Part shown: positions 1 through 64,000 of the stretch, in pieces
How the letters are laid out: every line of letters starts with the position of its first letter
Numbering within the stretch: position 1 is the first letter of the stretch
NCBI GenBank assembly: GCA_958295855.1
Contig: OY282383.1
Location: forward strand, 183,178 to 247,177
DNA: 64,000 nucleotides
Origin: an uncultured Poribacteria bacterium
GTDB lineage: Bacteria; Poribacteria; WGA-4E; WGA-3G
Direction: 5' to 3'
Position numbers and translations under genes: made by a program
The notes under the pieces: model-generated
The model's database searches: none
Told to the model about the DNA's origin: nothing
The model's input: only the letters and a program-made list of their open reading frames with translations

Positions 1-80
1 AAAAATGCCGACCCCGCGAGGCCCCAAAATCCGCGTAATCCGTGTAATCCGCGTAAATCCGCGATTCAGACGAGAAGTTG
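1..80. repeat. Direct repeat copy A (about 75 bp; AAAAATGCCGACCCCGCGAGG...CCGCGTAATCCGTGTAATCCGCGTAAATCCGCGATTCAGACGA), left flank of the Rpn gene
   Basis: Near-identical copy at 1372-1450; shorter CCGCGTAATCCGCGATTCAGAC units recur at 1451-1530 and 3564-3604. Confidence 0.8.
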
Positions 81-81
81 G

Positions 82-110
82 TTGACATGACCGGCCATTC
101 TTGTTATACT
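82..110 (+). promoter_or_regulatory. Sigma70-type promoter: TTGACA (82-87), 17-bp spacer, TATACT (105-110)
   Basis: Consensus -35 and near-consensus -10 with ideal spacing, about 45 nt upstream of the Rpn ATG at 158. Confidence 0.6.
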
Positions 111-157
111 ATTTGTCTATGACAAAAAATCTACCAAACAAAGGAGATAACAAACAG

Positions 158-1243
158 ATGACTATAGAAACCGATGCGCGCGACCTGCTGCATTTTCTGA
201 CTGTGTCGGTTGAACACTTCCCAGACAGGAGTGCGCGCAAGTTGCTAGAAAATAAGGAAAACGTGCGGGGGTTGCTACAAATCCTCGCCGGGGACCTCGC
301 CGGGCAGATAGATTTTAGCCGGCTTGTGTCCCTGAACCGGAGTTTTATCCCGGACATGCTGCGGGAACAGGAGTCGGATCTCGTTTTTCAGGTGCCGTTT
401 ACCAGTCGTGCAGGCACCGATGATGAAGTACTGATCTATATCCTGATTGAACACCAATCGACGGTAGACCCGCTGATGGATTTCCGTGTGTTGTTTTACA
501 TGGTGCTGATTTGGGATGCACAACGCAGAGAGTGGGATCGGGACGATGTGCCGCGCGGTAAGCGTAAGTTACGTCCGATTCTGCCGATAGTCTTTTACAC
601 CGGGGAGCGGCGTTGGGAGCTCCCGCTGTCTCTGGATACGATGATGGACATTCCGGAGGAGCTGTCGCGGTTTGTTCCCCGATTTGACACACTGTTTCTG
701 AACGTCAAGGGGACGGATGCATCGGTGCTCACCGAAAACGATCATCCGTTTGGGTGGTTGATGACGGTTCTTCAAAAGGAGGGTGCTTCGCCTGAGACGC
801 TCAAGCGCGCGTTAATAGAGGCGATGGTGCACTTAGATTCGCTGGATGCGGCGCAAGCAGGTCAAAGGCGCGAGGCCATCCTGTATCTGCTGTCGCTGAT
901 ATTGTATCGTCGTCCGACAGCCGAGCACCAAGAACTTGTGAGGGTTGTAGACCGGCATACGCCGGACATGGAGGTAGAAACTATGGCGCAGTCGATGGCA
1001 GAGGTGCTGATAGAGCGTGGCATGGCACGCGGCATTGCGCAAGGTAAAGCAGAAGGGGAGACAGCGGCCAAACAGATGGCCCTCCTCAAACTGCTGCGGT
1101 TCCGTTTTGATCCCATTCCGCAGGCACTGACCCACCAGATTCGTTCAATCCGAAGCCTCGCCTTGCTTGATGCGCTCTTTGAACAAGTACTCGCTGCACA
1201 GACGCTTGAGGACATTAACTGGCAAAATCACAACGAAGGGTAG
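158..1243 (+). CDS. Rpn-family recombination-promoting nuclease / putative transposase (Transposase_31, PDDEXK_7-like)
   Basis: ORF 101..1243. Start moved to the ATG at 158 (AAGGAG upstream) because the ORF start at 101 overlaps the promoter. The Rpn/YhgA-like assignment rests on overall similarity of the conserved N-terminal block (about the first 150 aa) as recalled from memory. Alternative start at ATG 119. Confidence 0.6.
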   Translation: MTIETDARDLLHFLTVSVEHFPDRSARKLLENKENVRGLLQILAGDLAGQIDFSRLVSLNRSFIPDMLREQESDLVFQVPFTSRAGTDDEVLIYILIEHQSTVDPLMDFRVLFYMVLIWDAQRREWDRDDVPRGKRKLRPILPIVFYTGERRWELPLSLDTMMDIPEELSRFVPRFDTLFLNVKGTDASVLTENDHPFGWLMTVLQKEGASPETLKRALIEAMVHLDSLDAAQAGQRREAILYLLSLILYRRPTAEHQELVRVVDRHTPDMEVETMAQSMAEVLIERGMARGIAQGKAEGETAAKQMALLKLLRFRFDPIPQALTHQIRSIRSLALLDALFEQVLAAQTLEDINWQNHNEG

Positions 1244-1372
1244 GCACAAGGCCTACCCCTACAAAACAACCTTAGTCCCGTAGGGGCGGGGTTTCCCCGC
1301 CCGATTGGGCGAGTAGAGACACATGTCGCCTCGCTGGGGCTAAAGGGTAGGCACAAGGCCTACCCCTACAAA
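1240..1372. repeat. Two copies of the hairpin GGGTAGGCACAAGGCCTACCCCTACAAAA (at 1240-1268 and 1344-1372)
   Basis: Stem GGTAGGC/GCCTACC. Related to the GGGCAGGCACAAGGCACTGCCCCTAC family seen throughout the window. Located just after the Rpn stop codon. Confidence 0.8.
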
Positions 1373-1530
1373 AAATGCTGACCCGCGAGGCACCCCAAAA
1401 TCCGCGTAATCTGTGTAATCCGCGTAAATCCGCGATTCAGACGAAAAAAATCCGCGTACTTCTGTGTAATCCGCGTAAATCCGCGATTCAGAAGAGAAAA
1501 ATCCGCGATAATCCGTGATTCAGATGGGCA
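1372..1530. repeat. Direct repeat copy B plus two additional CCGCGTAATCCGCGATTCAGA units, right flank of the Rpn gene
   Basis: Matches positions 1-80 with a few substitutions. Confidence 0.8.
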
Positions 1531-1671
1531 CCCGAACCCGTTCGGGAAACTTTCTCGCACAAATTGTTGGAAAACTAAATAATTCTATCGGTTTTCCCTT
1601 GATAACTTAAAAATTGTTGTTACTTTTTGTCGAAAAATTCGTTAAACCTTTTAAGAGAAAGGAGGCAAACA

Positions 1672-2463
1672 ATGCTCGAACTGACACGGAAAGATATGGA
1701 ATTTTTCAAAACCGAAGGCTACTTGGTGAAACGAAAAGTGCTGGATGCGGAACTGATGGAACGAGCCCGGGCAAGACTGTGGGACAGCGCACCAACAGGA
1801 AGGTGTCGCGAAAATCCCGACACATGGGTGGGGCCCTTCAGACCGGAAGAGGAGAACCATGAAAAGTCAAATCACCGACGAGGCTTTCGATGGAACTTCC
1901 GGGAGCCCGGCGGCGAAGAATGGATGATCCGACTTCTCGCCACCGATCCAAATGTGTGGCACATGGCAGAGCAGCTTTTAGGCACGGGAAATCTTGTGCA
2001 ACCCGACCGTGTGCGCGGCATCTATTGCACCCTACCATACGGGGATGTGCCCAAAAAATCTATCGGGTGCCACGTTGACGCACATCCGTTCCATCTGGGG
2101 GCTGTCGGTTATATCGATGATGTTCCACCGGAAGGAGGCGGCTTTACTGTGTGGCCGGGAAGCCACCAGACCTTCTATTATGACTACCGTTCGCAGTACA
2201 AGAATGAGCCGACACCACAATATGATGTCGACAGGGAACGCATCAGCAGAGGCCCGGGCATTGAATGCTACGGCAATGCAGGTGACGTTGTGTTCTGGCA
2301 TCATCGTATCGGGCACGCTGCCGGGCATAATCACTCATGGCAGATTCGGCAGGCGGTACTGTACGATTTCAGAAAAACGGAGTTGGTGAAAACACAGGAA
2401 GAACCGCCTAACGAAGATATGTGGCAAGATTGGCCGGGGATTAAGGCGTTGGATTACGAGTAA
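1672..2463 (+). CDS. Phytanoyl-CoA dioxygenase (PhyH) family Fe(II)/2-oxoglutarate oxygenase
   Basis: ORF 1627..2463. HxD...H iron-binding pattern (CHVDAHP ... WHHRIGHAAGHN). AAGGAGG precedes the ATG at 1672. Confidence 0.6.
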   Translation: MLELTRKDMEFFKTEGYLVKRKVLDAELMERARARLWDSAPTGRCRENPDTWVGPFRPEEENHEKSNHRRGFRWNFREPGGEEWMIRLLATDPNVWHMAEQLLGTGNLVQPDRVRGIYCTLPYGDVPKKSIGCHVDAHPFHLGAVGYIDDVPPEGGGFTVWPGSHQTFYYDYRSQYKNEPTPQYDVDRERISRGPGIECYGNAGDVVFWHHRIGHAAGHNHSWQIRQAVLYDFRKTELVKTQEEPPNEDMWQDWPGIKALDYE

Positions 2464-2499
2464 TGGTAGGATTTCTCTCTCAACCCAAAAACGGGTGGC

Positions 2500-2560
2500 A
2501 GAGTGGCAGGGTGGCAGCCGCACTCTTCCACCCTTGCCCCCTTCCATTTTTTGTCAAGGC
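2500..2560. terminator. Putative bidirectional terminator (GGGTGGCAG...CCACCC stem followed by a T-run) between convergent genes
   Basis: Inverted repeat followed by CCATTTTTTG; lies between the + strand PhyH gene and the - strand isomerase gene. Confidence 0.35.
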
Positions 2561-2566
2561 TATCTG

Positions 2567-3388
2567 TCATCTTAGCCCCAACTCCTTCAACGTCTCCGCC
2601 ATCATGTCATAAGCAATCTGTGCCTTCTCCATTCGCATGTGCGGAAAGGTTTCCACCGAAATATACTTATCGTAGCCGCTCTTCCCTAAACTCGCTGCAA
2701 AGGTTCGGAAATCCAATTCATCACCCTCCTCGCCGGGAATCAGAAACGTGCTATATGGATACATACCCCTCACGCCTTTCACGTGGCAGTGCGCGGTGAG
2801 CGGTCCCAGCTTTTCAGTGACTTCGGCGATGTCCTCACCGAGGTGATAGAAATTGGTGATGTCGTTGAGCGCTTTGAGGGCATGGGATGCCACGTGCGCA
2901 ATTAGCAGTGTGACCTTCGACGGCGCGTCAATCGTCGTTGCCTCGTGGTTGTGGATGTTCATCGTAATGCCAAGTGCCTCAGCACGGCGGCAGAGCGGCT
3001 TTAGCACGTCAACGAGGAGTCGCCAGGCGAACGCGTCGCCATTGTCGCCACCATAGCCGGTGAGGAAGTTAACTCCGTGTGCACCGAGCGCAACTGCGAC
3101 ATCCTGAAGGAGGGCGTAGTGGTCCATCGCGCCCTGTTTGTCCTCCAGTGCCAATTGATACAAGCCTTTTCCGGTAAACGGATTAATCACGGAGACCTTT
3201 AATCCGTGGTCGGCTGTCCTGGCTTTGACCTCTTTGAGCAGGCTGTCCGTAACTTCGCCGGAGGGGATGTGGGCTTCGGGACCGCACATCATCTCAATTG
3301 CGTCGTAGCCGGCTTCGGAGAGAAGGGTGATAACTTCGTGTAGGCGGAGATCTTTCATCCCGCCAGCGTGATAAGAGATGCCGATCAT
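2567..3388 (-). CDS. Sugar phosphate isomerase/epimerase (xylose-isomerase-like TIM barrel)
   Basis: 273-aa ORF with family-typical His/Glu/Asp metal-ligand pattern. Confidence 0.55.
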   Translation of the reverse strand: MIGISYHAGGMKDLRLHEVITLLSEAGYDAIEMMCGPEAHIPSGEVTDSLLKEVKARTADHGLKVSVINPFTGKGLYQLALEDKQGAMDHYALLQDVAVALGAHGVNFLTGYGGDNGDAFAWRLLVDVLKPLCRRAEALGITMNIHNHEATTIDAPSKVTLLIAHVASHALKALNDITNFYHLGEDIAEVTEKLGPLTAHCHVKGVRGMYPYSTFLIPGEEGDELDFRTFAASLGKSGYDKYISVETFPHMRMEKAQIAYDMMAETLKELGLR

Positions 3389-3563
3389 TGGGGGTGTCTC
3401 CTTTCATTGCGTTGCGTGGCTATAAACATTTCGCCCCTAACGGGGCTAAAGATGTGAACTTGCTAAACAAAGGCGTGCTTACAAGCAGAAGTCGGCGCGC
3501 TTGACTCAGCATAAATAATTGCTAAGGCTATCAGAACAGTTGCCAATGCCTAAGACGCTCTTC

Positions 3564-3604
3564 TCCGCGTAATCCGCGTAATCCGCGTAATCCGCGATTC
3601 AGAC
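3564..3604. repeat. CCGCGTAATCCGCG (x3) ATTCAGAC repeat, same family as the Rpn-flanking repeats
   Basis: Direct sequence match to positions 30-76 and 1396-1530. Confidence 0.8.
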
Positions 3605-3610
3605 AATAGA

Positions 3611-3642
3611 GGTCACGGCACACGGAGTGTGCCTACTACCTT
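3611..3642. repeat. Hairpin module (GGTCACGGCACACGGAGTGTGCCTACTAC) overlapping the 3' end of the RM gene
   Basis: Same family as 14592-14702 and 47276-47392. In the gene's frame it encodes VVGTLRVP plus the stop codon. Confidence 0.8.
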
Positions 3643-6600
3643 AGGTAACCCTTCAATAACCTTCACCGTCTCTAAACTGACTGTGATTACCTGGCCAAGC
3701 AAACGGAGGATATACTCCCCATCATCATCGCGATTTGGGTCGTTGAGGATGCCGCTCCGTTTGTCTATTTTGACGCGGTACCCATCCACTACCCACTCCA
3801 ACGCTGAGCGGTTTCCTAACCGATACGCAAACACCTCCGCAGGGATGCCCGCTAATGTGAGGAAGTCGTTGTATTTCAACTGCGTTTTGTCTTTGGAGAG
3901 TTTCATTCTCTCTACCCGCCAATCTACCTGCATACCCGGCGTTTCAATCGGCTCGAGTTTGTCATATTCGGGCTGTGTCTCATAGTTGACGTGCAAATCT
4001 GCGAGCTGCGCCCCTGCCACCGCAAACGCCCAGAAGTCTTCGGCGAAGGGGATATGCGGTAAATCGCGCTTGAGATTTTCCTGATACCGCTCGCGATAGT
4101 CAGGATGGTGCAGGAGTCCGTAAGTATAGTGGAAGATGTCCCACTTGCTGATAGTGTTGTCTTGGTAGTGCGTGCGGAACTGCGCCAATGCCCACTCGGT
4201 GATGTTTTCTTGTCGGTTTGTGCCATCCTCATTGTAGGTGTAGAAAGGGAAGCATTGAGCACCACAACCTGGGCCTACAACATGACTATCTGTTAATTGG
4301 TTGCTCATAAGAATCATGAAAGGTTTTTCAGATCCTTTATCCGTTAGACAAATCACTTGATTTTCCGTTTCTGTCTCAGGTGTAGGAAAGATGGAGGGAA
4401 ACACATATACGCATTCGTTCATCATTCTATGAAAGTATAGGTGCGATTTTGTAAACGGGCGATAGAGTGAAAATCGCACATTTTCAGTTGAGAATTTAGC
4501 CAGTTTGCCCTGTCTCAAGTTTGACTTCAGGCTTCGGGTCCACTTGAGCTTCGTATCATCAATTTCTATAAAATCATTGACGTTGATGTTTCTGTCACTT
4601 CGTCGCTCCCATTTAGACACTTGCCCATTGTAAGTTTCCATCATCGCTTGCATATTTTCGGTAAGCGCCTTGAAATTAAAATTGTAAGTCCACGTGTCGC
4701 GATTCGTTATCACACCGAGGCTATAGGTTTTAAAAAGCGTTCCCTCCACATCCCCTTTGCTCGCCTTCGCCGCTTTGCTTCCTATCGGGATAAAGGTGTC
4801 AAAGTCGGAGTGAAGCCCTTCGGTGAGCCACGTATACCTTTTATCGGGTATCAACTCTTGCCACGCTACATCGCCTAAGTGCTGCTTTTCTTCCAAAAAC
4901 GCAAACGTCCGTTCTTTACTCCACACCGTCGTTTCACCGTTATAGAGAATTCGCACAGGCTGCCCTCGGTGCGGGTTTGATTTGACGAGGAGATTGATGC
5001 TCACCCCAACCTGAATCCCAAACACGTTGGAGTCCCCAGGCTGCCCTTTGCGGATGTTCCCACCTAAATCCAGAATATAGAGCGTGTCAAACTCATCGGC
5101 GAGATGGCGCCGCATGCCATCAAACGATCTTCCATCAATAAAACTGTGATTAGTGATAAAAACGATAATCCCTTCCGCTCCTAACTTATCCGTTGCCCAG
5201 CGGATTGCCTTGACGTACGGGTCATAAAGCGAATTTTTCAGTTGCGCGCTGGATGCTGCAGCGTACGTCGCGCGGACCCGCGCATCAACCGCCTCGTGCT
5301 GCCGATTCTTGTTGTTATCGTTTTCGTTTTTCTGTCCAGCATTGTAGGGCGGATTGCCAATGATAACAGTCATCGGTGTCGCTTTCTGCTCCTCAACCCG
5401 CTGTGTGTTTTCGGGCGTGAAATAGGCAAACTCCCCGGTTTCGTGCGGTGCATCCATCAGACCGAAGGTATCAAAAGTATCCACGAAGCAGATATGCGGG
5501 AACGGCTCGTAGGTGCCGGTTCTCTCAAAATAGGCGTGTTCAATGTTGAGACTGGCGATGTAGTAAGGGAGCAGCATCACTTCATTGCAGTGCAGTTCCT
5601 CGCGATATTTCTGCGGCAACCTTCTGCCCTGAATGTCTTGCATCAGGCGCACGATGAAGTTGCCAGTGCCGACGAACGGATCGATGATGTGCACACCCGT
5701 ATCTGATAGCGAACGCCCGAATTCTGTTTTGAGGAGATGCTCAACACTGTTCACCATGAAGTCCACAATCGGTTGTGGCGTATAGACGATGCCGTGTGTA
5801 TCTGCAACATCAGCGGAAAATCCCTGAAAGAACTGCTCGTAGACGGTGTTAAGGAAATGCTGTTTCTGTGAGTAGTCAGTGAGGGTCGCGGCGGTTTTCT
5901 CAATCGCAACGTAGAACGGATTCAAGGGACGGAGGAACTCGGAACGACTCAGGGAGCGGTGCGTGAGGATACGGATAACCTTCTCAATTTCAACGGCGAT
6001 GATGTTCCTGTTCGTAAAATCGGGATTGTCAAAGATGGTGCGAAAAATCCGCTCGGTGAGTAGGTGTTGGATGAGCATCTCCTCTACCTCTGCCGCAGTG
6101 AGGTTTGGGTTAATGGCCGCTTGGCACTGCCGATGGAAATTCGCAAACGCCTCCCGAAACGGGGGGTTATCTCGCCGCTCGCTTTGGATGCGCTTCGCGA
6201 CACCACGCCCAAGCACCGGCACTTTTTCTTTAAATTCTTCCACCGCTGCGTACCAATCGGCGATGTTTTCTTCCTGATACCCAAAGAAGGTGTCCAGCAG
6301 ATGGATAAGATTTTCCGGTTCGCTCACGTCTACATCAAGGCGGAGGGTGCCGTTTTGATAGAGGAGGGCATGGGTGGGCGATTGAATGATGATATTTTTG
6401 AACGGGTACCCGGCTTCCGATTTCTTCTGTGCTTCGGTGGGGAGAGCGTCTTGTGTATCTTTCGCTTCCCAATGTCCGTGTGGCAAGCCGAACGCATCGA
6501 CGACTTCGCCATCTAACCGGATGCGTCTGTTCTGTTTTGTGTGGCGTGTCTTTTCGCACACGAGAATGAGGTCTACCTGTCTGCAATAGTGTTGGAGGAG

Positions 6601-6720
6601 GTTTTGGAATGCGGTTCGGACAGCGCCTTCATGTTCTGCCCCGATTTTTGTGTATGCATCGAGTTCTGCGTAGTAGTTTTTGATTGGCTTGTGTGTCGGT
6701 TTGATGTTGAGTGCTGGCAT
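3613..6720 (-). CDS. Single-polypeptide Type IIL/IIG restriction-modification enzyme (MmeI-like): N-terminal PD-(D/E)xK nuclease plus gamma-class N6-adenine DNA methyltransferase
   Basis: 1035-aa ORF. D...EAK motif near the N-terminus, FxGxG motif I (DPFVGTGNF) preceding NPPY (GNPPYN), long C-terminal region consistent with a target-recognition domain. Confidence 0.6.
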   Translation of the reverse strand: MPALNIKPTHKPIKNYYAELDAYTKIGAEHEGAVRTAFQNLLQHYCRQVDLILVCEKTRHTKQNRRIRLDGEVVDAFGLPHGHWEAKDTQDALPTEAQKKSEAGYPFKNIIIQSPTHALLYQNGTLRLDVDVSEPENLIHLLDTFFGYQEENIADWYAAVEEFKEKVPVLGRGVAKRIQSERRDNPPFREAFANFHRQCQAAINPNLTAAEVEEMLIQHLLTERIFRTIFDNPDFTNRNIIAVEIEKVIRILTHRSLSRSEFLRPLNPFYVAIEKTAATLTDYSQKQHFLNTVYEQFFQGFSADVADTHGIVYTPQPIVDFMVNSVEHLLKTEFGRSLSDTGVHIIDPFVGTGNFIVRLMQDIQGRRLPQKYREELHCNEVMLLPYYIASLNIEHAYFERTGTYEPFPHICFVDTFDTFGLMDAPHETGEFAYFTPENTQRVEEQKATPMTVIIGNPPYNAGQKNENDNNKNRQHEAVDARVRATYAAASSAQLKNSLYDPYVKAIRWATDKLGAEGIIVFITNHSFIDGRSFDGMRRHLADEFDTLYILDLGGNIRKGQPGDSNVFGIQVGVSINLLVKSNPHRGQPVRILYNGETTVWSKERTFAFLEEKQHLGDVAWQELIPDKRYTWLTEGLHSDFDTFIPIGSKAAKASKGDVEGTLFKTYSLGVITNRDTWTYNFNFKALTENMQAMMETYNGQVSKWERRSDRNINVNDFIEIDDTKLKWTRSLKSNLRQGKLAKFSTENVRFSLYRPFTKSHLYFHRMMNECVYVFPSIFPTPETETENQVICLTDKGSEKPFMILMSNQLTDSHVVGPGCGAQCFPFYTYNEDGTNRQENITEWALAQFRTHYQDNTISKWDIFHYTYGLLHHPDYRERYQENLKRDLPHIPFAEDFWAFAVAGAQLADLHVNYETQPEYDKLEPIETPGMQVDWRVERMKLSKDKTQLKYNDFLTLAGIPAEVFAYRLGNRSALEWVVDGYRVKIDKRSGILNDPNRDDDGEYILRLLGQVITVSLETVKVIEGLPKVVGTLRVP

Positions 6721-6923
6721 AGTGTTTTCTCCGTGTGTTGTCGGTGATTGAATTTAGATAACGCGAATTATACACGGATTAGGGAAGAATTGCAAGGGAA
6801 AAATTCGTAGTTGCAAACTAAATATTTCTGTGGATTTTAGATAGAAATTATGTTATAATTTTTACTGAGGTCAACCGATTACCGAAAATTAAACACCCGT
6901 ATACACGAGAGGGAACCATTTGA

Positions 6924-7865
6924 ATGAAACAGATAAAGATTCCCGGAGTCAGTCAAGGGATTTCACAACTGATTCTGGGGAGCATGATGTATTCACCTGT
7001 GCGATTTGACTACAGCACGGAAATGCTTGACGCATTTTTTGATGCGGGCGGGAATGCCTTCGACACCGCGCATGGCTACGGCGGCGGTGCTAGTGAAATG
7101 CTAATCGGGCTTTGGATGCGCCAACGCGGTAACCGAGACGAGGTGTTTCTGATAGATAAAGGAGGACACCCACAGGGACGCGTCCCGCGCCCGCGCATTT
7201 CGCCTGAAGAACTAAAACGCGACCTCGATGAGAGCCTCATCCGGCTCAACACCGATTACATTGACCTTTATATGCTCCATCGAGACGACCCGGGCATCCC
7301 GGTGGGCACGATTATAGATTACTTGAACCAAGAGATAGGGGCGGGACGCATCCGCGCTATTGCTGCCTCTAACTGGGAACCGCAACGCATCATTGATGCC
7401 AATGCTTACGCTGCGGCACGCGAATTAAACGGATTTGTTGCTTGTAGCAATAACATTAGTTTGGCTGTACCCATGGAACCGATGTGGGGCGGGTGTGTGT
7501 GCGTTGACGATGCGGCACGCCGCTGGCATAAAGAGAGCCAATTTCCGTTGATGCCCTGGTCGTCTCAAGCACGCGGTTTCTTCAGCGGCGCGTTTACACC
7601 GGAGAACCGGGAGAACCAGGATATGGTGCGCGTCTATTACAACGACGACAACTTTGAACGGCTTGCCCGCGCAACAGAATTGGGCTCCAAATACGGCTAT
7701 TCCGCAATTCAGGTCTCGCTTGCTTATGCGTTGAATCTTCCCTTTCCGATTTTTCCAATTGTTGGCCCGGCAACCTTAGCGGAGCTGGACTCTTCCCTGG
7801 GCGCGGTGGCACTTGCGCTCTCTGATGATGAAATGGAGTGGCTGAACCTCGAGACCGAATTGTAA
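6924..7865 (+). CDS. Aldo/keto reductase family oxidoreductase
   Basis: 313-aa ORF with AKR-typical DTAHGYGGGASE and later family motifs. Confidence 0.65.
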   Translation: MKQIKIPGVSQGISQLILGSMMYSPVRFDYSTEMLDAFFDAGGNAFDTAHGYGGGASEMLIGLWMRQRGNRDEVFLIDKGGHPQGRVPRPRISPEELKRDLDESLIRLNTDYIDLYMLHRDDPGIPVGTIIDYLNQEIGAGRIRAIAASNWEPQRIIDANAYAAARELNGFVACSNNISLAVPMEPMWGGCVCVDDAARRWHKESQFPLMPWSSQARGFFSGAFTPENRENQDMVRVYYNDDNFERLARATELGSKYGYSAIQVSLAYALNLPFPIFPIVGPATLAELDSSLGAVALALSDDEMEWLNLETEL

Positions 7866-7978
7866 GGGTGGAGCCCCGTCTCCGCTCGCTCAGCGTTGCG
7901 TCCGAAGTCTCCAACGAGATTTCCACTGTATTTTAGACTTGGCCTGCAACCAAACACACAGCAAGGAGTGCTAGAAGA

Positions 7979-9067
7979 ATGAAAAACCGAATCTTTTACG
8001 CAATACTTATCCTTCAATTGCTTTTTCTCCCCAGCGTATATAATGTCTTTGCGCAAGAGAGCTGAGGTGCCTGAAGCAATCCCGCTATCCCTAGTGGTGG
8101 GATGGGTGAAGTCAGGTTGGCTTCAGAGGAAAACAAGAAATTTCAGGCAGATTTCAGTATGATGCGCTCGTTCGATGCACAAGGCGGACACTTAGAGACA
8201 AAAGGGATTTCCCCGGAAGGAGCCGTGATAGACGTGCCACTGCATCGACACCATGTCACGCTCAATATTTTTCGCGTTGATGTCGGGTTAAAGTATCACC
8301 TCAGGCCTCGGTGGAGGCTGGAAGCGAATGTATCCTACGAGACCAAAACCCAAGAGGCAACGATTGAGGAGATTAAGCAGGTCTCGCCCGCGCAGCGGGA
8401 AGCAATTTTGCATAATCAGAATAATCATCACCGAAGCGAAACCTACACTGGGCCCACAGATATGAATGTTTTGCTGGGGCATCAGGTGCAAGGGCTATTC
8501 AGGGAAAACGACTTTTTATTAGGGCGCATCGGGACAACAATTCCGCTTGGCAAAACCGAAGAAGATCCGTGGAAGTTAGGAGATGCAGGACTTGAGCATC
8601 TTCATATCCAGTTCGGCACCGGCACCTTTAACCCCATCGCAGATGTGCGTTATAGCCTGCCCGTTTACGGTGGGGTGGCAGCAGATGTGAGCCTCCGCGG
8701 GAAGTTACCCTTCTATGAAAACAGCAAAACCTATCGCGGTTCTCGGGAGGTTACCTATACAGCGGGGCTGAATTATCGCTTGAATGCCTGGCTTTCGTTG
8801 CGAACAAGCTACCTTGGATTTTATCAATCTTATGCATATTGGGCAGGGGAACGCGACATCAATACCGGACTCCGTTTCAGCATGGCATCGGTGGGGGCAT
8901 CCGTTGTGACTCCATACAACATCCCGCTGTCTATTACGTTTGTGCTGCCGTTGCAACAGGAGACGCTCTACGATGACAGCAACGCTTTTGTAGATGACAG
9001 ATATGAGGAAAGCGATGCCTTTGAACTCGGTCCCTTGGTATCGCTAACGGTCTCGTATCCATTTTAA
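7979..9067 (+). pseudogene. Possible disrupted gene: a 28-codon signal-peptide ORF (MKNRIFYAILILQLLFLPSVYNVFAQES) is in the same frame as the downstream 321-aa ORF but separated from it by two in-frame TGA codons (8063-8065 and 8072-8074)
   Basis: Frame arithmetic on the sequence. TGA is used as a genuine stop elsewhere in the window, for example the permease stop at 12456-12458. Confidence 0.4.
8102..9067 (+). CDS. Hypothetical secreted or outer-membrane-like protein (C-terminal ...VSYPF); lacks its own signal peptide as called
   Basis: 321-aa ORF with beta-rich composition and a C-terminal aromatic residue. The signal peptide lies upstream beyond two stop codons. Confidence 0.4.
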   Translation: MGEVRLASEENKKFQADFSMMRSFDAQGGHLETKGISPEGAVIDVPLHRHHVTLNIFRVDVGLKYHLRPRWRLEANVSYETKTQEATIEEIKQVSPAQREAILHNQNNHHRSETYTGPTDMNVLLGHQVQGLFRENDFLLGRIGTTIPLGKTEEDPWKLGDAGLEHLHIQFGTGTFNPIADVRYSLPVYGGVAADVSLRGKLPFYENSKTYRGSREVTYTAGLNYRLNAWLSLRTSYLGFYQSYAYWAGERDINTGLRFSMASVGASVVTPYNIPLSITFVLPLQQETLYDDSNAFVDDRYEESDAFELGPLVSLTVSYPF

Positions 9068-9125
9068 GATGAAGGATGTGCGCCTGTCCCATGCGCGATG
9101 AATTGCGCTACAAGGAGGATGCCAA

Positions 9126-11342
9126 GTGCTTTATAGAAAATTGCTGAAGATGTCCGACAAATCTTACGACTACAGGGCTCCTGCTTTTGGCCACAGAAAA
9201 CGGGGAACTGAATGGCACTACAGGCACCCCCTATACGGCTCGGCTGTTTTCCTAACCCTGTTCGCATTTTTTATCGGATGTGGCGTGCCGAATAATCCCT
9301 ATCCGAAATCTGAACAGAACAAGCAAATCTACTACAGTACGTTTGATGAAGAGCCGAAGCACTTTGACCCGGCGGTGGCTTACAGTTCGGACGAATACAA
9401 TTTCATCCAGCAAATTTATGAGCCGCCTGTGCAATACCATTACCTGAAAAGGCCCTACGAACTGATTCCATTGACAGCGGAGGCGGTGCCGCAACCGCTT
9501 TATTTAGATGCCAGCGGGCTAAAATTGCCGCCAGATACCCCGGCTGAATCGGTGGCACGCGCTATTTATGACATCCGCATCCGCCCAGGAATTATGTATC
9601 AGCCACATCCCTGTTTCGCGAAGACAGAAGACGGTGAGTGGCGTTACCGCAATTTGATAAAAGCAGACGTGAAGGGTTTTACCGAGATTAAAGATTTCGA
9701 GATGACAGGCACTCGCGAGCTCATCGCCGCGGATTATGTCTACCAAATCAAGCGCATGGCAGACCCAAATGTCTCCTGCCCTATTTTCAGTACGCTAAAG
9801 AATTATATCCTTGGCATGGAGACGTATTCCGCTGCGCTTGCGAAGGGACAAGAGGATGCCCCTTTTCCCGGTGTTGAAGTCGTAGACCGGTACACCTATC
9901 GGGTTATCCTCAAGGAGAAGTATCCGCAGTTTGTCTATTGGTTAGCGATGCCGTTCTTTTCACCAATGCCTCAGGAGGCCATTGATTTTTACAAGCAACC
10001 CGTGCTGAAGGAGCGGAACATCGTAATTGATAGGTTTCCGGTGGGAACAGGGCCCTATCGGATAGAGACGCTCGCCCCTAACAAAGAGATAGTTCTCGTC
10101 AAGAATGAGAATTTTCGGATAGAACGTTATCCATCAAGTGGGGAATCGGGGGATAGAGAAGCCGGGCTTTTGGCGGATGCGTGGGAAATCATTCCGTTTG
10201 TTCCCAAAGCGGTTTACAAATTAGAAAAAGAGTACATTCCGCGCTGGAATAAGTTCTTGCAAGGCTACTACGATACCTCCGGTATCTCCTCAGATACATT
10301 TGACAGTGCTATCACCTTCAGCGATGCAGGGGATGCGTCAGCAAGCGAGGCGTTGAAAGCGAAAAGTATCGTGCTGCGCACCAGCGTCAGCCCAACAACG
10401 GTTTACCTCGCATTCAATATGCTGGACGATACCGTCGGTGGTTACACGGAAGCGAAACAGAAACTCCGACAAGCAATTTCCATCGTGTTAGATTACGAAG
10501 AGTACATTGAAATTTTTCTCAATGGACGTGGCGTTGCTTCACAGAGTCCTATTCCGCCAGGCATCTTCGGCTACGAGGAAGGCGAAGTCGGCATGAACCC
10601 TTATGTGTATCACTGGCATGCAGCCACCAGCCGTCCAATTCGCAAATCCGTTGACACCGCGCGGCGCCTCCTCGCTGAAGCCGGTTACCCCGGTGGGCAA
10701 GATAGCAAGGGCAACCCACTCATCCTCCATTTTGACAACGCATGGACGTCGGCAGGGGCCACTTCAATCTTAACATGGATACGCAATAGGTTAGATGAGC
10801 TCGGCATCACGATGCAAAGCCGGACTACCGATTACAATCGTTTTCGCGACAAAGTGAAGAACGCGAACTTCCAAATAATCTCGTGGGGGTGGCACGCCGA
10901 CTACCCCGATGCGGAAAATTTCTTGTTCCTTCTCTATGGCCCAAATAGCAGGGCAACACATGGTGGGGAAAACACTGCCAACTACGATAATCCGGCCTAC
11001 AACCGCCTGTTTGAAAAAATCAAAAATATGGAAAATTCGCCAGAGCGGTTGACACTCATTCGCGAGATGAAAGACATCTTACAACGAGATGCACCGTGGG
11101 TTTTTACCTATCACCCTGTCTCTTTTGGCCTGGCGCATGAGTGGGTGAAAAACAGCAAACCGCGCGGCTTGGGCGGGGGTACTTTGAAATATCTCCGTAT
11201 TGATGCCAGCGAACGGGTGCAAAGTCGTCAGGCGTGGAATCAGCCTGTCATCTGGCCCATTTGGGCATGCGTGGGGTTTCTGATTCTCGGCACGATTCCC
11301 GCGGTTATCACAATTTGGAAACGAGAACGAGGCACCGGCTAG
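9126..11342 (+). CDS. ABC transporter substrate-binding protein, family 5 (oligopeptide/dipeptide-type), lipoprotein with C-terminal membrane helix
   Basis: 738-aa ORF. Lipobox FFIGCG, SBP_bac_5-like core, followed by a permease gene. Confidence 0.6.
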   Translation: MLYRKLLKMSDKSYDYRAPAFGHRKRGTEWHYRHPLYGSAVFLTLFAFFIGCGVPNNPYPKSEQNKQIYYSTFDEEPKHFDPAVAYSSDEYNFIQQIYEPPVQYHYLKRPYELIPLTAEAVPQPLYLDASGLKLPPDTPAESVARAIYDIRIRPGIMYQPHPCFAKTEDGEWRYRNLIKADVKGFTEIKDFEMTGTRELIAADYVYQIKRMADPNVSCPIFSTLKNYILGMETYSAALAKGQEDAPFPGVEVVDRYTYRVILKEKYPQFVYWLAMPFFSPMPQEAIDFYKQPVLKERNIVIDRFPVGTGPYRIETLAPNKEIVLVKNENFRIERYPSSGESGDREAGLLADAWEIIPFVPKAVYKLEKEYIPRWNKFLQGYYDTSGISSDTFDSAITFSDAGDASASEALKAKSIVLRTSVSPTTVYLAFNMLDDTVGGYTEAKQKLRQAISIVLDYEEYIEIFLNGRGVASQSPIPPGIFGYEEGEVGMNPYVYHWHAATSRPIRKSVDTARRLLAEAGYPGGQDSKGNPLILHFDNAWTSAGATSILTWIRNRLDELGITMQSRTTDYNRFRDKVKNANFQIISWGWHADYPDAENFLFLLYGPNSRATHGGENTANYDNPAYNRLFEKIKNMENSPERLTLIREMKDILQRDAPWVFTYHPVSFGLAHEWVKNSKPRGLGGGTLKYLRIDASERVQSRQAWNQPVIWPIWACVGFLILGTIPAVITIWKRERGTG

Positions 11343-11477
11343 GGCGCGGTAGTACGATGTCCATCTCGAAGTAGCCACCACTTAAAAACAGCGGCAGGCG
11401 GCGGAGTGCCGCCCTGACAAGCAGCTGGAAGGTGTTTGCCACTATTTTCAATAGTGGTGAAAATCACTGGGAAAAAA

Positions 11478-12458
11478 ATGCTTACCTACATTATCCGACG
11501 AATCTTTTACGCTATCCCAATTTTAATCGGCGTGAACCTGATAGTCTTTTTTCTGTTCTTTGTTGTGAATTCGCCAGACCAGATGGCGCGCACTATCCTC
11601 GGAGAGAAGAATATCACACAAGAAGATGTAGACAATTGGAAGAGACAGAACGGCTATCACCTGCCGCTATTCCTCAATCAGGAAGAATCTGGCGGCGCGC
11701 GCTTTACACAGACCACTTTTTTCCAGAAATCTGTCAGGCTCTTTCTCTTTGATTTTGGTACATCAGATGCCAACAACATTGACATCACTTCCCAAATTTC
11801 GCAACGGATGTGGGCAAGTTTCGCAATTGCATTGCCGACGTTTCTCATCGGCCTCTTGGTAAATATTACCATCTCAATGATTGTCGCTTACTACCGTGCC
11901 ACCTACGTAGATTTTTGGGGGACAATCGTCGCTGTCATTATCATGTCCATCTCCCAGCTCTTCTATATTATCGGTGGGCAGTGGGTGTTCGGAAAAATGT
12001 TGCGTCTCTTCCCGATTTCCGGGTACGATTCCGGTGCCAACATGCTGAAATTCGTGATTCTGCCGGTAATCATCGGTATCCTGAGTGGCATCGGCGGCGG
12101 TATCCGCTTTTATCGGACGATATTTCTGGAAGAGGTCAATCGTGACTATGTGCGAACGGCGCGCGCGAAAGGATTAAGCGAAACGGTTGTTCTTTTTAAG
12201 CACGCACTGAAAAATGCGATGATTCCGATTCTGACAAACGTGGTGCTGGCCATTCCGTTCCTCTTTATGGGCAGTTTGGTTATGGAAGCCTTCTTCGCCA
12301 TTCCGGGGCTGGGTGGGTTCATGATTGACGCAATTCAGGCACAAGATTTCGCCATTGTGCGGAGCATGGTCTACCTCGGATCGGTGCTGTACATTATCGG
12401 CTTTCTGTTGACAGATATTAGCTACACCTTAGTCGACCCGCGCATCCGATTTGATTGA
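11478..12458 (+). CDS. ABC transporter permease (OppB/DppB-like)
   Basis: ORF 11436..12458. Start moved to the ATG at 11478 (MLTYIIRRIFYAIP, the typical OppB N-terminus). Multi-TM protein with an EAA-like loop (RTARAKGLSE). Confidence 0.65.
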   Translation: MLTYIIRRIFYAIPILIGVNLIVFFLFFVVNSPDQMARTILGEKNITQEDVDNWKRQNGYHLPLFLNQEESGGARFTQTTFFQKSVRLFLFDFGTSDANNIDITSQISQRMWASFAIALPTFLIGLLVNITISMIVAYYRATYVDFWGTIVAVIIMSISQLFYIIGGQWVFGKMLRLFPISGYDSGANMLKFVILPVIIGILSGIGGGIRFYRTIFLEEVNRDYVRTARAKGLSETVVLFKHALKNAMIPILTNVVLAIPFLFMGSLVMEAFFAIPGLGGFMIDAIQAQDFAIVRSMVYLGSVLYIIGFLLTDISYTLVDPRIRFD

Positions 12459-12548
12459 GTGATACCAGATTAACTGCATTTATAAGCGCGGAGCCCTGTC
12501 TTTGTCTGGAAACCTCCGCATAAAAAAAATAATACAAATTGGGTTAAA

Positions 12549-12986
12549 ATGATCTCAGAAAATAGGACTTTTCAAATTATTCAAGGGCTAATTAGCCTCG
12601 CTTTGGGGAGCATCAGTATTGTATTACTGGTGACACTTCGGCGTTTAGGGTATCCTACGGCTATCTTGTCAACTTTTCTTGTTGTAGGGCTAACCCTGAT
12701 TTTCACAGGCGACTACCTCATCAACCTATTTAAATTGCCAGTAACCCCTCGAAAGCAGGAGATTGCGAGCGATGTTGGCCTGATGGCTTACGGGGTGTTT
12801 TACCTGGGCATTGCGATGTCAAAACTTCTACAGCCACACTGGATAACCGGTGGATTTCCGCTGTTCTTTCAACCGATTTGGGTACGGCGAGGCTTAGCGG
12901 GGGTTGGAATTGTGCTGATTCTGGCGGGTGCTTACGGCATTTATCAATTACAAAACGGACAATTGCCAGAAAAACCGTCAGAATAA
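12549..12986 (+). CDS. Hypothetical small integral membrane protein (4 predicted TM segments)
   Basis: 145-aa hydrophobic ORF. Confidence 0.4.
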   Translation: MISENRTFQIIQGLISLALGSISIVLLVTLRRLGYPTAILSTFLVVGLTLIFTGDYLINLFKLPVTPRKQEIASDVGLMAYGVFYLGIAMSKLLQPHWITGGFPLFFQPIWVRRGLAGVGIVLILAGAYGIYQLQNGQLPEKPSE

Positions 12987-13028
12987 GCAGGCACGCTATC
13001 CTAAGCGCGCCTACATGAAGCGTGCTGT

Positions 13029-13334
13029 TCAACGTGCAATAATCACTGCATAGCGGAGGGGCGTGTCGCCTACATTCCGGATGCCGTGTAAAACCCGGCA
13101 ATCCACATGGATAGCTTGGTTGTCGGTGAGACGGTGCTTCTGCTCGCCAAAAACGACTTCGCCTTCGCCGGAGAAAACGTAGAAAATTTCCTGTCCATCG
13201 TGCTGATGCGGCGGATGCGCGCGAGTCCCGGGTGCCACCTCCGAGATATGGAGATGGAGCTGCTCGCTGTCTGCCCCCGCTTCAAAAATAAAGCGATCAA
13301 TTCCTTTGATGTCGCTTCTCACGTCTGTTCCCAT
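13029..13334 (-). CDS. Cupin domain protein
   Basis: 101 aa. HPPHQHDGQEIFYVFSGEG cupin motif 1 and HGIRNVG motif 2. Confidence 0.65.
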   Translation of the reverse strand: MGTDVRSDIKGIDRFIFEAGADSEQLHLHISEVAPGTRAHPPHQHDGQEIFYVFSGEGEVVFGEQKHRLTDNQAIHVDCRVLHGIRNVGDTPLRYAVIIAR

Positions 13335-13501
13335 GACAATTCCTCTCTTTTCGTGCTGTGCCCAATCCGAAGACTGGTTCTAAAAATTTTGAGATTGTAA
13401 AATCTAAGCATAAGTGGACACGCTCTTGTAGGCGCGGTTTTTAACATGCAGCGTTAATTCCTAATTATAATGTAGCGTGCCTGTCGAAAATTGTCAAGTT
13501 G

Positions 13502-13530
13502 TTGACTCAAAATCGAGATTTTGCTATACT
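13502..13530 (+). promoter_or_regulatory. Sigma70-type promoter: TTGACT, 17-bp spacer, TATACT
   Basis: Near-consensus hexamers with ideal spacing, about 165 nt upstream of the aquaporin ATG. The long leader contains repeat modules. Confidence 0.5.
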
Positions 13531-13694
13531 TTTGCCGATACGGGCTTAGGGCTATTTAGTTTTCAGTTTTTTGTTGCATCTACGGAATAAGTCGGGATTC
13601 GGACATCCCTCCTACGGGAGAACTAAATGCCCTATATGGACTTGCAAGTTATGTCCTTGATAGGCTAACATTTTCAAATTCAAGGGGGAGTTTC

Positions 13695-14363
13695 ATGAAT
13701 ACGAAGAACTTAGTTGCTGAATTTATCGGCACCTTCGCGCTCATTTTTATTGGTGCAGGCGCGTTGGCACTCACGCAGGCAAATTTAGTGGGTGTCGCAC
13801 TTGCCCACGGCTTAGTTATTGTGACGTTTGCGTATGCTTATGGCCACATTTCCGGCACGCATATCAACCCGGCTGTGACACTTGGACTCCTGATAGCGGG
13901 AGAGATCCAAATCGCCGCAGCTGTAGGGTATTGGATTGCTCAGTTTATTGGCGGAATTTTGGGGGCAGTGGTACTCAATGCAGTGCTACCGAATGCGGGC
14001 GACCTCGGTGTGACAATTTTAACAACGGAGGCTAATGGCGGGCCCTTCACGGTGACTGCCACGCAAGGGCTCATCGTCGAAATCGTGCTCACCTTTTTCC
14101 TCGTCAATACGATTTTCAATACGGCTGTAAGCGGAAAAGCGGGGAATTTTGCGGGGCTCGCCATTGGACTAACTTTGGTGCTTTGCATTCTCATGGGCGG
14201 TCCGTTGACACGTGCTTCCCTCAATCCTGCGCGGACGTTGGGCCCTGCGATTGTCAGCGGCAATTACGCGGATATCTGGCTATATTTCGTGGGTCCGTTT
14301 GTGGGAGGGGCGCTCGCCGCGCTGCTCTATATTGGCGTTTTGAAAGAGAAAGAAGCAGATTAG
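13695..14363 (+). CDS. Aquaporin / MIP-family channel (AqpZ/GlpF-like)
   Basis: Two NPA boxes (HINPAVTLG and SLNPARTLG). 222 aa. AAGGGGGAG SD. Confidence 0.85.
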   Translation: MNTKNLVAEFIGTFALIFIGAGALALTQANLVGVALAHGLVIVTFAYAYGHISGTHINPAVTLGLLIAGEIQIAAAVGYWIAQFIGGILGAVVLNAVLPNAGDLGVTILTTEANGGPFTVTATQGLIVEIVLTFFLVNTIFNTAVSGKAGNFAGLAIGLTLVLCILMGGPLTRASLNPARTLGPAIVSGNYADIWLYFVGPFVGGALAALLYIGVLKEKEAD

Positions 14364-14591
14364 TGCATGGGCGGGCATCCGTTCCTTGGGGGCATTTAGG
14401 GGGCGTTCCGGCCCTGCTGCGGGAAATCGTAGCGGGAGGTCGCCGTGCGTCGCCAGCGGATGTGGGCGGACATGAGGGCGCGCCGTTAGAATGCACGTCG
14501 CATTTGGGCGAATTACGCCGCAAAACCGCGTCTACAAGAAGAGATAAAGGCAGAAAAAAGAGAGGCTGGTGCGGTAAGGCACCAGCCCTTT

Positions 14592-14702
14592 CTCTGTCTG
14601 CTAACGGCACGCGGAGCGTGCCTGCTACTTTGTCTGCTAACGGCACGGCGGAGCGTGCCTGCTACTTTGTCTGCTAACGGCACGGCGGAGCGTGCCTGCT
14701 AC
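14592..14702. repeat. Three tandem copies of the hairpin module TGTCTGCTAACGGCACG(G)CGGAGCGTGCCTGCTACTT
   Basis: Stem GGCACGC/GCGTGCC with loop GGA. Lies between convergent genes and is terminator-like. Confidence 0.8.
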
Positions 14703-14722
14703 TTTGTCCGCCCCGAAGCCGA

Positions 14723-15175
14723 TTAAGCGTTGACGCGGATCGGAATTTCCGTAGGCTTGGCTTCTTCCGCTTTCGGAATGTCAAGCGTCAGAACACCATC
14801 TTTGAACTCGGCTTTGATATCATCCGCCTTGACTGTCGGCGGGAGCGTAAATGCCCGTTGGAACCTTCCATAGGGGCGTTCGACTCGGCGGTAGTTTTTG
14901 CTGTCGTCCACCTGTTCCTGACGCTTTTCGCCTTTGAGCGTCAAGCGGTTCTCTTTTACGGAGACCTGGATATCGTCCTGAGTGACACCCGGGAGTTCGG
15001 CGCGAACTTCAAAACTATCGTCCGTTTCAGCAATATCAACGGAGGGGGACCAGTTGTGTTCGCCTGCTACGGTTCGCATGCCCTGATAGACAAATGGGTG
15101 CTGGAAAATTCGCCAGGGTCTGTTGTGAAGTTTGAACAGATTTGCTGCCGGTCGACGTAAGGTTACATAAGTCAT
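14723..15175 (-). CDS. Hsp20/alpha-crystallin family small heat-shock protein
   Basis: 150 aa with an alpha-crystallin domain (SVDIAETDDSFEVRAELPGV...). Confidence 0.85.
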   Translation of the reverse strand: MTYVTLRRPAANLFKLHNRPWRIFQHPFVYQGMRTVAGEHNWSPSVDIAETDDSFEVRAELPGVTQDDIQVSVKENRLTLKGEKRQEQVDDSKNYRRVERPYGRFQRAFTLPPTVKADDIKAEFKDGVLTLDIPKAEEAKPTEIPIRVNA

Positions 15176-15336
15176 TTTGGATTCTCCTTTTTGTATTCTG
15201 TTTTCTGTCCGCTCGTCGCGGTGGTTTGATGACGAGTGGTGTAACTATCCTACCGTGATACTGGTGGGGCCAGCCCCGTGTGCTATCCTTTCGCTTGCAA
15301 CAGCCAGCAGACGGGGCTGATTCCGAGGTACCTTGG

Positions 15337-15789
15337 TTAAGATTTCACCGTAATCGGGATGTGCGTCTGTTTTGCCTCTTCTGCTTTGGGAATTGTCACC
15401 CTTAAGACACCATCGCCGAATTTTGCTGTGATAGCCGTGGATTCAACGTTCCGTGGCAAGGTGAATGTCCTTTGGAAGCTACCATACCGCCGTTCGACGC
15501 GGTGGTAGTTTTTGTCCTCAGTTTCTGCTTCCTGTCTTTTTTCGCCCTTGATTGTCAGCACGTTGTCGATTACTGAAACATGGACATCGCTTTCCGTAAC
15601 ACCGGGGAGTTCTGCGCGAACTTCAAAACTATTGTCCGTTTCAGAAATATCAACGGAAGGCCTCCAAGGGGTGTCACCGGCATCAGTTCTGCCTTCTCGA
15701 GACTCAAACAGGTCTTCAAAAGTACGTCCCATTTCGGAGTGAAGGTTGAACAGGTTACCGATGGGGCTGCGTGTGGTTAAGAATGCCAT
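15337..15789 (-). CDS. Hsp20/alpha-crystallin family small heat-shock protein (tandem paralog)
   Basis: 150 aa, highly similar to the adjacent gene at 14723..15175. Confidence 0.85.
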   Translation of the reverse strand: MAFLTTRSPIGNLFNLHSEMGRTFEDLFESREGRTDAGDTPWRPSVDISETDNSFEVRAELPGVTESDVHVSVIDNVLTIKGEKRQEAETEDKNYHRVERRYGSFQRTFTLPRNVESTAITAKFGDGVLRVTIPKAEEAKQTHIPITVKS

Positions 15790-15819
15790 TTTTATTCTCC
15801 TTTTGGATTTTGTTATGTT

Positions 15820-16100
15820 AATAACACTATGTGCAAGTTCTATGCCAACTTCTTAAGGTGCAAGCAAATAAGGCTATTAACCCCCGCTTTGCGGGGGCAA
15901 ATACCACAGATGCTCGCGATTTATTAACATATAAGCAAGTTCTGTGCCAAACCAGTACAGGTTGTGGGCAAACACTGCGGCCCTGCCTGTACTGGTTGTA
16001 CTGGTGATAGGCAGGCACTGCGGAAACCCTGCCTGTCCGTGTACAGGTGATGGGCAGGCACTACGGCACCCCTGCCGTTTTTGGCACAAGCGTGCCACTA
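15820..16100. repeat. Repeat-rich region upstream of the Hsp20 pair: two copies of a 25-bp motif (A[CT]A[CT][AT]A[GT]TGCAAGTTCT[AG]TGCCAA), a palindromic element, and tandem GGCAGGCACTGCGG...CCTGCC units
   Basis: Direct reading of the sequence; possible regulatory region. Confidence 0.5.
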
Positions 16101-16150
16101 TGGAGTGGTGGGGATGTCAAAAAGACACACCGAGAGGGAGGAAGGGAGAG

Positions 16151-16801
16151 CTACCGGGACAAGTTTTCATGGATGCGGGCGCGGATACCAGCGGCAAGCG
16201 TGTGCAATGCAACCGGATTTTCGTCCTGAAACGGGATAACCAGGTCAGCGTACTTTTTGCAAGGTTCCGTGTAAACGGGAAAGTTGGGTAGCACATCTCG
16301 CCGGTACCAGTTGATTGCCCATTCCAGGTCGCCGCCGCGTTGCGCGACATCGCGGAGCATCCGTCGCAGTACCCGTTCATGCGCATCTACATCAAGGAAC
16401 AGCTTAATATCCATCAAGTCTCGCAAGGGTTCGCTCCAGAAGATGAGGTGGCCTTCCACAATAACGATGTCGCTCGGTTGCACGCACGAATTTTCGTCAG
16501 CGCGCTGCGCTGCACGTGTACCGGGGGTAGGTATTTTAATAGCCTCGCGCGCCCGGAGTTTCTCAATGTCTGTGATGAGAGCATCCCATAGTACTACATC
16601 CGGGTGATTAGCGGTGATGACGCGCTCCCGCTCTGCTGGTGAATATTCTGCCCAGTCGCGAAAATAGGAGTCTTGGTTTAGCACGACCGGCGCGAACTCA
16701 GCGAGTTGTTCTGCCAAAGCACTTGCAAACGTCGTTTTCCCAGAGGCGGAACCGCCCATAATCCCAACAGTGATAGGGGTGAAACGCTCATTTTTATTCA
16801 T
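16151..16801 (-). CDS. udk: Uridine kinase (uridine/cytidine kinase family)
   Basis: ORF 16151..16882. Start moved to MNKNERF (AAAGGAGAAAAAATG). P-loop GGSASGKTT and Udk-like downstream motifs. Confidence 0.65.
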   Translation of the reverse strand: MNKNERFTPITVGIMGGSASGKTTFASALAEQLAEFAPVVLNQDSYFRDWAEYSPAERERVITANHPDVVLWDALITDIEKLRAREAIKIPTPGTRAAQRADENSCVQPSDIVIVEGHLIFWSEPLRDLMDIKLFLDVDAHERVLRRMLRDVAQRGGDLEWAINWYRRDVLPNFPVYTEPCKKYADLVIPFQDENPVALHTLAAGIRARIHENLSR

Positions 16802-17047
16802 TTTTTCTCCTTTCCTTCCCATTTGATGCAGGAACCTGAACCGATACGTCCCAAATGAAAACCAGAGTGTCCCTAGGGACATCTTTCCATGCTTTAGTCC
16901 CGTAGGGCCAATATCTGTCTAGAAACCGAATGCTTTAGTCCCATAGAACGGAGCAACGAATGAGCATTTTGATTAAGAATACGGGCGGGCACTTCGGCCT
17001 CGCCCGTATAGTTCAGTTGTATGACACTGCAATCCACTCCCGACAGT

Positions 17048-19504
17048 TCATCGGACGAAGAGGAAGGCACGCGATGAAATGAGTGCCCATAGCAAATCCT
17101 CGCATCCTGCGCGGCGCCTCGGGCTCTCCGCAAGATACGCTTCGGCAGTTTCAATCTCCTCGTCTGATGGGAACCGACTCAACGTAGTGAGGTACAGCAC
17201 CCTAATTAATTCCTGGTTGTCCAGTTTCGCCTCTATCAAACGGGTAAGCATCCCTTCGCCGCTTTTCAACTTTTTATGGACATAAGGGGCGTTAATCATG
17301 TGGAGTGCTTGGGCGAGCGTCGGTTCAAGTGTCGGTTCTAAATCGCCGAGGAATTCCCTATCGGAACGTCCGTACAAGGCCAAGAAGCGTGAGCTCACTG
17401 GCAGCGGCAGTTGAACAGACCGGGTGCCGAGCGGGTAACGCCCATATTTTTCTTGGGTACCTGTAACATCGTTTAGGACATCCAGCAACACCTGCGCGAC
17501 CATGGGACGCGGATAGAATCGCGAGAAAAACCGGTCATCCAACTGATTTGTCTCATTCGGTACTGCGGAGAGTTGGTAGGTACGCGAATTGAGAATCTGT
17601 TTAATCAGGTGTTTGGTATCAAACCCACTTTGGACAAAATCGTCTGCCAACGCCTCCAAGAGTCCTTCAACACTCGGTGGGGTTGTCGCCCGCATATCGT
17701 CAACCGGGTCAACGATGCCTCTGCCAAAATAGTGGCTCCATAGCCGGTTCACAGTTGCTTTCGCGAAGTAGGGGTTCGTCGAGGAGGTCATCCAGTCCGC
17801 CAGCAGTTGTAGTACATCTCCCTGATAATTCGCAGAAAGCGTTTCACCGCCGAGGAAGGTTGGTAAGGCCACCTCACCACGGTTTCCCTGTACGGATTGG
17901 TTGATAACGCGGCCAGTGGGATCGTAGTAGACAACCTGCTCGTTGTAGAGTTCGCCGGGTCGGGTACCTACTTTTCCTGTGAAGGCGGCAAAGTTCCAAT
18001 AATCATCAGTTGTCCATCTGTCAAAAGGATGTTTATGGCATCTGGCGCAACTGAGACGGATGCCCAGGAACACCTGTGCAGTTGTTTCAGCTCTGCCTGC
18101 GGGTTGTTGCTCAATTCGGTAGTAGTTTGCCGGTCCGTGCTGATAGGTGCTGCCTCTTGCGGCTATGAGTTCTCGGACAACCTCGTCGTAAGGTCTGTTT
18201 CGTGCGGCAGCGTCCCACACCCATTCGTGAAAGAGAGTTGCGCCGCGTTCTCCGAAAGCACCGTTCCCCAATGCACGGGGGTGGATGCGTAACATATCCG
18301 CTAATTTGAGCGTGCGCAAGTCTACCCATTCTGGTGTCTCAAGGAGCATATCGATGAGGTTTGCGCGTTTGTCGGGATGCGTATCGGCAAGGAATGCTTT
18401 CACCTCATCAACTGTCGGGAGCCTCCCGACAGTATCCAGATAGACTCTGCGAATAAACGTGGCATCGGTTGACAGGGCAGAGGGGCTCACATTCAACTTT
18501 TTCAGTTTCGCCAGGACGAATTCATCAATAAAGTTGTTGGTTACAAATTCTTGTAAGGGCGGATTTTCATATTCGTCTGCCCGCGGAATTGTCACGAAAG
18601 ATGCTGTAACAACGCCTAAGAATCGTGCAATAACCGCTGTGCCGCCCCATCGCACGCTTGTCACTTCACCTGTCTCAGAGACCTCCGCCACAGGTGTATC
18701 TTTGGATTCATAAACAGTCTGCGCGGTTACATCTTCAACGGCCCCGTCGGTAAAATAGGCGAGTACTTTGAGTTGTTGAGTTTCCCCCACATCAGACAGG
18801 ACAAACGTCTCTGGCTGGACTTCAAGTTTCATAAGCCGCGGTTCGTCTTCGGAGAAGGGGGCCCCTGCTTCAATCCAGCGAAGAATGGTTAATGCCTCCT
18901 CCGAATTGGGTTCAAACCGCAATCCGCCTTCATGCGGCACCTGCGCGGTGGGTTTGAGGAGAAAAAGGCTCTGATCCGGTTCAAGCAGGTTAATCCTTCT
19001 GCCGCGGTTATGATGGACAATCGGTTCATAATCTGATTCCGGATTTAATGTCAGCAAAGAGAGATTCAATCCGCCTTGGCCACCGAATTTTCCGTGGCAC
19101 ATGCCAGCGGAGCACCCCTGTTTATCAAGAATAGGTGCAATGTCTTTGAGGAAGCGCGGCGGCCCACCCGTTTCCGAGGAAGATGTAGGGCCGGTGCCTG
19201 CTTCGCCGATTCCCGCATCTGCTATCGGGGCCGGCCCGCCCTTTTCCTGCCTGTCCGCTGATGTGCCGGTTATGTTCGCCTGTGCGGCGAGCGTTATCGC
19301 AAACAAAAACAAAATCACGCTATGAATTAGTGGCCCGCCCACCCGTTTCCGAACTCGGTGCTGAGCTATGGGTTTGTTTGTAGCTGGTGCTTTTCGCGCA
19401 ACTGCCACAAACCGATGGCTGACGGTTGGCGTATGGGGGTTCCAAACCTGTCCCGTAATGCCACTCGATGTTCCGATTAAGTTCTTTGCAGTTAAGTTTT
19501 TCAT
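17048..19504 (-). CDS. DUF1549/DUF1553 (PSD1-type) domain protein, secreted or membrane-anchored
   Basis: 818 aa. Characteristic CARCHKHPFD motif and DUF1553-like C-terminus. Its ATG overlaps the lon stop (ATGA). Confidence 0.6.
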   Translation of the reverse strand: MKNLTAKNLIGTSSGITGQVWNPHTPTVSHRFVAVARKAPATNKPIAQHRVRKRVGGPLIHSVILFLFAITLAAQANITGTSADRQEKGGPAPIADAGIGEAGTGPTSSSETGGPPRFLKDIAPILDKQGCSAGMCHGKFGGQGGLNLSLLTLNPESDYEPIVHHNRGRRINLLEPDQSLFLLKPTAQVPHEGGLRFEPNSEEALTILRWIEAGAPFSEDEPRLMKLEVQPETFVLSDVGETQQLKVLAYFTDGAVEDVTAQTVYESKDTPVAEVSETGEVTSVRWGGTAVIARFLGVVTASFVTIPRADEYENPPLQEFVTNNFIDEFVLAKLKKLNVSPSALSTDATFIRRVYLDTVGRLPTVDEVKAFLADTHPDKRANLIDMLLETPEWVDLRTLKLADMLRIHPRALGNGAFGERGATLFHEWVWDAAARNRPYDEVVRELIAARGSTYQHGPANYYRIEQQPAGRAETTAQVFLGIRLSCARCHKHPFDRWTTDDYWNFAAFTGKVGTRPGELYNEQVVYYDPTGRVINQSVQGNRGEVALPTFLGGETLSANYQGDVLQLLADWMTSSTNPYFAKATVNRLWSHYFGRGIVDPVDDMRATTPPSVEGLLEALADDFVQSGFDTKHLIKQILNSRTYQLSAVPNETNQLDDRFFSRFYPRPMVAQVLLDVLNDVTGTQEKYGRYPLGTRSVQLPLPVSSRFLALYGRSDREFLGDLEPTLEPTLAQALHMINAPYVHKKLKSGEGMLTRLIEAKLDNQELIRVLYLTTLSRFPSDEEIETAEAYLAESPRRRAGCEDLLWALISSRAFLFVR

Positions 19505-21900
19505 GAGAATACCTCCGTAAACACTTCAGTGACGTGTTCAACAAACAGAAACTCAACCCCGGCTTGAATATCTTCGGGGACTTCCACAAAATGTTTTTTG
19601 TTGCCTTGCGGCACAATGACTTTCTTGATACCAGCCTGTTTGGCAGCAAGAATCTTTTCCTTCACACCGCCAATAGGTAACACCCGGCCTCTGAGGGTTA
19701 GCTCACCTGTCATAGCGATTTCCGGGCTAATCCGTTTATGTGTTGCGATAGAAGCGAGGGCAGTTGCAATGGTAATGCCTGCTGAGGGCCCGTCTTTCGG
19801 AATTGCACCCGCAGGGACATGGATATGAATGTCGCTCTCCAACACATCGGGATCGAATTTGAGCGCGCTTGCCTGGGATTTGACATAACTGAGCGCAGTC
19901 TGTGCGGATTCCTGCATGACATTGCCGATCTGCCCGGTGACTTGAAGCCGCGTCCGGATATCTGTTCTCTTCGTAGCGGTTGCCTCAACGAAAAGGATTT
20001 CACCCCCCGCCGGTGTGACAGATATCCCCGTTGCGACACCGATGTCGGCTTTGCGCCCTGCGATTTCGGAATGGAATTTGACAGGGCCCAAATAAGTCGG
20101 AATGTTTTTCGCCTCAATGGCTGTCGCGTCGGTGTGCCCTTCGGCAACGCGCCGCGCCACTTTTCGGCAAATCGTTCCCAACTCGCGTTCCAAATTCCGG
20201 ACACCTGCTTCACGGGTATACTCCGTAATCACCCGGTCAACCGCTGCATCTTCAATGGCAATCTGTTCTGTTGTAAGGCCGTTTGCTGACAACTGCCGCG
20301 GGATAAGATACTGTTTCGCGATAATCTGTTTCTCGTTGGCGGTGTAACCGGGGAGTTCTATCGTCTCCATACGGTCGCGCAATGGCGGCGGAATCGTGTC
20401 AAGCTGATTCGCTGTCGTGATAAACATCACCTTCGCGAGATCGAAAGGGACATCAATGTAGTTATCCGTGAACGAGTGGTTCTGCTCCGGATCAAGGACT
20501 TCTAACAATGCAGATGCCGGGTCTCCGCGAAAATCTGTGCCGAGTTTGTCAATCTCATCAAGCATAAAAACGGGATTGTTCGATTCGGCTTGTCGTAACC
20601 CTTTAATAATTTGCCCCGGCATGGAGCCGATGTACGTCCGTCGGTGCCCGCGGATTTCTGCTTCATCGTGCATGCCGCCTAATGAGATGCGGACAAATTT
20701 TCTATCTATGGCACGCGCAATGGATTTCCCAAGCGAGGTCTTCCCAACGCCGGGCGGCCCGACAAAGCAGAAGATTGGCCCTTTCATATCCGCTTTAAGC
20801 ATACGCACTGCTAAATGCTCCAAAATTCGCTCTTTTATCTTTATCAAGTCGTAATGGTCTGCATCAAGCACTTCTTGCGCCACGGTGAGGTCCAAAGCAT
20901 CCTCAGTACTCACACACCAAGGGAGGTTCATCAGCCAATCCAGGTAAGTTCGGGACACAGTGGATTCCGGGGAGAAAGACTGCATTCTAGAGAGGCGTTT
21001 GAGTTCTTTTTCCGCAGTCTGCTTCGCTTTATCAGGCATCTCCACCTTTTGTAGCTGTTCCCGCAGTTCCTCAATTTCCAGCGTGATGTCTTCTGCTTCG
21101 CCGAGTTCCGTTTGAATGGCTTTGAGTTGCTCGCGTAGAAAGTATTCGCGTTGCCCTTTGTTAATAACAGCTTGGGCATTGTTTTGGATGCGACTCTCCA
21201 ATTCGTGGAGGTCGAGTTCCTTTGCGAGGATAATGGCGAGTGTATTCAACCGTTTTTGGATAGACACAGTTTCTAAAATTAACTGTTTATCGCTCGGCTT
21301 TAGATGCAAAACGGCGGCGATGTAGTCGGCTTGTCGGCCCGGTTCATCAATGTTTCTCGTTAAGCCGGCGTATTCCTCTTGGTAGCGCGATGACATCTGA
21401 ACAATTCGCTGAAACATTTCATCGTTGCTACGCACAAGTGCTTCCAGTTCCAAATCCAATCCTACGTCCTGTCTGCCCTTTCCAAGGAGATGGAGTTCGC
21501 GCTCATCGCTATCGATGACCTTTACACGAGCCTTAATAAAAGGTTCGGTGTGCAAAATTTCCTCAATTTCTACCCGTTCCCTGCCATGCGCGAGGAATAA
21601 CACGTCTTCATCATCTTTTTTGCAGCGCAGGATATGAACCAAGCTCCCGACTGGGCTGAAATCATCCTGCGTAATGTCTTTGATACTCTCAGCCGCACTA
21701 TCCATTTTGGGTCGAAAGATACAGAGTCCTCTTTCACCATCCATCGCCTCATTGACGGCAGCAATCGCCATCTTTCCAGAGAGTGCAACATGGTGCGGTG
21801 GAAATGGTGGTACCGGCGGCATATATGGAAAAACGACGACATCATCCAACGGGAGGACCGGGAGTTCTTGTGTCAGTTCATCTTCTGTGTTTTCATTCAT
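19501..21900 (-). CDS. lon: ATP-dependent protease Lon (La)
   Basis: 799 aa. Lon N-domain, AAA+ Walker A (GPPGVGKTS), and C-terminal Ser-Lys protease domain (PKDGPSAG). Confidence 0.9.
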   Translation of the reverse strand: MNENTEDELTQELPVLPLDDVVVFPYMPPVPPFPPHHVALSGKMAIAAVNEAMDGERGLCIFRPKMDSAAESIKDITQDDFSPVGSLVHILRCKKDDEDVLFLAHGRERVEIEEILHTEPFIKARVKVIDSDERELHLLGKGRQDVGLDLELEALVRSNDEMFQRIVQMSSRYQEEYAGLTRNIDEPGRQADYIAAVLHLKPSDKQLILETVSIQKRLNTLAIILAKELDLHELESRIQNNAQAVINKGQREYFLREQLKAIQTELGEAEDITLEIEELREQLQKVEMPDKAKQTAEKELKRLSRMQSFSPESTVSRTYLDWLMNLPWCVSTEDALDLTVAQEVLDADHYDLIKIKERILEHLAVRMLKADMKGPIFCFVGPPGVGKTSLGKSIARAIDRKFVRISLGGMHDEAEIRGHRRTYIGSMPGQIIKGLRQAESNNPVFMLDEIDKLGTDFRGDPASALLEVLDPEQNHSFTDNYIDVPFDLAKVMFITTANQLDTIPPPLRDRMETIELPGYTANEKQIIAKQYLIPRQLSANGLTTEQIAIEDAAVDRVITEYTREAGVRNLERELGTICRKVARRVAEGHTDATAIEAKNIPTYLGPVKFHSEIAGRKADIGVATGISVTPAGGEILFVEATATKRTDIRTRLQVTGQIGNVMQESAQTALSYVKSQASALKFDPDVLESDIHIHVPAGAIPKDGPSAGITIATALASIATHKRISPEIAMTGELTLRGRVLPIGGVKEKILAAKQAGIKKVIVPQGNKKHFVEVPEDIQAGVEFLFVEHVTEVFTEVFS

Positions 21901-22049
21901 TTTACTTACTCCTTTGGGAGGAAACAGGGCTCCTCCCCTACGTGTTCAACGGGGTGATGAGGAGAACTAGAACACACATCAAAGATGCGTGTTGCATTCC
22001 GCTCGGGGTTACAAACTCCGCCTACCTCTTCCCGCCCGCCCTTTCCTTA

Positions 22050-23978
22050 TCAGGGCCAGAATTGATAGAGTGTCGTGTTCGCCAGGATGCTACTAATGCT
22101 CCACAGACTTCCGCATAAATAGTCACCCAGCGCGAGCCCTAAAAACAGCGGCACAGCCTGCCTGTAAGCTTTGAGGCCGCCTTGGTGCAACACAAGTGCC
22201 TTGGCTATCCACGCTACAAACAGACAACTCCAGAGATTGGACATCCCCCAGCTGTTCGCCATGGCATATCCAAGGGGGTGCAAGGGCCACCATAAAAACC
22301 GGGTTCGCAGAAACATCAGCCCCATTGCGACAGCACTTCCGCCGCCGATAAAGGCAAGCGCAGGGACATCGGTTTCTTGCGGATAATTCAACCAATTTTC
22401 GAGCTGCCGGTAAACGCCCCTGCCAAATCCTAATGCCCAAGGGCCATAATAGCCTGTTTCGGCACCATGCCGGTAATAACTATCTAACAGCAACCAGAAG
22501 ACGACGACCGCCCCCACTACCGTTGCGATTAAAATGGCGGCTGCTGTGTGGCGCGGGTTTATTTGCCGGCGCTCTGAAATTTTTAACGCTTCCAGTTCCT
22601 GCGGCATAGGATGCGCGCGATATGCCCGGTTAAAAAACATGTACAGTGAAAACACCGCTTTCGTACGAGTGTTCAGACGCTGAGAGCCAAACGCTGTCAC
22701 TATAAGCCCGTGCGGGTCGACTCGGTGTAAATCATGCACCAAAAATCCCAATTCTGCGCGAAACCGAGCAATCATCGTAGCCAGCAGGAAGTAAATGCCG
22801 AAAAAGAAGGGAATCACCCACAACGACATTCCTGCCTTATACGAGAACAATGTCAAAAACAGCAGGCCACCCACAATACCGAGAAAGGCAATGTGATAAG
22901 GCATCGGTTCGCGCTGCATCTCCGGTTGAGGTCTTCCGCGGAATCCATCTGAGATACCCGCAAAAATCTGTCGGACATGTGTTCTGCCGACCCAGGCAGC
23001 AGTGCCGAGGAGTACCATATACGCGCCGAAGCTTTGCGCGTCCGCATAAGGAAACCCCGGTAGATTCCGCATGCCGAAAACACTACCTGCCATGAGTTCC
23101 AGTTTGTACAGCCAATAGAATGCCCAACATGAGAAGAGCAGATCGAGCGGGATAAGAAAACTAATCCCAATCGCAAACGGATAAAACGAGAGGCGCACGC
23201 CACCCATCGCGTTCCAGGGCCGTCCCGTAAAATACTGATGAATATTTTGCCGTTTGACGGGTAGGTAAGGCACCGCCGGATAAATGGAGTTAAGCAAATT
23301 CAGGAGGCTAATCCCTGCGGCAATGCCGAAACCCAACCACATCAACTTGTTTCTGAAAAAGTCTGTACGTGCCCCAGTCATCGCGAGCGGCAGCTGAATA
23401 ATCGGATATGTAAGCCGTTCACGCTCGGTCCATTGGACCCTGAGCAATGTGTTGATGCACAACATAACAAACATCAACACGAGAATAAAAGCAGTCCACC
23501 AGATGACAGGCACTGCCCATGCCATTAAATGGGCTTTTCGGTAAAGGCTTGATTGCCCCTCATAGTAGCCCGACAAGACACCCGAATCTTGAACTGTCAG
23601 CCATGTCGGGAGTTCTTTCCAAAAAAGTTGTTGCCATTCGTTCTCCGAGGTTGCAAACCGAAACGGATGTCCAAGTATCGTGACTAAAATCTCCATCATA
23701 TCGTGCGAACACAATGAGGAGACAATGCACAACATCACATAGATTGTGAGCAACTCCGCGGGCGTAAGGCTCAGCTTCGTCGACATTTTGCGCAACACCG
23801 CACTCAGCACCATCAGCCAAAAGATGATGAAAATGACATTGGACAGCGGATGGATAAGCGTGGGATGTGTATAGCGGACTACCTCTAATTGGATAATCCA
23901 GAAAACGTTCACCGGAATCAGAATCAGCGCAATGACATAAGCTTTAGGCGTGAGGCCGGGTTCAAAATTGTTTGTCAT
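22050..23978 (-). CDS. Large polytopic integral membrane protein of unknown function (more than 12 predicted TM segments)
   Basis: 642-aa highly hydrophobic ORF. Confidence 0.4.
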   Translation of the reverse strand: MTNNFEPGLTPKAYVIALILIPVNVFWIIQLEVVRYTHPTLIHPLSNVIFIIFWLMVLSAVLRKMSTKLSLTPAELLTIYVMLCIVSSLCSHDMMEILVTILGHPFRFATSENEWQQLFWKELPTWLTVQDSGVLSGYYEGQSSLYRKAHLMAWAVPVIWWTAFILVLMFVMLCINTLLRVQWTERERLTYPIIQLPLAMTGARTDFFRNKLMWLGFGIAAGISLLNLLNSIYPAVPYLPVKRQNIHQYFTGRPWNAMGGVRLSFYPFAIGISFLIPLDLLFSCWAFYWLYKLELMAGSVFGMRNLPGFPYADAQSFGAYMVLLGTAAWVGRTHVRQIFAGISDGFRGRPQPEMQREPMPYHIAFLGIVGGLLFLTLFSYKAGMSLWVIPFFFGIYFLLATMIARFRAELGFLVHDLHRVDPHGLIVTAFGSQRLNTRTKAVFSLYMFFNRAYRAHPMPQELEALKISERRQINPRHTAAAILIATVVGAVVVFWLLLDSYYRHGAETGYYGPWALGFGRGVYRQLENWLNYPQETDVPALAFIGGGSAVAMGLMFLRTRFLWWPLHPLGYAMANSWGMSNLWSCLFVAWIAKALVLHQGGLKAYRQAVPLFLGLALGDYLCGSLWSISSILANTTLYQFWP

Positions 23979-24028
23979 ATTTCGTAACTTGGCTTCCCGC
24001 CCGCCTTTCCCGCAACTATACGAAAAGA

Positions 24029-25354
24029 TCAGATTGTCCCTTTAATCCACCCGCGTTCTGCTTCAATCAACACCTCCGTTTTGAGTTTTGCGCACCGTTT
24101 CTTATAGTCTAGCAAAGCCTCTGTCGCCGCCTCTCCTGTGAGAACGCTCGGCTGATGTACAGTGTAGCTTGCAGCTTTGCCATCTTGCGCCGAGGCGTTA
24201 GGGGCATCTGTCAAGATCGGAATCAACTCAATTGATGTCAGAATTCTGTCCTCAAACGTTACCTTGGGCATGACTATGCGCGAATGCTGTTTATGATATG
24301 TATCATAGATGAAATCGGCGAGGCTGTAAACTATCGGTTTGCCCTGATACAGTTCAATGCCGCCAAGGGTATGAAGTTGTTGACACAACACCAGATCTGC
24401 GCCTGCATCAATCAATGCGTGTGCAAAAATCCGTTGTCGCCCGATTGATTCCTCTAATTGCGTTGGCGCGTGGTTTCCAGGTGCATCCTTGCCCCAGTGT
24501 AGCCAGACAATCACCAATTCTGCCCTTTGCCGTGCCTGCGTTACTGCATCCACCATTTGGCTATAAACCGCGTAGGCGAGCGGATCTGCTGTGTAGCGCG
24601 CAAATTCATTCACGCGATAATACGCTAACAACGCCACCTCGACAGTGGAAGCAGAATCCGTTCCGACATGGACCGGCACCCACGCAGGAAGCTGTGCAGC
24701 TTCTGCAGTTATACCCGCGCCTATCGGTTTGACGTTATACCATTCCAATTCGGTGATTGTATCTTCTAACGCCTCAAGGCCAAAGTCCATTATGTGCGGG
24801 GTGGCTAAGGATACAGCATCAAACCCTGCATTTGCGAGGGCCCTTGCCAACCCCGGTGCCGCCCGAAAGGGGTGCTCAATGCCGTATCGCGGCTCCCCCC
24901 GCTCCGAGATACTCGTGTTTAGCGAAGCAGTGGCAACATCTGCCGACTGAATCAGGGCAGCAGTTCCCTCAAAAAACACACCGGCCCCCTCACTTTCAAT
25001 GAGCGGTGTCATGCGGCTCCCGATGGTAATATCACCGACAGCAATAACGGAGAGCTCACTTGCCGCAACCGTCAAAATGGTTATGCATAACAAACCGCAC
25101 GTCGCTATAAACACTTGCAAACTGCGCAAGAAACCAAAGATTGGATGACTGGCAGTAGGAGCGATCTCCGAATCGCGATGGAGCCATTTGCTGCGCTTTT
25201 TCCATCCTTTCCGCCTTCCATGCTTCCAGCCAAGTCCTCTGGCAACAGAAGCACACGAACTTGCTTCCCGCCCACCCGTTTCCGATCTTGTATGCGAAAC
25301 GTTTATAAACGAAGAGTTCTCATAGAAAAATGGTAGAATTTGGCTGATTTTCAT
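24029..25354 (-). CDS. CapA/PgsA-family metallophosphoesterase-like protein (poly-gamma-glutamate synthesis family)
   Basis: 441 aa with a CapA-like core (VAVGDITIG..., WLHWGKD..., LVLCQQLH). The N-terminal extension contains the CCCGCCCACCCGTTTCCG repeat. Its ATG overlaps the upstream gene's stop (ATGA). Confidence 0.5.
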   Translation of the reverse strand: MKISQILPFFYENSSFINVSHTRSETGGREASSCASVARGLGWKHGRRKGWKKRSKWLHRDSEIAPTASHPIFGFLRSLQVFIATCGLLCITILTVAASELSVIAVGDITIGSRMTPLIESEGAGVFFEGTAALIQSADVATASLNTSISERGEPRYGIEHPFRAAPGLARALANAGFDAVSLATPHIMDFGLEALEDTITELEWYNVKPIGAGITAEAAQLPAWVPVHVGTDSASTVEVALLAYYRVNEFARYTADPLAYAVYSQMVDAVTQARQRAELVIVWLHWGKDAPGNHAPTQLEESIGRQRIFAHALIDAGADLVLCQQLHTLGGIELYQGKPIVYSLADFIYDTYHKQHSRIVMPKVTFEDRILTSIELIPILTDAPNASAQDGKAASYTVHQPSVLTGEAATEALLDYKKRCAKLKTEVLIEAERGWIKGTI

Positions 25355-25983
25355 TCTTCTGGTGCCTCTAAGACCTCATCCAGGTCGATGTCCGCCTCGA
25401 ATTCATTAAATAGGCTTTCCTCTTTCAATTTCATCCCGAGCGTAATGAGTGCCTCAGATAAGGTTAGCCTATCGACCTTCGCGGTTTCAAGAGTTTCGGT
25501 TTCAGAAGTCAAGTCTGCTCGCAGCGACTCATGGTTCCGGCGTGTCTGTTCTTGAAGGAGCTTCGCCTCGCTACTGAGCCGGTCGATTTGTGCCTGAAAG
25601 TCGCGGGCGAAGTCATTTATTAGCGTTGACAGTTTCTGCAGATCTGCCTCGCCTCGCCCCACGAATCCATCAAGTTGGGTATCCACTCGGATATCGACCA
25701 GGCTTTCGATTTCGTCTGGTAGCTTGCGAATCTCGGCTTTAACGCCCTCGATTTCGTCGGTGAGCCGTCTCTCAATATTAGCAAGTCTTTCGTCAAACTG
25801 CTGTCGCGTGTCTTCCAACTCCTTGCTTAGCGTTCGCAACCGCTTGTTGTAGATACGGATGTACCTTCCGATTACACTTGCTTCCAACTCCTGTTGTCGG
25901 GGTTCTGGTTTATCTCTCTCTGCAATCTCACGCTCGTCGGTGTCGACCGGTGTTTGCATGTGTGTGTCAATCTTTAATGGCAT
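25351..25983 (-). CDS. Hypothetical coiled-coil protein
   Basis: 210 aa, acidic, with heptad-like composition. Confidence 0.4.
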   Translation of the reverse strand: MPLKIDTHMQTPVDTDEREIAERDKPEPRQQELEASVIGRYIRIYNKRLRTLSKELEDTRQQFDERLANIERRLTDEIEGVKAEIRKLPDEIESLVDIRVDTQLDGFVGRGEADLQKLSTLINDFARDFQAQIDRLSSEAKLLQEQTRRNHESLRADLTSETETLETAKVDRLTLSEALITLGMKLKEESLFNEFEADIDLDEVLEAPEE

Positions 25984-26030
25984 CAGTCTCTCCTAAATTT
26001 TTGCAAACGTTGCTATTATTTATCAACAAC

Positions 26031-27116
26031 CTAAGGATAATTGTAGACATTTTCAGACTCTGTGGTGAAGGTATTTACCCCGCTTTGCGGGGCAGATACC
26101 ACCTCATCAGGACTCTGGTTGGCATCCGGTTGTTCGCCCCTCTCACGGTTCGCATTAAATTCGCGCAAAATACAGTTGACAATCTCCTCAGTATACGCTT
26201 GCGCGTCTACATTGTGCTGATTTGCCTCCCAGGCCATCCTCGCTGCTGCCTCGAAGTACTCTGCATGCTTATAGGCATCTAAGATGTCTGTGCCTCGTGA
26301 AAATGTTCCGTGCCCGACCCAATAGAGAATATAGCGCTCTGGGCTGCCGCCATTCTGAAAAAGCCGTAGACTCTCATAAGATAATTCGGGAATACCCGGT
26401 GCCCGCTCTTGCACAAACCCGATGCCGCTAGACGCATCGTATATAATCGGGGTTTCGGGTTCATACCCTCTGAGAAAATTATAAAACAGGTCGGGATGTC
26501 CATGCTCTGTTCGAGAGATTAGGTTCAAGAACTTCGGCTGCAGATGGACAAGTGCATTAAACCCGTGTGGCTCTAGCTGTTCAAAAATGAGCAGGTAGTG
26601 GAACATCTCACTCGTTGGAACGGGTGGTGCAACGCCGTTTGCATGTCGATTCAAAACAGACTGCTCCGGTGTGCCGAAACGCATCCGATAATGCATACCG
26701 TCCGGTTCAACCTCAATGAGCGTTAAATTGAGCGCAGGATGCTCACTCCCAATCATGTCCAAACGCGAACCCGATTTTGTCAGCAGGACGTGTCTCCCGG
26801 CCAGCTCTTTAACGACAATCTGTGGTGGTAATTGGTAACGTGGCGACTCATCATAAGGGATGAGGCATGGGTTCTCAACTGTTTCCGTTAAAACGGCGCC
26901 CATATTGCCAGCAGTTGCCCACAAATATTCGTGAGCGTGTGCATGTGCACCGACCCAGCCCATCTGCCCTATCAAGGTACCACATTCACTGTCAGGTGAA
27001 ATAGGGCGCAGGTCGGGATGATAGCCCCTCTCACGCCAGCGTTCGTAACGATAACTCTGGGGCGGGGGTGCTGTTAACGCATTTATCAAATATGGATTGG
27101 CTAATGTTAAATGCAC
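26031..27116 (-). CDS. Class II aldolase/adducin-like protein (tentative)
   Basis: 361 aa. HAHAHE and GHGTF motifs reminiscent of class II aldolases. The C-terminal tail is encoded by a palindromic element. Confidence 0.35.
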   Translation of the reverse strand: MHLTLANPYLINALTAPPPQSYRYERWRERGYHPDLRPISPDSECGTLIGQMGWVGAHAHAHEYLWATAGNMGAVLTETVENPCLIPYDESPRYQLPPQIVVKELAGRHVLLTKSGSRLDMIGSEHPALNLTLIEVEPDGMHYRMRFGTPEQSVLNRHANGVAPPVPTSEMFHYLLIFEQLEPHGFNALVHLQPKFLNLISRTEHGHPDLFYNFLRGYEPETPIIYDASSGIGFVQERAPGIPELSYESLRLFQNGGSPERYILYWVGHGTFSRGTDILDAYKHAEYFEAAARMAWEANQHNVDAQAYTEEIVNCILREFNANRERGEQPDANQSPDEVVSAPQSGVNTFTTESENVYNYP

Positions 27117-27176
27117 TCGCTGTTCTATTCCTCGCTTAAGATACTCTATATCTTAACTATACCATGTTTACCAGAA

Positions 27177-27790
27177 GATAGCAAGCTTTTCGTCATTCCT
27201 TGCGGAGTAATCAGGTTGCAAGACGCATCGCGCAATGCACTGTAGATCTCGTCGGAGGTTTCTGATGCCTTAATTGTTTGTAGGGGCAGTGCCTTGTGCC
27301 TGCCCTTCCCCTCCGAATCGCAACACTTTTACAAAAAAGTTGAATATTCCGCTGACATGTGGTAAAATTCGTATTTTCGTCATTCCTTGCGGAGAATTCA
27401 GGTCGCAAGACGCATCTGGCAATGCACTGTAGATCTCGTCGGAGGTTTCTGATGCCTTAATTGTTTGTAGGGGCAGTGCCTTGTGCCTGCCCTTCCCCTC
27501 CGAATCGCAACACTCTTACAAAAAAGTCGAATATTCCGCTGACATGTGGTAAAATTCGCCTTTTCGTCATTCCTTGCGGAGTAATCAGGTTGCAAGACGC
27601 ATCTGGCGCTGCACTGTAGCTCTCGTCGGAGGTTTCTGATGCCTTAATTGTTTGTAGGGGCAGTGCCTTGTGCCTGCCCTTCCCCTCCGAATCGCAACAC
27701 TTTTACAAAAAAGTTGAATATTCCGCTGACATGTGGTAAAATTTGCGGCGTAATGGCATTAACCCCCTGCAAAGCAGGGGCAAATACCCT
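27177..27790 (+). repeat. Three tandem copies of a composite unit of about 184 bp, then a palindromic element
   Basis: Tandem periodicity starting at about 27177, 27361 and 27545. Module order: TTTTCGTCATTCCTTGCGGAGTAATCAG; CTGTAGATCTCGTCGGAGGTTTC; GGGCAGTGCCTTGTGCCTGCCC; promoter-like TTGAATATTCCGCTGACATGTGGTAAAAT. Confidence 0.9.
27714..27742 (+). promoter_or_regulatory. Promoter-like element TTGAAT, 17-bp spacer, TGgTAAAAT (extended -10); promoter-proximal copy of three
   Basis: Identical elements at about 27346-27374 and 27530-27558. Oriented toward fumC. Confidence 0.5.
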
Positions 27791-27831
27791 AAAAAAAATT
27801 CCGAAAAATGAAAGGAACAGACAGACATACA

Positions 27832-29217
27832 ATGCGAACTGAAACAGATAGCATGGGCAGCCTCCAGGTCCCAGCCGACCGGTACTGGGGCGCACAGACA
27901 CAACGCGCCCTCCAAAATTTTAGAATCGGCGATGAACGTCTGCCACGCGCGGCGATATGGGCACTCGGCACTGTGAAACAGGCAGTCGCGCACGTGAATG
28001 CGGACCTCGGTTTGCTTGAACCTCGGCTTGCGGATGCAATCAGCACTGCAGCACAGGAGGTTATTGATGGCACATTGGATGACCATTTTCCGCTCCGAAT
28101 TTGGCAGACAGGCAGCGGAACACAGACAAATATGAACGTGAATGAAGTCATTGCAAATCGGGCAATTGAGCAACTGGGTGGCGAAATGGGCAGCAAGCAT
28201 CCCATCCACCCCAACGACCACGTCAATAAGTCTCAATCAACAAACGACGTTTTTCCGACAGCTATCCATTTGGCGCTCTTAAAGCAGATTCGGGAGTTTA
28301 TGTTGCCGCGCCTTAGCGCACTACGAGATGCGTTTGCAGAGAAGGCATCCGCCTTCGAGGAAATTGTTAAGATCGGGCGAACGCATCTGATGGATGCAAC
28401 ACCGCTCACGCTTGGACAGGAGTTCAGCGCCTATACACAACAACTTACTCATGCAGAGACGCGCATAACCGATTCCCTCCCACACCTCTCTGAGCTTCCA
28501 ATTGGCGGCACGGCTGTCGGGACAGGATTAAATACGCATCCAGACTATACGGCGCGCGTGGTGGCGAGGCTGGCGGAGATGACCGGATATCCACTCCAGC
28601 GTGCCTCAAACGCGTTTGAAGCACTTGCATGCAGGGATGCCGTGGTGAGTGCGAGTGGCGCGTTGAAGACGCTGGCGGTTGGCCTGTTTAAGATAGCAAA
28701 CGACATCCGGTGGCTCGCCTCGGGGCCGCGGTGTGGACTGGGTGAGTTGCAGTTGCCTGAGATGGAACCAGGAAGCTCAATTATGCCGGGGAAGGTGAAT
28801 CCAACACAGTGTGAGGCTGTGACAATGGTGTGTGCACAGGTGCTCGGGAACGACACGACGCTGACGTTTGCAGGTGCCAACGGGGCGTTGCAACTGAATG
28901 TGTTTATGCCTGTGATTGCGTATAACGCTTTGCAATCCATACAACTTCTCGGTGACGCGTGCGAATCATTCCGCAAAAACTGTGTGGAAGGCATCGTGCC
29001 GAACAAGGAAGCGATTGGGCAGCACCTCTCGGAATCGCTGATGCTCGTTACGGCGTTAACACCGCATATTGGCTACGATAGGGCAGCAAAGGTAGCACAA
29101 TACGCGCATGAGCAGGGCTGCACGCTCCGCGAAGCTGCTATTGCCCTGGAGGTATTAACGGCAGAGGCGTTTGATGAATTTGTCGTGCCGGGGGACATGA
29201 CGAAGCCGAATCTATAA
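27832..29217 (+). CDS. fumC: Class II fumarate hydratase
   Basis: ORF 27808..29217. Start set at [27 protein letters not shown] by alignment to the canonical FumC N-terminus. [16 protein letters not shown] signature. Confidence 0.9.
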
Positions 29218-29396
29218 TTGGTTGCAGGCTGTCGACATACTGCCCATCAGCCCCCCGCACCCCGACACAGGCAACAATGAAAAATTTTTTGTCGTGCCGG
29301 GGGACATGACGAAGCCGAATCTATAATTGGTTGCAGGCTGTCGACATACTGCCCATCAGCCCCCCGCACCCCGACACAGGCAACAATGAAAAATTT
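29181..29396 (+). repeat. Tandem duplication of about 108 bp spanning the fumC stop codon
   Basis: The segment 29181-29289 is repeated almost exactly at 29290-29396. The first copy includes the last 12 codons of fumC. Confidence 0.85.
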
Positions 29397-29399
29397 ACT

Positions 29400-29752
29400 G
29401 ATTTTTCATTTAGGGTAATGCCCCGCAAAGCGGGGAATCACCCTGTCACCTGTGTTGCGACGTGCATTCAGATGTAACCTTAGCCCCAGCGGGGCGACAT
29501 GTGTATAGCCGCGCATGCCGACCCTCCTCCTTAGCCCCAGCGGGGCGACAGGTGCTAAGGGTGCATAAGAAACCTCCGACGACATCTACTGTAGCGGCAG
29601 TGCCTTGTGCCTGCCCATCTACATCGTCAGAACACTCCTGCCAATGGTATTTGCCCCTGCTTTGCAGGGGTTTCATACCAAGTTGTGAATGGCCAATGAA
29701 CAACTTTTTTATTTCTTACTTATGCTGATTACTCCGCAAGGAAAGACAAAAA
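29400..29752. repeat. Mosaic of intergenic repeat modules (palindromic element, GCCCCAGCGGGGC hairpin x2, GGCAGTGCCTTGTGCCTGCC, CTCCGCAAGGAAAGACAAAAA)
   Basis: Module families recur across the window. Confidence 0.8.
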
Positions 29753-32700
29753 TTAGTCATCATCGTCACTTGCGGTATCAAGCGGTTGTCCCTGATAGGC
29801 AACTTCTATGTTCTGGAAGTCGGAGAAGCCGCTTCCCGCTGGGATAAGCCTACCGAGGATGACGTTTTCTTTTAGCCCGAAGAGCCTGTCGGTTTGACCG
29901 CTCACTGCCGCGTCTGTGAGCACTTTGGTCGTCTGCTGGAAGGAGGCCGCTGAGATAAAACTATCTGTGCTCAAGGAGGCTTTGCTGATGCTCTGGAGTA
30001 TGGGTTCTCCTGTGGCGGGTGTGCCGCCTGCGGTGTCGATGGCACTGTTTTGACGCTGGAACTTGTCGCGGGCGACTTCTTCGTTCGGGTAGAAGGCTGT
30101 ATCGCCGGACTCGGTGACGCGTATCTTTGTCAGCATCTGCCGGACGATGGCTTCGATATGCTTGTCGTTGATGACTCTTGCACCGTAGACTTTCTGGACT
30201 TCATCGACAAGGTATGCCCACACGGCTTCTTCGCCTTCGACGGGTACGCCGTTTATGAGGGTACGCCCGATTCTTAAAATATCGTGCGGGTTGAGGAATC
30301 CATCTGTGAGCGGTTGGCCTGCATCTACCCAGTCGCCTTCGGTGACTCGCCGTTTTTCATCAGGGATGGCATAGACTCTGCTGGTATGCCCTTCATCTAT
30401 GATGCGGTATGTGGGTACGCCTGCCTTGGTGCCTACGGCTTGTACGTGTCCCTCAATTTCGGCGATTTCTGCGGCATTTTCTCGCTTGGGACGCCGGGCT
30501 TCAAACAGTTCTGTGACGCGGGGTATGCCTGCTACGATGTCTCGGTTCGCGGTTTTCTCATGCAGTTCTGCGAGGGTGTCTTCTGCATCAATGCTATCCC
30601 CTTCTTCGACGGAGAAGGAGTAACCGAGAGGTATGAGATGCGGCACGTAAGCACCCTGACTGTTCACGATTTCGATATGCATGCGCATGTCGAGCTCGGC
30701 TGTTTCAAAGCCGGCGTATTGTGCAAAAGTTGTCTTGTATGCTTCTTCAGTCAATACCTCGCCGACGGTATGCCCACAATTGGGATGGAAGACATCCGTG
30801 ACGGTGTAGGTTTTCCGCTGGTTCTCCTTCTGTAGCTTGCGGTATTCCTTTTCGCCTAGAATGTGCCCAGGGTCGAACTGAGGGACAGAGGAATCTGTCC
30901 TTTCGTCCCGGGTGACCTGATTGACGCGTTCGACATCAAACGCTTTGTACTGCCGCTGGTATGATCGGTATTCCTTTTCAGTTAACTCGGTTCCGACTTC
31001 CAACTGCAGGTCGGGGTGATGTACACTAACGACGACATATAGACTCGTGAATTTTCCCGAAATTTCGGGATCTTCTTTACGCAACGACTTATACTGGGCT
31101 TCGCTTAAGCGCTGTCGCGATTCGGAGATCGCTCCTACCTCCTCGTAGTAGCGTTGCACTTCAAACCCCTTGTACTGTCGGCGGTGTGCGCTTGACGCTT
31201 TTTGTGTCAACAATTCACCAGGCTGTAGCGGGCACTCGGGGTGATTGACAGCAGTCACGTGATAGAGTCGTTCCGCCTCAAAGGGTCCCATTGTATTAAC
31301 AGCGGAGGAGGCTGTGATACCTGGGAAAGTGGCTCTGAACTGTTTCTCCTCACCATCGCTGAGCAAGTCACCTGGTTTGAGGGTGCAGTCCGGATGATGC
31401 ACATGGATGACGCGGTGCTTCAACTTTTGAACATTGAACCCAGGAAACCGCTTGTGTTCCTTACGTGCCGCGTCTGTTGTTAGCACGTCGCCGACCTTGA
31501 GGGGGAACTCGGGGTGATAGACTGCGGTGACAACATGCTTCGGGGCATCCAATTCTTTAACCTGAAACGCCCGATACTTTAGACGGGCCTCCTCGTAGGC
31601 GCGTTCGGTTAATTCTCTTCCAATCTGATACTCGGCTGGATCCAGCCCCGAGTTTGCGTCTCCTGTTATCTCAGTATGCATAACGTAGACAGGCTTTGAC
31701 TCCAAGTCAAAGGGGGTAAGCCACGAGGCGATGTCTGAAGCCGACACTTCCTCTCCAACCTCATAAGGGAAGTCTGCCCGAGTGCGCTCGGTTATGCGGT
31801 AGACACGTTCGAAGTGAGAATCCCGGGCGGAGTGGGTATGTTCCCCGCTTTGCGGGGAGAAGGGTTTTGCCCTGCTTTGCAGGGAATTACCCTCTTCACC
31901 CTTTTCAGACTCGCCTCCCTGGGTCGCGCCGACTGAGGCAAGTTCTGTCTCTGTAAAGAGCTGCCCTGTCTCTGAATCTCGGGAAAGCCATTCACCATCA
32001 AACCCTGTGTGCATCTTGGCCTTCAACTCATCTGCTTTTTCGAGTGTGAGCAGCTCCCTCGGTGTAACAGCAATGTCGGGGTGAAGCACTTGCGTCACAC
32101 GGTATTTCTGCGTTACAAAGCGGCCGAAGCCGTATTGCTTCCGGGCCTTGTCATATTGTGCCTGTGACAGCCGGGCGCCTTCCTGAAGGTGGCAGGCATG
32201 CTCCGATACAGCTGCCTCACTTAACTTTTCAACATGTTGAAAAAACGTCTCTTCAATCTCAGGCTCAAGTGAATCAATCTCACTGACGAGGGTTTCACTT
32301 GGTTGACGTACATTGCCGTATTTTTCTGTAAATTGTCGATACTCATCAGAGCTGCTGAACTTTTGGTGGCCTTCTCCGGGTTGTTCCGCATGGCAACCAA
32401 TGCAGAGTGCCGCCAGGTCCCTGGGTTCGTTATGCTTCGTTCCCCGCCGATGGTGGACATGGAGAAACTGTTTATCATCCTTAAGGGCTACACCACACTG
32501 CTCGCACTGCCAACCGGCCCTATCACGATATTTCTCTGAGAGAAACTTCCAAGCGTCTGATGAATAATCAAAATGCTGTCCGAGAACGCTATAACCGTTA
32601 TTTACTTTAGCACGCTCCGATACAGCAGTTACCTCATACTGCCAGGTCTCGGTCTCAAAGCCTTTATAACGTTGTGCGTTTTCAGTGTACTGCTTCTCAC

Positions 32701-35700
32701 TCAACAACTCACCTGGGAGCAATGGGCACTCAGGGTGGTTAACCTGGGTGACCTTGTAAGCAGGTGCATCAAGCTTTGCGCTAGAGGGATGAACCCCCTG
32801 CTTTGCAGCGGCAGACTGACCGATTGTGTTCATCATATCTACTTTGTTGTCGGTTTCCCATGCAGAAGATGGACTGTCGGAGCCGATGGCTATCCAGAGA
32901 TTTCCTTCTTGGCGCACTGTGCTGCCGGGGCGGAAATCGCGGAACCGCACGGTTCCCTTAACTTTCGCAAGAACTTTGCGCTGGCGCGCTTCTGAAATGG
33001 CCTCAACAGCCCCACCGGTGTGGAACGTCCGCATCGTTAGCTGCGTGCCGGGTTCACCAATGGATTGTGCAGCGATGATACCGATGGCTTCGCCGACATT
33101 GACAAGATTGTTGGTCGTCAAATCAATGCCGTAGCACTTTGAACAGACACCTTCGTCGGCTTGACAGGTGAGTACGGAACGCACTTTTACGACTTTGATG
33201 CGCGCGGCCTCAATCTGTGTGGCTTCTTCCTCGGATATCAATTGCTCGCTGGCTTTAAGCACTTGGCCTGTATCTGGGTGGATGATGTCTTCGGCGGCGG
33301 TTCGCCCTCTGATTTTAAATGCAAGGCTGCCGCCTTCAGTTGTAAACTTCTGAATGCTGTTCAGTGTCTTGCAATCTTCAGTGGTAACGCGGACATCTTG
33401 GGCAACATCTACTAACTTCCGGGTTAGATACCCGGATGCGGCGGTTTTCATTGCGGTATCTACTAAGCCTTTGCGCGAGCCGTAGGTGGAGTTGAAATAG
33501 TCTAACACATCTAAGCCTTCGCGATAGGAGGCGGTTATCGGTGTAGAGAGAATGTTGTTGCTCTGATCGGATTTCAAGCCGACAATTGCACTAATTTGCA
33601 TAAATGGGTTCTTCCGCGCGCGCGCTCCACTATCCGCCATAATATGCACTGGACTGAAACCTTTGACGGTTTCAGCGCCTATCTCTACGCCATCAGCATC
33701 TACGTTTGGATGAATCTTACGCGAGTCGCCGCGTTCAACGAGTGATGTCTCTAATTCGGGTAAGGCGGAGAACATCCTTTTCTCAACCTGTTCAATCGCT
33801 TCGAGCCAGATGCGAATTCGCTCATTCTCTAACTCGCCTGTGTCTGTAGCAGAGGTTGTCGCAAGGAGGTTATCCACTTCGGACTGGGCTTTGCTCACTA
33901 AAGCATCCCGGTTGTCGGGCCTGAGGTAATCTGTTATGCAGGGCGATATGCCGCTCAGGGTTGCATAGTGGAAGGCAAGTTTTTGGATTTCCTCAAGCAT
34001 GTTGACTGTAACACGCGTTCCTAATTCGTTGAAACAGTCGTAGACTATCTTGGATAACTCGCGTCCGCTGGCTTCGGCGTTGAAAAAAGGCACCTGCTGC
34101 CGGGAATGCTCGTCTATCCACGCATCCTCGGACGAACTTCCTTTGATTTTCTTGAGTTTATCTGGCAGTACTTCGTTGAAAATAACTCTGCCTACTGTCG
34201 TGAGTATGGGGCTGGCTGTGGCACGCGGCCTGCTACTTTCGTGCTTGCTACTTTCCCCAAAAAAGAGTTGGAGGCTATCGTGTAGTTTGAGTTGGCCGGC
34301 TGCGTGCGCGGCGATAACTTCTTCTGTATTTGAATAGCGACGGTGGTACCAAGGTTTTTGGCGGAGCTCATCCAGTCGCGATTCGGAGATGGCTCCTACC
34401 GATTGCGCGATAAACTCATGCAACAACTTTGCATCCTCAGCATGTCCCGGCAGTTCCTTCGTCAGGAAACTCGGCCCTAGCACCATGTCAAGCTCCGGTA
34501 CTGCAATTGGACCGCCGTGGGATGGCTTGAGGATATTATGACTGCTGAGCATTAGCAGCTTTGCCTCTGCCTGTGCCTCTACTGTGAGTGGCACATGCAC
34601 TGCCATCTGGTCGCCGTCAAAATCGGCGTTGAATGCCTTACACACAAGGGGAGGTATCCGTATCGATTTGCCTTCTACTAACACTGGCAGAAATGCCTGA
34701 ATGCCAAGCCGATGCAACGTGGGTGGGCGATTCAGTAACACGGGATGGTCGGCTATGACTTCCTCTAAGACTTCCCAGACAGGTGAATTGGACTCCACAT
34801 GCTCGGCGATGTGCTTCGCACGTTTTATCGTCTGCGTATAGTTATACGCTTGCAGCCTCTCGATAATAAATGGCTTGAACAATTCTACGGCCATTCGCTT
34901 GGGCAAACCGCATTGGTGGAGTCCCAGTTCGGGGCCGACGACGATGACGCTTCGCCCAGAGTAATCGACGCGTTTTCCGAGCAGATTCTGACGGAAGCGC
35001 CCGACTTTGCCTTTGAGGATATCGGAGAGTGACTTGAGCGGTCGGTTGCCAGGGCCGGCAACACGCCTGCCGTGCCGCCCGTTGTCAAAGAAGGCATCAA
35101 CGGCTTCTTGTAACATCCGTTTTTCGTTGCGCAAAATGACTTCGGGGGAACGGAGCTGTATTAACTTACGCAGCCGGTTGTTACGATTGATGACGCGGCG
35201 ATACAGATCGTTCAAGTCGCTTGTGGCAAAACGCCCGCCTTCGAGGGAAACAAGGGGCCGTAAGTCCGGGGGAATGACGGGTATCACATCCATAATCATC
35301 CACTCGGGGCGCTGTTCAGATGCGGCAAAGTCAGACAACTGTTTGAGCTGTTTGGATATCTTGAGCTTTTTCTGATGGCTTGTTGTTTCCGAAAGCAGTT
35401 CGGTGAGTTTCTCTTTCTCTGCCTGCAGGTCGATGCTGTTCAGAATCTCAGAAATGACTTCGGCGCCAGTCCCTGCGCGAAATTGACCGGGGTACTGGTG
35501 TTTCGCTTGCTCGTATTCTAATTCTGTTAGGACCTGACGCGGCTGCAGCGGACAGTCCGGGTCGCTGACGGATACAACAACAAAGGCTTCAAAATAGATG
35601 ATGCGTTCTACTTGGCGTGAGGAGAGATTACAAAAGGTGCCGATTCGTGACGGTATGCCTTTGAAGAACCAGATGTGGGAAACTGGGGCGGCGAGCTGGA

Positions 35701-36058
35701 TATAACCGAGGCGCTGCCTGCGTACGCGCTGCTGCGTTACCTCAACTCCACACCGGTCGCATATCACTCCCTTGTGCTTTATCCGTTTATATTTCCCACA
35801 ACTACACTCAAAGTCTTTTTGCGGGCCGAAGATGGCTTCGCAGAATAGCCCTTCCGGTTCTGGCCGGAGGGAGCGATAATTAATGGTTTCTGCCTTCCTC
35901 ACTTCGCCGCAGTTACACCTTCCCATCTCCGGACAGATAAAGGGTTCTCTTGTGGATTGGGATGTGCTACGACGCTTACAACAGGTTTGCTTGGCTAATG
36001 CTTTTATCTCCTGGGGTGAGGCTATTTTTATCGAAATACTGTCAAACGCTGTTTTCAT
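29753..36058 (-). CDS. rpoC: DNA-directed RNA polymerase subunit beta' with a very large trigger-loop insertion (SI3-like, about 800 aa) containing SBHM-type repeats, an HNH motif and in-frame repeat elements
   Basis: 2101 aa. Canonical beta' blocks: NADFDGDQM and MRTFHTGGA, then an insertion, then GIPRVTELFEARRP. RBS AGGAA within the upstream repeat. Confidence 0.95.
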   Translation of the reverse strand: MKTAFDSISIKIASPQEIKALAKQTCCKRRSTSQSTREPFICPEMGRCNCGEVRKAETINYRSLRPEPEGLFCEAIFGPQKDFECSCGKYKRIKHKGVICDRCGVEVTQQRVRRQRLGYIQLAAPVSHIWFFKGIPSRIGTFCNLSSRQVERIIYFEAFVVVSVSDPDCPLQPRQVLTELEYEQAKHQYPGQFRAGTGAEVISEILNSIDLQAEKEKLTELLSETTSHQKKLKISKQLKQLSDFAASEQRPEWMIMDVIPVIPPDLRPLVSLEGGRFATSDLNDLYRRVINRNNRLRKLIQLRSPEVILRNEKRMLQEAVDAFFDNGRHGRRVAGPGNRPLKSLSDILKGKVGRFRQNLLGKRVDYSGRSVIVVGPELGLHQCGLPKRMAVELFKPFIIERLQAYNYTQTIKRAKHIAEHVESNSPVWEVLEEVIADHPVLLNRPPTLHRLGIQAFLPVLVEGKSIRIPPLVCKAFNADFDGDQMAVHVPLTVEAQAEAKLLMLSSHNILKPSHGGPIAVPELDMVLGPSFLTKELPGHAEDAKLLHEFIAQSVGAISESRLDELRQKPWYHRRYSNTEEVIAAHAAGQLKLHDSLQLFFGESSKHESSRPRATASPILTTVGRVIFNEVLPDKLKKIKGSSSEDAWIDEHSRQQVPFFNAEASGRELSKIVYDCFNELGTRVTVNMLEEIQKLAFHYATLSGISPCITDYLRPDNRDALVSKAQSEVDNLLATTSATDTGELENERIRIWLEAIEQVEKRMFSALPELETSLVERGDSRKIHPNVDADGVEIGAETVKGFSPVHIMADSGARARKNPFMQISAIVGLKSDQSNNILSTPITASYREGLDVLDYFNSTYGSRKGLVDTAMKTAASGYLTRKLVDVAQDVRVTTEDCKTLNSIQKFTTEGGSLAFKIRGRTAAEDIIHPDTGQVLKASEQLISEEEATQIEAARIKVVKVRSVLTCQADEGVCSKCYGIDLTTNNLVNVGEAIGIIAAQSIGEPGTQLTMRTFHTGGAVEAISEARQRKVLAKVKGTVRFRDFRPGSTVRQEGNLWIAIGSDSPSSAWETDNKVDMMNTIGQSAAAKQGVHPSSAKLDAPAYKVTQVNHPECPLLPGELLSEKQYTENAQRYKGFETETWQYEVTAVSERAKVNNGYSVLGQHFDYSSDAWKFLSEKYRDRAGWQCEQCGVALKDDKQFLHVHHRRGTKHNEPRDLAALCIGCHAEQPGEGHQKFSSSDEYRQFTEKYGNVRQPSETLVSEIDSLEPEIEETFFQHVEKLSEAAVSEHACHLQEGARLSQAQYDKARKQYGFGRFVTQKYRVTQVLHPDIAVTPRELLTLEKADELKAKMHTGFDGEWLSRDSETGQLFTETELASVGATQGGESEKGEEGNSLQSRAKPFSPQSGEHTHSARDSHFERVYRITERTRADFPYEVGEEVSASDIASWLTPFDLESKPVYVMHTEITGDANSGLDPAEYQIGRELTERAYEEARLKYRAFQVKELDAPKHVVTAVYHPEFPLKVGDVLTTDAARKEHKRFPGFNVQKLKHRVIHVHHPDCTLKPGDLLSDGEEKQFRATFPGITASSAVNTMGPFEAERLYHVTAVNHPECPLQPGELLTQKASSAHRRQYKGFEVQRYYEEVGAISESRQRLSEAQYKSLRKEDPEISGKFTSLYVVVSVHHPDLQLEVGTELTEKEYRSYQRQYKAFDVERVNQVTRDERTDSSVPQFDPGHILGEKEYRKLQKENQRKTYTVTDVFHPNCGHTVGEVLTEEAYKTTFAQYAGFETAELDMRMHIEIVNSQGAYVPHLIPLGYSFSVEEGDSIDAEDTLAELHEKTANRDIVAGIPRVTELFEARRPKRENAAEIAEIEGHVQAVGTKAGVPTYRIIDEGHTSRVYAIPDEKRRVTEGDWVDAGQPLTDGFLNPHDILRIGRTLINGVPVEGEEAVWAYLVDEVQKVYGARVINDKHIEAIVRQMLTKIRVTESGDTAFYPNEEVARDKFQRQNSAIDTAGGTPATGEPILQSISKASLSTDSFISAASFQQTTKVLTDAAVSGQTDRLFGLKENVILGRLIPAGSGFSDFQNIEVAYQGQPLDTASDDDD
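32380..32515 (-). other. HNH nuclease motif embedded in the rpoC trigger-loop insertion
   Basis: Motif: CEQCG, then LHVHHRRG, then N, then LCIGCH, spaced as in HNH domains. No intein splice-block signatures nearby. Confidence 0.6.
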
Positions 36059-36462
36059 ATTTTCGCTATTCCTTGCGGTGTAATCAGGTTGTAAGGTTCA
36101 TCGAGGGTTACACTGTAGATCTCGCTGGAGGTTTTCGCTATTCCTTGCGGAGTAATCAGGTTTTCGCTATTCCTTGCGGTGTAATCAGGTTGTAAGGTTC
36201 ATCGAGGGTTACACTGTAGATCTCGCTGGAGGTTTTCGCTAAAAGGGTTCGAAGGTGCCAAGAATTTTGACACCTTGTTCCTGTCTGTAATTTGCGGAGA
36301 ATTCAGCATGGGCAGGCACAAGGCACTGCCCCTACAGATACAAGCCTTGCATCAAAAACCTCCGACGAGATCTCTAATGCGATGACAACTACATAATGCC
36401 AATGGTATTTGCCCCTGCTTTGCAGGGGTTTTATACCAATTCGAGTTCTCCGCAAGGAATGA
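36059..36462. repeat. rpoB-rpoC intergenic mosaic: two copies of TTTTCGCTATTCCTTGCGGTGTAATCAGGTTGTAAGGTTCATCGAGGGTTACACTGTAGATCTCGCTGGAGG, plus GGGCAGGCACAAGGCACTGCCCCTACAG and a palindromic element
   Basis: Direct reading of the sequence. Provides the rpoC SD and the rpoB stop codon. Confidence 0.85.
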
Positions 36463-39400
36463 CTAAAGGTCTGAGTCGCGATTGAGTGTCACGTTCAGAC
36501 CAAGGCTCTGGAGTTCTCGCACGAGCACGTTAAACGATTCGGGCGTGCCGGGCGGGTTTGGGTTCAGCCCCTTAACTATGGATTCATAGATTTCCGATCT
36601 GCCTGCCACGTCGTCCGATTTGAGGGTGAGCATCTCCTGGAGCGTATGCGCAGCGCCATAGGCTTCAAGTGCCCACACTTCCATTTCACCGAGTCGCTGG
36701 CCGCCATGTTGCGCCTTACCGCCCAGAGGTTGCTGGGTGACAAGCGAGTAAGGGCCTGTGGAGCGCGCATGCATCTTGTCTGCTACAAGATGGTTCAGTT
36801 TAAGGAAATAGACGTAGCCGACTGTGACTTCTTGGGCAAAGGGTTCACCTGTCCTGCCATCATAAAGTACGCTTTTCCCTGTCTTTTTACTGCGTTCGGG
36901 GAGGTTCGTTTTTCCGAGCAGTTCAAAGATTTCAGTCTCTGTTGCTCCGTCAAATACGGGGGATTCTGCGCGTATGCCTAATGCGTGGCACGCCCATCCG
37001 AGGTGAATTTCTAAGATTTGCGCGACATTCATTCGTGATGGGACGCCTAAGGGGTTCAGCACGATTTCAACGGGTGTGCCATCTGGCATATAGGGCATAT
37101 CTTCAGCTGGCAGGATTTTTGCCACAACGCCTTTATTGCCATAACGGCCTGCCATTTTATCGCCAACGGAAATGGGACGTTTACTCGCGATATAAACTTT
37201 GACGCGTTTGATAACACCGGGTTTGAGTTCATCTCCCATCTCCAATTGCTTGAGGGCGCGTTCTTTCTCCTCTGTGTAGGCGGCTATCCTGCCTTGCGCC
37301 ATCTCCTCAACGCGGCGAATGTGTTCCATTGCGGCAGCATCCGTTACGCAAACGGATGATAACGCTATGCCAGGTGTGTCTAATAGCTCAGCTGTCACTG
37401 TGTCACCCGCAGCAAACGACGTTGGGGCAGCACTTTGTTCGGAATTCCCGCCCTGCCCCTTTGCCTCTTCACTGCTTTGCTTCCCGCCCGGTTTCCCATC
37501 ATGGGCAACCAGGAGGATAGCCTCCGCGTTGGTATGTTCCCCACTTTGCTTCCCGCCCTGCCCCTTTGCCTCTTCACCCTTTTCCCCATCGTGCCTAACC
37601 TGTGCCACTACAGGCAATGCAAGTTCACAACCAAGGAGCATGTTGCGTATTTCTTCGTCCTTCCGGTGGCGTATGGATGCGATGTGCGTCCTCCACGTCT
37701 CCTCGCTCTGCTTACGTTTGGATTCATAGCGCAATTCTTCAATTCTTGATGCGCCTGTTTCCGAACGTGTCCAGCCGCCGCGGCGTTGCAATCCATCTGG
37801 CTTTCGGGAAAACACTTTGACATCAATTACTATGCCTTCAACGCCGGGGCGGATGTAGGTGGAGGCATCGCGGACATCTCGTGCTTTTTCGCCGAAGATG
37901 GCGTGCAGCAGTTTTTCTTCGGGGCCATACTCACTTTCGCCTTTGGGCGTAATTTTTCCCACGAGGATACTGCCGGCACTGACAACACTGCCAACGCGGA
38001 TGATGCCTTCCTCATCAAGCTGCAAAAGGCGTTGCTCGCTCATGTTCGGAATGTCGCGCGTTATCTCCTCTGGGCCCACCTTCGTTTCGCGTGCCTCTAC
38101 TTCGACTTCTTCAATATGAATAGAGGTAAAGGTGTCCTTGCGGATGAGGGTTTCACTAATGAGGATAGAGTCCTCATAGTTGTGCCCGCCCCAGGGCATA
38201 TAGGCGCACAAGATATTTCTGCCGAGGGCGAGTTCACCTCCGTCGGTGGATGTGCCGTCGGCAATAACATCGCCTGCTTGCACTTTATCGCCTACAGAAA
38301 CGATTGGATGCTGGTGGATACAGGTGCCACTGTTACTGCGCTTGAAAGTCTGGAGTTTGTACTGGTCGTATCCCATTTCGCTAAATCCATGCTCGCCGGT
38401 GTCGGTATGCAGCACTTCGCCGGTGTGTATGAGGATTTCGTCAGCGGAGATACTTGCGACGGTGCCGCTGCGGATGGCGGTTCGGAGGGCTCCGGAGTCC
38501 AGTGCGGCGCGGGTTTCCATGCCTGTAGCTACAAGAGGGGCTTCCGGACGGATGAGGGGGACGGCTTGGCGTTGGTGGTTGGCTCCCATCAATGCGCGGT
38601 TCGCGTCTTCGTGCTCGAGGAACGGAACAAGGGAGGCAGAAACGCCAACTATCTGTTGCGGCGCGATGCCAACATAGTCAATTTCAGTGGATTTCGTTTC
38701 TTTGAATTCTATGACGTCGCCCTCTTTGGCATCGTTCCAGCGTCGCATGGCACGGACAGAATAGCCATGGCGGTTTTTCTTTCCTGCTTTATGGAAAGCA
38801 TCTGCGGATGCAATGGTACAGCCCAGCTCTGCATCTGCAGTCAAATACTCAATCCGGTCAGTGAGCTTACCCTCAACAATGACTTGATAGGGCGTTTCCA
38901 AGAACCCGTAGCGATTGACGCGTGCGAATGTAGCGAGCGATACAATCAGCCCGATTGAGGGCCCTTCTGGGGTTTCAAGCGGACATACACGCCCGAAATG
39001 CGTTTCGTGAACGTCGCGGACAGCTGCGGTTGCCCTGTCGCGATGTAGTCCGCCGGGCCCGATTGCGGAGATGCGGCGTTTGTGCGTCAACTCATCCAGG
39101 GGATTGATTTGTTGCATAAACTGCGAGAGTTGGTTAGAGCCAAAAAACTCACGGAGTGCCATCATGAGTGGTTTGGGGTTCACCAATGCGCCGGGTGTTG
39201 CTTTGGCGCGGTCCTTGAGGATATCGACAGCACTGAGGCGTTCGCGTGTCGTTCTACGGATTTGGAATAATCCCATTCTGAATTGGTTTTCTAGCAGTTC
39301 CCCGATAACTCTGACGCGCCGATTTTCGAGATTGTCCTGGTCGTCCTTGGGTACAAGTTTGTTCTGCACCTGTATGAGGTATGCCAGTGTTGCGGTGATA

Positions 39401-41013
39401 TCCTCTCCGGTGCGGCGGAGTGTGCGGACGCTTTCGTCTGGCATTGTCCATTTCCCCTGCGTGCGTGCTGCGGTATATCCATCAAGCGTGCGGGGTGTTC
39501 CGTCGGGTACCTCTCCATAAATAGGTAGTTCTCCCAATTTCTGATTGAGTTTGTATCTGCCGACAACGCCGAGGTCGTAGCGTTGTGGGTCGAAGAGTAG
39601 CCAATCGAGTTGTCGTTGTGCATTCTCTAGGGTAGCGGAATCCCCCGGTCTGAGGGTTCGGAAGATCTCCAGTCGTGCGGCGTCGCCTAGGGTATGCTGG
39701 GAGGCGTATTCAGATTCCCGGTCTTTTTCAAGGGTGTTGCGTAAAAATCGGATACGTTGGCAATCCTCTGGATGGAGGACGGTGAGTGCTTGGATGCCGG
39801 CTTCGGTGAGGCGGTCCAACTCAGTCTGGGTGAGTAGGGTATTGGCTGTGATGAGGCATTCACCAGTGTCGGGTGAAATGACTGGTTCAGCACAGACGCG
39901 CTCGACCTGGTTCTGAATATCCGTGGGTTGCAGGGGTGTAGCCGTAAACATTGCGTCTCCGTCATGGTAACCGTATCTGGCTCTCGCTTCTAGGTATTCG
40001 GCTTGGGTTAAGATTTGCCCGGGAGTCAACTCACATCCGGAGTTTTGAATAGCCAGGATGCGGTGGAGAGGTTCGGTCTGAAAGCCCTTGGATTTTCTGC
40101 GGGAGCTTGCGCGTTCTTTCTCGGTTATAATTTGTCCCTGCTCCAAGGGGCAGTCTGCGTCTGTGACTTCGGTAACGCGATGGCATTTTTCGGTGTCAAT
40201 CCCGTTATATTGCTTGCGTGCGTGCCTCAGTTCAGTGCTCGTTAGCAGTTGCCCGGGCGTGAGGGGACATTTGGCAAGGGAGACTTCTGTGACGCGCCAG
40301 CCTTGAAGTACGAGGCGTTCGGTTTTGGCATAAAGTTTCAAGATGTCGGCATCAGTTTCCCAGCCGAGGGCGCGGAGGAGTACGGTTGCTGGGAGTTTCT
40401 TGCGCTTGTCCATGCGGACATAGATTTGCTCCTTGGTATCCACCTCAAACTCTACCCATGCGCCGCGGTAAGGGATAATTTGTGCTGTGGGGCTTCGTTC
40501 GGTTGTCAAAGCTTTGTCTTTGGCACTCTCGAGGAAGATAACGCCCGGTGAGCGATGCAACTGACTGACTATGACTCTTTCGCTGCCATTAATAATAAAA
40601 CTTCCGCTCTCCGTCATCAATGGGACTTCTCCGAGATAGACGTCGGATTCTCGGATATCGACGACGTGGGGTTCGGTTGCATCCGGGTCTGCCTCGCGTA
40701 TGACGAGCATGACGCGTGCAGTAAGGGATACCTGATAACTCATCCCGCGTGCGACGCATTCTTGTAAGGTATATTTCGGCGTACCCAGGGAGTAGTGGAC
40801 AAATTCAAGGGTGTTGACTTCTGAGAAGTCCCGGATAGGGAACACCTCACGAAAAACGGCTTCAAGCCCATAATTTTCGCGTTTTTGGCCCTTGGTGGGT
40901 TCGACATGTCGCTGTAAGAAGTCTGCATAAGCTCGCTGTTGGGTTTCTATAAGATTCGGAAGCGGGGTTTGAACCTGTGTTTTGGCAAAAGAGATCCTGG
41001 GTTGTTTGTTCAC
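36463..41013 (-). CDS. rpoB: DNA-directed RNA polymerase subunit beta with lineage-specific insertions (BBM2/SBHM-like repeats in the N-terminal third; low-complexity tandem repeat in the SI2 region)
   Basis: ORF 36463..41166. Start moved to the GTG at 41011-41013 (AAGGAGA 7 nt upstream) because the ORF's upstream extension runs through a repeat element. Canonical beta blocks present, for example GDKMAGRYGNKGVVAKI. Confidence 0.9.
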   Translation of the reverse strand: MNKQPRISFAKTQVQTPLPNLIETQQRAYADFLQRHVEPTKGQKRENYGLEAVFREVFPIRDFSEVNTLEFVHYSLGTPKYTLQECVARGMSYQVSLTARVMLVIREADPDATEPHVVDIRESDVYLGEVPLMTESGSFIINGSERVIVSQLHRSPGVIFLESAKDKALTTERSPTAQIIPYRGAWVEFEVDTKEQIYVRMDKRKKLPATVLLRALGWETDADILKLYAKTERLVLQGWRVTEVSLAKCPLTPGQLLTSTELRHARKQYNGIDTEKCHRVTEVTDADCPLEQGQIITEKERASSRRKSKGFQTEPLHRILAIQNSGCELTPGQILTQAEYLEARARYGYHDGDAMFTATPLQPTDIQNQVERVCAEPVISPDTGECLITANTLLTQTELDRLTEAGIQALTVLHPEDCQRIRFLRNTLEKDRESEYASQHTLGDAARLEIFRTLRPGDSATLENAQRQLDWLLFDPQRYDLGVVGRYKLNQKLGELPIYGEVPDGTPRTLDGYTAARTQGKWTMPDESVRTLRRTGEDITATLAYLIQVQNKLVPKDDQDNLENRRVRVIGELLENQFRMGLFQIRRTTRERLSAVDILKDRAKATPGALVNPKPLMMALREFFGSNQLSQFMQQINPLDELTHKRRISAIGPGGLHRDRATAAVRDVHETHFGRVCPLETPEGPSIGLIVSLATFARVNRYGFLETPYQVIVEGKLTDRIEYLTADAELGCTIASADAFHKAGKKNRHGYSVRAMRRWNDAKEGDVIEFKETKSTEIDYVGIAPQQIVGVSASLVPFLEHEDANRALMGANHQRQAVPLIRPEAPLVATGMETRAALDSGALRTAIRSGTVASISADEILIHTGEVLHTDTGEHGFSEMGYDQYKLQTFKRSNSGTCIHQHPIVSVGDKVQAGDVIADGTSTDGGELALGRNILCAYMPWGGHNYEDSILISETLIRKDTFTSIHIEEVEVEARETKVGPEEITRDIPNMSEQRLLQLDEEGIIRVGSVVSAGSILVGKITPKGESEYGPEEKLLHAIFGEKARDVRDASTYIRPGVEGIVIDVKVFSRKPDGLQRRGGWTRSETGASRIEELRYESKRKQSEETWRTHIASIRHRKDEEIRNMLLGCELALPVVAQVRHDGEKGEEAKGQGGKQSGEHTNAEAILLVAHDGKPGGKQSSEEAKGQGGNSEQSAAPTSFAAGDTVTAELLDTPGIALSSVCVTDAAAMEHIRRVEEMAQGRIAAYTEEKERALKQLEMGDELKPGVIKRVKVYIASKRPISVGDKMAGRYGNKGVVAKILPAEDMPYMPDGTPVEIVLNPLGVPSRMNVAQILEIHLGWACHALGIRAESPVFDGATETEIFELLGKTNLPERSKKTGKSVLYDGRTGEPFAQEVTVGYVYFLKLNHLVADKMHARSTGPYSLVTQQPLGGKAQHGGQRLGEMEVWALEAYGAAHTLQEMLTLKSDDVAGRSEIYESIVKGLNPNPPGTPESFNVLVRELQSLGLNVTLNRDSDL

Positions 41014-41039
41014 TTGATGCGGTCTCCTTTTGGTACCGG

Positions 41040-41739
41040 ACTCTGGTGGTGGGCAGGCACAAGGCACTGCCCGTACGGCGCAATGAAATCCCGAGAATAA
41101 AAAAGTTGTTTGCTTTTCGCGCACAACTTGGCTTGCAAGCTTCGCCAAAAAGTGGTGGGCAGGCACAAGGCACTGCCCCTACGGACGCGCCGCCTTTTAA
41201 CCTATTGGCAATAGCATAACAGAATATTATACACTATAATTAGGGGAAAGTCAAGAAAAAATGCATTTTTGTTATTCCTTGCGGAGTAATCAGCATAAGT
41301 AAGAAATAAAAAAGTTGTTCATAAAAATTCACAACTTGGTATGAAACCCCTGCAAAGCAGGGGCAAATACCATTGGCAAGACACATCCAGCAATGCACTG
41401 TAGCTCTCGTTGGAGGTTTCTTATGCAACCTTTCGGGCCAATGGCTGCCCGCCCACCCGTTTCCGTATTGTGGCTAAAAAAGGGGGTGCTTGTTTTTGAC
41501 GTTAATCAAGCTAGGGCATTTAGTTTTCAGTAGTTTTGAGTAAGGGGCGTGGTTGGGTGAGGATTAAGAATTTTCGTCTATGCCTAGTATTTTGATTGGA
41601 TTATGTGGTGTTAATGGCATTGGAGCTCTCGTCGGAGGTTTTGGTCTATGTCTAGTATAATGTGGTATAAAGGTTGACACACCACGTTAACTTGGTATAC
41701 TGTATTAAGGTACGGAAACCCCGTGCTACGGGAGACAAA
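41040..41739. repeat. Repeat-dense intergenic region (GGGCAGGCACAAGGCACTGCCC x2, palindromic element, CCCGCCCACCCGTTTCCG, GGGCATTTAGTTTTCAG, and others)
   Basis: Module families shared with other intergenic regions. Confidence 0.8.
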
Positions 41740-42270
41740 ATGGGAACAATTACAGTACCAGCACCTGTCAAAGCTATCATCGGTGTGTTGACAGGGGACG
41801 CGCTTCTTCTGCCAACTGTCTATCAGGAATTGACAGCTCAGCTCGGGCACATTGACTTCACGAGTGAACTTTTGCCTTTCACCAGCACAACCTATTATGA
41901 AGCTGAGATGGGACGAGGGCTCCAACGGCAGTTTATTAGCTTTGAAAGGCTCATCGATGCAGGGACATTGGCAGAGATGAAACTGTTTACAAATCAGGTG
42001 GAGCAGGCGTTTGCAGAAGAGAAAACCTCGCGACGGCGCGTCAATTTAGATGCAGGTTATGTGTGCTCAGCGAAGTTGGTACTCGCCTCAACGAAAGATC
42101 ACGCGCACCGTATCTACCTCCGCGCCGGTATCTATGCGGAAATGACGCTCCGATTCTATCGCAAAACCTTCCAACCGTGGGAATGGAGTTATCCTGACTA
42201 CCGTTCCCCGGACTACATCGCTATTTTTAATCACATTCGCACAATCTATAGGGAGCAACTCAACGCATGA
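41740..42270 (+). CDS. Hypothetical protein (possibly DUF4416-like)
   Basis: ORF 41674..42270. Start moved to MGTITVPAP (AAAATG). The stop overlaps the next gene's ATG (ATGA). Confidence 0.35.
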   Translation: MGTITVPAPVKAIIGVLTGDALLLPTVYQELTAQLGHIDFTSELLPFTSTTYYEAEMGRGLQRQFISFERLIDAGTLAEMKLFTNQVEQAFAEEKTSRRRVNLDAGYVCSAKLVLASTKDHAHRIYLRAGIYAEMTLRFYRKTFQPWEWSYPDYRSPDYIAIFNHIRTIYREQLNA

Positions 42271-43574
42271 ACAGATATTATGAGAGAAACCTCACCGCTA
42301 GTCCCAGTGACTCGGCTGGAAGACAAGAAGGGTGGAAGAAGGGAAAAAACACCGCCCCCCAACCTTACTGTCTTCCATACTGTCTGCCATTTTTCCAATC
42401 TTCAAAAATACTAGTCTGTTGCATCATTTGTGCTTTTTGGTTAGTGGTATTTACCCCTGCTTTGCAGGGGCAGATACCCGGTCAAGGTTTTGCCGGGGCG
42501 CAATCGACTGAGTCACCCCGAGCGCGGGCGCGCGAGCTCGGCATCTATATCGGGAGCCTTCCTACCGGTGAGTACAACGCAATCACCGACGTGCCCGGGG
42601 TCAAAGTAGGACACGTCACCCTGAAGCAGGGGGAGTCAATTCGCACTGGTGTCACCGCTATCCTTCCGCGCGATGATATTTGGGAAGCGCGTCTGTTTGG
42701 CGCAGCACATACCATTCATGGCAACGGTGAAGCCACCGGCATCGCCCGAATTAATCAAGCCGGGTGGATTGAGTCCCCGATTTTGTTGACAAATACCCTG
42801 AGTGTCGGGGCTGTTCACGATGGTGTTGTCCGGTACATTGTCAAGCGGTATCCGGACAATAACATTGTGCTGCCGATTGTGGCAGAGTGTTACGATGGCG
42901 GCTTGAACGACATCAGCGGGCTCCATGTAACTGCACAGCATGCCATTGAATCCATTGAGAACGCCACCTCCGGTAAGGTAGCAGAGGGCAGTGTAGGCGG
43001 CGGTACAGGTATGCGATGCTACGGGTTCAAAGCCGGTATCGGTACTGCCTCGCGGGTACTCCCACCAAACAGGGGCGGATGGAAAGTCGGGGTACTCGTC
43101 AACGCAAACGGCGGACGACGACATCAGTTACGCATTGATGGCGTGCCGGTGGGTAAGGTACTTGATGATGCCCAGCAGAACCCAGGCAGGGACGGCTCGT
43201 TTATCATCGTTATCGCGACGAACGCGCCGTTAACGCATCGGCAGTTGAAACAGCTGGCGATGCGTGCAACGCACGGCCTCGCCCGCACAGGCACACCAAG
43301 CACAGATGGCAGTGGTGAGTTCGTTATCGCGTTTTCTACCGCCAATATTTTTCCACGCGGCACAGAAACAGGTACCTTTCACATCCAGATGGTAGTCAAC
43401 TCACGCTTGAATTCTCTCTTTCAAGCTGTCATTGAGGCAACAGAGGAGGCTATTGTGAATTCAATGACGATGGCAACCACAACCACTGGCCGCAACGGCA
43501 GAACAATGCACGCGATTCCATTGGATGGGTTGCAACAGGTGATGCAGCAGTTTTCGTCATTCCTTGCGGAGTAA
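42267..43574 (+). CDS. Peptidase family S58 / P1 (DmpA-like L-aminopeptidase / D-Ala esterase-amidase family)
   Basis: 435 aa with a DmpA/ArgJ-like fold signature. A palindromic element sits inside the N-terminal hydrophobic region. The C-terminal FSSFLAE* is encoded by a repeat module. Confidence 0.55.
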   Translation: MNRYYERNLTASPSDSAGRQEGWKKGKNTAPQPYCLPYCLPFFQSSKILVCCIICAFWLVVFTPALQGQIPGQGFAGAQSTESPRARARELGIYIGSLPTGEYNAITDVPGVKVGHVTLKQGESIRTGVTAILPRDDIWEARLFGAAHTIHGNGEATGIARINQAGWIESPILLTNTLSVGAVHDGVVRYIVKRYPDNNIVLPIVAECYDGGLNDISGLHVTAQHAIESIENATSGKVAEGSVGGGTGMRCYGFKAGIGTASRVLPPNRGGWKVGVLVNANGGRRHQLRIDGVPVGKVLDDAQQNPGRDGSFIIVIATNAPLTHRQLKQLAMRATHGLARTGTPSTDGSGEFVIAFSTANIFPRGTETGTFHIQMVVNSRLNSLFQAVIEATEEAIVNSMTMATTTTGRNGRTMHAIPLDGLQQVMQQFSSFLAE

Positions 43575-43826
43575 TCAGCATGGGTATGAAACCCCTGCTT
43601 TGCAGGGGCAAATACCATTGGCAGGATAGTTCTGACGGGCAGGCACAAGGCACTGCCCCTACAGTAGATCTCGTCGGAGGTTTCTGATGCAAGTTTTTTA
43701 ATGCTTAATTAGCAGGGAACACACTACAACTCATGTCGGAGGTTTCTGACGCAATGTTCGTAGGGGTGGTGCCTTGTGCCTACCCACATACTGGAGTATA
43801 TCGCGATTCGGACATCGCTCCTACGT
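43555..43826. repeat. Intergenic mosaic (TTTTCGTCATTCCTTGCGGAGTAATCAG, palindromic element, GGGCAGGCACAAGGCACTGCCCCTACAG x2, GATTCGGACATCGCTCCTACG)
   Basis: Module families shared across the window. Confidence 0.85.
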
Positions 43827-45953
43827 CTACCTCTGTCCGCCGGGGGCAAGTGCCGCCGGTACCACCTCATGATGTGAAAACTCAAGCGTGAACGCCCCGC
43901 GCCCCTGCGTCATTGAGCGGAGCTGGGTTGTATATTGGAACGTTTTTGCTAACGGGATAAAAGCACTGACAAAGTTGAACGCACCTTGCGTACCGCTTTC
44001 GTTAATCTGGGCGCGGCGTGCATTCAGGTCGCCGATAACCTTTCCGACGTGTTCATCTGGTGCCGTGATATGTATCCGCATAATCGGTTCAAGGAGCAGG
44101 GGTTTCGCCGTTCTGACCGCGTTTTCAAAGGCGAGCACAGCCGCCGCCTCAAAGGCGACTTCTGAGGAATCTGTTGAATGACAGGAACCACCGGTGAGCG
44201 TTACCTTGATGTCTTGCAGTGGGTATCCGATGAGCGCACCGCTTCCCATCGCACCTTTGAGCGCGTTCTGAATGGCAGGAATGTATTGCCGTGGAATCTG
44301 CGTCTCATCCGTCTCATCCGCAAACTGAAACCCGCCGTCTCGTTCCAATGGGGCAACAGTGAGTACCACATCGCCATAAATGCCTTCCTCATCTGTTTTA
44401 TGGATGTGTGTGCCTCGCGCTTCAGCAGGCGTGCTGATAGTCTCCCGATATGCCACCTGTAGTTTGCTCACGCGCGCGTTCACACCAAACTCGCGGCGCA
44501 TCCGGTCGGTGAGAATTTCTAGGTGGAGTTCGCCCATCCCAGAGATAATCCGTTGCCCCGTCTCTTTATCAATACCGACGGTGAACGTCGGGTCTTCGTC
44601 CATTAATTTTTGGAGTGTCTCCTCCAGTGTGTCTGCATCACTGGCGCGTTCAGGTTCAATTGCGATGGAGATAACGGGCTGTGGAAAAGTGATGGATTCT
44701 AACAGGATAGGATGCTTCGCATCTGCCAATGTATCGCCTGTTTTCGTATCCCGAAGCCCGACGAGGGCAACGATGTCTCCTGCGTAAGCGGCATCACAAA
44801 CCGCCTCTTTGTTGGCATGCATCTGTAGAATGCGGTTCACCCGCTCCCGTTTGCCGGAACCGACGTTATAGATGACTTCCCCACGTTTCAGGGTGCCTGA
44901 ATAGATACGGCAATAGACCAGTTTGTCCACAGTGGGGTGGCTTGCGACTTTAAAGGCTAACGCTGCAAACGGGGCAGTATCATCTGAGTAGCGGGTGGTA
45001 TTTGCCCCCGCTTTGCGGGGCAGATTCTTGGTGGCTTTATTGTGGCTGGAGGTTGTTCTCACAGAAGAGGTATTTGGCACTTCACCTTCAATTGGGGGTA
45101 GGTCGACAGGCGAAGGCAGAAAATCAATGATTGCATCAAGCAGGGGTTGAACGCCCCGATTTTTGAGGGAACTTCCGCATAATACAGGGACTAACGTTCC
45201 CTTCAAAGTAGCAGTACGAATGCCTGCCACTAACTCGGCGGAGGTTATCTCCTGGCCCTCCAAGTATTTTTCAAGCAACGCGTCCTCTTCAACAACGACG
45301 CTCTCAAAAAGGGTTTCTCGGGCGAGTGCCACTTCGGCGTGAAACTCATGTGGAATTTCGGATTCTTGATAGGTCTGCCCGAGGTTTGCCGCATCCCAAT
45401 GCATCGCCTTCTGTCTTACCAGGTCAACAACCCCTGCGAAATCGGTTCCCTCACCAATTGGCAATTGGAGGGGCACCGGATTGGTGCCGAGTCGCTCCTT
45501 CATCATCTCAAGCACGCGAACGAAATTGGCACCGACCCTATCCATCTTATTGACGAAGATGATGCGCGGTACATCGTAGCGTTCAGCTTGATGCCAGACA
45601 GTTTCTGACTGTGGCTCCACACCGCCAACAGCACAAAAAAGTGCAACAGCACCATCTAACACGCGCAAGGAACGTTCCACTTCTACTGTGAAATCGACAT
45701 GGCCGGGCGTATCAATCAGGTGAATCGCGTGTTCTCTCCAGAAACAGGTTGTTGCGGCGGCGGTAATCGTCACCCCGCGTTCTCGTTCTTGCGCCATCCA
45801 ATCCATTTCTGCAGTGCCGTCATCTACTGCACCAATCTTATGCTTTTTGCCAGTATAGAAGAGAATTCGTTCGGTTGTGGTTGTTTTGCCTGCATCGATG
45901 TGCGCTGTAATACCGATGTTGCGCACGTTTTCAATAGAATATTCGCGTGCCAT
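43827..45953 (-). CDS. fusA: Elongation factor G (fusA-type; could be a paralog, as no rpsL/rpsG precede it)
   Basis: 708 aa with canonical G-domain motifs: [21 protein letters not shown]. Carries an in-frame insertion from a palindromic element in the G' region. Confidence 0.9.
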
Positions 45954-46097
45954 TTTTTTGTCATTCCATTAATTGGGTTTCTGCTCCGATTTTTCCGTTG
46001 TCAAAATCGGGTTTCTTACTCATTGTAGTGTGTTCCCTGCTAATTAAGCATTAAAAAACTTGCAATTGAAAATAGTGGCAAACATCGGAGCGCGCGC
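45954..46097. repeat. Intergenic repeat modules (GGAATGACAAAAAAA SD-bearing module, CATGCGGAAAAATCGGAGCAGAAACC-like, GTTCCCTGCTAATTAAG, CCACTATTTTCAATAGTGG-like)
   Basis: Shared with 50200-50550 and 57360-57775. Confidence 0.75.
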
Positions 46098-47102
46098 CTA
46101 TGGGTCGTTATGCCATTGCAGCACAACACCCAGTAAGTTGGGATTCCACGCCATGAGCAGTTGATATGCCTTGGGTGCGTCGTGCCCGGCCACTCGATGG
46201 CTTATCAACGGGGTAACCGTAAAGCGTTTCTGTGCGATGAGCGATAACATCAATAGACTGTCCTCTTCAAGCGTCCAGAAATTCGGTGAGGACTCTTGGC
46301 GAGGCCGAATCGAATTGTGGGCACCATAGAGAATCAGTCCTTTTTTATGCACATCGCGATAGAAGTTAACGTTCGGTGTCTCACCACGCGTACTTGCCAA
46401 CAGCACCACCCGAGCTCCCCAACCTGCCACATCTAAGGCAGTGCTAATCGCCTCGGGGTGGCCTGTTGCCTCAATGACAACTGTGGGGCCTTTGCCTTTG
46501 GTAGCGTCACCTAACTGTTCGGCGAAATTAGCATCTTCAGGGTTTAGCGTGCAGTCTGCTCCAATGCTTTTAGAGATGTCGAGGCGACAATCGGTCAGAT
46601 CTGCCGCAATGACAGGCAGTGCCCCGCTCAGCTGCGAGAGTTGCAGCGCAAGCAAGCCGATAAGTCCCTGCCCTAAAACTAATGTTGCCTCTCCCAATTC
46701 AATTTGTGCCTTGCGTACACCTTGTAATGCAATCGCGCCGAGGTTAAAAAAGACAGCTTCTTCGGCTGGTACATCCGGCGAATCCACCTTTAGTAGCCGA
46801 TTGGGGGACGTTACAAAGTGACTGGTATGTCCTTGTGTTGAGGCGACACGCTCGCCTATCTCACATTCAGTCACATGCTTTCCGACTGCTATTACCTTGC
46901 CGATGTTGCTGTAACCTGGGCGCGATGGATACCTACCTCGCGCATTGGGAAGCCCTAATAAAAATGCGCGTTCTGTGCCCGGGCTGATGAGTGTGCATTC
47001 GGTCGCGACAAGCACCTCGTCATCCGAGATCGACGGTACTTCAAACGTTTCAACCTCAACTTTGGCACGACTCGGCCAAACAACCCGTTGTCCTTTCATC
47101 AC
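46098..47102 (-). CDS. Zinc-binding alcohol dehydrogenase family (MDR superfamily) oxidoreductase
   Basis: 334 aa. GLIGL Rossmann motif and an N-terminal GroES-like domain. Confidence 0.6.
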   Translation of the reverse strand: MMKGQRVVWPSRAKVEVETFEVPSISDDEVLVATECTLISPGTERAFLLGLPNARGRYPSRPGYSNIGKVIAVGKHVTECEIGERVASTQGHTSHFVTSPNRLLKVDSPDVPAEEAVFFNLGAIALQGVRKAQIELGEATLVLGQGLIGLLALQLSQLSGALPVIAADLTDCRLDISKSIGADCTLNPEDANFAEQLGDATKGKGPTVVIEATGHPEAISTALDVAGWGARVVLLASTRGETPNVNFYRDVHKKGLILYGAHNSIRPRQESSPNFWTLEEDSLLMLSLIAQKRFTVTPLISHRVAGHDAPKAYQLLMAWNPNLLGVVLQWHNDP

Positions 47103-47275
47103 TCTTCGGACTGGCGACTCCTGCCTTTAGGTAGAAGAGGAAAGTCCGCCTCCTGTTAAATTCCCTTTTCAGCATGTGGTATTTAACTCTGCAAAGCAGG
47201 AGCAGATACCCTGTGCCGTTTTTGGGGAGTATACTACAAAAACAACTATCCTTCAAGCCCTAAATTGTACAAACG

Positions 47276-47392
47276 GGTCACGGCACGCGGAGGGCTCCTA
47301 CGACTTTGGTCACGGCACGCGGAGCGTGCCTACTACTTTGTGCCTACTACTTTTGGTCACGGCACGCGGAGCGTGCCTACTACTGTTTCCAT
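47276..47392. repeat. Tandem hairpin modules (GGTCACGGCACGCGGAGCGTGCCTACTACT x3, one degenerate) overlapping the 3' end of the DUF1156 gene
   Basis: Same family as 3611-3642 and 14592-14702. Encodes VVGTLRVP plus the stop codon. Confidence 0.85.
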
Positions 47393-50164
47393 CTGCTGTG
47401 GGGCACCCATCGCGGCAGAGATATACGGCCACTCTGTCACGAGGTTGTTGTACGCCGCAGCACTCGACGCATCGCCACGCACCTCATAGTACGCATACAA
47501 GACGCGCGCCAAACGTTTCGCAGACTCCGAATCGCGCATCGCACGCGCAACACCAGCACAGCCCAAAATACCACCGCTGTGCTCTACGCCCGATAAATGC
47601 CACATCATCCGCAGACACCCCTCCCACGCTGTCATCTCTTTTCGATTTTCACGCTCAGCGTATTCTTCCGCTCGCAACAGCCGAACCTTGCCGCGTGACG
47701 CGATGAGCACTCTGTCGTGCAGCGCGGCGATGTCTACATCCTTCGCTTTTGAAAGCCCCTCTGCATCCCCGAAGTTGCCCGCCATGTAGCCGTGCTGCTG
47801 CAACCACGTCAAACAGAACTGACTCTCCGCATCCAGTTCGCCTGTCTCTTTTTCATGATAGGCGGTGATTTCGTTGTTGATGTGCATGAGTGCCTCGCGG
47901 ATTGGCACAATCTCACCGCTGATTCGCATCACTTTGCTATAGCGGGAGTAGACCTCCATGCCGGGGCCGATGGCGGCTTGTGCTAAATCGACCGGCCTGA
48001 TGTTTGTGATGCGGGTGAGTCTGTCAAGTGCGGGTGGCATCTCTTTTTTCAGTGCTTGTAGAAATTCGTTGCGGGTTATGGTGGGGGCATCCTCAGGGCG
48101 CGGCCGACACACTAACACAACAGAGGATGCCAGCGCGTTTTTAGTCGCCTTAAGAGCTGTTGGCCGCTCTGTCCGCATTGGCCAGGTGCCGGTTACCTGA
48201 AAACCAGCGTTGACGATTGCCGTGAGCATCGTCTCCCAGCCGGTGGAGGTTTTTCCATCCTGTTCCTCTTCCTGCTGTTTGTAGGCGTAGAAAATGGATG
48301 TGGGAAATACATCTGTGCAGTGTTGTCGCATTTGCAGCAATGCCTTGCCGAGCAATTCCTCAAAGTGTTGTGTAGGATCTTTAAATCGAGGACTCGCGGT
48401 TATCTCCTCATCCTTTGGAGTCATCATGCCGGCAAACAGTTCGGTATAGGTATCGCGCAGAAGGGGTCTCAGCCAGACATAGAAGAACTCGGACAAATCT
48501 GCATAGCCGATATTATCGTAGTAGGGCGGATCTGTAATAAAAACAGGCATATCCTGAGCATGCGGCGTAGTACATACATCCGCCTGATACGCTTCACCAG
48601 TGTTCGCTGAGGTAGGGAACCTCTCAACAACCCTTGCAATCCATGCTATCTGCGCCAGCCAGTTTTGCGTTGAAGTTGAGAACGGATTTGCTTCAGCAAA
48701 ATCCCACATCATTGAGATTTTTTGCATGCCGAAAACTGGCATAATACTATTCCCCCCGGTGTCCCATATAGCGAAACTGGAACCACTCTCAGCGGTCCGG
48801 TCAATGGCAAAGGCAAGGTAAGTACAAACAGTTGAGGCGTATTCGGATTCTCCTCCATCTTGCAGGATAAGATTACGGACTTCTCCCAGAAGGTCTTTGA
48901 AAGTAGTGAGAGCCGTTAACTGACGTTCTGTGAAAAGTTGATGCCACTCTGTAAACCCATAATTCTGTATAGCAAAACCTAACGCTCGATGCGGCAGTTT
49001 ACCCCTAGGTTTCCACGTAGGTTGAACAGACTGGGCAGTGTGGATATGCGTATTCGCGGGAGGCACGAATATTTTGGGTTTACCGTCTGCGACTATCGCT
49101 GTCATTACCGCTCCCATCTTTCCTGCTTTCGCTTGTTCTCGGACATAAGGCAACTTGACAGCACTCCCGCACGCAAAGCAGTAGGCACCTGTTCGGCTGA
49201 CTGTAGGCTTCGGCACGCCTTCATTATCGGTTTGCACGACCCATGAAATCGTGTTGGATTCCCGGTCAACAACCGGCTTTGTCCAATGCTCATTACCTTT
49301 CTTTCTTGAGAGTTGGAAGGTTTTCATCAGCGGCATCTGGAGTCCACACGCAGGATTGATACACGGCACTGTGCGCGCCCAGATCCATGCCACAACCGTG
49401 GCAGTTTGCCCTGTGGGCAATTCCACGGGTGGATAGAGATGTCCGATGCGTTTGTGTGCTGCCGCGCGCATCCACGCCCCGTAGTAACGGATGTCGGATG
49501 CCAAGCCTGCGGTGCCTTTCCATGGCACACGCGTTTTCCTTTTACCTGTGCCGGTGAACATTCCCATCGGATCGGCATCAGGATGGACCGGTTTCTGGTT
49601 GTGAAACGTCGGGGGTAATTCAATCATCGCCTTGTTGAGCAGGACAGGCAGCGGATTTAGATCGGAGGCGCGGGCACGTAATCCCAGGCGTTGTGCCTCA
49701 AGCGGGATGGAGCCGCCCCCACAAAACGGATCATAGATTGCGGGGCAGTGGTCGCGGAGGTATTGTAGCACTGCATCGGGATTGTTTTCAAACCGCTGGC
49801 GACAATCCGTTAGGTCTTCGGCGTTGTTGCGTGCGACAGAGATGGCGATTTCACGGCGTGCCTCTGCCAAGAGGTTTTCATCGGTGCTATTTTTCCAGAG
49901 CACGAGTCTCCGGAGGAGGTGATGGAGTCGGTTTCGTTCTGCGTTCTGCTCGGGTTCGGTTGGGAATTCGTCTATGCATTCGGAGGGGTCGTCCACCATG
50001 CTGGCGAAGATAACGGCGCGGCATGCAGCGAGGGGACGACGCGCCCACCACTTGTGCAGTGTTGAGGGGTGTCCATGCGTCAGCGAAGCGTCTTTTGCAG
50101 ACTCTTGGTTGATATCTTGGAGGGGTATATTGACCTCAATGAGTTTTTTGCGGTAAGTCGTCAT
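47357..50164 (-). CDS. DUF1156-domain DNA methyltransferase (putative N6-adenine / N4-cytosine, DPPY motif); orphan, with no DUF499/DUF3780 partners nearby
   Basis: 935 aa. N-terminal HKWWARRPLAA motif typical of DUF1156. FITDPPYYDNIGYADLSEFF catalytic motif. Confidence 0.6.
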   Translation of the reverse strand: MTTYRKKLIEVNIPLQDINQESAKDASLTHGHPSTLHKWWARRPLAACRAVIFASMVDDPSECIDEFPTEPEQNAERNRLHHLLRRLVLWKNSTDENLLAEARREIAISVARNNAEDLTDCRQRFENNPDAVLQYLRDHCPAIYDPFCGGGSIPLEAQRLGLRARASDLNPLPVLLNKAMIELPPTFHNQKPVHPDADPMGMFTGTGKRKTRVPWKGTAGLASDIRYYGAWMRAAAHKRIGHLYPPVELPTGQTATVVAWIWARTVPCINPACGLQMPLMKTFQLSRKKGNEHWTKPVVDRESNTISWVVQTDNEGVPKPTVSRTGAYCFACGSAVKLPYVREQAKAGKMGAVMTAIVADGKPKIFVPPANTHIHTAQSVQPTWKPRGKLPHRALGFAIQNYGFTEWHQLFTERQLTALTTFKDLLGEVRNLILQDGGESEYASTVCTYLAFAIDRTAESGSSFAIWDTGGNSIMPVFGMQKISMMWDFAEANPFSTSTQNWLAQIAWIARVVERFPTSANTGEAYQADVCTTPHAQDMPVFITDPPYYDNIGYADLSEFFYVWLRPLLRDTYTELFAGMMTPKDEEITASPRFKDPTQHFEELLGKALLQMRQHCTDVFPTSIFYAYKQQEEEQDGKTSTGWETMLTAIVNAGFQVTGTWPMRTERPTALKATKNALASSVVLVCRPRPEDAPTITRNEFLQALKKEMPPALDRLTRITNIRPVDLAQAAIGPGMEVYSRYSKVMRISGEIVPIREALMHINNEITAYHEKETGELDAESQFCLTWLQQHGYMAGNFGDAEGLSKAKDVDIAALHDRVLIASRGKVRLLRAEEYAERENRKEMTAWEGCLRMMWHLSGVEHSGGILGCAGVARAMRDSESAKRLARVLYAYYEVRGDASSAAAYNNLVTEWPYISAAMGAPQQMETVVGTLRVP

Positions 50165-50551
50165 AGTGCTTTCTGCGCGCCCCTGAAGCCGGGCGGAGAC
50201 AGGGCTCCGCCCTTACAATTCAAAGCCATTTGATATGCGCCTGCGCGGGCAGGGCGGACCGCATCAGATGCGCCTGGTTTGTGCTCCGCGCAGAGTAATC
50301 AGGAAGTTTAACCACTATTGAAAATAGTGGCAAACGTCAGGATAGTTCTGACGGGCAGGCACAAGGCACTGTTTCCCCTACAGAGTAGATGTCGTTAGAA
50401 GTTTCTTATGCAACCTTAATTAGCAGGGAGTACTCTAGAACTAATAAGAAACCCGATTTTGAACCGGGTATCCGCCCCTGCTTTGCAGGGGTAAATACCT
50501 CATGCGGAAAAATCGGAGCAGAAACCGAATTGATGAAAGACTGCTTGTTAA
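50165..50551. repeat. Intergenic mosaic (CCACTATTGAAAATAGTGG hairpin, GGGCAGGCACAAGGCACTG, CCTTAATTAGCAGGGAG, palindromic element, CATGCGGAAAAATCGGAGCAGAAACCG)
   Basis: Module families shared with 46000-46090 and 57360-57480. Confidence 0.8.
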
Positions 50552-52159
50552 CTACCGGTCTGATGGGTTCAGATTTAAGGTAATGTAACCAGCGCCTTGT
50601 CGGTTTGGCGATTTGACATAAAGGAGCACCCGCTTTTCGTTGTTCGCTTGAACTTGGCGAGCAATCTTCAAATACGTATCAAGATCTTTAATGGTTTCGT
50701 ATTCCATCTCTTGAATGAGCACCCCGGGTTTGATGCCTTTTTCCTCAGCATCGCTACCGCTTGCAACCCATGTGACGATAACCCCTTTTTCATCTGGCGA
50801 GTACCCGTAACGCTCAGCAGACGCGGGAGTCAGGTTTTGGACGCGAAGCCCGGCAAATGCTTGTAGTTCATCAAGTTCTTTCTCCCCTTCTTTAAGCCGC
50901 TTATGAGCATCTCCGGCTCCTTGTACCTGTGCATTGAGTTTTGCAATAACCTCTTCAGTCCGTTTGCCCAACTTCACAGTCAACCGTTTTTCTTCATTAG
51001 CCTCCCGTAGCACTTTCACCTCAACAGATTTACCCACTTCTGTTGCGCCCACAGCATGTATCAGATGATCGGCGTCCCGAATGACTTCGCCAGCAAATTC
51101 AACAATAACATCCGAACGTTGAATACCGGCTTTGTCTGCAGGACTATCTTTGCTAACGCCACTAACAAGGGCACCGCGAGGCGTGTCAAAGTTCAATTTT
51201 TCTGCCAAATCAGCATCAACTGTTTTCATGGTGATGCCGAGCCAACCGCGTTCAACTTTGCCATGTTTAATAAGTTGTGGCAAAACCTGTTGTGCCATTT
51301 TACTTGGAACAGCAAAACCGATGCCGATATTCCCGGTAGTGAATCCACCGGTGGCAATTAAGGTATTAATACCAACCAATTCGCCACGAATGTTAATCAG
51401 CGCGCCGCCGCTGTTTCCTCGATTGATGGGTGCATCTGTTTGTATGAAATTACCGTACTGAATACTGCTAAATCCTGAGCGCCCTTTCGCACTCACAATG
51501 CCGCGCGTTACGGTTTGAGAAAAGTTAAGTGGGGTTCCGATTGCAATCACCCATTCTCCCACTTTAAGGGCATCCGAATCGCCGAACGGAAGTGCCTGAA
51601 GCCCTTCGGCTTCAATTTTGAGAAGTGCCAGATCTGCGCCACTGACACCAGTCCCGGCAGCATCGCGCCCGACTAACTCAGCGTTATATTCTCGACCATT
51701 GGCTAGGATGACTTTAACTTCATCGGTCCCCTCAATGACATGGTTATTCGTCAAAATATAACCGTCGTCACTCACAATCACCCCGGAACCTATTCCTTCG
51801 GCATCCTCTTCATAGTCGCGTGGTGGGTTCCTTTCAAAAAAGTGTCTGAAAAAATCTTCTTCCTCGGGCGACATCCGTCTTCTCTGTGAGCTCCAAACGT
51901 TATTTCGTTTTGTTTTCGTCTTAATTTGCACGACCGAGGGGCGCGTTTGCGCTACCAGATTAATAAACGCCTGATTCGCGCGTGCCAAATACTGAAAATC
52001 GTCTGACTTTTGGAATGTCTCGTTAGTTTGACCGATTGCAGTTTGAAGCGTGAATTCCTCTGCATCGCGGTTCATGAGGAGTCCCGCTACAACAATGAGC
52101 CCTGCGCAAAGCAAAAGTATGCCCACAGGTTTCCGAAGTGTCGCTCTAAATCTGAACAT
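50552..52159 (-). CDS. HtrA/DegP-family periplasmic serine protease with two PDZ domains
   Basis: 535 aa. Trypsin-like catalytic motifs: TNNHV, D, GNSGGAL. Confidence 0.85.
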   Translation of the reverse strand: MFRFRATLRKPVGILLLCAGLIVVAGLLMNRDAEEFTLQTAIGQTNETFQKSDDFQYLARANQAFINLVAQTRPSVVQIKTKTKRNNVWSSQRRRMSPEEEDFFRHFFERNPPRDYEEDAEGIGSGVIVSDDGYILTNNHVIEGTDEVKVILANGREYNAELVGRDAAGTGVSGADLALLKIEAEGLQALPFGDSDALKVGEWVIAIGTPLNFSQTVTRGIVSAKGRSGFSSIQYGNFIQTDAPINRGNSGGALINIRGELVGINTLIATGGFTTGNIGIGFAVPSKMAQQVLPQLIKHGKVERGWLGITMKTVDADLAEKLNFDTPRGALVSGVSKDSPADKAGIQRSDVIVEFAGEVIRDADHLIHAVGATEVGKSVEVKVLREANEEKRLTVKLGKRTEEVIAKLNAQVQGAGDAHKRLKEGEKELDELQAFAGLRVQNLTPASAERYGYSPDEKGVIVTWVASGSDAEEKGIKPGVLIQEMEYETIKDLDTYLKIARQVQANNEKRVLLYVKSPNRQGAGYITLNLNPSDR

Positions 52160-52360
52160 GAGTTAAAACCTCCAATTTGATTTGGCATCCCGAATGGATG
52201 CTTTTTAAGTTTTGGGTGTTCGCGCCTAAAAACACCCCGGTTTCGGGCTGTGAATAGACCGAAACCCTCTTCATTTTTTTAGTTTGGTGCTTACGCTCTA
52301 AAAACACACCTGTTAGCAAATAAAGTTGCAAAAAAATGCATTGGGTTTGAAAATAGCATT

Positions 52361-52708
52361 TCACTGGCCACGCGAAATCCGGTCTACGTGCTCACGAACA
52401 ACAGGTTCTGGACACGACCGAATGAAGAACCATGCTCCCGGGACAAGAATCACAACGCATCCCACGACAATATCGTCAATGCGCCCGAAAATAGGGAGAA
52501 AGTCAAAATCAAGTGGATTCACGAAGTAGGCGATAGCAAAGGCAACAGCGACGAGTTCTGCAAGGACAAGAATCGCCTTCCGGTAGATAGGCACGCGTTC
52601 GTCCCCGAACAGCCGCCACGTCAGCCTAACGAAGTTTGGAAAATGGAGAAAGATGCGTAAAAAGCGGAAGGCACCCCGCCCTTTGCCACCGAATAAAAAA
52701 GAATTCAT
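52361..52708 (-). CDS. DUF1232 (YkvA-like) membrane protein
   Basis: 115 aa; LDFDFLPIFGRIDDIVVG matches the family's conserved DxIPD...DD segment. Confidence 0.5.
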   Translation of the reverse strand: MNSFLFGGKGRGAFRFLRIFLHFPNFVRLTWRLFGDERVPIYRKAILVLAELVAVAFAIAYFVNPLDFDFLPIFGRIDDIVVGCVVILVPGAWFFIRSCPEPVVREHVDRISRGQ

Positions 52709-52892
52709 AGTAGTTTTATTTTACCAAAAATTCGATTTATGTGCAAATCAATTTTCAGATTTTGTGAAGCCTATTCAGTGTTCGGGGAGAACCGAATGCC
52801 TCTGGTAGAATTTTCGCTTGACATTTCCTGTTTTTCTGCATATACTATACTGCAAAGAATACCAAACGAAGGAAAAGTAATCAGGAGAAATT

Positions 52893-53657
52893 ATGGCTAC
52901 ACAACTTGCAGCACAACTGTACACCGTTAGGGAATTCACCAAAACGGAGGCGGGCATTGCCGAAAGTCTAAAAAAGGTTAGACAGCTCGGTTACGAGGCT
53001 GTCCAATGTTCTGCCCTCGGCCCCATTTCGCCAGCGGCACTGAAAAACCTCGTTGATAGTGAAGGCATCACTATATGTGCTACGCATACCGACTACGCAC
53101 GGATGCGCGATGAACCACAAGCCGTTATTGACGAACATCAATTGTGGGGATGCCAGCACGCCGCAATCGGCGGCATCCCCGGCGAATACCGCAGCGCTGA
53201 AGGGTTCGCGACGTTTGCGAAGGAAGCCTCTGAAGTCGCAGCACGCCTTGCTGAAGGGGGCGTAACTTTTTCCTATCACAACCATAGCTTTGAATTGGAA
53301 CGCTTTAACGGACGCACCGGGTTGGAGATTTTATATGCGGAAAGCGATGCGAACTATTTTAAGAGCGAACTAGACACTTATTGGATCCAGCACGGTGGCG
53401 GAGATGCGGCGGATTGGATTCGCAGACTAAAGGGGCGCGCGCAGATCATCCATTTCAAAGATATGGCGATGCGGGGCTCCACCCAGCGCTTTGCTGAAGT
53501 CGGTGAAGGCAACCTCAATTGGCCAGCGATCTTGGATGCTTGTCTATATGCCGGGGTTGAATGGTATATCGTTGAGCAGGATAGCTGCTATGAACGCGAC
53601 CCGTTTGAGAGTTTAGGCATCAGCCTCAGGAATCTTCAAGCGATGGGACTTTCATAG
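52893..53657 (+). CDS. Sugar phosphate isomerase/epimerase (xylose-isomerase-like TIM barrel)
   Basis: 254 aa. AAGGAAAAG SD. Family-typical metal-ligand pattern. Confidence 0.55.
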   Translation: MATQLAAQLYTVREFTKTEAGIAESLKKVRQLGYEAVQCSALGPISPAALKNLVDSEGITICATHTDYARMRDEPQAVIDEHQLWGCQHAAIGGIPGEYRSAEGFATFAKEASEVAARLAEGGVTFSYHNHSFELERFNGRTGLEILYAESDANYFKSELDTYWIQHGGGDAADWIRRLKGRAQIIHFKDMAMRGSTQRFAEVGEGNLNWPAILDACLYAGVEWYIVEQDSCYERDPFESLGISLRNLQAMGLS

Positions 53658-53826
53658 CGCAGCACCTGAAAGGGCAAGATAATCTGGCAGCAACTACCAT
53701 GTCGTCATTCTGCCAGATTTTTTCACGACGTGTTGCGTCCTGAATTCAACAGCGGCAGCCATCAGCGATTTTTATTTGACATTCACCTAAATTTGTGATA
53801 CAATTAACAAAAATTGATGTTGTTAA

Positions 53827-53900
53827 CGGGGCGTGGCGCAGCCCGGAAGCGCGCTTGAATGGGGTTCAAGAGGTCGCTGGTTCGAATCCAGTCGCCCCGA
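53827..53900 (+). tRNA. tRNA-Pro (anticodon GGG)
   Basis: 74-nt cloverleaf. Acceptor stem CGGGGCG/CGCCCCG with C1:G72 (typical of tRNA-Pro). D-stem GCGC/GCGC. Anticodon stem CTTGA/TCAAG with loop ATGGGGT. T-arm GCTGG-TTCGAAT-CCAGT. Discriminator A. Confidence 0.85.
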
Positions 53901-54070
53901 TTTCTGAAATGTAAGAGCAGATTTTCATATCTGCCGTTGCCGGCATGCCGGCTAAAAAATGTGAGAAATAAAAAAATTGCAAAGGTATTTACCCCTGTTT
54001 ATAGGGGCAGATACCCCATTTGGCCATTCACAACTTAGTGAAAATAGACAGAAAAAAGGCAGTTGCGGTA

Positions 54071-55393
54071 GTGGATAAATCTTGTATCAATGTGGGCATC
54101 TTAGGGTGGGGTACGGTTGGCACCGGTGTTTCCAAAATCCTGGTGAATCAGAATGCGCTCATCGCTAGAAACAGCGGCACCCAGTTATGCCTAAAAAAAA
54201 TAGTGAAGCGGACGCTTCCCGCGTCGCGCCCAGGGATTGAACTCCCCACGGACTGTTTGACTACCAGCCCCGCTGACGTGGTTGACAATCCGGACATCGA
54301 TATTGTCGTTGAGCTCATCGGCGGCATCTCGGATGCGCGAGCGTTCATCAGACGTGCTATCCAAAATGGCAAGCATGTTGTGACAGCAAATAAGGCACTG
54401 CTGGCTGAACACGGTGTCGAACTTTTTCAATTGGCTGCACAGCACCAAGTCAGTCTGAATTTTGAAGCCAGCACAGCAGGCGGCATCCCGATTATCAAAA
54501 CGCTACAAGAGAGTTTTGCCGCAAACCAGATTCATTCCCTCTACGGTATTGTCAACGGCACCTGTAACTACATCTTGAGCGAAATGCATGAACACGCTGT
54601 GGATTTTTCAGCAGTGCTTAAAGCCGCGCAAGACAAAGGTTACGCTGAAGCAGATCCAACGCTTGATGTTGAAGGAATTGATGCTGCCCAAAAACTGATT
54701 CTTCTTATCGCCCTTGCCTATCAGAGTAATATCTCACTCGATCAGTTCCATGTCGAAGGCATCACAAACATTACCCAAAAAGAGATACAATATGCACGCG
54801 AACTCGGATATGTCATCAAACTGCTCGCTATCGCGAAGCTAACTGATGAACACCGTGTGGAAGCCCGCGTGCATCCGACGCTTTTGCCGGAGCGAAGCCT
54901 CCTTGCGAACGTCGGTGGTGCGTTTAATGCTGTCTGCGTCATCGGCGATGCCGTCGGGCCAACGCTCTTTTATGGGCAGGGTGCAGGTGAAATGCCTACC
55001 GCCAGCGCAGTTGTCGCGGATATCATTGATGCAGCAAAATCTGTACAACAGGGCGTGAGCACACCGATTTCCCAAGCCTGGCTTGCAGATTCACAGACTG
55101 AAGTTGCTGTCTGTCCTATTGACGACATCGACACGCGTTACTATCTCCGTTTTGTAGTTGTTGACCGGCCGGGTGTCCTGGCAAAAATCGGCGGTATCTT
55201 GGGAAACTGCGAAATTAGTATTGCCTCGGTTATCCAAAAGGAACCGCACGGCACCGATACGGTTTCACTCGTTATGCTTACGCACAAGGCGCGTGAGAAG
55301 AATATGAAAACCGCACTCGCGCAAATTTACACCCTTGAAGACGTTAAAGGCGACGCGCAGCTCATCAGGATTGAAGAAGAAGTCGCTTTTTGA
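54071..55393 (+). CDS. hom: Homoserine dehydrogenase with C-terminal ACT domain
   Basis: ORF 54020..55393 (TTG start) runs through a palindromic repeat. A GTG at 54071 is more plausible as the start but uncertain. NAD-binding GILGWGTVGTGV, and the ACT domain at the C-terminus. Confidence 0.8.
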   Translation: MDKSCINVGILGWGTVGTGVSKILVNQNALIARNSGTQLCLKKIVKRTLPASRPGIELPTDCLTTSPADVVDNPDIDIVVELIGGISDARAFIRRAIQNGKHVVTANKALLAEHGVELFQLAAQHQVSLNFEASTAGGIPIIKTLQESFAANQIHSLYGIVNGTCNYILSEMHEHAVDFSAVLKAAQDKGYAEADPTLDVEGIDAAQKLILLIALAYQSNISLDQFHVEGITNITQKEIQYARELGYVIKLLAIAKLTDEHRVEARVHPTLLPERSLLANVGGAFNAVCVIGDAVGPTLFYGQGAGEMPTASAVVADIIDAAKSVQQGVSTPISQAWLADSQTEVAVCPIDDIDTRYYLRFVVVDRPGVLAKIGGILGNCEISIASVIQKEPHGTDTVSLVMLTHKAREKNMKTALAQIYTLEDVKGDAQLIRIEEEVAF

Positions 55394-55432
55394 AGTGGTT
55401 AATGCCACACCTCTCCATAAAGGTGAATAGAA

Positions 55433-55999
55433 ATGAGGGAAGGCATAAAAGATACGTTGGTGTTCAACGTGAAAGACCTTCAATACGAGGACTCCAAGGT
55501 TTACAAAGCACTCGTGCCACCCAGCGGGCTAGATGTTACTTTTGATGAGGTGGAGTTTATTCATCCCCTCTCATGCACCGTTCACTTACTTCGCCAAGGG
55601 TGCGACAATGTTTATGTCACAGCGGAGATAGTTTCGGCTATTTCCGTGGCGTGTCGCCGATGCCTTAACCCGTTTGAGTCTGGGATTACTACCACGCTTG
55701 AAGTGTTATTTTGCCACAGTAATGAATCGCAAGAACCTGCATCGGAGCTGGTTGAAGGAGAAGAGCGATACTACGATGGGGACACCTTCGATCTTTCAGA
55801 AGATGTACAGCAGGCTCTTGTGCTTGAAATACCGACGTGGCCGCTATGTTCCGAAGCGTGCCAAGGTTTATGTCCTCAGTGCGGAACCGAACTTAATGAG
55901 GGGGCATGTCTCTGTGAGCTAACCGATGAATCGCAGCAGCGCGTCTCCAACCCATTCTCTGTGCTTTCAGAGATGCTACCTGAAGAGAACAAGACTTAG
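55433..55999 (+). CDS. yceD: YceD/DUF177-family protein (large-subunit rRNA accumulation protein)
   Basis: 188 aa with a C-terminal CxxC...CxC cluster. Conserved position upstream of rpmF. Confidence 0.7.
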   Translation: MREGIKDTLVFNVKDLQYEDSKVYKALVPPSGLDVTFDEVEFIHPLSCTVHLLRQGCDNVYVTAEIVSAISVACRRCLNPFESGITTTLEVLFCHSNESQEPASELVEGEERYYDGDTFDLSEDVQQALVLEIPTWPLCSEACQGLCPQCGTELNEGACLCELTDESQQRVSNPFSVLSEMLPEENKT

Positions 56000-56092
56000 T
56001 TGTCAGTGCGGGAGGAGTTTGTAACTCCGATGCGAAGTAGCAGCACCACAAACTGAAAAGATAACCAATAACCATTTCCCAAGGAGGCCTCC

Positions 56093-56272
56093 ATGGCACA
56101 TCCGAAACGGAGAACATCAAAATCGAAAAAAAGAATGCGGAGAAGCCATCATGCGCTCCACGACAAAGCTGTTAACGTTTGTTCACATTGCGGGGAAAAT
56201 CGGATTTCCCACCGTGTTTGTCCGCAATGTGGGTATTACAACGGAACACCTGTGCTAAAAACCGCGGAATAG
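56093..56272 (+). CDS. rpmF: 50S ribosomal protein L32
   Basis: 59 aa: MAHPKRRTSKSKKRMRRSHHALH...CSHCG...CPQCGYY (CxxC...CxxC zinc ribbon). AAGGAGG SD 5 nt upstream. Not in the ORF track because it is under 60 aa. Confidence 0.85.
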   Translation: MAHPKRRTSKSKKRMRRSHHALHDKAVNVCSHCGENRISHRVCPQCGYYNGTPVLKTAE

Positions 56273-56330
56273 GTATCTGCCCCTGTAAGCAGGGATATTC
56301 CTCACGAGCAAAACACTTTGAGAGAAACAC

Positions 56331-57359
56331 ATGAAATCAAGAACCGATAGCCGCGCGCAAGCCGCACAAAAACCTCGATATGCAGCCATTATAGGGACAG
56401 GAGCTTACCTCCCTGAAAGGGTTGTCACCAATTTCGATCTCGAGAAAATGGTGGATACCAGCGACGAATGGATTCGTCAACGCACAGGCATTGCTGAACG
56501 GCGCATCGCGGATGACGATGTCGCCACCTCAGACCTCAGTGTCCATGCTGCCCGATGGGCTATTAAAAACGCGCAAATCGATCCGATTGACATTGACATG
56601 ATTCTCGTCGCGACTGTTACACCCGATACCTTTTTCCCATCAACGGCTTGCTATGTCCAGAAAGGCATCGGTGCAAAGAACGCATCTGCAATGGATATAT
56701 CAGCCGCATGCGCCGGCTTCCTTTATGGCCTTGATTTAGCGGATGGCTTGATTAAATCCGGACGGTACGATACTATCTTGGTTGTCGGGGGCGAAGTTTT
56801 TAACAATATTGTTGACTGGAAAGATAGGAATACATGTGTTCTCTTCGGAGATGGCGCAGGTGCTGCTGTTGTACAAGCCACCGAAGAACCAAAAGGGATT
56901 CTCGCTTCTTACATCGGTTCTGATGGGGATTATGCTGACATTAACCTACTCGGCATCCCTGCTGGCGGTTCCAGAATGCCACTGACAGCAGAAGGAATCG
57001 ACCAGAAACTGGACAAAATTCAGATGAATGGGCGGGAAGTCTTCAAGCTCGGTGTCCGGCTAATGCCTGAAGCCGCACAGCGGGTACTGCGCCAAGCAAA
57101 CGTCCATATTGACGACATTGATTTGTTAATACCCCATCAAGCGAATTTGCGCATCATCGAAGCCGTAGGCGACAGGCTTGGGGTGCCGCGTGAGAAGGTG
57201 TACGTTAACGTTGACAAATACGGCAATACCTCCGCAGCAACAGTGATCATCGCACTAGACGAAGCAATTCGCGAGGGACGCGCCACACCGGGAGACCTCA
57301 TTCTGCTCGTAACTTTCGGCGCAGGCCTGACATGGGGAAGCACACTCTTGCGTCTTTAA
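56331..57359 (+). CDS. fabH: 3-oxoacyl-ACP synthase III
   Basis: 342 aa. Active-site Cys context AACAGF. His/Asn region GNTSAAT. Confidence 0.9.
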   Translation: MKSRTDSRAQAAQKPRYAAIIGTGAYLPERVVTNFDLEKMVDTSDEWIRQRTGIAERRIADDDVATSDLSVHAARWAIKNAQIDPIDIDMILVATVTPDTFFPSTACYVQKGIGAKNASAMDISAACAGFLYGLDLADGLIKSGRYDTILVVGGEVFNNIVDWKDRNTCVLFGDGAGAAVVQATEEPKGILASYIGSDGDYADINLLGIPAGGSRMPLTAEGIDQKLDKIQMNGREVFKLGVRLMPEAAQRVLRQANVHIDDIDLLIPHQANLRIIEAVGDRLGVPREKVYVNVDKYGNTSAATVIIALDEAIREGRATPGDLILLVTFGAGLTWGSTLLRL

Positions 57360-57775
57360 CAATTCGGTTTCCGCTCCGATTTTTCCGCATGAGGTATTAA
57401 CCCCTGCAAAGCAGGGGCGGATACCCGGTTCAAAATCGGGTTTCCGGCAAGTTTGTAGCGTGTTCCCTGCTAATTAAGGTTGCATAAGAAACCTCGGACG
57501 AGAGCTACTGTAGCGGCAGTGCCTTGTGCCTGCCCATCTACATCGTCAGAACACTCCTGCAACCTGATTACTCCGCAAGGAATAACAAAAAGACGAGATC
57601 TGCCACAACGTCACAACAACGAATAATTAAGCGTTAAAATACTTGCATAAGAAACCTCCGACGAGAGCTACTGTAGCGGCAGTGCCTTGTGCCTGCCCAT
57701 CTACATCGTCAGAACACTCCTGCAACCTGATTACTCTGCAAGGAATGACAAAAAACTCTGCAAGGAATGACAAAA
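57360..57775. repeat. Intergenic mosaic between fabH and fabD, including two copies of GAAACCTC(C/G)GACGAGAGCTACTGTAGCGGCAGTGCCTTGTGCCTGCCCATCTACATCGTCAGAACACTCCTGCAACCTGATTACTC(C/T)GCAAGGAAT(A/G)ACAAAAA
   Basis: Duplicate unit of about 110 bp at 57478-57590 and 57645-57758. The last copy supplies the fabD SD (AAGGAATGACAAAAATG). Confidence 0.85.
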
Positions 57776-58756
57776 ATGCAACACGCCTTTATTTTTCCAG
57801 GACAAGGTTCGCAAAAAGTTGGCATGGGCGCTGAATTGGCACGAACCTATCCAATTGCCGAGGACGTTTTTGATGAGGCAGAGACAGTTTTAGGCAGACC
57901 ACTACGGCAGCTCTGTTTCCACGGCCCTGAGGCAGAACTAAAGCGGACAGAAAACACGCAACTTGCCATTTTGGCCTGTAGTGTTGCAACGTTGCGGGTG
58001 TTAGCACAATTAGGGGTTGTGCCGAAAGTAGTTGCAGGGCACAGTTTGGGAGAGTACTCCGCGCTCGTGGCGGCCGGTGTCCTTGAATTTGCCGATGCAT
58101 TGCAGTTAGTGTGCGCACGCGCACACTTCATGGCAGAAGCCGGTGCCAATGGTATAAACCCCTGTTTACAGGGGCAAATACCACCGCAGAACGGCACCAT
58201 GGCAGCAATCCTCGGCATGGAAACGGAACAACTCCAAAATCTTTGTGAGAAAGCTAATGGTGTTGTTAACATCGCCAATTACAACTGCCCCGGGCAATTG
58301 GTAATTTCCGGAGAAGTTGATGCTGTCAACCATGTTATTGCGCTCGCCAAGGGTGAAATCGGCGCAAGACGCTGTCGCACTTTGCCCGTAAGTGGCGCGT
58401 TTCACTCACCGTTGATGGCACCTGCACAACAAAAGTTCGGCGAGGCACTGAATGCAGTGACGTTGCATCCGCCTCAAGTCGCTATCGCGATGAACGTAAC
58501 AGGCGAGTTTGCCACAGATGCAGATAATATCCGAAGCCTCTTGTTTCAACAGATAACGCAACCCGTTCAGTGGGAGAAATCTCTGCACACTATGGCGAAG
58601 GCCGGCATCTCACATTTTGTGGAGGTTGGCCCGGGGAAAGTCTTGTGTGGCTTAGTGAACCGGACGCTCCGTGGCAGCAGTACCGCACATATTGAAGATA
58701 TCGACAGTCTTGAGGTTTTTCGTCATTCCTTGCGGAGTAATCAGGACGCAAGATAG
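57776..58756 (+). CDS. fabD: Malonyl-CoA:ACP transacylase
   Basis: ORF 57767..58756. Start set at MQHAFIFPGQGSQ. GHSLGEYSA active site. In-frame palindromic element at 58151-58182. The last 12 codons come from a repeat module. Confidence 0.9.
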   Translation: MQHAFIFPGQGSQKVGMGAELARTYPIAEDVFDEAETVLGRPLRQLCFHGPEAELKRTENTQLAILACSVATLRVLAQLGVVPKVVAGHSLGEYSALVAAGVLEFADALQLVCARAHFMAEAGANGINPCLQGQIPPQNGTMAAILGMETEQLQNLCEKANGVVNIANYNCPGQLVISGEVDAVNHVIALAKGEIGARRCRTLPVSGAFHSPLMAPAQQKFGEALNAVTLHPPQVAIAMNVTGEFATDADNIRSLLFQQITQPVQWEKSLHTMAKAGISHFVEVGPGKVLCGLVNRTLRGSSTAHIEDIDSLEVFRHSLRSNQDAR

Positions 58757-59075
58757 CTCCCACAATACACTGTAGATCTCGTCGGAGGTTTTCGTCATTC
58801 CTTGCGGAGTAATCAGCATGGGTATGAAACCCCTGCTTTGCAGGGGCAAATACCATTGGCAAGATAGTTCTCACAATACACTGTAGATCTCGTCGGAGGT
58901 TTTCGTCATTCCTTGCGGAGTAATCAGCATGGGTATGAAACCCCTGCTTTGCAGGGGCAAATACCATTGGCAAGATAGTTCTCACAATACACGGTAAATC
59001 TCGTCGGAGGTTTTCGTCATTCCTTGCATGAGAAATCTCCGACGAGATCTGCCACAACGTCACAACTACAACCTT
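58717..59075. repeat. Tandem composite repeats of about 113 bp (TTTTCGTCATTCCTTGCGGAGTAATCAGCATGGGTATGAAACCCCTGCTTTGCAGGGGCAAATACCATTGGCAAGATAGTTCTCACAATACACTGTAGATCTCGTCGGAGG), two full copies plus partials
   Basis: Unit starts at 58717, 58789, 58902 and 59015. Confidence 0.9.
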
Positions 59076-59108
59076 AGAACTAGGCAATGACAAAAGATTA
59101 GGAACGAC

Positions 59109-59846
59109 ATGCTAATAGGAAAAACAGCAATTGTTACAGGTGCGTCGCGCGGCATCGGTGCCGAGATCGCTCGCAAACTTTGTGAGGCCGGTGCAAACGT
59201 TGCTCTCTGTTCGCGTTCCGCCGAGGCGGTTGCACAAATCGCCGATATGTTGCAGAGTGAAGGCCACACCGCTATCCATCAGGCTGCCGATATCTCTCAA
59301 AAAGCAGATGTTGAAGCCTTTATCAAGATGGTGCTTGACCGGTTTTCACAGCTCGACATCCTTGTAAATAACGCTGGTATTACCCGCGATACCTTGCTCA
59401 TGCGCCTCAAAGATGCGGACTGGGATACTGTACTACAGACAAATCTCACAGGCACTATGTATTGCACCCGTGCAGTACTTCGCCCGATGATACGTCAGAA
59501 AAGCGGACGAATTATCAATATTTCGTCAGTGGTTGGCATCGTGGGAAACGCAGGACAAGCGAATTACGCCGCCGCGAAAGCGGGTATCATCGGATTGACA
59601 AAAGCCACCGCGAAAGAGGTTGGCGCGCGCGGCATTACCGTGAACGCTATTGCTCCCGGCTTTATTACCACCGATATGACAGCACAAATACCGGAACAGA
59701 ATCAGAAACAACTGCTTGAACTGATTCCATTACGCGAATTTGGCCGCCCAGAAGATGTGGCAGACGCTGTCTGCTTTTTGGCATCTGATGCCGCACGTTA
59801 CATCACCGGCCAAACCCTCCAGGTTGATGGGGGCATGGTGATGTAG
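59109..59846 (+). CDS. fabG: 3-oxoacyl-ACP reductase
   Basis: 245 aa. TGASRGIG NAD(P)-binding motif. YxxxK catalytic motif. Confidence 0.9.
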   Translation: MLIGKTAIVTGASRGIGAEIARKLCEAGANVALCSRSAEAVAQIADMLQSEGHTAIHQAADISQKADVEAFIKMVLDRFSQLDILVNNAGITRDTLLMRLKDADWDTVLQTNLTGTMYCTRAVLRPMIRQKSGRIINISSVVGIVGNAGQANYAAAKAGIIGLTKATAKEVGARGITVNAIAPGFITTDMTAQIPEQNQKQLLELIPLREFGRPEDVADAVCFLASDAARYITGQTLQVDGGMVM

Positions 59847-59944
59847 TGGTATCTGCCCCTATAAACAGGGGTAAATACCTTTACTGATATAGCCCTAAAT
59901 CCTGCCTGTAAAAGGCAGACAAAGAGGAGATCAAATAACCGATT

Positions 59945-60181
59945 ATGGAAACCACAAACCAAGAACGCCTTACTGAAATTATTGCACAACAACTCGGTGT
60001 TGATGCAGATAACGTAACCCCAGATGCCTCCTTTATGGAAGACCTGGGAGCAGATTCACTTGATACCGTTGAACTGGTTATGGCACTTGAAGAGGAATTC
60101 GATCTCGAAATCCCCGACAGCGATGCTGAGAAAATTCAGACTGTTCAAGATGCCCTCAACTACCTAGACGAACACGTGTAG
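59945..60181 (+). CDS. acpP: Acyl carrier protein
   Basis: 78 aa. [20 protein letters not shown] phosphopantetheine-attachment motif. Confidence 0.95.
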
Positions 60182-60322
60182 CGTCACATTTGACGTATGG
60201 GCAGTGCCACAGTTGCCAATAACCCAACGAAGTTGGGCTATTGCCTTGTGCCTGCCCGCAACTGAACTGGCAATTGCCCCTGCTTTGCAGGGGTTAATAC
60301 CACTAAAAAAAGGATCCGTCTC

Positions 60323-61564
60323 GTGGAGCGTGTAGTTATTACAGGAATCGGCGTTCTCAACGCCATTGGCAACTCGAAAGACGAATTTTGGGAGGCACTT
60401 GCCATCGGTAAAAACGGAATCGGACCTTTAACCCATTTTGATGCCACCGATCATCGCACCCAAATCGCAGGTGAGGTTAAGAATTTTCAACCGGAAAAGT
60501 ACCTGGATAGGAAAGCTACGTCCCGGTACCCGCTTTTCATTCAGTATGCCCTTGTCGCAGCAATCATGGCGTTTGAAGACGCAGAGCTGGAGCTGTCCAA
60601 GGTGAACCCTTACCGTGCGGGAGTCCAAATCGGTTCAGGGATCGGCGGCATCGGTGTCCTTGAAGACAACGCAAAAATCCTCGCTGAAAAGGGGGCCAAA
60701 CGCGTTAGCCCATTTCTTGTGCCGTACATGATCATTAATATGGCAGCGGGCCTGGTCTCCATCCATTTTAATCTCAAAGGACCCAATTCTGCGTCCGTCA
60801 CCGCATGTGCAAGCGCGAACCATTCTATGGGTGATTCGTTTCGCATGATTCAACGCGGTGAAGTAGATGTCATGTTTACTGGCGGTACAGAATCGGCGAT
60901 TACGCCTTTAGCTTTCGCGGGATTCGGTTCCATGCGGGCGATGTCCGCGCGAAACCATGAACCTGAACGCGCCTCGCGCCCCTTCAACAAGGACAGAGAC
61001 GGATTTGTCATGGGCGAAGGGGCGGGAATATTAATCCTGGAATCGCTATCGCATGCTAAAAAGCGGGGTGCCCATATCTATGCCGAAATAATCGGTTATG
61101 GTATGACTTCAGATGCTCACGATATGGTGAGCCCGCCTGAAAACGGTGAAGGCGCCGCGAAAGCGATGGAATTCGCACTCCGAGATGCTGGATTGCCCTT
61201 AGATGCCGTCGATTATATCAATGCTCACGGTACCTCTACCCCAATTGGCGATGTCGCGGAAACCAACGCCATTAAAACCCTTTTCGGCGAGCACGCTTAC
61301 AACATTCCGGTAAGTTCTACTAAATCTATGGTTGGACATCTGCTCGGCGCAGCGGGCTCCGTTGAACTCATTGCCTGCTTAGGCGGAATGGCGAAGGGCT
61401 ATCTGCCACCTACTATCAACTATGACATGCCAGATGAAGCCTGCGACCTGGATTATGTCCCGAACGAAAGCCGCGAGGCAAAGATTGACATCGCGCTCTC
61501 CAATGCGTTCGGATTCGGAGGACACAACACCTCTATCGCCATCCGCAAATTTTCAGGCCTGTAG
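60323..61564 (+). CDS. fabF: 3-oxoacyl-ACP synthase II
   Basis: 413 aa KAS-II. Active-site Cys (ACASANHS), HGTST and GHLLGAAG motifs. Confidence 0.9.
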
Positions 61565-61704
61565 GAGCCATCTCCGAGTGGCATTTAGCCCCTGCAAAGC
61601 AGGAGTATTATCCTTATCGCGACTTAGGATGACATCCATAATCAAGGCCCACTAATTGTTATCTCTGGAAACCTCGGTGGTGATGCCAAACCATTGGAGA
61701 CTCT

Positions 61705-62244
61705 ATGCCTTTAGCATACATCGGCTTCGGAAGCAACATCGGCGACAAACAGAAGTACATTCATAACGCCATCAGGGCCTTATCAAAAGTGGAGGGAATC
61801 GACCTGCAAAAGATTTCCTCCCTCTACAAAACCGACCCCGTAGGATATGAGGCGCAAGCACAATTTCTGAACGGTGTTGCTGCAATTCAAACCTGCCTTC
61901 CTCCACTCCCATTGTTACACACCCTGAAAAACATAGAAACCGAAGTGGGCAGACAACACCGCACCCGTTGGGGCCCAAGAGAGATCGACCTGGATGTGCT
62001 GATGTATGGGGATGTGTGTCTCCGTACGCCTCAGCTCGTTATTCCTCACCCACAGATGCACCTTCGCGGTTTTGTGCTGGTCCCGCTCGCCGACATCGCA
62101 CCGGATGTTGTGCATCCTGTTTTTCAAGAAACCATTTCGTCATTGCTTAGCTCCAGCAGTTTCCGCAGTAGTTGTAACGCAGTGGAAAAAGAGCAGAAAC
62201 CATTGGAACTAGGCATGGACAAAAAAACGAGATCTTCAACGTAG
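61705..62244 (+). CDS. folK: 2-amino-4-hydroxy-6-hydroxymethyldihydropteridine pyrophosphokinase (HPPK), with a C-terminal extension of about 30 aa partly encoded by a repeat copy
   Basis: HPPK motifs: [37 protein letters not shown]. The tail ...[11 protein letters not shown] is read from a CTAGGCATGGACAAAAA repeat copy. Confidence 0.8.
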
Positions 62245-62280
62245 TGTAGGGGTAGGGTTTCCTTGTGCCTACCCTTAACA

Positions 62281-62318
62281 CTACAGAACGCAGTCAACGC
62301 GCTAGGCATGGACAAAAA
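62281..62318. repeat. 38-bp element CTACAGAACGCAGTCAACGCGCTAGGCATGGACAAAAA (left, direct orientation)
   Basis: Partial copies at 62208-62244 and 62598-62637. An inverted copy at 63189-63226. Confidence 0.85.
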
Positions 62319-62342
62319 TGGAGGGCAATACGCTGAAAAAAC

Positions 62343-62371
62343 TTGCAATCTCCACTTCTATGTGGTATAAT
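62343..62371 (+). promoter_or_regulatory. Near-consensus sigma70 promoter: TTGCAA, 17-bp spacer, TGgTATAAT (extended -10)
   Basis: Reads into a 270-nt leader upstream of the Uma2 gene that contains only tiny ORFs. Confidence 0.5.
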
Positions 62372-62643
62372 TTACAACAAAGAGCAATGTTTTTTCCACG
62401 GGTCCCAACTATATGAAGCCGGTAAATATGGTTTTTCTAATCTCCATGAAGAGCACCGGAGTTACAAATAAAGGAGCCGCGTGAGTCCTGAATCAACAAG
62501 ACTTCGTAAGAGTTTTGTAGTACACGCTCAAAAATACGCTTGATACATAGACAAAAAATCAGGAATCTCCGACGAGATTAAAAATGCCATTACCACTACA
62601 TAACGCAGTCAACGCACTAGGCATAGACAAAAAACTCGCTAAG

Positions 62644-63153
62644 ATGACGGTAGAAGAATTCCTTGAAAGCGGCTTAGAGGGATATGAATACGTGAAAGGA
62701 GAATTAGTGCCGATGCCGCCTACCTCATTAGAACACGGGGATATTAGTCTAAACCTCCTTTTGCCTTTAGGTTCATATTGTCGTGAAAATCAACTCGGGC
62801 GTGTCTATAGCTCAGATACAGGCTTCCGAGTCGGCGAACGGGTACTGATGCCAGACATAGCTTTCATCTCAACAGACCGGCTTCCGACTGACCGGAGCAA
62901 AGCTTCCCCGGTTCCCCCAGACCTCGCCGTTGAGGTAGTTTCTCGGACAGATGCATTGCACAGTGTTGAGGAAAAAGCATTTGCCTACCTAGAGGCAGGC
63001 ACACAACTCGTATGGGTGCTTAAGCCACGGTCAAAAACAGTGACGGTGTATCGTTCGGAAACAGACATCACGCTGCTCACACGAAATGACACTCTCACCG
63101 GTGAGAATGTCATCAAAGGGTTTTCTTGTCGGGTAGCCGAAATTTTCCAATAA
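62644..63153 (+). CDS. Uma2-family (DUF820) PD-(D/E)xK endonuclease
   Basis: ORF 62584..63153. Its first 20 codons lie in a repeat copy, so the start is set at MTVEEFLESG. Family hallmarks: PDIAFIS...PDLAVEVVS...K. Confidence 0.6.
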   Translation: MTVEEFLESGLEGYEYVKGELVPMPPTSLEHGDISLNLLLPLGSYCRENQLGRVYSSDTGFRVGERVLMPDIAFISTDRLPTDRSKASPVPPDLAVEVVSRTDALHSVEEKAFAYLEAGTQLVWVLKPRSKTVTVYRSETDITLLTRNDTLTGENVIKGFSCRVAEIFQ

Positions 63154-63188
63154 TAGCAACCTTGCAAGCGTGCCAAAAAAATAGCGTG

Positions 63189-63226
63189 TTTTTGTCCATG
63201 CCTAGTGCGTTGCCTGCGTTCTGTAG
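63189..63226. repeat. Inverted copy of the 38-bp element (TTTTTGTCCATGCCTAGTGCGTTGCCTGCGTTCTGTAG)
   Basis: Reverse complement of 62281-62318 with 3 mismatches; together the two copies bracket the Uma2 gene. Confidence 0.85.
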
Positions 63227-63347
63227 TCTTAACCGCGTTGAAGATCTCGTCGGAGTGTTTTTACGCATTCGCTAATTATTTAACAACAACTTACTCATTT
63301 TCAAGTTTTCAATGCGTGCTGACTTTCTCCTAATTAATGGAAAAAAC

Positions 63348-64000
63348 ATGAACATCCACGAATACCAAGCCAAAGCAATTCTAAAATCTTACGGGGTGAA
63401 CACGGGCCCAGGCAACGTCGCTGAAACGCCTGAGCAAGCGGAAGCGGTTGCAAAGCAGCTTCATTGTGCCCAATACGTCGTCAAGGCACAGATTCACGCT
63501 GGCGGGCGCGGAAAGGGCGGCGGCATCAAACTCGCCAAGAACATCGCCGAAGTTAGACAACACGCGGAAGCTATCCTCGGCATGCAGTTGGTAACACCCC
63601 AAACCGGCCCCGAAGGAAAACGTGTCCGGAAAGTATTCATCACCGAAGCCGCTGAACTTGAGAAAGAGTTCTACCTCGCCATTCTGCTGGATCGGGAGAC
63701 CTCAAAACTCACTTTAATAGGAAGTGCCGAGGGGGGTGTCAACATTGAGGAGGTTGCAGCCCGAACCCCCGAAAAGATTATTAGGTTGCAGATTGATTCC
63801 GACTTCGGTTTGGTGCCATTTCAAGCAAGACAATTCGCGTATAGATTGATAACCTCTGCGCTATATCACGAAGTCATCCCCAAAGCCACCGAGCTCATTC
63901 TATCACTTTACGCTGCCTTTACCGCATGCGATTGCTCGTTAGTAGAGATTAACCCATTGGCAATTGTCAAGACAGATGATGGACTGGACATCGCCGCAAT
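63348..64000 (+). CDS. sucC: Succinate--CoA ligase (ADP-forming) subunit beta, 5' partial (continues past the window end)
   Basis: MNIHEYQAKAILKSYGV...AQIHAGGRGKGGG, the ATP-grasp N-terminus typical of SucC. Confidence 0.85.
   Translation, partial: MNIHEYQAKAILKSYGVNTGPGNVAETPEQAEAVAKQLHCAQYVVKAQIHAGGRGKGGGIKLAKNIAEVRQHAEAILGMQLVTPQTGPEGKRVRKVFITEAAELEKEFYLAILLDRETSKLTLIGSAEGGVNIEEVAARTPEKIIRLQIDSDFGLVPFQARQFAYRLITSALYHEVIPKATELILSLYAAFTACDCSLVEINPLAIVKTDDGLDIAA

Follow-up and report, generated by a model that had tools for sequence, protein, structure and literature searches.

An in-frame palindromic insert in fabD belongs to a lineage-specific, probably mobile hairpin family in a Poribacteria-like sponge symbiont

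We found that the malonyl-CoA:ACP transacylase gene (fabD) of a Poribacteria-like sponge symbiont carries an in-frame palindromic element, and that this element is one of many related copies in the window, by which we mean the whole 64-kb stretch of DNA that was analysed. We consider it likely, with a probability of about 0.8, that these copies form a lineage-specific, REP/RPE-like, non-autonomous mobile hairpin family that is tolerated in the linker loops of proteins. The fabD gene is not special in this respect: the EF-G, rpoC, rpoB and aldolase-like genes in the window also carry in-frame copies.

Results

The features of the fabD insert are as follows.

57776 to 58756, plus strand: fabD, encoding 326 aa from the ATG at 57776 or 329 aa from the ATG at 57767 (ORF list, phmmer, Foldseek)
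58146 to 58186, plus strand: insertion footprint, 41 nt (CCAAT + palindrome + ACCG) against 5 nt in insert-free orthologues, a net gain of 36 nt or 12 codons
58151 to 58182, no strand assigned: fabD palindrome, GGTAT-AAA-CCCCTG-TTTA-CAGGGG-CAA-ATACC, in frame as GINPCLQGQIP (covariance model, 38.9 bits, E 8e-10)
58159 to 58174, no strand assigned: 16-nt hairpin core CCCCTGTTTACAGGGG, derived in this genome; the sister alleles are CCCTCGCTTTGCGGGG or CCCTCGCTTTGCAGGG, of equal length

The palindrome, GGTATAAACCCCTGTTTACAGGGGCAAATACC, occupies window positions 58151-58182 inside the plus-strand fabD ORF. The codon that precedes it, AAT (58148-58150), gives N and is followed by G-I-N-P-C-L-Q-G-Q-I-P, so that the insert-spanning peptide reads ...AGANGINPCLQGQIPPQNGTMAAILGMETEQLQNLCEK. 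The predicted single-strand fold has two tiers, with an outer GGTAT/ATACC stem, a 3 x 3 internal loop and an inner CCCCTG/CAGGGG stem, and a predicted energy of -9.3 kcal/mol as DNA (z -2.9) or -18.7 kcal/mol as RNA (z -4.0). Chance does not explain this sequence, since shuffles gave an expectation of 0.00 for the 32-mer at up to three mismatches and of 0.07 for the hairpin core CCCCTGNNNNCAGGGG, which was found four times.

The initial annotation had described a palindromic element in frame in fabD, lying between FMAEA and GTMAAILG, where 17 residues stand against five (VPEGT) in E. coli FabD, and both statements were borne out. DNA alignments against fabD from the related loci L002, L004 and L006 show exactly 36 extra nucleotides in the window, with the gap placed at 58150-58185 by MAFFT. 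The insert is missing from 119 of the 121 closest FabD sequences, the window protein and the P0001 cluster being the only carriers in the alignment, and the sequences that carry it come from just four near-identical sister genomes or contigs, all in a single sponge metagenome assembly. Conservation of the insertion in unrelated FabD proteins, which the annotation had named as grounds for giving up its reading, was not seen: all FabD relatives at 90% identity or below are without it. The closest insert-free fabD orthologues are only 84-90% identical, and both codons flanking the insert differ as well; at this identity no true empty site could be defined for fabD, nor did orthologue alignments define a target-site duplication or exact junctions at fabD or EF-G.

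The window protein shares its fold, catalytic residues and operon context with E. coli FabD (PDB 1MLA, 2G2Z, 6U0J). It matches 1MLA by phmmer over residues 2-299 (E 9e-69), its AF2 model aligns with 1MLA by Foldseek (TM 0.85/0.91, rmsd 2.3 A), PF00698 was found on every close homologue, and the surrounding gene order is fabH-fabD-fabG-acpP-fabF, a type II FAS context. As catalytic criteria we took the oxyanion Gln (GQGSQ), the nucleophile Ser (GHSLGE), the malonyl-binding Arg and the catalytic His; the residues concerned, Q10, S90, R115 and H210, align with the equivalents of E. coli Q11, S92, R117 and H201 and are invariant in the 121-sequence alignment. Together with a dN/dS of 0-0.24 (about 0.1-0.2) among the four insert-bearing alleles, which indicates purifying selection, these invariant residues identify fabD as a live gene.

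Both ends of fabD have been remodelled by another repeat module, which encodes the C-terminal tail of FabD that E. coli FabD does not share, and in sister contigs the fabD reading runs past the stop into the next palindrome. Such remodelling and read-through could be taken as signs of a decaying pseudogene, or of an insert created by assembly or sequencing error. That reading is largely refuted and hardly credible, because the ORF is intact, with no frameshift or other pseudogene signal of the kind that the annotation had said would count against it, the catalytic residues are invariant, dN/dS is low and the modelled FabD fold is confident; the insert is also present in four independently assembled contigs, and a database protein (P0254) is 100% identical to window FabD.

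HMMER alignment with the 1MLA chain places a 12-residue gap between E. coli A124 and V125, in the linker that leads from the alpha/beta-hydrolase (ABH) subdomain (E. coli residues 1-125) to the ferredoxin-like (FL) subdomain (126-202). The insert lies 9-12 residues past the malonyl-binding Arg (R115 here, R117 in E. coli) and about 35 past GHSLGE. In the AF2 model (mean pLDDT 85.8) residues 126-139, between helix 105-125 and strand 140-146, fall below a pLDDT of 50, and the insert is predicted to form a disordered surface loop in an otherwise confident FabD fold. The surface loop expected by the annotation thus agrees with the model; its position, given there as after the GHSLGE elbow, is more exactly the inter-subdomain linker. 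Because the insert leaves the catalytic machinery untouched, the enzyme is most likely still functional, and we infer that carrying the insert is neutral or almost neutral. That it is strictly neutral can only be assumed, since the site corresponds to the ABH/FL hinge of E. coli FabD, where rigid-body motion gates the active site and matters for catalysis.

A covariance model of the hairpin family recovered about 24 distinct copies in the window (E 1e-13 to 1e-2), with a unit size of 31-34 nt and a predicted two-tier hairpin. At least six are in coding sequence (EF-G, three in rpoC, the tail of the aldolase-like gene, and fabD), rpoB has a repeat-derived insert, and 17-18 are intergenic though the window is mostly coding. 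The following copies, to which no strand was assigned, were found with the covariance model.

15873 to 15905: intergenic copy
27755 to 27788: intergenic copy upstream of fumC
29413 to 29443: intergenic copy, found by the covariance model only
29646 to 29679: intergenic copy
36404 to 36437: intergenic copy in the rpoB-rpoC spacer
41338 to 41371: intergenic copy
43583 to 43616: intergenic copy
47178 to 47210: intergenic copy
50467 to 50499: intergenic copy
53984 to 54015: intergenic copy of the 16-nt-core subfamily upstream of hom, with TTTATA here and the exact TTTACA in L001
56272 to 56303: intergenic copy upstream of fabH, with two multi-nucleotide alleles among sister genomes
57393 to 57425: intergenic copy in the fabH-fabD spacer
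58821 to 58965: two copies downstream of fabD (58821-58854 and 58932-58965) in 111-nt tandem mosaic units
59848 to 59879: copy of the 16-nt-core subfamily, inverted, directly after the fabG stop
60269 to 60301: intergenic copy in the acpP-fabF spacer
61581 to 61613: intergenic copy just past the fabF stop

Copies begin with GGTAT or GGCAT and finish with ATACC, and their flanks are CCAAT, xGT, CATG or variable. The 111-nt tandem units downstream of fabD span 58748-59080, and the loop of the copy at 58932-58965 is flipped in L001 (TTT vs AAA). Pairing holds in 92% of stem cells across the family, and the subfamilies show covariation at one stem position (UA 27, CG 10, UG 2, unpaired none), as counted in a covariance-model-based alignment that leans towards structure and holds both strands of each palindrome; a MAFFT alignment of the copies mis-registers the 16-nt-core subfamily and was not used for these counts. 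Five of the six reading frames of the canonical unit are open.

The distribution of the family is narrow. Dozens of copies occur in the sister loci L001 and L008-L011, and none were found in the related loci L002-L006 (about 41 kb, E <=1e-3); relatives whose FabD is 84-90% identical lack the family. Exact-pattern scans with two patterns gave no match in 185,579 GTDB species genomes, and 0 and 1 matches in JGI metagenomes, the sole match being a single copy in L007. Rfam holds no family for the hairpin or for the other repeat modules.

Copies were also found inside other genes.

26070 to 26100, minus strand: copy in the C-terminal tail (VVSAPQSGVNT) of an Aldolase_II-like protein (gene 26031-27116; covariance model)
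31835 to 31893, minus strand: two adjacent in-frame copies in rpoC (29753-36058, 2101 aa; covariance model)
32786 to 32821, minus strand: degenerate in-frame copy in rpoC, encoding ...AAKQGVHP... (covariance model)
37492 to 37602, minus strand: 37-aa in-frame insert in rpoB (36463-41166), missing from the RpoB of L009
42446 to 42478, no strand assigned: copy in the annotated 5' part of an S58 peptidase ORF (42267-43574), of uncertain coding status, lying upstream of the Pfam domain, which starts at residue 104 (covariance model)
44997 to 45028, minus strand: in-frame copy in an EF-G family GTPase gene (43827-45953; protein and DNA alignment against L002, Pfam, covariance model)

The EF-G copy lengthens the gene by exactly 36 nt (12 aa) at the junction of the G domain with domain II and is conserved in L009. 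In rpoC the adjacent pair lies within the trigger-loop insertion region, in a linker that is variable, and the L009 allele of the degenerate copy is 12 nt longer and runs in another frame across the core; the rpoC of L009 has a family copy that adds 12 aa. The rpoB insert holds a degenerate double-palindrome unit of 50 nt that sits in rpoC in L009. The family element is read in different frames in different proteins and so yields unrelated peptides, and the outer arms of the EF-G and rpoC copies have decayed. An HNH-like insert in RpoC had no Pfam match at E <=0.01. The window RpoC is 100% identical to P0132, and the database matches to RpoC include fragmentary entries. A palindrome in a PGA_cap gene of L009 was considered as a recent filled/empty pair and rejected, the 5' region there having been replaced and being doubtfully coding.

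The core of the fabD palindrome differs from the sister alleles at 6-7 of 16 positions, compared with 5-11 of 914 positions elsewhere in fabD (binomial P ~1e-8), and has been swapped wholesale with length and frame kept. The initial annotation took the fabD copy for a TTTACA loop variant of the common palindrome. A 16-nt-core subfamily of this kind is real, with further members at 53984-54015 and, inverted, at 59848-59879; the TTTACA core of the window is itself derived, having replaced an older core of the CGCTTTGCG type that the sister genomes have kept. The copy upstream of hom is a possible donor for core conversion. Inversion of the ancestral core and correction of one arm from the other were both rejected on inspection, as they do not produce the observed sequence and length. 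Genomes that are about 97% identical also differ by the presence or absence of repeat modules, by a pure loop flip and by multi-nucleotide alleles.

One rival reading gives the 12-residue loop a function of its own at the protein level, for example in tuning the hinge motion of FabD, in substrate gating or in partner binding. Its location exactly at the hinge whose motion gates the E. coli active site would fit such a role, as would its retention in four lineages with the frame intact through the core swap. However, the peptide is not conserved: FabD proteins that are otherwise 97-98% identical read NPCLQG or NPRFAG here, depending on the genome. The model also predicts a disordered loop, the element encodes unrelated peptides in other frames elsewhere and nearly all of the closest FabD proteins lack it, and we regard recruitment of this kind as very unlikely.

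We also considered whether the hairpin is retained in fabD, and in EF-G, rpoB and rpoC, for a role as nucleic acid, either in the mRNA, through ribosome slowing, stability or processing, or in the DNA, where it could be bound by gyrase, a nucleoid protein or the like, a role suggested for REPs. The RNA hairpin predicted for fabD is strong, the palindrome of the window allele has become perfect again, the stem of the L010/L011 allele is preserved by a U-G wobble that is good only in RNA, the in-gene copies sit at domain boundaries or linkers, and stems covary across the family. Yet the stem of the L001 fabD allele is mismatched and weaker (-6.8 kcal/mol as DNA, z -1.9), the outer arms have decayed in EF-G and rpoC, and relatives function without any such hairpin; moreover, plain tolerance predicts linker positions equally well, and covariation is expected anyway if the element needs a hairpin for its own spread. 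We regard a nucleic-acid role as unlikely.

Discussion

Our preferred reading, a mobile hairpin family tolerated in linker loops, would account for these observations in the following way. The family would have spread through the genome, most copies coming to lie between genes, where they often join other repeat modules in mosaic arrays. A smaller number would have landed in genes, the survivors being those that add whole codons at linkers, domain boundaries or termini. In fabD, the insertion would have occurred a single time, in an ancestor that the window genome shares with its three sister genomes or contigs, and would have been passed down from there, lengthening the inter-subdomain linker by a probably disordered stretch with a Pro...Gly signature (CCCC encoding Pro and GGGG encoding Gly). 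Cores would later have evolved by multi-nucleotide events, including loop flips and whole-core replacement, probably through short-tract conversion from other family members, with selection filtering for length and frame.

Mobility was presumably provided by an enzyme acting in trans. Neither a transposase able to move the element (RAYT/Y1 or other) nor a PF01797-type match turned up when the approximately 35 ORFs of the window and the gene tables for L001 and L008-L011 were examined. That neither a transposase nor a target duplication was found could instead point to hairpins that were made or copied in place by templated repair, replication slippage or conversion that seeds palindromes, with no transposition, and the cores rewritten in place, the flipped loops and the 50-nt degenerate unit that is shared between rpoB of one genome and rpoC of another are in keeping with this. 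Against it, three separate genes gained units of equal length (+36 nt) and equal architecture, outer arms included, and copy number and polymorphism resemble those of mobile REP or MITE families. The making in place of a 32-nt two-tier palindrome that matches the family consensus would be far less parsimonious, and an origin without transposition is highly unlikely.

Three independent insertions of exactly 36 nt, together with the perfect hairpin regained by the window allele, might mean that the element is more than passively tolerated. One conceivable form of this is a coding-compatible cassette of 12 codons that encodes Pro and Gly, with a transposase-independent copy-and-rewrite process that re-templates perfect hairpins in place while preserving the frame; survival at domain boundaries (the FabD hinge, the EF-G G/II boundary and lineage-specific inserts of RNA polymerase) would then reflect use, for example in co-translational pausing. 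We offer this as an improbable, speculative extension.

These findings extend the colonisation of protein genes by palindromic repeats, best known from Rickettsia, to a phylum of sponge symbionts and to core essential genes, namely those for fatty-acid synthesis, for elongation in translation and for the two large subunits of RNA polymerase. The insertions offer a natural experiment on how much additional loop enzyme hinges tolerate, and the absence of the family at 84-90% FabD identity makes it a sharp marker of strain and lineage. Related genomes in one HiFi metagenome that differ by loop flips, core swaps and gain or loss of modules are well suited to studying how REP-like hairpins evolve and spread. 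Inserts of this type also break short-read assemblies and confuse gene callers, leading to remodelled starts and stops, read-through tails and fragmentary RpoC entries, and they call for caution among annotators of Poribacteria genomes.

Comparison with known repeat systems

In-frame RPEs and intragenic REPs provide known precedent for the insertions described here (PMC10969869; PMC3733652). Classification as a MITE (50-500 bp, terminal inverted repeats, target-site duplication, derived from an IS) was rejected, as the unit is too small and no parent IS was seen. With REPIN/RAYT systems and BIMEs the family has in common a hairpin structure that is conserved over sequence (covariation), vertical inheritance, lineage specificity and intergenic mosaic arrays with other short modules, such as the 111-nt tandem units downstream of fabD. 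It differs from them in that most copies are singletons rather than inverted doublets, and no RAYT gene was found in the approximately 210 kb examined. The window also contains classical GTAG-tagged hairpins from other families, which may be the true RAYT substrates.

The intragenic GTAG/CGTC REPs (Di Nocera et al., 2013, PMC3733652; Opitutus terrae, R. conorii RPE-4/-6) are high-copy, imperfect hairpins of 20-40 bp that are mostly intergenic and often lie beside ORF ends; singles or dimers occasionally occur in known genes, where they encode roughly 10-30 aa (PMC3733652). Our family resembles them in its predicted hairpin-forming palindrome of 31-34 nt, its copy number (about 24 in 64 kb) and its largely extragenic location. 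By contrast, it has GGTAT/ATACC outer arms and no conserved GTAG/CGTC tag, GTAG adjoining only one or two copies, and its targets are fabD, EF-G, rpoB and rpoC, not mainly replication and repair genes.

The Rickettsia palindromic elements (Ogata et al., 2000; reviewed in PMC10969869, PMC3733652) share with it the character of a dispersed palindromic family in one host-associated lineage, of which a sizeable minority stands in frame in unrelated, still-functional housekeeping genes and adds peptide at tolerated positions, as is seen here in fabD, EF-G, rpoC, rpoB and the aldolase-like gene. RPEs were first reported in R. conorii at about 150 bp (PMC10969869) and would, at that size, encode several tens of residues. 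The present family is set apart from them by size and host rather than by sequence comparison, with a unit of 31-34 nt that adds 12 residues in a Poribacteria-like host, and its peptides vary with the reading frame in which the element is read.

An in-frame palindrome in fabD

The initial annotation had described a palindromic element inserted in frame in fabD. The finding is real and was correctly read, as the sequence, its translation, the chance expectation and the fold all confirm. The features concerned are:

57776-58756, + strand: fabD ORF, 326 aa (329 aa from an upstream ATG), flanked by fabH, fabG, acpP and fabF
58151-58182: palindrome GGTATAAACCCCTGTTTACAGGGGCAAATACC, read in frame as G-I-N-P-C-L-Q-G-Q-I-P, with AAT as the N codon just before it

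Matches to the 32-mer with up to three mismatches were expected 0.00 times in shuffled sequences, which argues against chance, and the core pattern was observed four times against 0.07 expected. As a single strand, the palindrome forms two stems, GGTAT/ATACC outside and CCCCTG/CAGGGG inside, with a 3x3 internal loop between them and a 4-nt loop at the tip (DNA -9.3 kcal/mol, z -2.9; RNA -18.7 kcal/mol, z -4.0). Such a fold would be compatible with a role for the hairpin at the nucleic-acid level, which we consider unlikely. Rfam matched nothing here but one tRNA.

HMMER alignment with PDB sequences (E 9e-69) placed a 12-residue gap, the only one, in E. coli FabD (1MLA) between A124 and V125, in agreement with the excess first estimated from 17 residues here against about five in E. 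coli. Among the 120 best database matches, whose named sources are Candidatus Poribacteria or the sponge Geodia barretti, only P0001 (97% identical, from sister locus L001) has the extra residues. They are absent from P0002-P0004 (84-90% identical in alignment) and all others (~70-75%), and with 119 of 120 homologues lacking them, the insertion is not a conserved trait of unrelated FabDs. In the DNA, exactly 36 nt are extra in the window and L001 relative to L002, L004 and L006, which are related loci without the hairpin; the footprint is 41 nt (CCAAT, palindrome, ACCG) versus 5 nt.

Within the cluster formed at 90% identity around P0001, every member derives from ENA assembly ERZ19489113: P0254, which is 100% identical to the window FabD, on a 5,501,248-bp contig (NCBI and ENA), the P0253 alleles (L010) on a 3.98-Mb contig, and the P0255 alleles (L011) on a 27.5-kb contig. 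Since every cluster member carries the insert and other relatives do not, the insertion represents one young event, in a recent ancestor shared by a small clade. The genome of the 3.98-Mb contig (L009/L010) is unevenly similar to the window (FabD 98%, RpoB ~92%, RpoC 91% in the best aligned part, 56% of the query), which suggests that it could be of mosaic ancestry or have recombined among co-resident sponge strains.

FabD integrity and the hinge linker

Judged by its sequence, fabD is probably a live gene. The ORF is intact, residues Q10, S90 (in GHSLGE), R115 and H210 (E. coli Q11, S92, R117 and H201) are invariant, and dN/dS outside the insert is 0-0.24 among the four insert-bearing alleles. 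No frameshift or other sign of decay was seen, and the reading of the gene as a pseudogene, or of the insertion as an artefact, is essentially refuted.

In an AlphaFold2 model from 121 sequences (mean pLDDT 85.8; TM 0.91 to 1MLA), the insert, residues 126-139, is the sole long low-confidence segment (pLDDT <50), between helix 105-125, which bears the malonyl-binding Arg, and strand 140-146. E. coli FabD consists of an alpha/beta-hydrolase subdomain (1-125 and 203-308) and a ferredoxin-like subdomain (126-202) that move as rigid bodies about linkers (bioRxiv 10.1101/2020.05.15.098798). Because this boundary lies at 125/126, the insert falls within the first of the hinge linkers, 9-12 residues past the Arg and ~35 past the nucleophile elbow, consistent with the initial placement in a loop after GHSLGE. 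A recruited protein-level role could be read into this hinge position, and we hold it to be very unlikely.

The hairpin family

Regular-expression and repeat searches, and then a covariance model based on 27 copies, detected ~24 different copies across the 64-kb window (model E 1e-13 to 1e-2), with the consensus GGTAT-TTG/TTA-CCCCTGC-WWW-GCAGGGG-spacer-ATACC. Subfamilies are distinguished by the inner stem: CCCCTGC, CCCCCGC, CCCCGC, or a 16-nt core, CCCCTG-TTTA-YAGGGG, shared by the fabD copy and those at 53984 and 59848, to which the annotated TTTACA loop variant corresponds. In the model-based alignment, which is fitted to structure and includes both strands of each palindrome, 92% of stem cells are paired, and one stem position is U-A 27 times, C-G 10, U-G twice and never unpaired.

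Sister loci L001 and L008-L011 are as rich in copies as the window, and the model found none in L002-L006 (~41 kb) at E <= 1e-3. Scans for exact patterns found no match in 185,579 species genomes and a single isolated one in JGI metagenomes. That one is on L007, an unrelated 2.3-kb metagenome contig (Ga0180431_10107672), where positions 1091-1123 match the hairpin model over its full length (36.7 bits); it may be chance or a distant relative of the family.

Intergenic hairpins often lie within mosaic arrays with other short modules, as in the 111-nt tandem units at 58748-59080. The window and L001 are 97.4% identical over 13 kb, yet whole modules have been gained or lost. The tandem arrays at 58748-59080 (111-nt units) and 27187-27743 (187-nt units) have short modules in common; the palindrome stands between modules in just one of them, so that the two amount to paralogous filled and empty sites. 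The arrays have different copy numbers in the window and in L001. GTAG-tagged hairpins such as GTAGGGGCAGTGCCTTGTGCCTGCCC and GGTCACGGCACGCGGAGCGTGCCTACTAC (27280-27305, 57510-57535, 57673-57698; 14597-14629, 47305-47384) are REP-like elements of the classical type and occur alongside the untagged GGTAT family.

Both fabD ends (57727-57776 and 58717-58756) are remodelled by a further module, TTTTCGTCATTCCTTGCGGAGTAATCAG, whose inverted copies extend into the start codon and which encodes the last ~12 codons, VFRHSLRSNQDAR, up to the stop; on sister contigs the ORF continues into the next palindrome (…GYETPA[K/L]QGQIPLAR). The PGA_cap ORF begins with ~200 nt (~25150-25350) of unique sequence in the window, in place of which L009 (20100-20290) has composite repeat modules that include a palindrome; both versions are open from the same ATG, and the true start codon is doubtful. 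Repeat modules adjoin the Uma2 (putative endonuclease) gene at 62584-63153, which is present in the window and L001 and absent from L010 and L011. The DUF1156 gene (47357-50164) is missing at the corresponding position of L002, and none was seen in L004.

Copies in other coding sequences

At least six of the ~24 model-detected copies lie in coding sequence, each of them at a linker or a terminus. Besides fabD, the ORFs with repeat-derived sequence are:

43827-45953, - strand: EF-G family gene, exact 36-nt (12-aa) insertion relative to the L002 orthologue
31835-31893 and 32786: rpoC (2101 aa), two adjacent copies and a degenerate one
37492-37602, - strand: rpoB, 37-aa in-frame insert, absent from the L009 orthologue
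aldolase-like protein: palindrome-encoded C-terminal tail
peptidase ORF: copy in a doubtful 5' part

The EF-G insertion, shared by L009, lies between the G domain and domain II. All rpoC copies occur in variable linkers of a large insertion after the trigger-loop motif MRTFHTGGA, and a clean copy adding 12 aa is present at the second site in L009 and absent from homologues P0134 and P0135. The rpoB insert DNA, GGTGAAGAGGCAAAGGGGCAGGGCGGGAAGCAAAGTGGGGAACATACC, is the degenerate double-palindrome unit of L009 rpoC, and since both genes have it, it must have been copied from one RNA polymerase gene to the other or into each of them.

Five of the six frames of the canonical unit are open, and in most of them its C4/G4 runs encode Pro...Gly peptides (NPCLQG, LPRKAG, TPQSG, APQSG), which helps to account for the survival of such insertions.

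The trigger-loop insertion region of RpoC holds a ~140-aa insert (~32190-32610, residues ~1150-1290) with a CxxC...HH...CxxCH pattern, HNH-nuclease-like by eye, with no Pfam match at E <= 0.01. It recurs in the RpoCs of more distant Poribacteria (P0137 and P0138) and is absent from L009, P0134 and P0135.

Core replacement and mechanism

The 16-nt fabD cores are CCCTCGCTTTGCGGGG in L010 and L011, CCCTCGCTTTGCAGGG in L001 and CCCCTGTTTACAGGGG in the window, with identical arms and flanks. With three lineages against one, the window core is the derived version. The cores differ at 6-7 of 16 positions and the remaining 914 compared fabD positions at 5-11 (binomial P ~1e-8; ~1e-5 after allowing for every window position). 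The window core therefore arose by replacement of several nucleotides in one event and not by point mutations gathered one at a time.

It matches the core of the hom-upstream copy (exactly in L001, with one change in the window) and is the inverse of that just after fabG. Orthologous copies also differ at 58932 (only the loop is flipped, TTT versus AAA), at 56272 (a two-allele multi-nucleotide polymorphism) and in rpoC (12 nt in length, frame kept). We infer that these changes could have occurred through conversion over short tracts among family members or through rewriting templated on the hairpin, with selection for an unbroken frame acting as a filter.

The best-supported account, to which we give a probability of about 80%, is that the fabD palindrome is a REP/RPE-like, non-autonomous mobile hairpin that would be tolerated in the hinge loop and neutral or nearly so. 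Neither a Y1/RAYT gene nor any other plausible transposase turned up among ~35 ORFs of the window or in the gene tables of the sister loci, and no target duplication is resolvable at the insertion. The only transposase-like ORF, a YhgA/Transposase_31 gene (101-1243), is tied to a different repeat: arrays of the 9-nt AATCCGCGT bracket it (28-63, 1397-1517, 3564-3596), and it adjoins a Type ISP restriction-modification gene (3613-6720). An in-place templated origin would dispense with transposition altogether, and we regard it as highly improbable.

Comparison with known palindromic elements

A full-text literature search for palindromic elements in Poribacteria yielded only mentions of the CRISPR type. 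In-frame palindromic insertions in functional genes are the hallmark of Rickettsia palindromic elements (RPEs; PMC10969869), and catalogues of short REPs within known genes exist for several bacteria (PMC3733652). The GGTAT/ATACC hairpins behave like RPEs in being inserted in frame in functional genes, but they are much shorter than the ~150-bp RPEs (PMC10969869), do not carry the GTAG/CGTC tag by which the two large superfamilies of REPs are defined, have no identified transposase and occur in another phylum. They provide a clean, multi-gene RPE-like case, of moderate interest, in essential genes of a sponge symbiont.

Follow-up and report, generated by a model that had tools for sequence, protein, structure and literature searches.

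The locus between folK and sucC in the genome of an uncultured Poribacteria bacterium, where a gene of the Uma2 family is bracketed by an inverted pair of short repeats, raises the question of whether these repeats are the ends of a small mobile cassette, as proposed in the initial annotation, or reached the flanks of the gene in another way. The window, i.e., the whole stretch of DNA that was analyzed, is 64,000 nucleotides long; fabF lies upstream of folK, and sucC downstream. The genes of the interval are the following:

61705-62244, + strand, folK (HPPK) ORF; Pfam HPPK, E 4e-40, domain at residues 5-133 of 179
62584-63153, + strand, Uma2-family (PD-(D/E)xK fold) ORF, 189 aa; PF05685, E 6e-36
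63348-64000, + strand, 5′ part of sucC (succinyl-CoA synthetase beta); Pfam ATP-grasp_2, E 3e-74; runs off the end of the window

The Uma2 Gene

The identification of the central ORF as Uma2 was borne out, and the gene is intact: its match to PF05685 scores 123.9 bits, against a cut-off of 27, and covers profile positions 7-171 of 172, while every column without variation in 13 close homologs (H31, P70-D71, E97 and K111 among them) is retained. Homologs are numerous (2060 with E<=1e-10), many of them being about 80% identical and labelled Poribacteria. Solved members of Uma2/DUF820 (PF05685) comprise TT1808 of Thermus thermophilus (1wdj), 3ot2, 6okh and 9y1l, and relatives of the window protein in the PDB were matched at E values from 1e-13 to 2e-7. 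The Uma2/DUF820 family has reportedly been placed in the PD-(D/E)XK superfamily; judged from its sequence, the window product is a putative nuclease-fold protein and a member of the Uma2 family. PADLOC lists relatives of this protein solely as the defense candidate PDC-S03, which is matched at 5e-18, and a literature search on Poribacteria and Uma2 returned nothing specific.

The conserved core starts at ATG 62644 (M21, MTVEEFL) and comprises 169 aa, with the Pfam match beginning at residue 29. Homologs share sequence only from M21 and have instead N-terminal extensions of the MNAQE.. type; in Poribacteria paralogs an N-terminal extension of 20-30 residues is usual, and its position is occupied here by repeat-derived sequence. 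The proposal that a repeat forms the first 20 codons of Uma2 was thus correct in that these codons are encoded by one of the repeat copies (copy C, below); because the similarity to Pfam and to homologs starts downstream of them, they are not a conserved part of Uma2.

Repeats Around the Uma2 Gene

The repeats were located by a pattern search with the 38-nt element, allowing up to 3 mismatches and using shuffled sequence as the control, for which the expected number of matches was 0. The copies and the longer units that contain them are listed below; L030 and L031 are the corresponding loci of two sister strains.

62208-62226, + strand, copy A, 19 nt, a tail-only partial of the 38-nt module; absent from L030 and L031
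62227-62318, + strand, full composite repeat unit: head fragment ACGAGATCTTCAACG, hairpin module at ~62241-62284, and 38-nt copy B
62281-62318, + strand, 38-nt copy B; pattern search, 0 mismatches
62567-62633, + strand, copy C, the left arm, a 67-nt repeat element in place of the usual Uma2 N-terminal extension
62596-62633, + strand, 38-nt core of copy C; pattern search, 3 mismatches
63189-63255, - strand, copy R, the right arm, a 67-nt repeat element
63189-63226, - strand, 38-nt core of copy R; pattern search, 2 mismatches

The arrangement first described, with direct repeats on the left and an inverted one on the right, was confirmed, with the qualification that two left copies are full and the third is a 19-nt tail only. 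The 17-nt tail CTAGGCATGGACAAAAA is found again at 62209-62225, within the tail of the folK ORF, in agreement with the earlier view that a repeat copy (62208-62226) provides the C-terminus of FolK. Indeed, the last ~16 folK codons (from 62194) are read from repeat DNA, and FolK of relatives aligns only to residues 1-149/163; the protein has 179 aa here vs 167 and 148 aa in the two sister strains, the sequences diverging after 62193. The repeat-derived FolK tail is strain-specific.

The inverted pair is longer than first noted, since its arms (62567-62633 and 63189-63255) extend over 67 nt and are 82% complementary; they lie 10 nt and 35 nt from the Uma2 core, and their outer ends form a perfect 10-nt inverted pair, CTCCGACGAG and CTCGTCGGAG, which extends to 12 nt as CTCCGACGAGAT and ATCTCGTCGGAG. 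A second, separate inverted pair, perfect over 15 nt, joins 62227-62241 to 63236-63250. The hairpin module folds with -29.9 kcal/mol (z -3.0), and the single 67-nt element has no fold of its own (z about -0.2 to +2.1). The head of this element, CTCCGACGAGAT, and its tail, GGCATGGACAAAAA, are not complementary, so that one element contains no terminal inverted repeats. The outer flanks of the two arms, AATCAGGAAT (62557-62566) and TGTTTTTACG (63256-63265), have no direct repeat in common that could be a target-site duplication, and no transposase or recombinase is encoded between the arms.

Promoter and Leader

The regions that precede and follow the bracketed gene contain these features:

62332-62376, + strand, sigma-70-type promoter; -35 at 62343-62348, TG at 62363-62364, -10 at 62366-62371
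62372-62566, + strand, leader from the promoter to copy C; no supported ORF or RNA family
62491-62544, + strand, leader patch resembling the 5′ leader of a Uma2 paralog (positions 3922-3975 of L032)
63256-63347, + strand, spacer from copy R to the sucC start; no + strand promoter-like site

The order fabF-folK-sucC is conserved in Poribacteria relatives, sucC having been located in 23 of the 26 folK loci, with a folK-sucC spacer of between 130 bp and over 5 kb. Uma2 was found in none of these 26 other Poribacteria folK loci within the flanks that were fetched, and its presence is thus lineage-specific.

The promoter scan gave TTGCAA-17-TATAAT with an upstream TG at 62343-62371, which matches 10/12 consensus positions. 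The promoter noticed initially is therefore real, but it is not specific to a cassette: in 23 relatives the motif GAAAAACTTGCAAT precedes sucC by 92-126 nt, as against 1012 nt here, and a profile built from the relatives' sucC promoters finds its best window site at 62332-62376 (25.3 bits, E 5e-7; next site, 13.3 bits). The window promoter is accordingly orthologous to the sucC promoter that is conserved in Poribacteria, an assignment that rests on position and profile score because the consensus is common to other Poribacteria promoters, e.g., upstream of pgk in relatives. Since the promoter is that of sucC, Uma2 is best seen as a lineage-specific insertion inside the sucC leader and, lying downstream of that promoter, it is most likely driven by it. 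The only other + strand promoter-like site before sucC has a 9/12 match and lies inside the 3′ end of Uma2, and no terminator was found between Uma2 and sucC.

The leader measures 212 nt to ATG 62584 and 272 nt to the conserved ATG 62644 and contains short ORFs only, as had been stated at the outset. Its segment 62372-62566 is 95.9% identical in L030, and the spacer 63256-63347 is 100% identical in L031 and has an additional CCCCTGCAAAGCAGGGG module in L030. Besides the promoter, no significant remnant of the ancestral sucC leader was found; three patches (GCGTGAGTCC at 62477, ACATAGACA at 62545 and AATGCGTG at 63312) are non-significant and were therefore not used as evidence. The leaders of other species are too diverged to define the junction, the promoter being the only part matched by the profile, and of the genes that other species have between folK and sucC (among them a ~529-aa AAA-ATPase-like ORF and a ~140-aa ORF) the window has no remnants. 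No Rfam family was found for the leader or the repeats, either by an E-value search of 61400-64000 or at the gathering threshold over the whole window, where the sole match is a tRNA at 53827-53900.

The leader patch at 62491-62544 is 74% identical over 54 nt to the leader of the L032 paralog (E 8e-5 in 466 kb of loci) and is the sole non-self match of the leader. Because this homology lies to the left of the left arm, the arm seems to interrupt, and not to bound, the Uma2-derived DNA; the start of the non-ancestral DNA is nearer the promoter, between 62377 and 62490. Homology to the Uma2 gene at the ppdK locus of the same species is limited, at the nucleotide level, to 62633-63152. An empty site was not found in any close relative, and for this reason we infer the exact boundaries of the insertion and the order of events.

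The same region could also be read in another way, with the promoter and the leader having arrived together with Uma2 and the ancestral sucC promoter being lost or located elsewhere. Indeed, the L032 paralog has an extended -10 promoter of its own (TTGACA-N17-TGGGATAAT) and a long leader, which part of the window leader (62491-62544) resembles, and promoters in these genomes generally contain the GAAAAACTTG motif. However, the sucC profile fits the window promoter far best in the 64 kb, including the upstream CTGAAAAA, while the alignment to L032 contains no homology in the promoter region and no alternative promoter is present between 63154 and sucC; we regard this reading as unlikely.

Uma2 Loci and Strains Compared

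The Uma2 comparison set consisted of nine other contigs, representing about five genomic contexts, two of them from the same species; a metagenome scan with Uma2 gave 5 close loci only. The check suggested in the initial annotation, a search for the inverted repeat beside other Uma2 paralogs, found no inverted bracket in the loci examined (L032/33, L034-38, L058-62), among which are L032, the closest paralog, and L058, the copy at the ppdK locus, both from the same species. The unit formed by copy C, Uma2 and copy R is present in 3/3 strains of the species and absent in the 26 other species.

The contig index contained no exact match to the FabF, FolK or Uma2 (189-aa and 169-aa forms) of the window, and the two sister strains were identified through cluster members. 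The three strains (the window, L030 and L031) share the promoter, leader, copy C, Uma2 and copy R; Uma2 is 98% identical in the sister strains, and the flanking genes are 97.5-99% identical. The region from folK to the promoter has a different mosaic in the sister strains, in which other modules replace the folK-adjacent copies of the window: the block 62227-62318 is missing there, and its reverse complement matches their right arm at 91% over 93 nt, an arm that contains an extra 30-nt hairpin module. The best L030 match of copy R is the copy upstream of pgk (94%), the same 67-nt element being found immediately upstream of the pgk ATG in both L030 and L031. In the presence/absence comparison across strains that was also proposed initially, Uma2 stays in place together with its two arms in each of the three strains, and the repeats around them change. 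The Uma2 insertion is ordinary; the turnover of the repeats between strains is a more notable by-product.

The Intergenic Repeat Family

The 38-nt element belongs, as one of several modules, to a mosaic intergenic repeat family that is specific to this species. The modules TTTTCGTCATTCCTTGCGGAGTAATCAGG, CACTGTAGATCTCGTCGGAGGTTT, CCCCTGCAAAGCAGGGG and GGCAGTGCCTTGTGCCTGCC occur 13-17 times each in 64 kb, and of their 58 matches 50 are intergenic, in a window that is 84% genic (16% intergenic); the family is present in most of the intergenic gaps. Repeat units of 101, 111, 163 and 187 nt are assembled from the same modules, and diverged copies of the 67-nt element are located at 41571-41640, 36348-36403 and 59025-59095. 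The modules are confined to the window, L001, L030-33 and L058-59, with 0 matches in 26 other Poribacteria species (~260 kb of loci), and the 27-nt repeat core had 0 matches in a collection of 185,579 species genomes that does not include the host species. The 38-nt subfamily proper is restricted to the folK-pgk neighborhood within ~100 kb of same-species DNA, copies elsewhere being ~70-76% identical. Both the head (CCTCCGACGAGATCT) and the tail (GCAAGGAATGACAAAA or CTAGGCATGGACAAAA) are new modules, and the family is previously undescribed; a literature search on Poribacteria and intergenic repeats found nothing specific. Repeat copies lie directly upstream of the Uma2, pgk and fabG-like starts. 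The idea that the modules donate ribosome sites at a fixed orientation and distance to start codons was dropped because they occur in both orientations.

Origin of the Bracket

The whole account that we consider probable is that Uma2 was inserted into the sucC leader and that repeats colonized the locus later, leaving the bracket as a by-product. The ancestral layout would have been fabF, folK, a variable spacer, the sucC promoter, a leader of ~95 nt and sucC; in this one species, a paralog of the multi-copy Poribacteria Uma2 gene would have become fixed in the sucC leader, downstream of the promoter, bringing along part of its 5′ leader. Uma2 would then most likely be transcribed from the sucC promoter, and sucC by read-through. 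Later, one subfamily of modular (head, hairpin, tail) repeats may have colonized the locus: copy C would have split the Uma2 leader from the core ORF, displacing the usual 20-codon N-terminal extension, copy R would have come to lie, inverted, just past the Uma2 stop codon, and another copy upstream of pgk, while further copies, in this strain only, would have settled between folK and the promoter, rewriting the C-terminus of FolK. On this account, the inverted bracket arose incidentally, through repeats piling up at gene boundaries, and does not represent the ends of a Uma2 transposon. The locus reveals no mobile cassette of a new type: a multi-copy gene with a nuclease fold sits in the leader of a housekeeping gene, amid ordinary interspersed repeats. 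It offers a clear case of an inserted, selfish-looking gene standing between a housekeeping gene, sucC, and its promoter.

A role of the two arms in the transcript, which would be compatible with this account, is quite unlikely: copies C and R might pair into an RNA stem burying the Uma2 start, whose cutting by RNase III would limit expression of the nuclease and free the sucC mRNA. The predicted C:R duplex has -84.7 kcal/mol vs -25 +/- 4 for shuffled partners, copy C holds ATG 62584 and ends 10 nt before ATG 62644, both arms are retained in all the strains, and Uma2 and sucC are not separated by a terminator. On the other hand, such a duplex energy would be obtained with any two inverted copies of the repeat, strains differ by a 30-nt insertion that the right arm tolerates, and the single element is devoid of structure. 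There is also a small chance that the repeats are an active, lineage-specific mobile system that rewrites gene termini and 5′ UTRs on strain-level timescales, in which case inverted pairs could capture or relocate genes like Uma2, or Uma2 could target the repeats.

That C-Uma2-R (62567-63255) is itself a mobile cassette, with the 67-nt arms recognized by a trans-acting transposase or recombinase as in a MITE pair, is very unlikely. The inverted pair is real and long, its outer ends form a perfect pair over 10 nt that extends to 12 nt, the arms adjoin the Uma2 core ORF as a cargo model would predict, and Uma2 is absent from the locus in 26 other species. Against this, the outer ends lack a target-site duplication, the right arm varies between strains by a whole hairpin module, and the unit stays fixed in each of the three strains, with the neighboring repeats changing around it; moreover, the leader homology with the Uma2 paralog lies outside the left arm, so that the terminal repeats miss the limits of the inserted DNA. 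What the initial annotation had named as counting against a cassette was also observed, since the arms are missing at every other Uma2 locus examined and the element is found at unrelated sites, standing alone in front of pgk and also, in this strain, in front of the promoter. Finally, it is highly improbable that Uma2 is regulated by an sRNA or a leader peptide (the 20-codon GTG ORF at 62481-62543) encoded in the 200-270-nt leader, as had been considered initially: a good Shine-Dalgarno-like AAAGGAG lies 8 nt before GTG 62481 and the leader is ~96% conserved in sister strains, but this conservation is not above that of the neighboring DNA, the sole between-strain substitution in the short ORF is non-synonymous, and the leader has no Rfam match, no terminator after it and a fold z of only -2.0.

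Relation to Known Repeat Systems

Like the MITE pairs and composites that mobilize genes (e.g., integron mobilization units), the window arms are inverted noncoding repeats flanking a single gene. Unlike them, the single element has no terminal inverted repeats, and neither a target-site duplication nor, at the loci examined, a second copy of the unit is present; in addition, the arms vary in modules between strains and the leader homology of the cargo reaches past the left arm. The 67-nt element was also ruled out as a MITE in its own right, having no terminal inverted repeats within it and no target-site duplication. The Correia (NEMIS) elements of Neisseria are intergenic, lie in 5′ UTRs, are co-transcribed with neighboring genes and can form RNase III-sensitive stems. 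The window copies resemble them in their position directly upstream of the Uma2, pgk and fabG-like starts, whereas the terminal inverted repeats and the TA duplications of Correia elements have no counterpart in the window element.

BOX elements of Streptococcus pneumoniae, built of boxA-boxB-boxC modules, and the BIME/REP clusters of enterobacteria are mosaic interspersed intergenic repeats; the pneumococcal repeats are reportedly covered by a published survey. The window repeats have no sequence relation to them, and their host is an uncultured sponge symbiont, but they are likewise short (~70-190 nt), multi-copy, strongly intergenic and species-specific, are made of few modules in variable number and order, including a stem-loop module, and occur in either orientation, sometimes in tandem and overlapping gene ends. 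Thus, the features that define mosaic intergenic repeats, i.e., dispersed intergenic copies, a modular structure with a stem-loop and restriction to a lineage, are all found in the window family. A dense, species-specific mosaic repeat family that alters the FolK tail and the Uma2 N-terminus is thereby documented in uncultured Poribacteria; it may be used as a strain marker, and it is a warning for gene calling in these metagenome-assembled genomes.

A Uma2 gene inserted in the sucC leader

The Uma2 ORF lies between folK and sucC, with FabF encoded upstream and SucC downstream (both Pfam assignments), and the gene family proposed by the initial annotation is confirmed by its Pfam match. The features of the region are the following.

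61705-62244, HPPK/folK ORF (Pfam)
62281-62318, + strand, copy B of the 38-nt repeat, exact match
62343-62371, + strand, promoter TTGCAA-17-(TG)TATAAT, consensus match 10/12, reached by no other + strand site in the region
62584-63153, Uma2 ORF (Pfam PF05685, E 6e-36)
62596-62633, + strand, 38-nt core of copy C (left arm), 3 mismatches
63189-63226, - strand, 38-nt core of copy R (right arm), 2 mismatches

Gene order at this locus, fabF-folK-sucC, is shared with 26 other Poribacteria species, none of which has Uma2 there (0/26); Uma2 is a lineage-specific insertion. In these species folK and sucC are separated by anything from 130 bp to more than 5 kb, a spacer that often holds an ATPase-like ORF of about 529 aa together with small conserved ORFs. 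By sequence inspection alone, this ORF (MRWFETRGPVYPEDNY...PRQTGKT..., loci L003-L028) resembles an AAA-ATPase with a nuclease-like C-terminus, and a short remnant of it is present at one locus (L011).

The motif GAAAAACTTGCAAT-N17-TA(G/T)(A/T)ATAAT stands 92-126 nt 5' of the sucC ATG at 23/23 loci where sucC was located, with all extra spacer material upstream of it; the window copy of the motif stands 1012 nt 5' of sucC. The best match of the 23-locus promoter-leader profile in the 64 kb is at 62332-62376 (25.3 bits, E 5e-7; runner-up 13.3 bits), and a promoter scan found no other convincing + strand promoter ahead of sucC. Therefore, the consensus promoter first noted ahead of Uma2 is present, but it is the promoter of sucC, and Uma2 sits within the sucC leader.

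The leader between this promoter and Uma2, previously considered a candidate sRNA, gives no sign of being one: it has no Rfam match, no terminator was found, and its fold z-score is -2.0. The sole Rfam match at the gathering threshold within the window is a tRNA gene (53827-53900). Within the leader, a patch at 62491-62544 shows homology to that of a Uma2 paralog in the sister genome (L032; 74% over 54 nt, E 8e-5); the leader has no other non-self match. Since this patch is located left of the left arm, Uma2-derived DNA seems to extend beyond that arm, in which case copy C would interrupt the Uma2 unit rather than mark its boundary.

Uma2 paralogs and the inverted repeats

Uma2 homologs and folK loci alike place the source in Candidatus Poribacteria, whose Uma2 family is large (2060 homologs at E<=1e-10, many about 80% identical). 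The window ORF is a regular member that retains every invariant residue; its PDB relatives are 9y1l, 6okh, 3ot2 and 1wdj, and PADLOC enters relatives as defence candidate PDC-S03. Most homologs carry an N-terminal extension of 20 or 30 residues (MNAQE...), in place of which the window gene has 20 repeat-encoded codons.

The closest homologs (84-86%) all share a conserved ppdK-Uma2-cupin-GFO/IDH context, which argues that at least that paralog is stable and vertically inherited, not wandering. This context recurs across several Poribacteria (L034-L036, L058-L062); on two contigs (L061/L062, 1549-2370) an IS200/IS605-type pair (Y1_Tnp and an OrfB_IS605/TnpB-like gene) separates ppdK from the conserved Uma2 ortholog, and a metagenome locus (L037, ~100-1019) has tandem Uma2 genes, 30 nt separating the 3' end of the first from the next. 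A ppdK-context Uma2 also occurs in the same species (L058/L059, recognised from repeat modules); its nucleotide homology to the window gene covers 62633-63152 only, and its locus has one diverged element copy upstream and none downstream.

The repeat reported around Uma2 is real, with 38-nt copies at 62281 and 62596 (+) and 63189 (-), zero matches in shuffled sequence, and its 17-nt tail again at 62209-62225, within the final codons of the folK ORF. The inverted pair exceeds the 38 nt originally described, the arms 62567-62633 and 63189-63255 being 67 nt long and 82% complementary; a second, perfect pair of 15 nt is formed by 62227-62241 and 63236-63250. The bracket, which was expected beside other Uma2 paralogs, is absent at L058/L059, and neither element nor bracket occurs at L032 (an 80% paralog) or at five metagenome Uma2 loci (0/5). 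Among the Uma2 loci examined it is unique to the window's copy, and no target-site duplication is found at the outer flanks of the arms. Thus, of the interpretation in the initial annotation the insertion stands, but on the loci examined the inverted-repeat-bounded mobile cassette does not, and the promoter is that of sucC.

A mosaic family of intergenic repeats

In a low-stringency self-comparison of the window, the 38-nt element turned out to be a single module within a mosaic repeat system that fills most intergenic gaps from ~15.9 kb on and is dense from ~27 kb. Examples of repeat-filled gaps, recurrent modules and diverged versions of the element at unrelated sites are listed below.

27188-27780, 29573-29751, 36117-36467, 41158-41640, 43552-43784, repeat-filled gaps
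50354-50491, 57401-57775, 58718-59095, 60237-60293, 61589, further repeat-filled gaps
CCTCCGACGAGATCT, head module
GGCAGTGCCTTGTGCCTGCC and CCCCTGCAAAGCAGGGG, two hairpin modules
GCAAGGAATGACAAAA, tail module
41571-41640, - strand, diverged element
36348-36403, diverged element
59025-59095, diverged element just 5' of a fabG-like start

The CTAGGCATGGACAAAA first noticed is a variant of the tail module. Units are joined tail-to-head with periods of 101, 111, 163 and 187 nt, and 50/58 module matches fall between genes in a window that is 84% genic. The hairpin module folds (z -3.0), but the 67-nt element by itself does not (z -0.2 to +2.1). Modules were seen solely in same-species loci, with none in ~260 kb from 26 other Poribacteria species, and the 27-nt core has no match in a species-genome collection that does not include the source species. 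In behaviour the family resembles mosaic interspersed repeats of the BOX/BIME type, sharing all the defining features tested; identities as MITEs or as a composite transposon failed their tests.

Between two divergent ORFs, 27188-27780 consists of three tandem 187-nt units, each with tail, head and hairpin modules and a promoter-like TTGAAT-17-TGGTAAAAT, which could affect expression of the neighbours. The gaps around fabD/fabG-like genes hold three 111-nt (58718-59095) and two 163-nt (57401-57775) tandem units, whose tail modules at 57738-57753 and 59080-59095 end 13 nt ahead of a start codon. Near-perfect CCCCTGCAAAGCAGGGG copies inside long ORFs (31869-31885 and 32795-32811 in 29753-36058; 42454-42470 in 42267-43574) could reflect in-frame repeat insertion or ORF over-calling.

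Sister strains

The proposed presence/absence comparison used two sister-strain loci from ENA sample ERZ19489113: L030, which lies on a 5.5-Mb contig, and L031. Each has the same Uma2 gene in the folK-sucC interval, and the three-way alignment with the window retains the promoter, leader, copy C, Uma2, copy R and the sucC-proximal spacer; identity between window and L030 is 98.0% for Uma2, 99.0% for fabF, 97.5% for folK and 98.8% for sucC. The folK-to-promoter segment is wholly different: the partial copy A in the folK tail, the hairpin and the perfect copy B are missing from both strains and replaced by other family modules. The repeats that flank Uma2 are part of a genome-wide mosaic family subject to turnover between strains. 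The FolK ends consequently differ, the protein having 179 aa in the window, 167 in L030 and 148 in L031 (ORFs 61705-62244, 4028-4531 and 4006-4452), with different modules abutting residue ~163; the 148-aa form may also be due to a homopolymer indel. The L031 Uma2 (5001-5570) has three compensating indels (+2, -1, -1) relative to the others, which may be artefacts of long-read assembly, not true differences.

The right arm of both strains contains an additional 30-nt hairpin module, and the left composite of the window, 62194-62335, is the reverse complement of this sister-strain right arm (91%). Another 67-nt element lies directly 5' of the pgk start codon in both strains, past the window end, and therefore copy R and the pgk copy also bracket sucC. 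In L030 (5847-10570) sucC is followed by pgk, proS and then a sucD-like gene, so the succinyl-CoA synthetase subunits are not adjacent.

Proposed history

The proposed sequence of events begins with the fixation, behind the sucC promoter, of a Uma2 paralog that would have brought along part of its own leader; repeats would have landed later at its boundaries, one of them taking the place of the N-terminal extension, and Uma2 and sucC would today be co-transcribed. In such a transcript, long-range pairing of copies C and R is predicted at -84.7 kcal/mol, versus -25 +/- 4 in shuffled controls; masking of the Uma2 start, or a processing site, is a possible secondary consequence.
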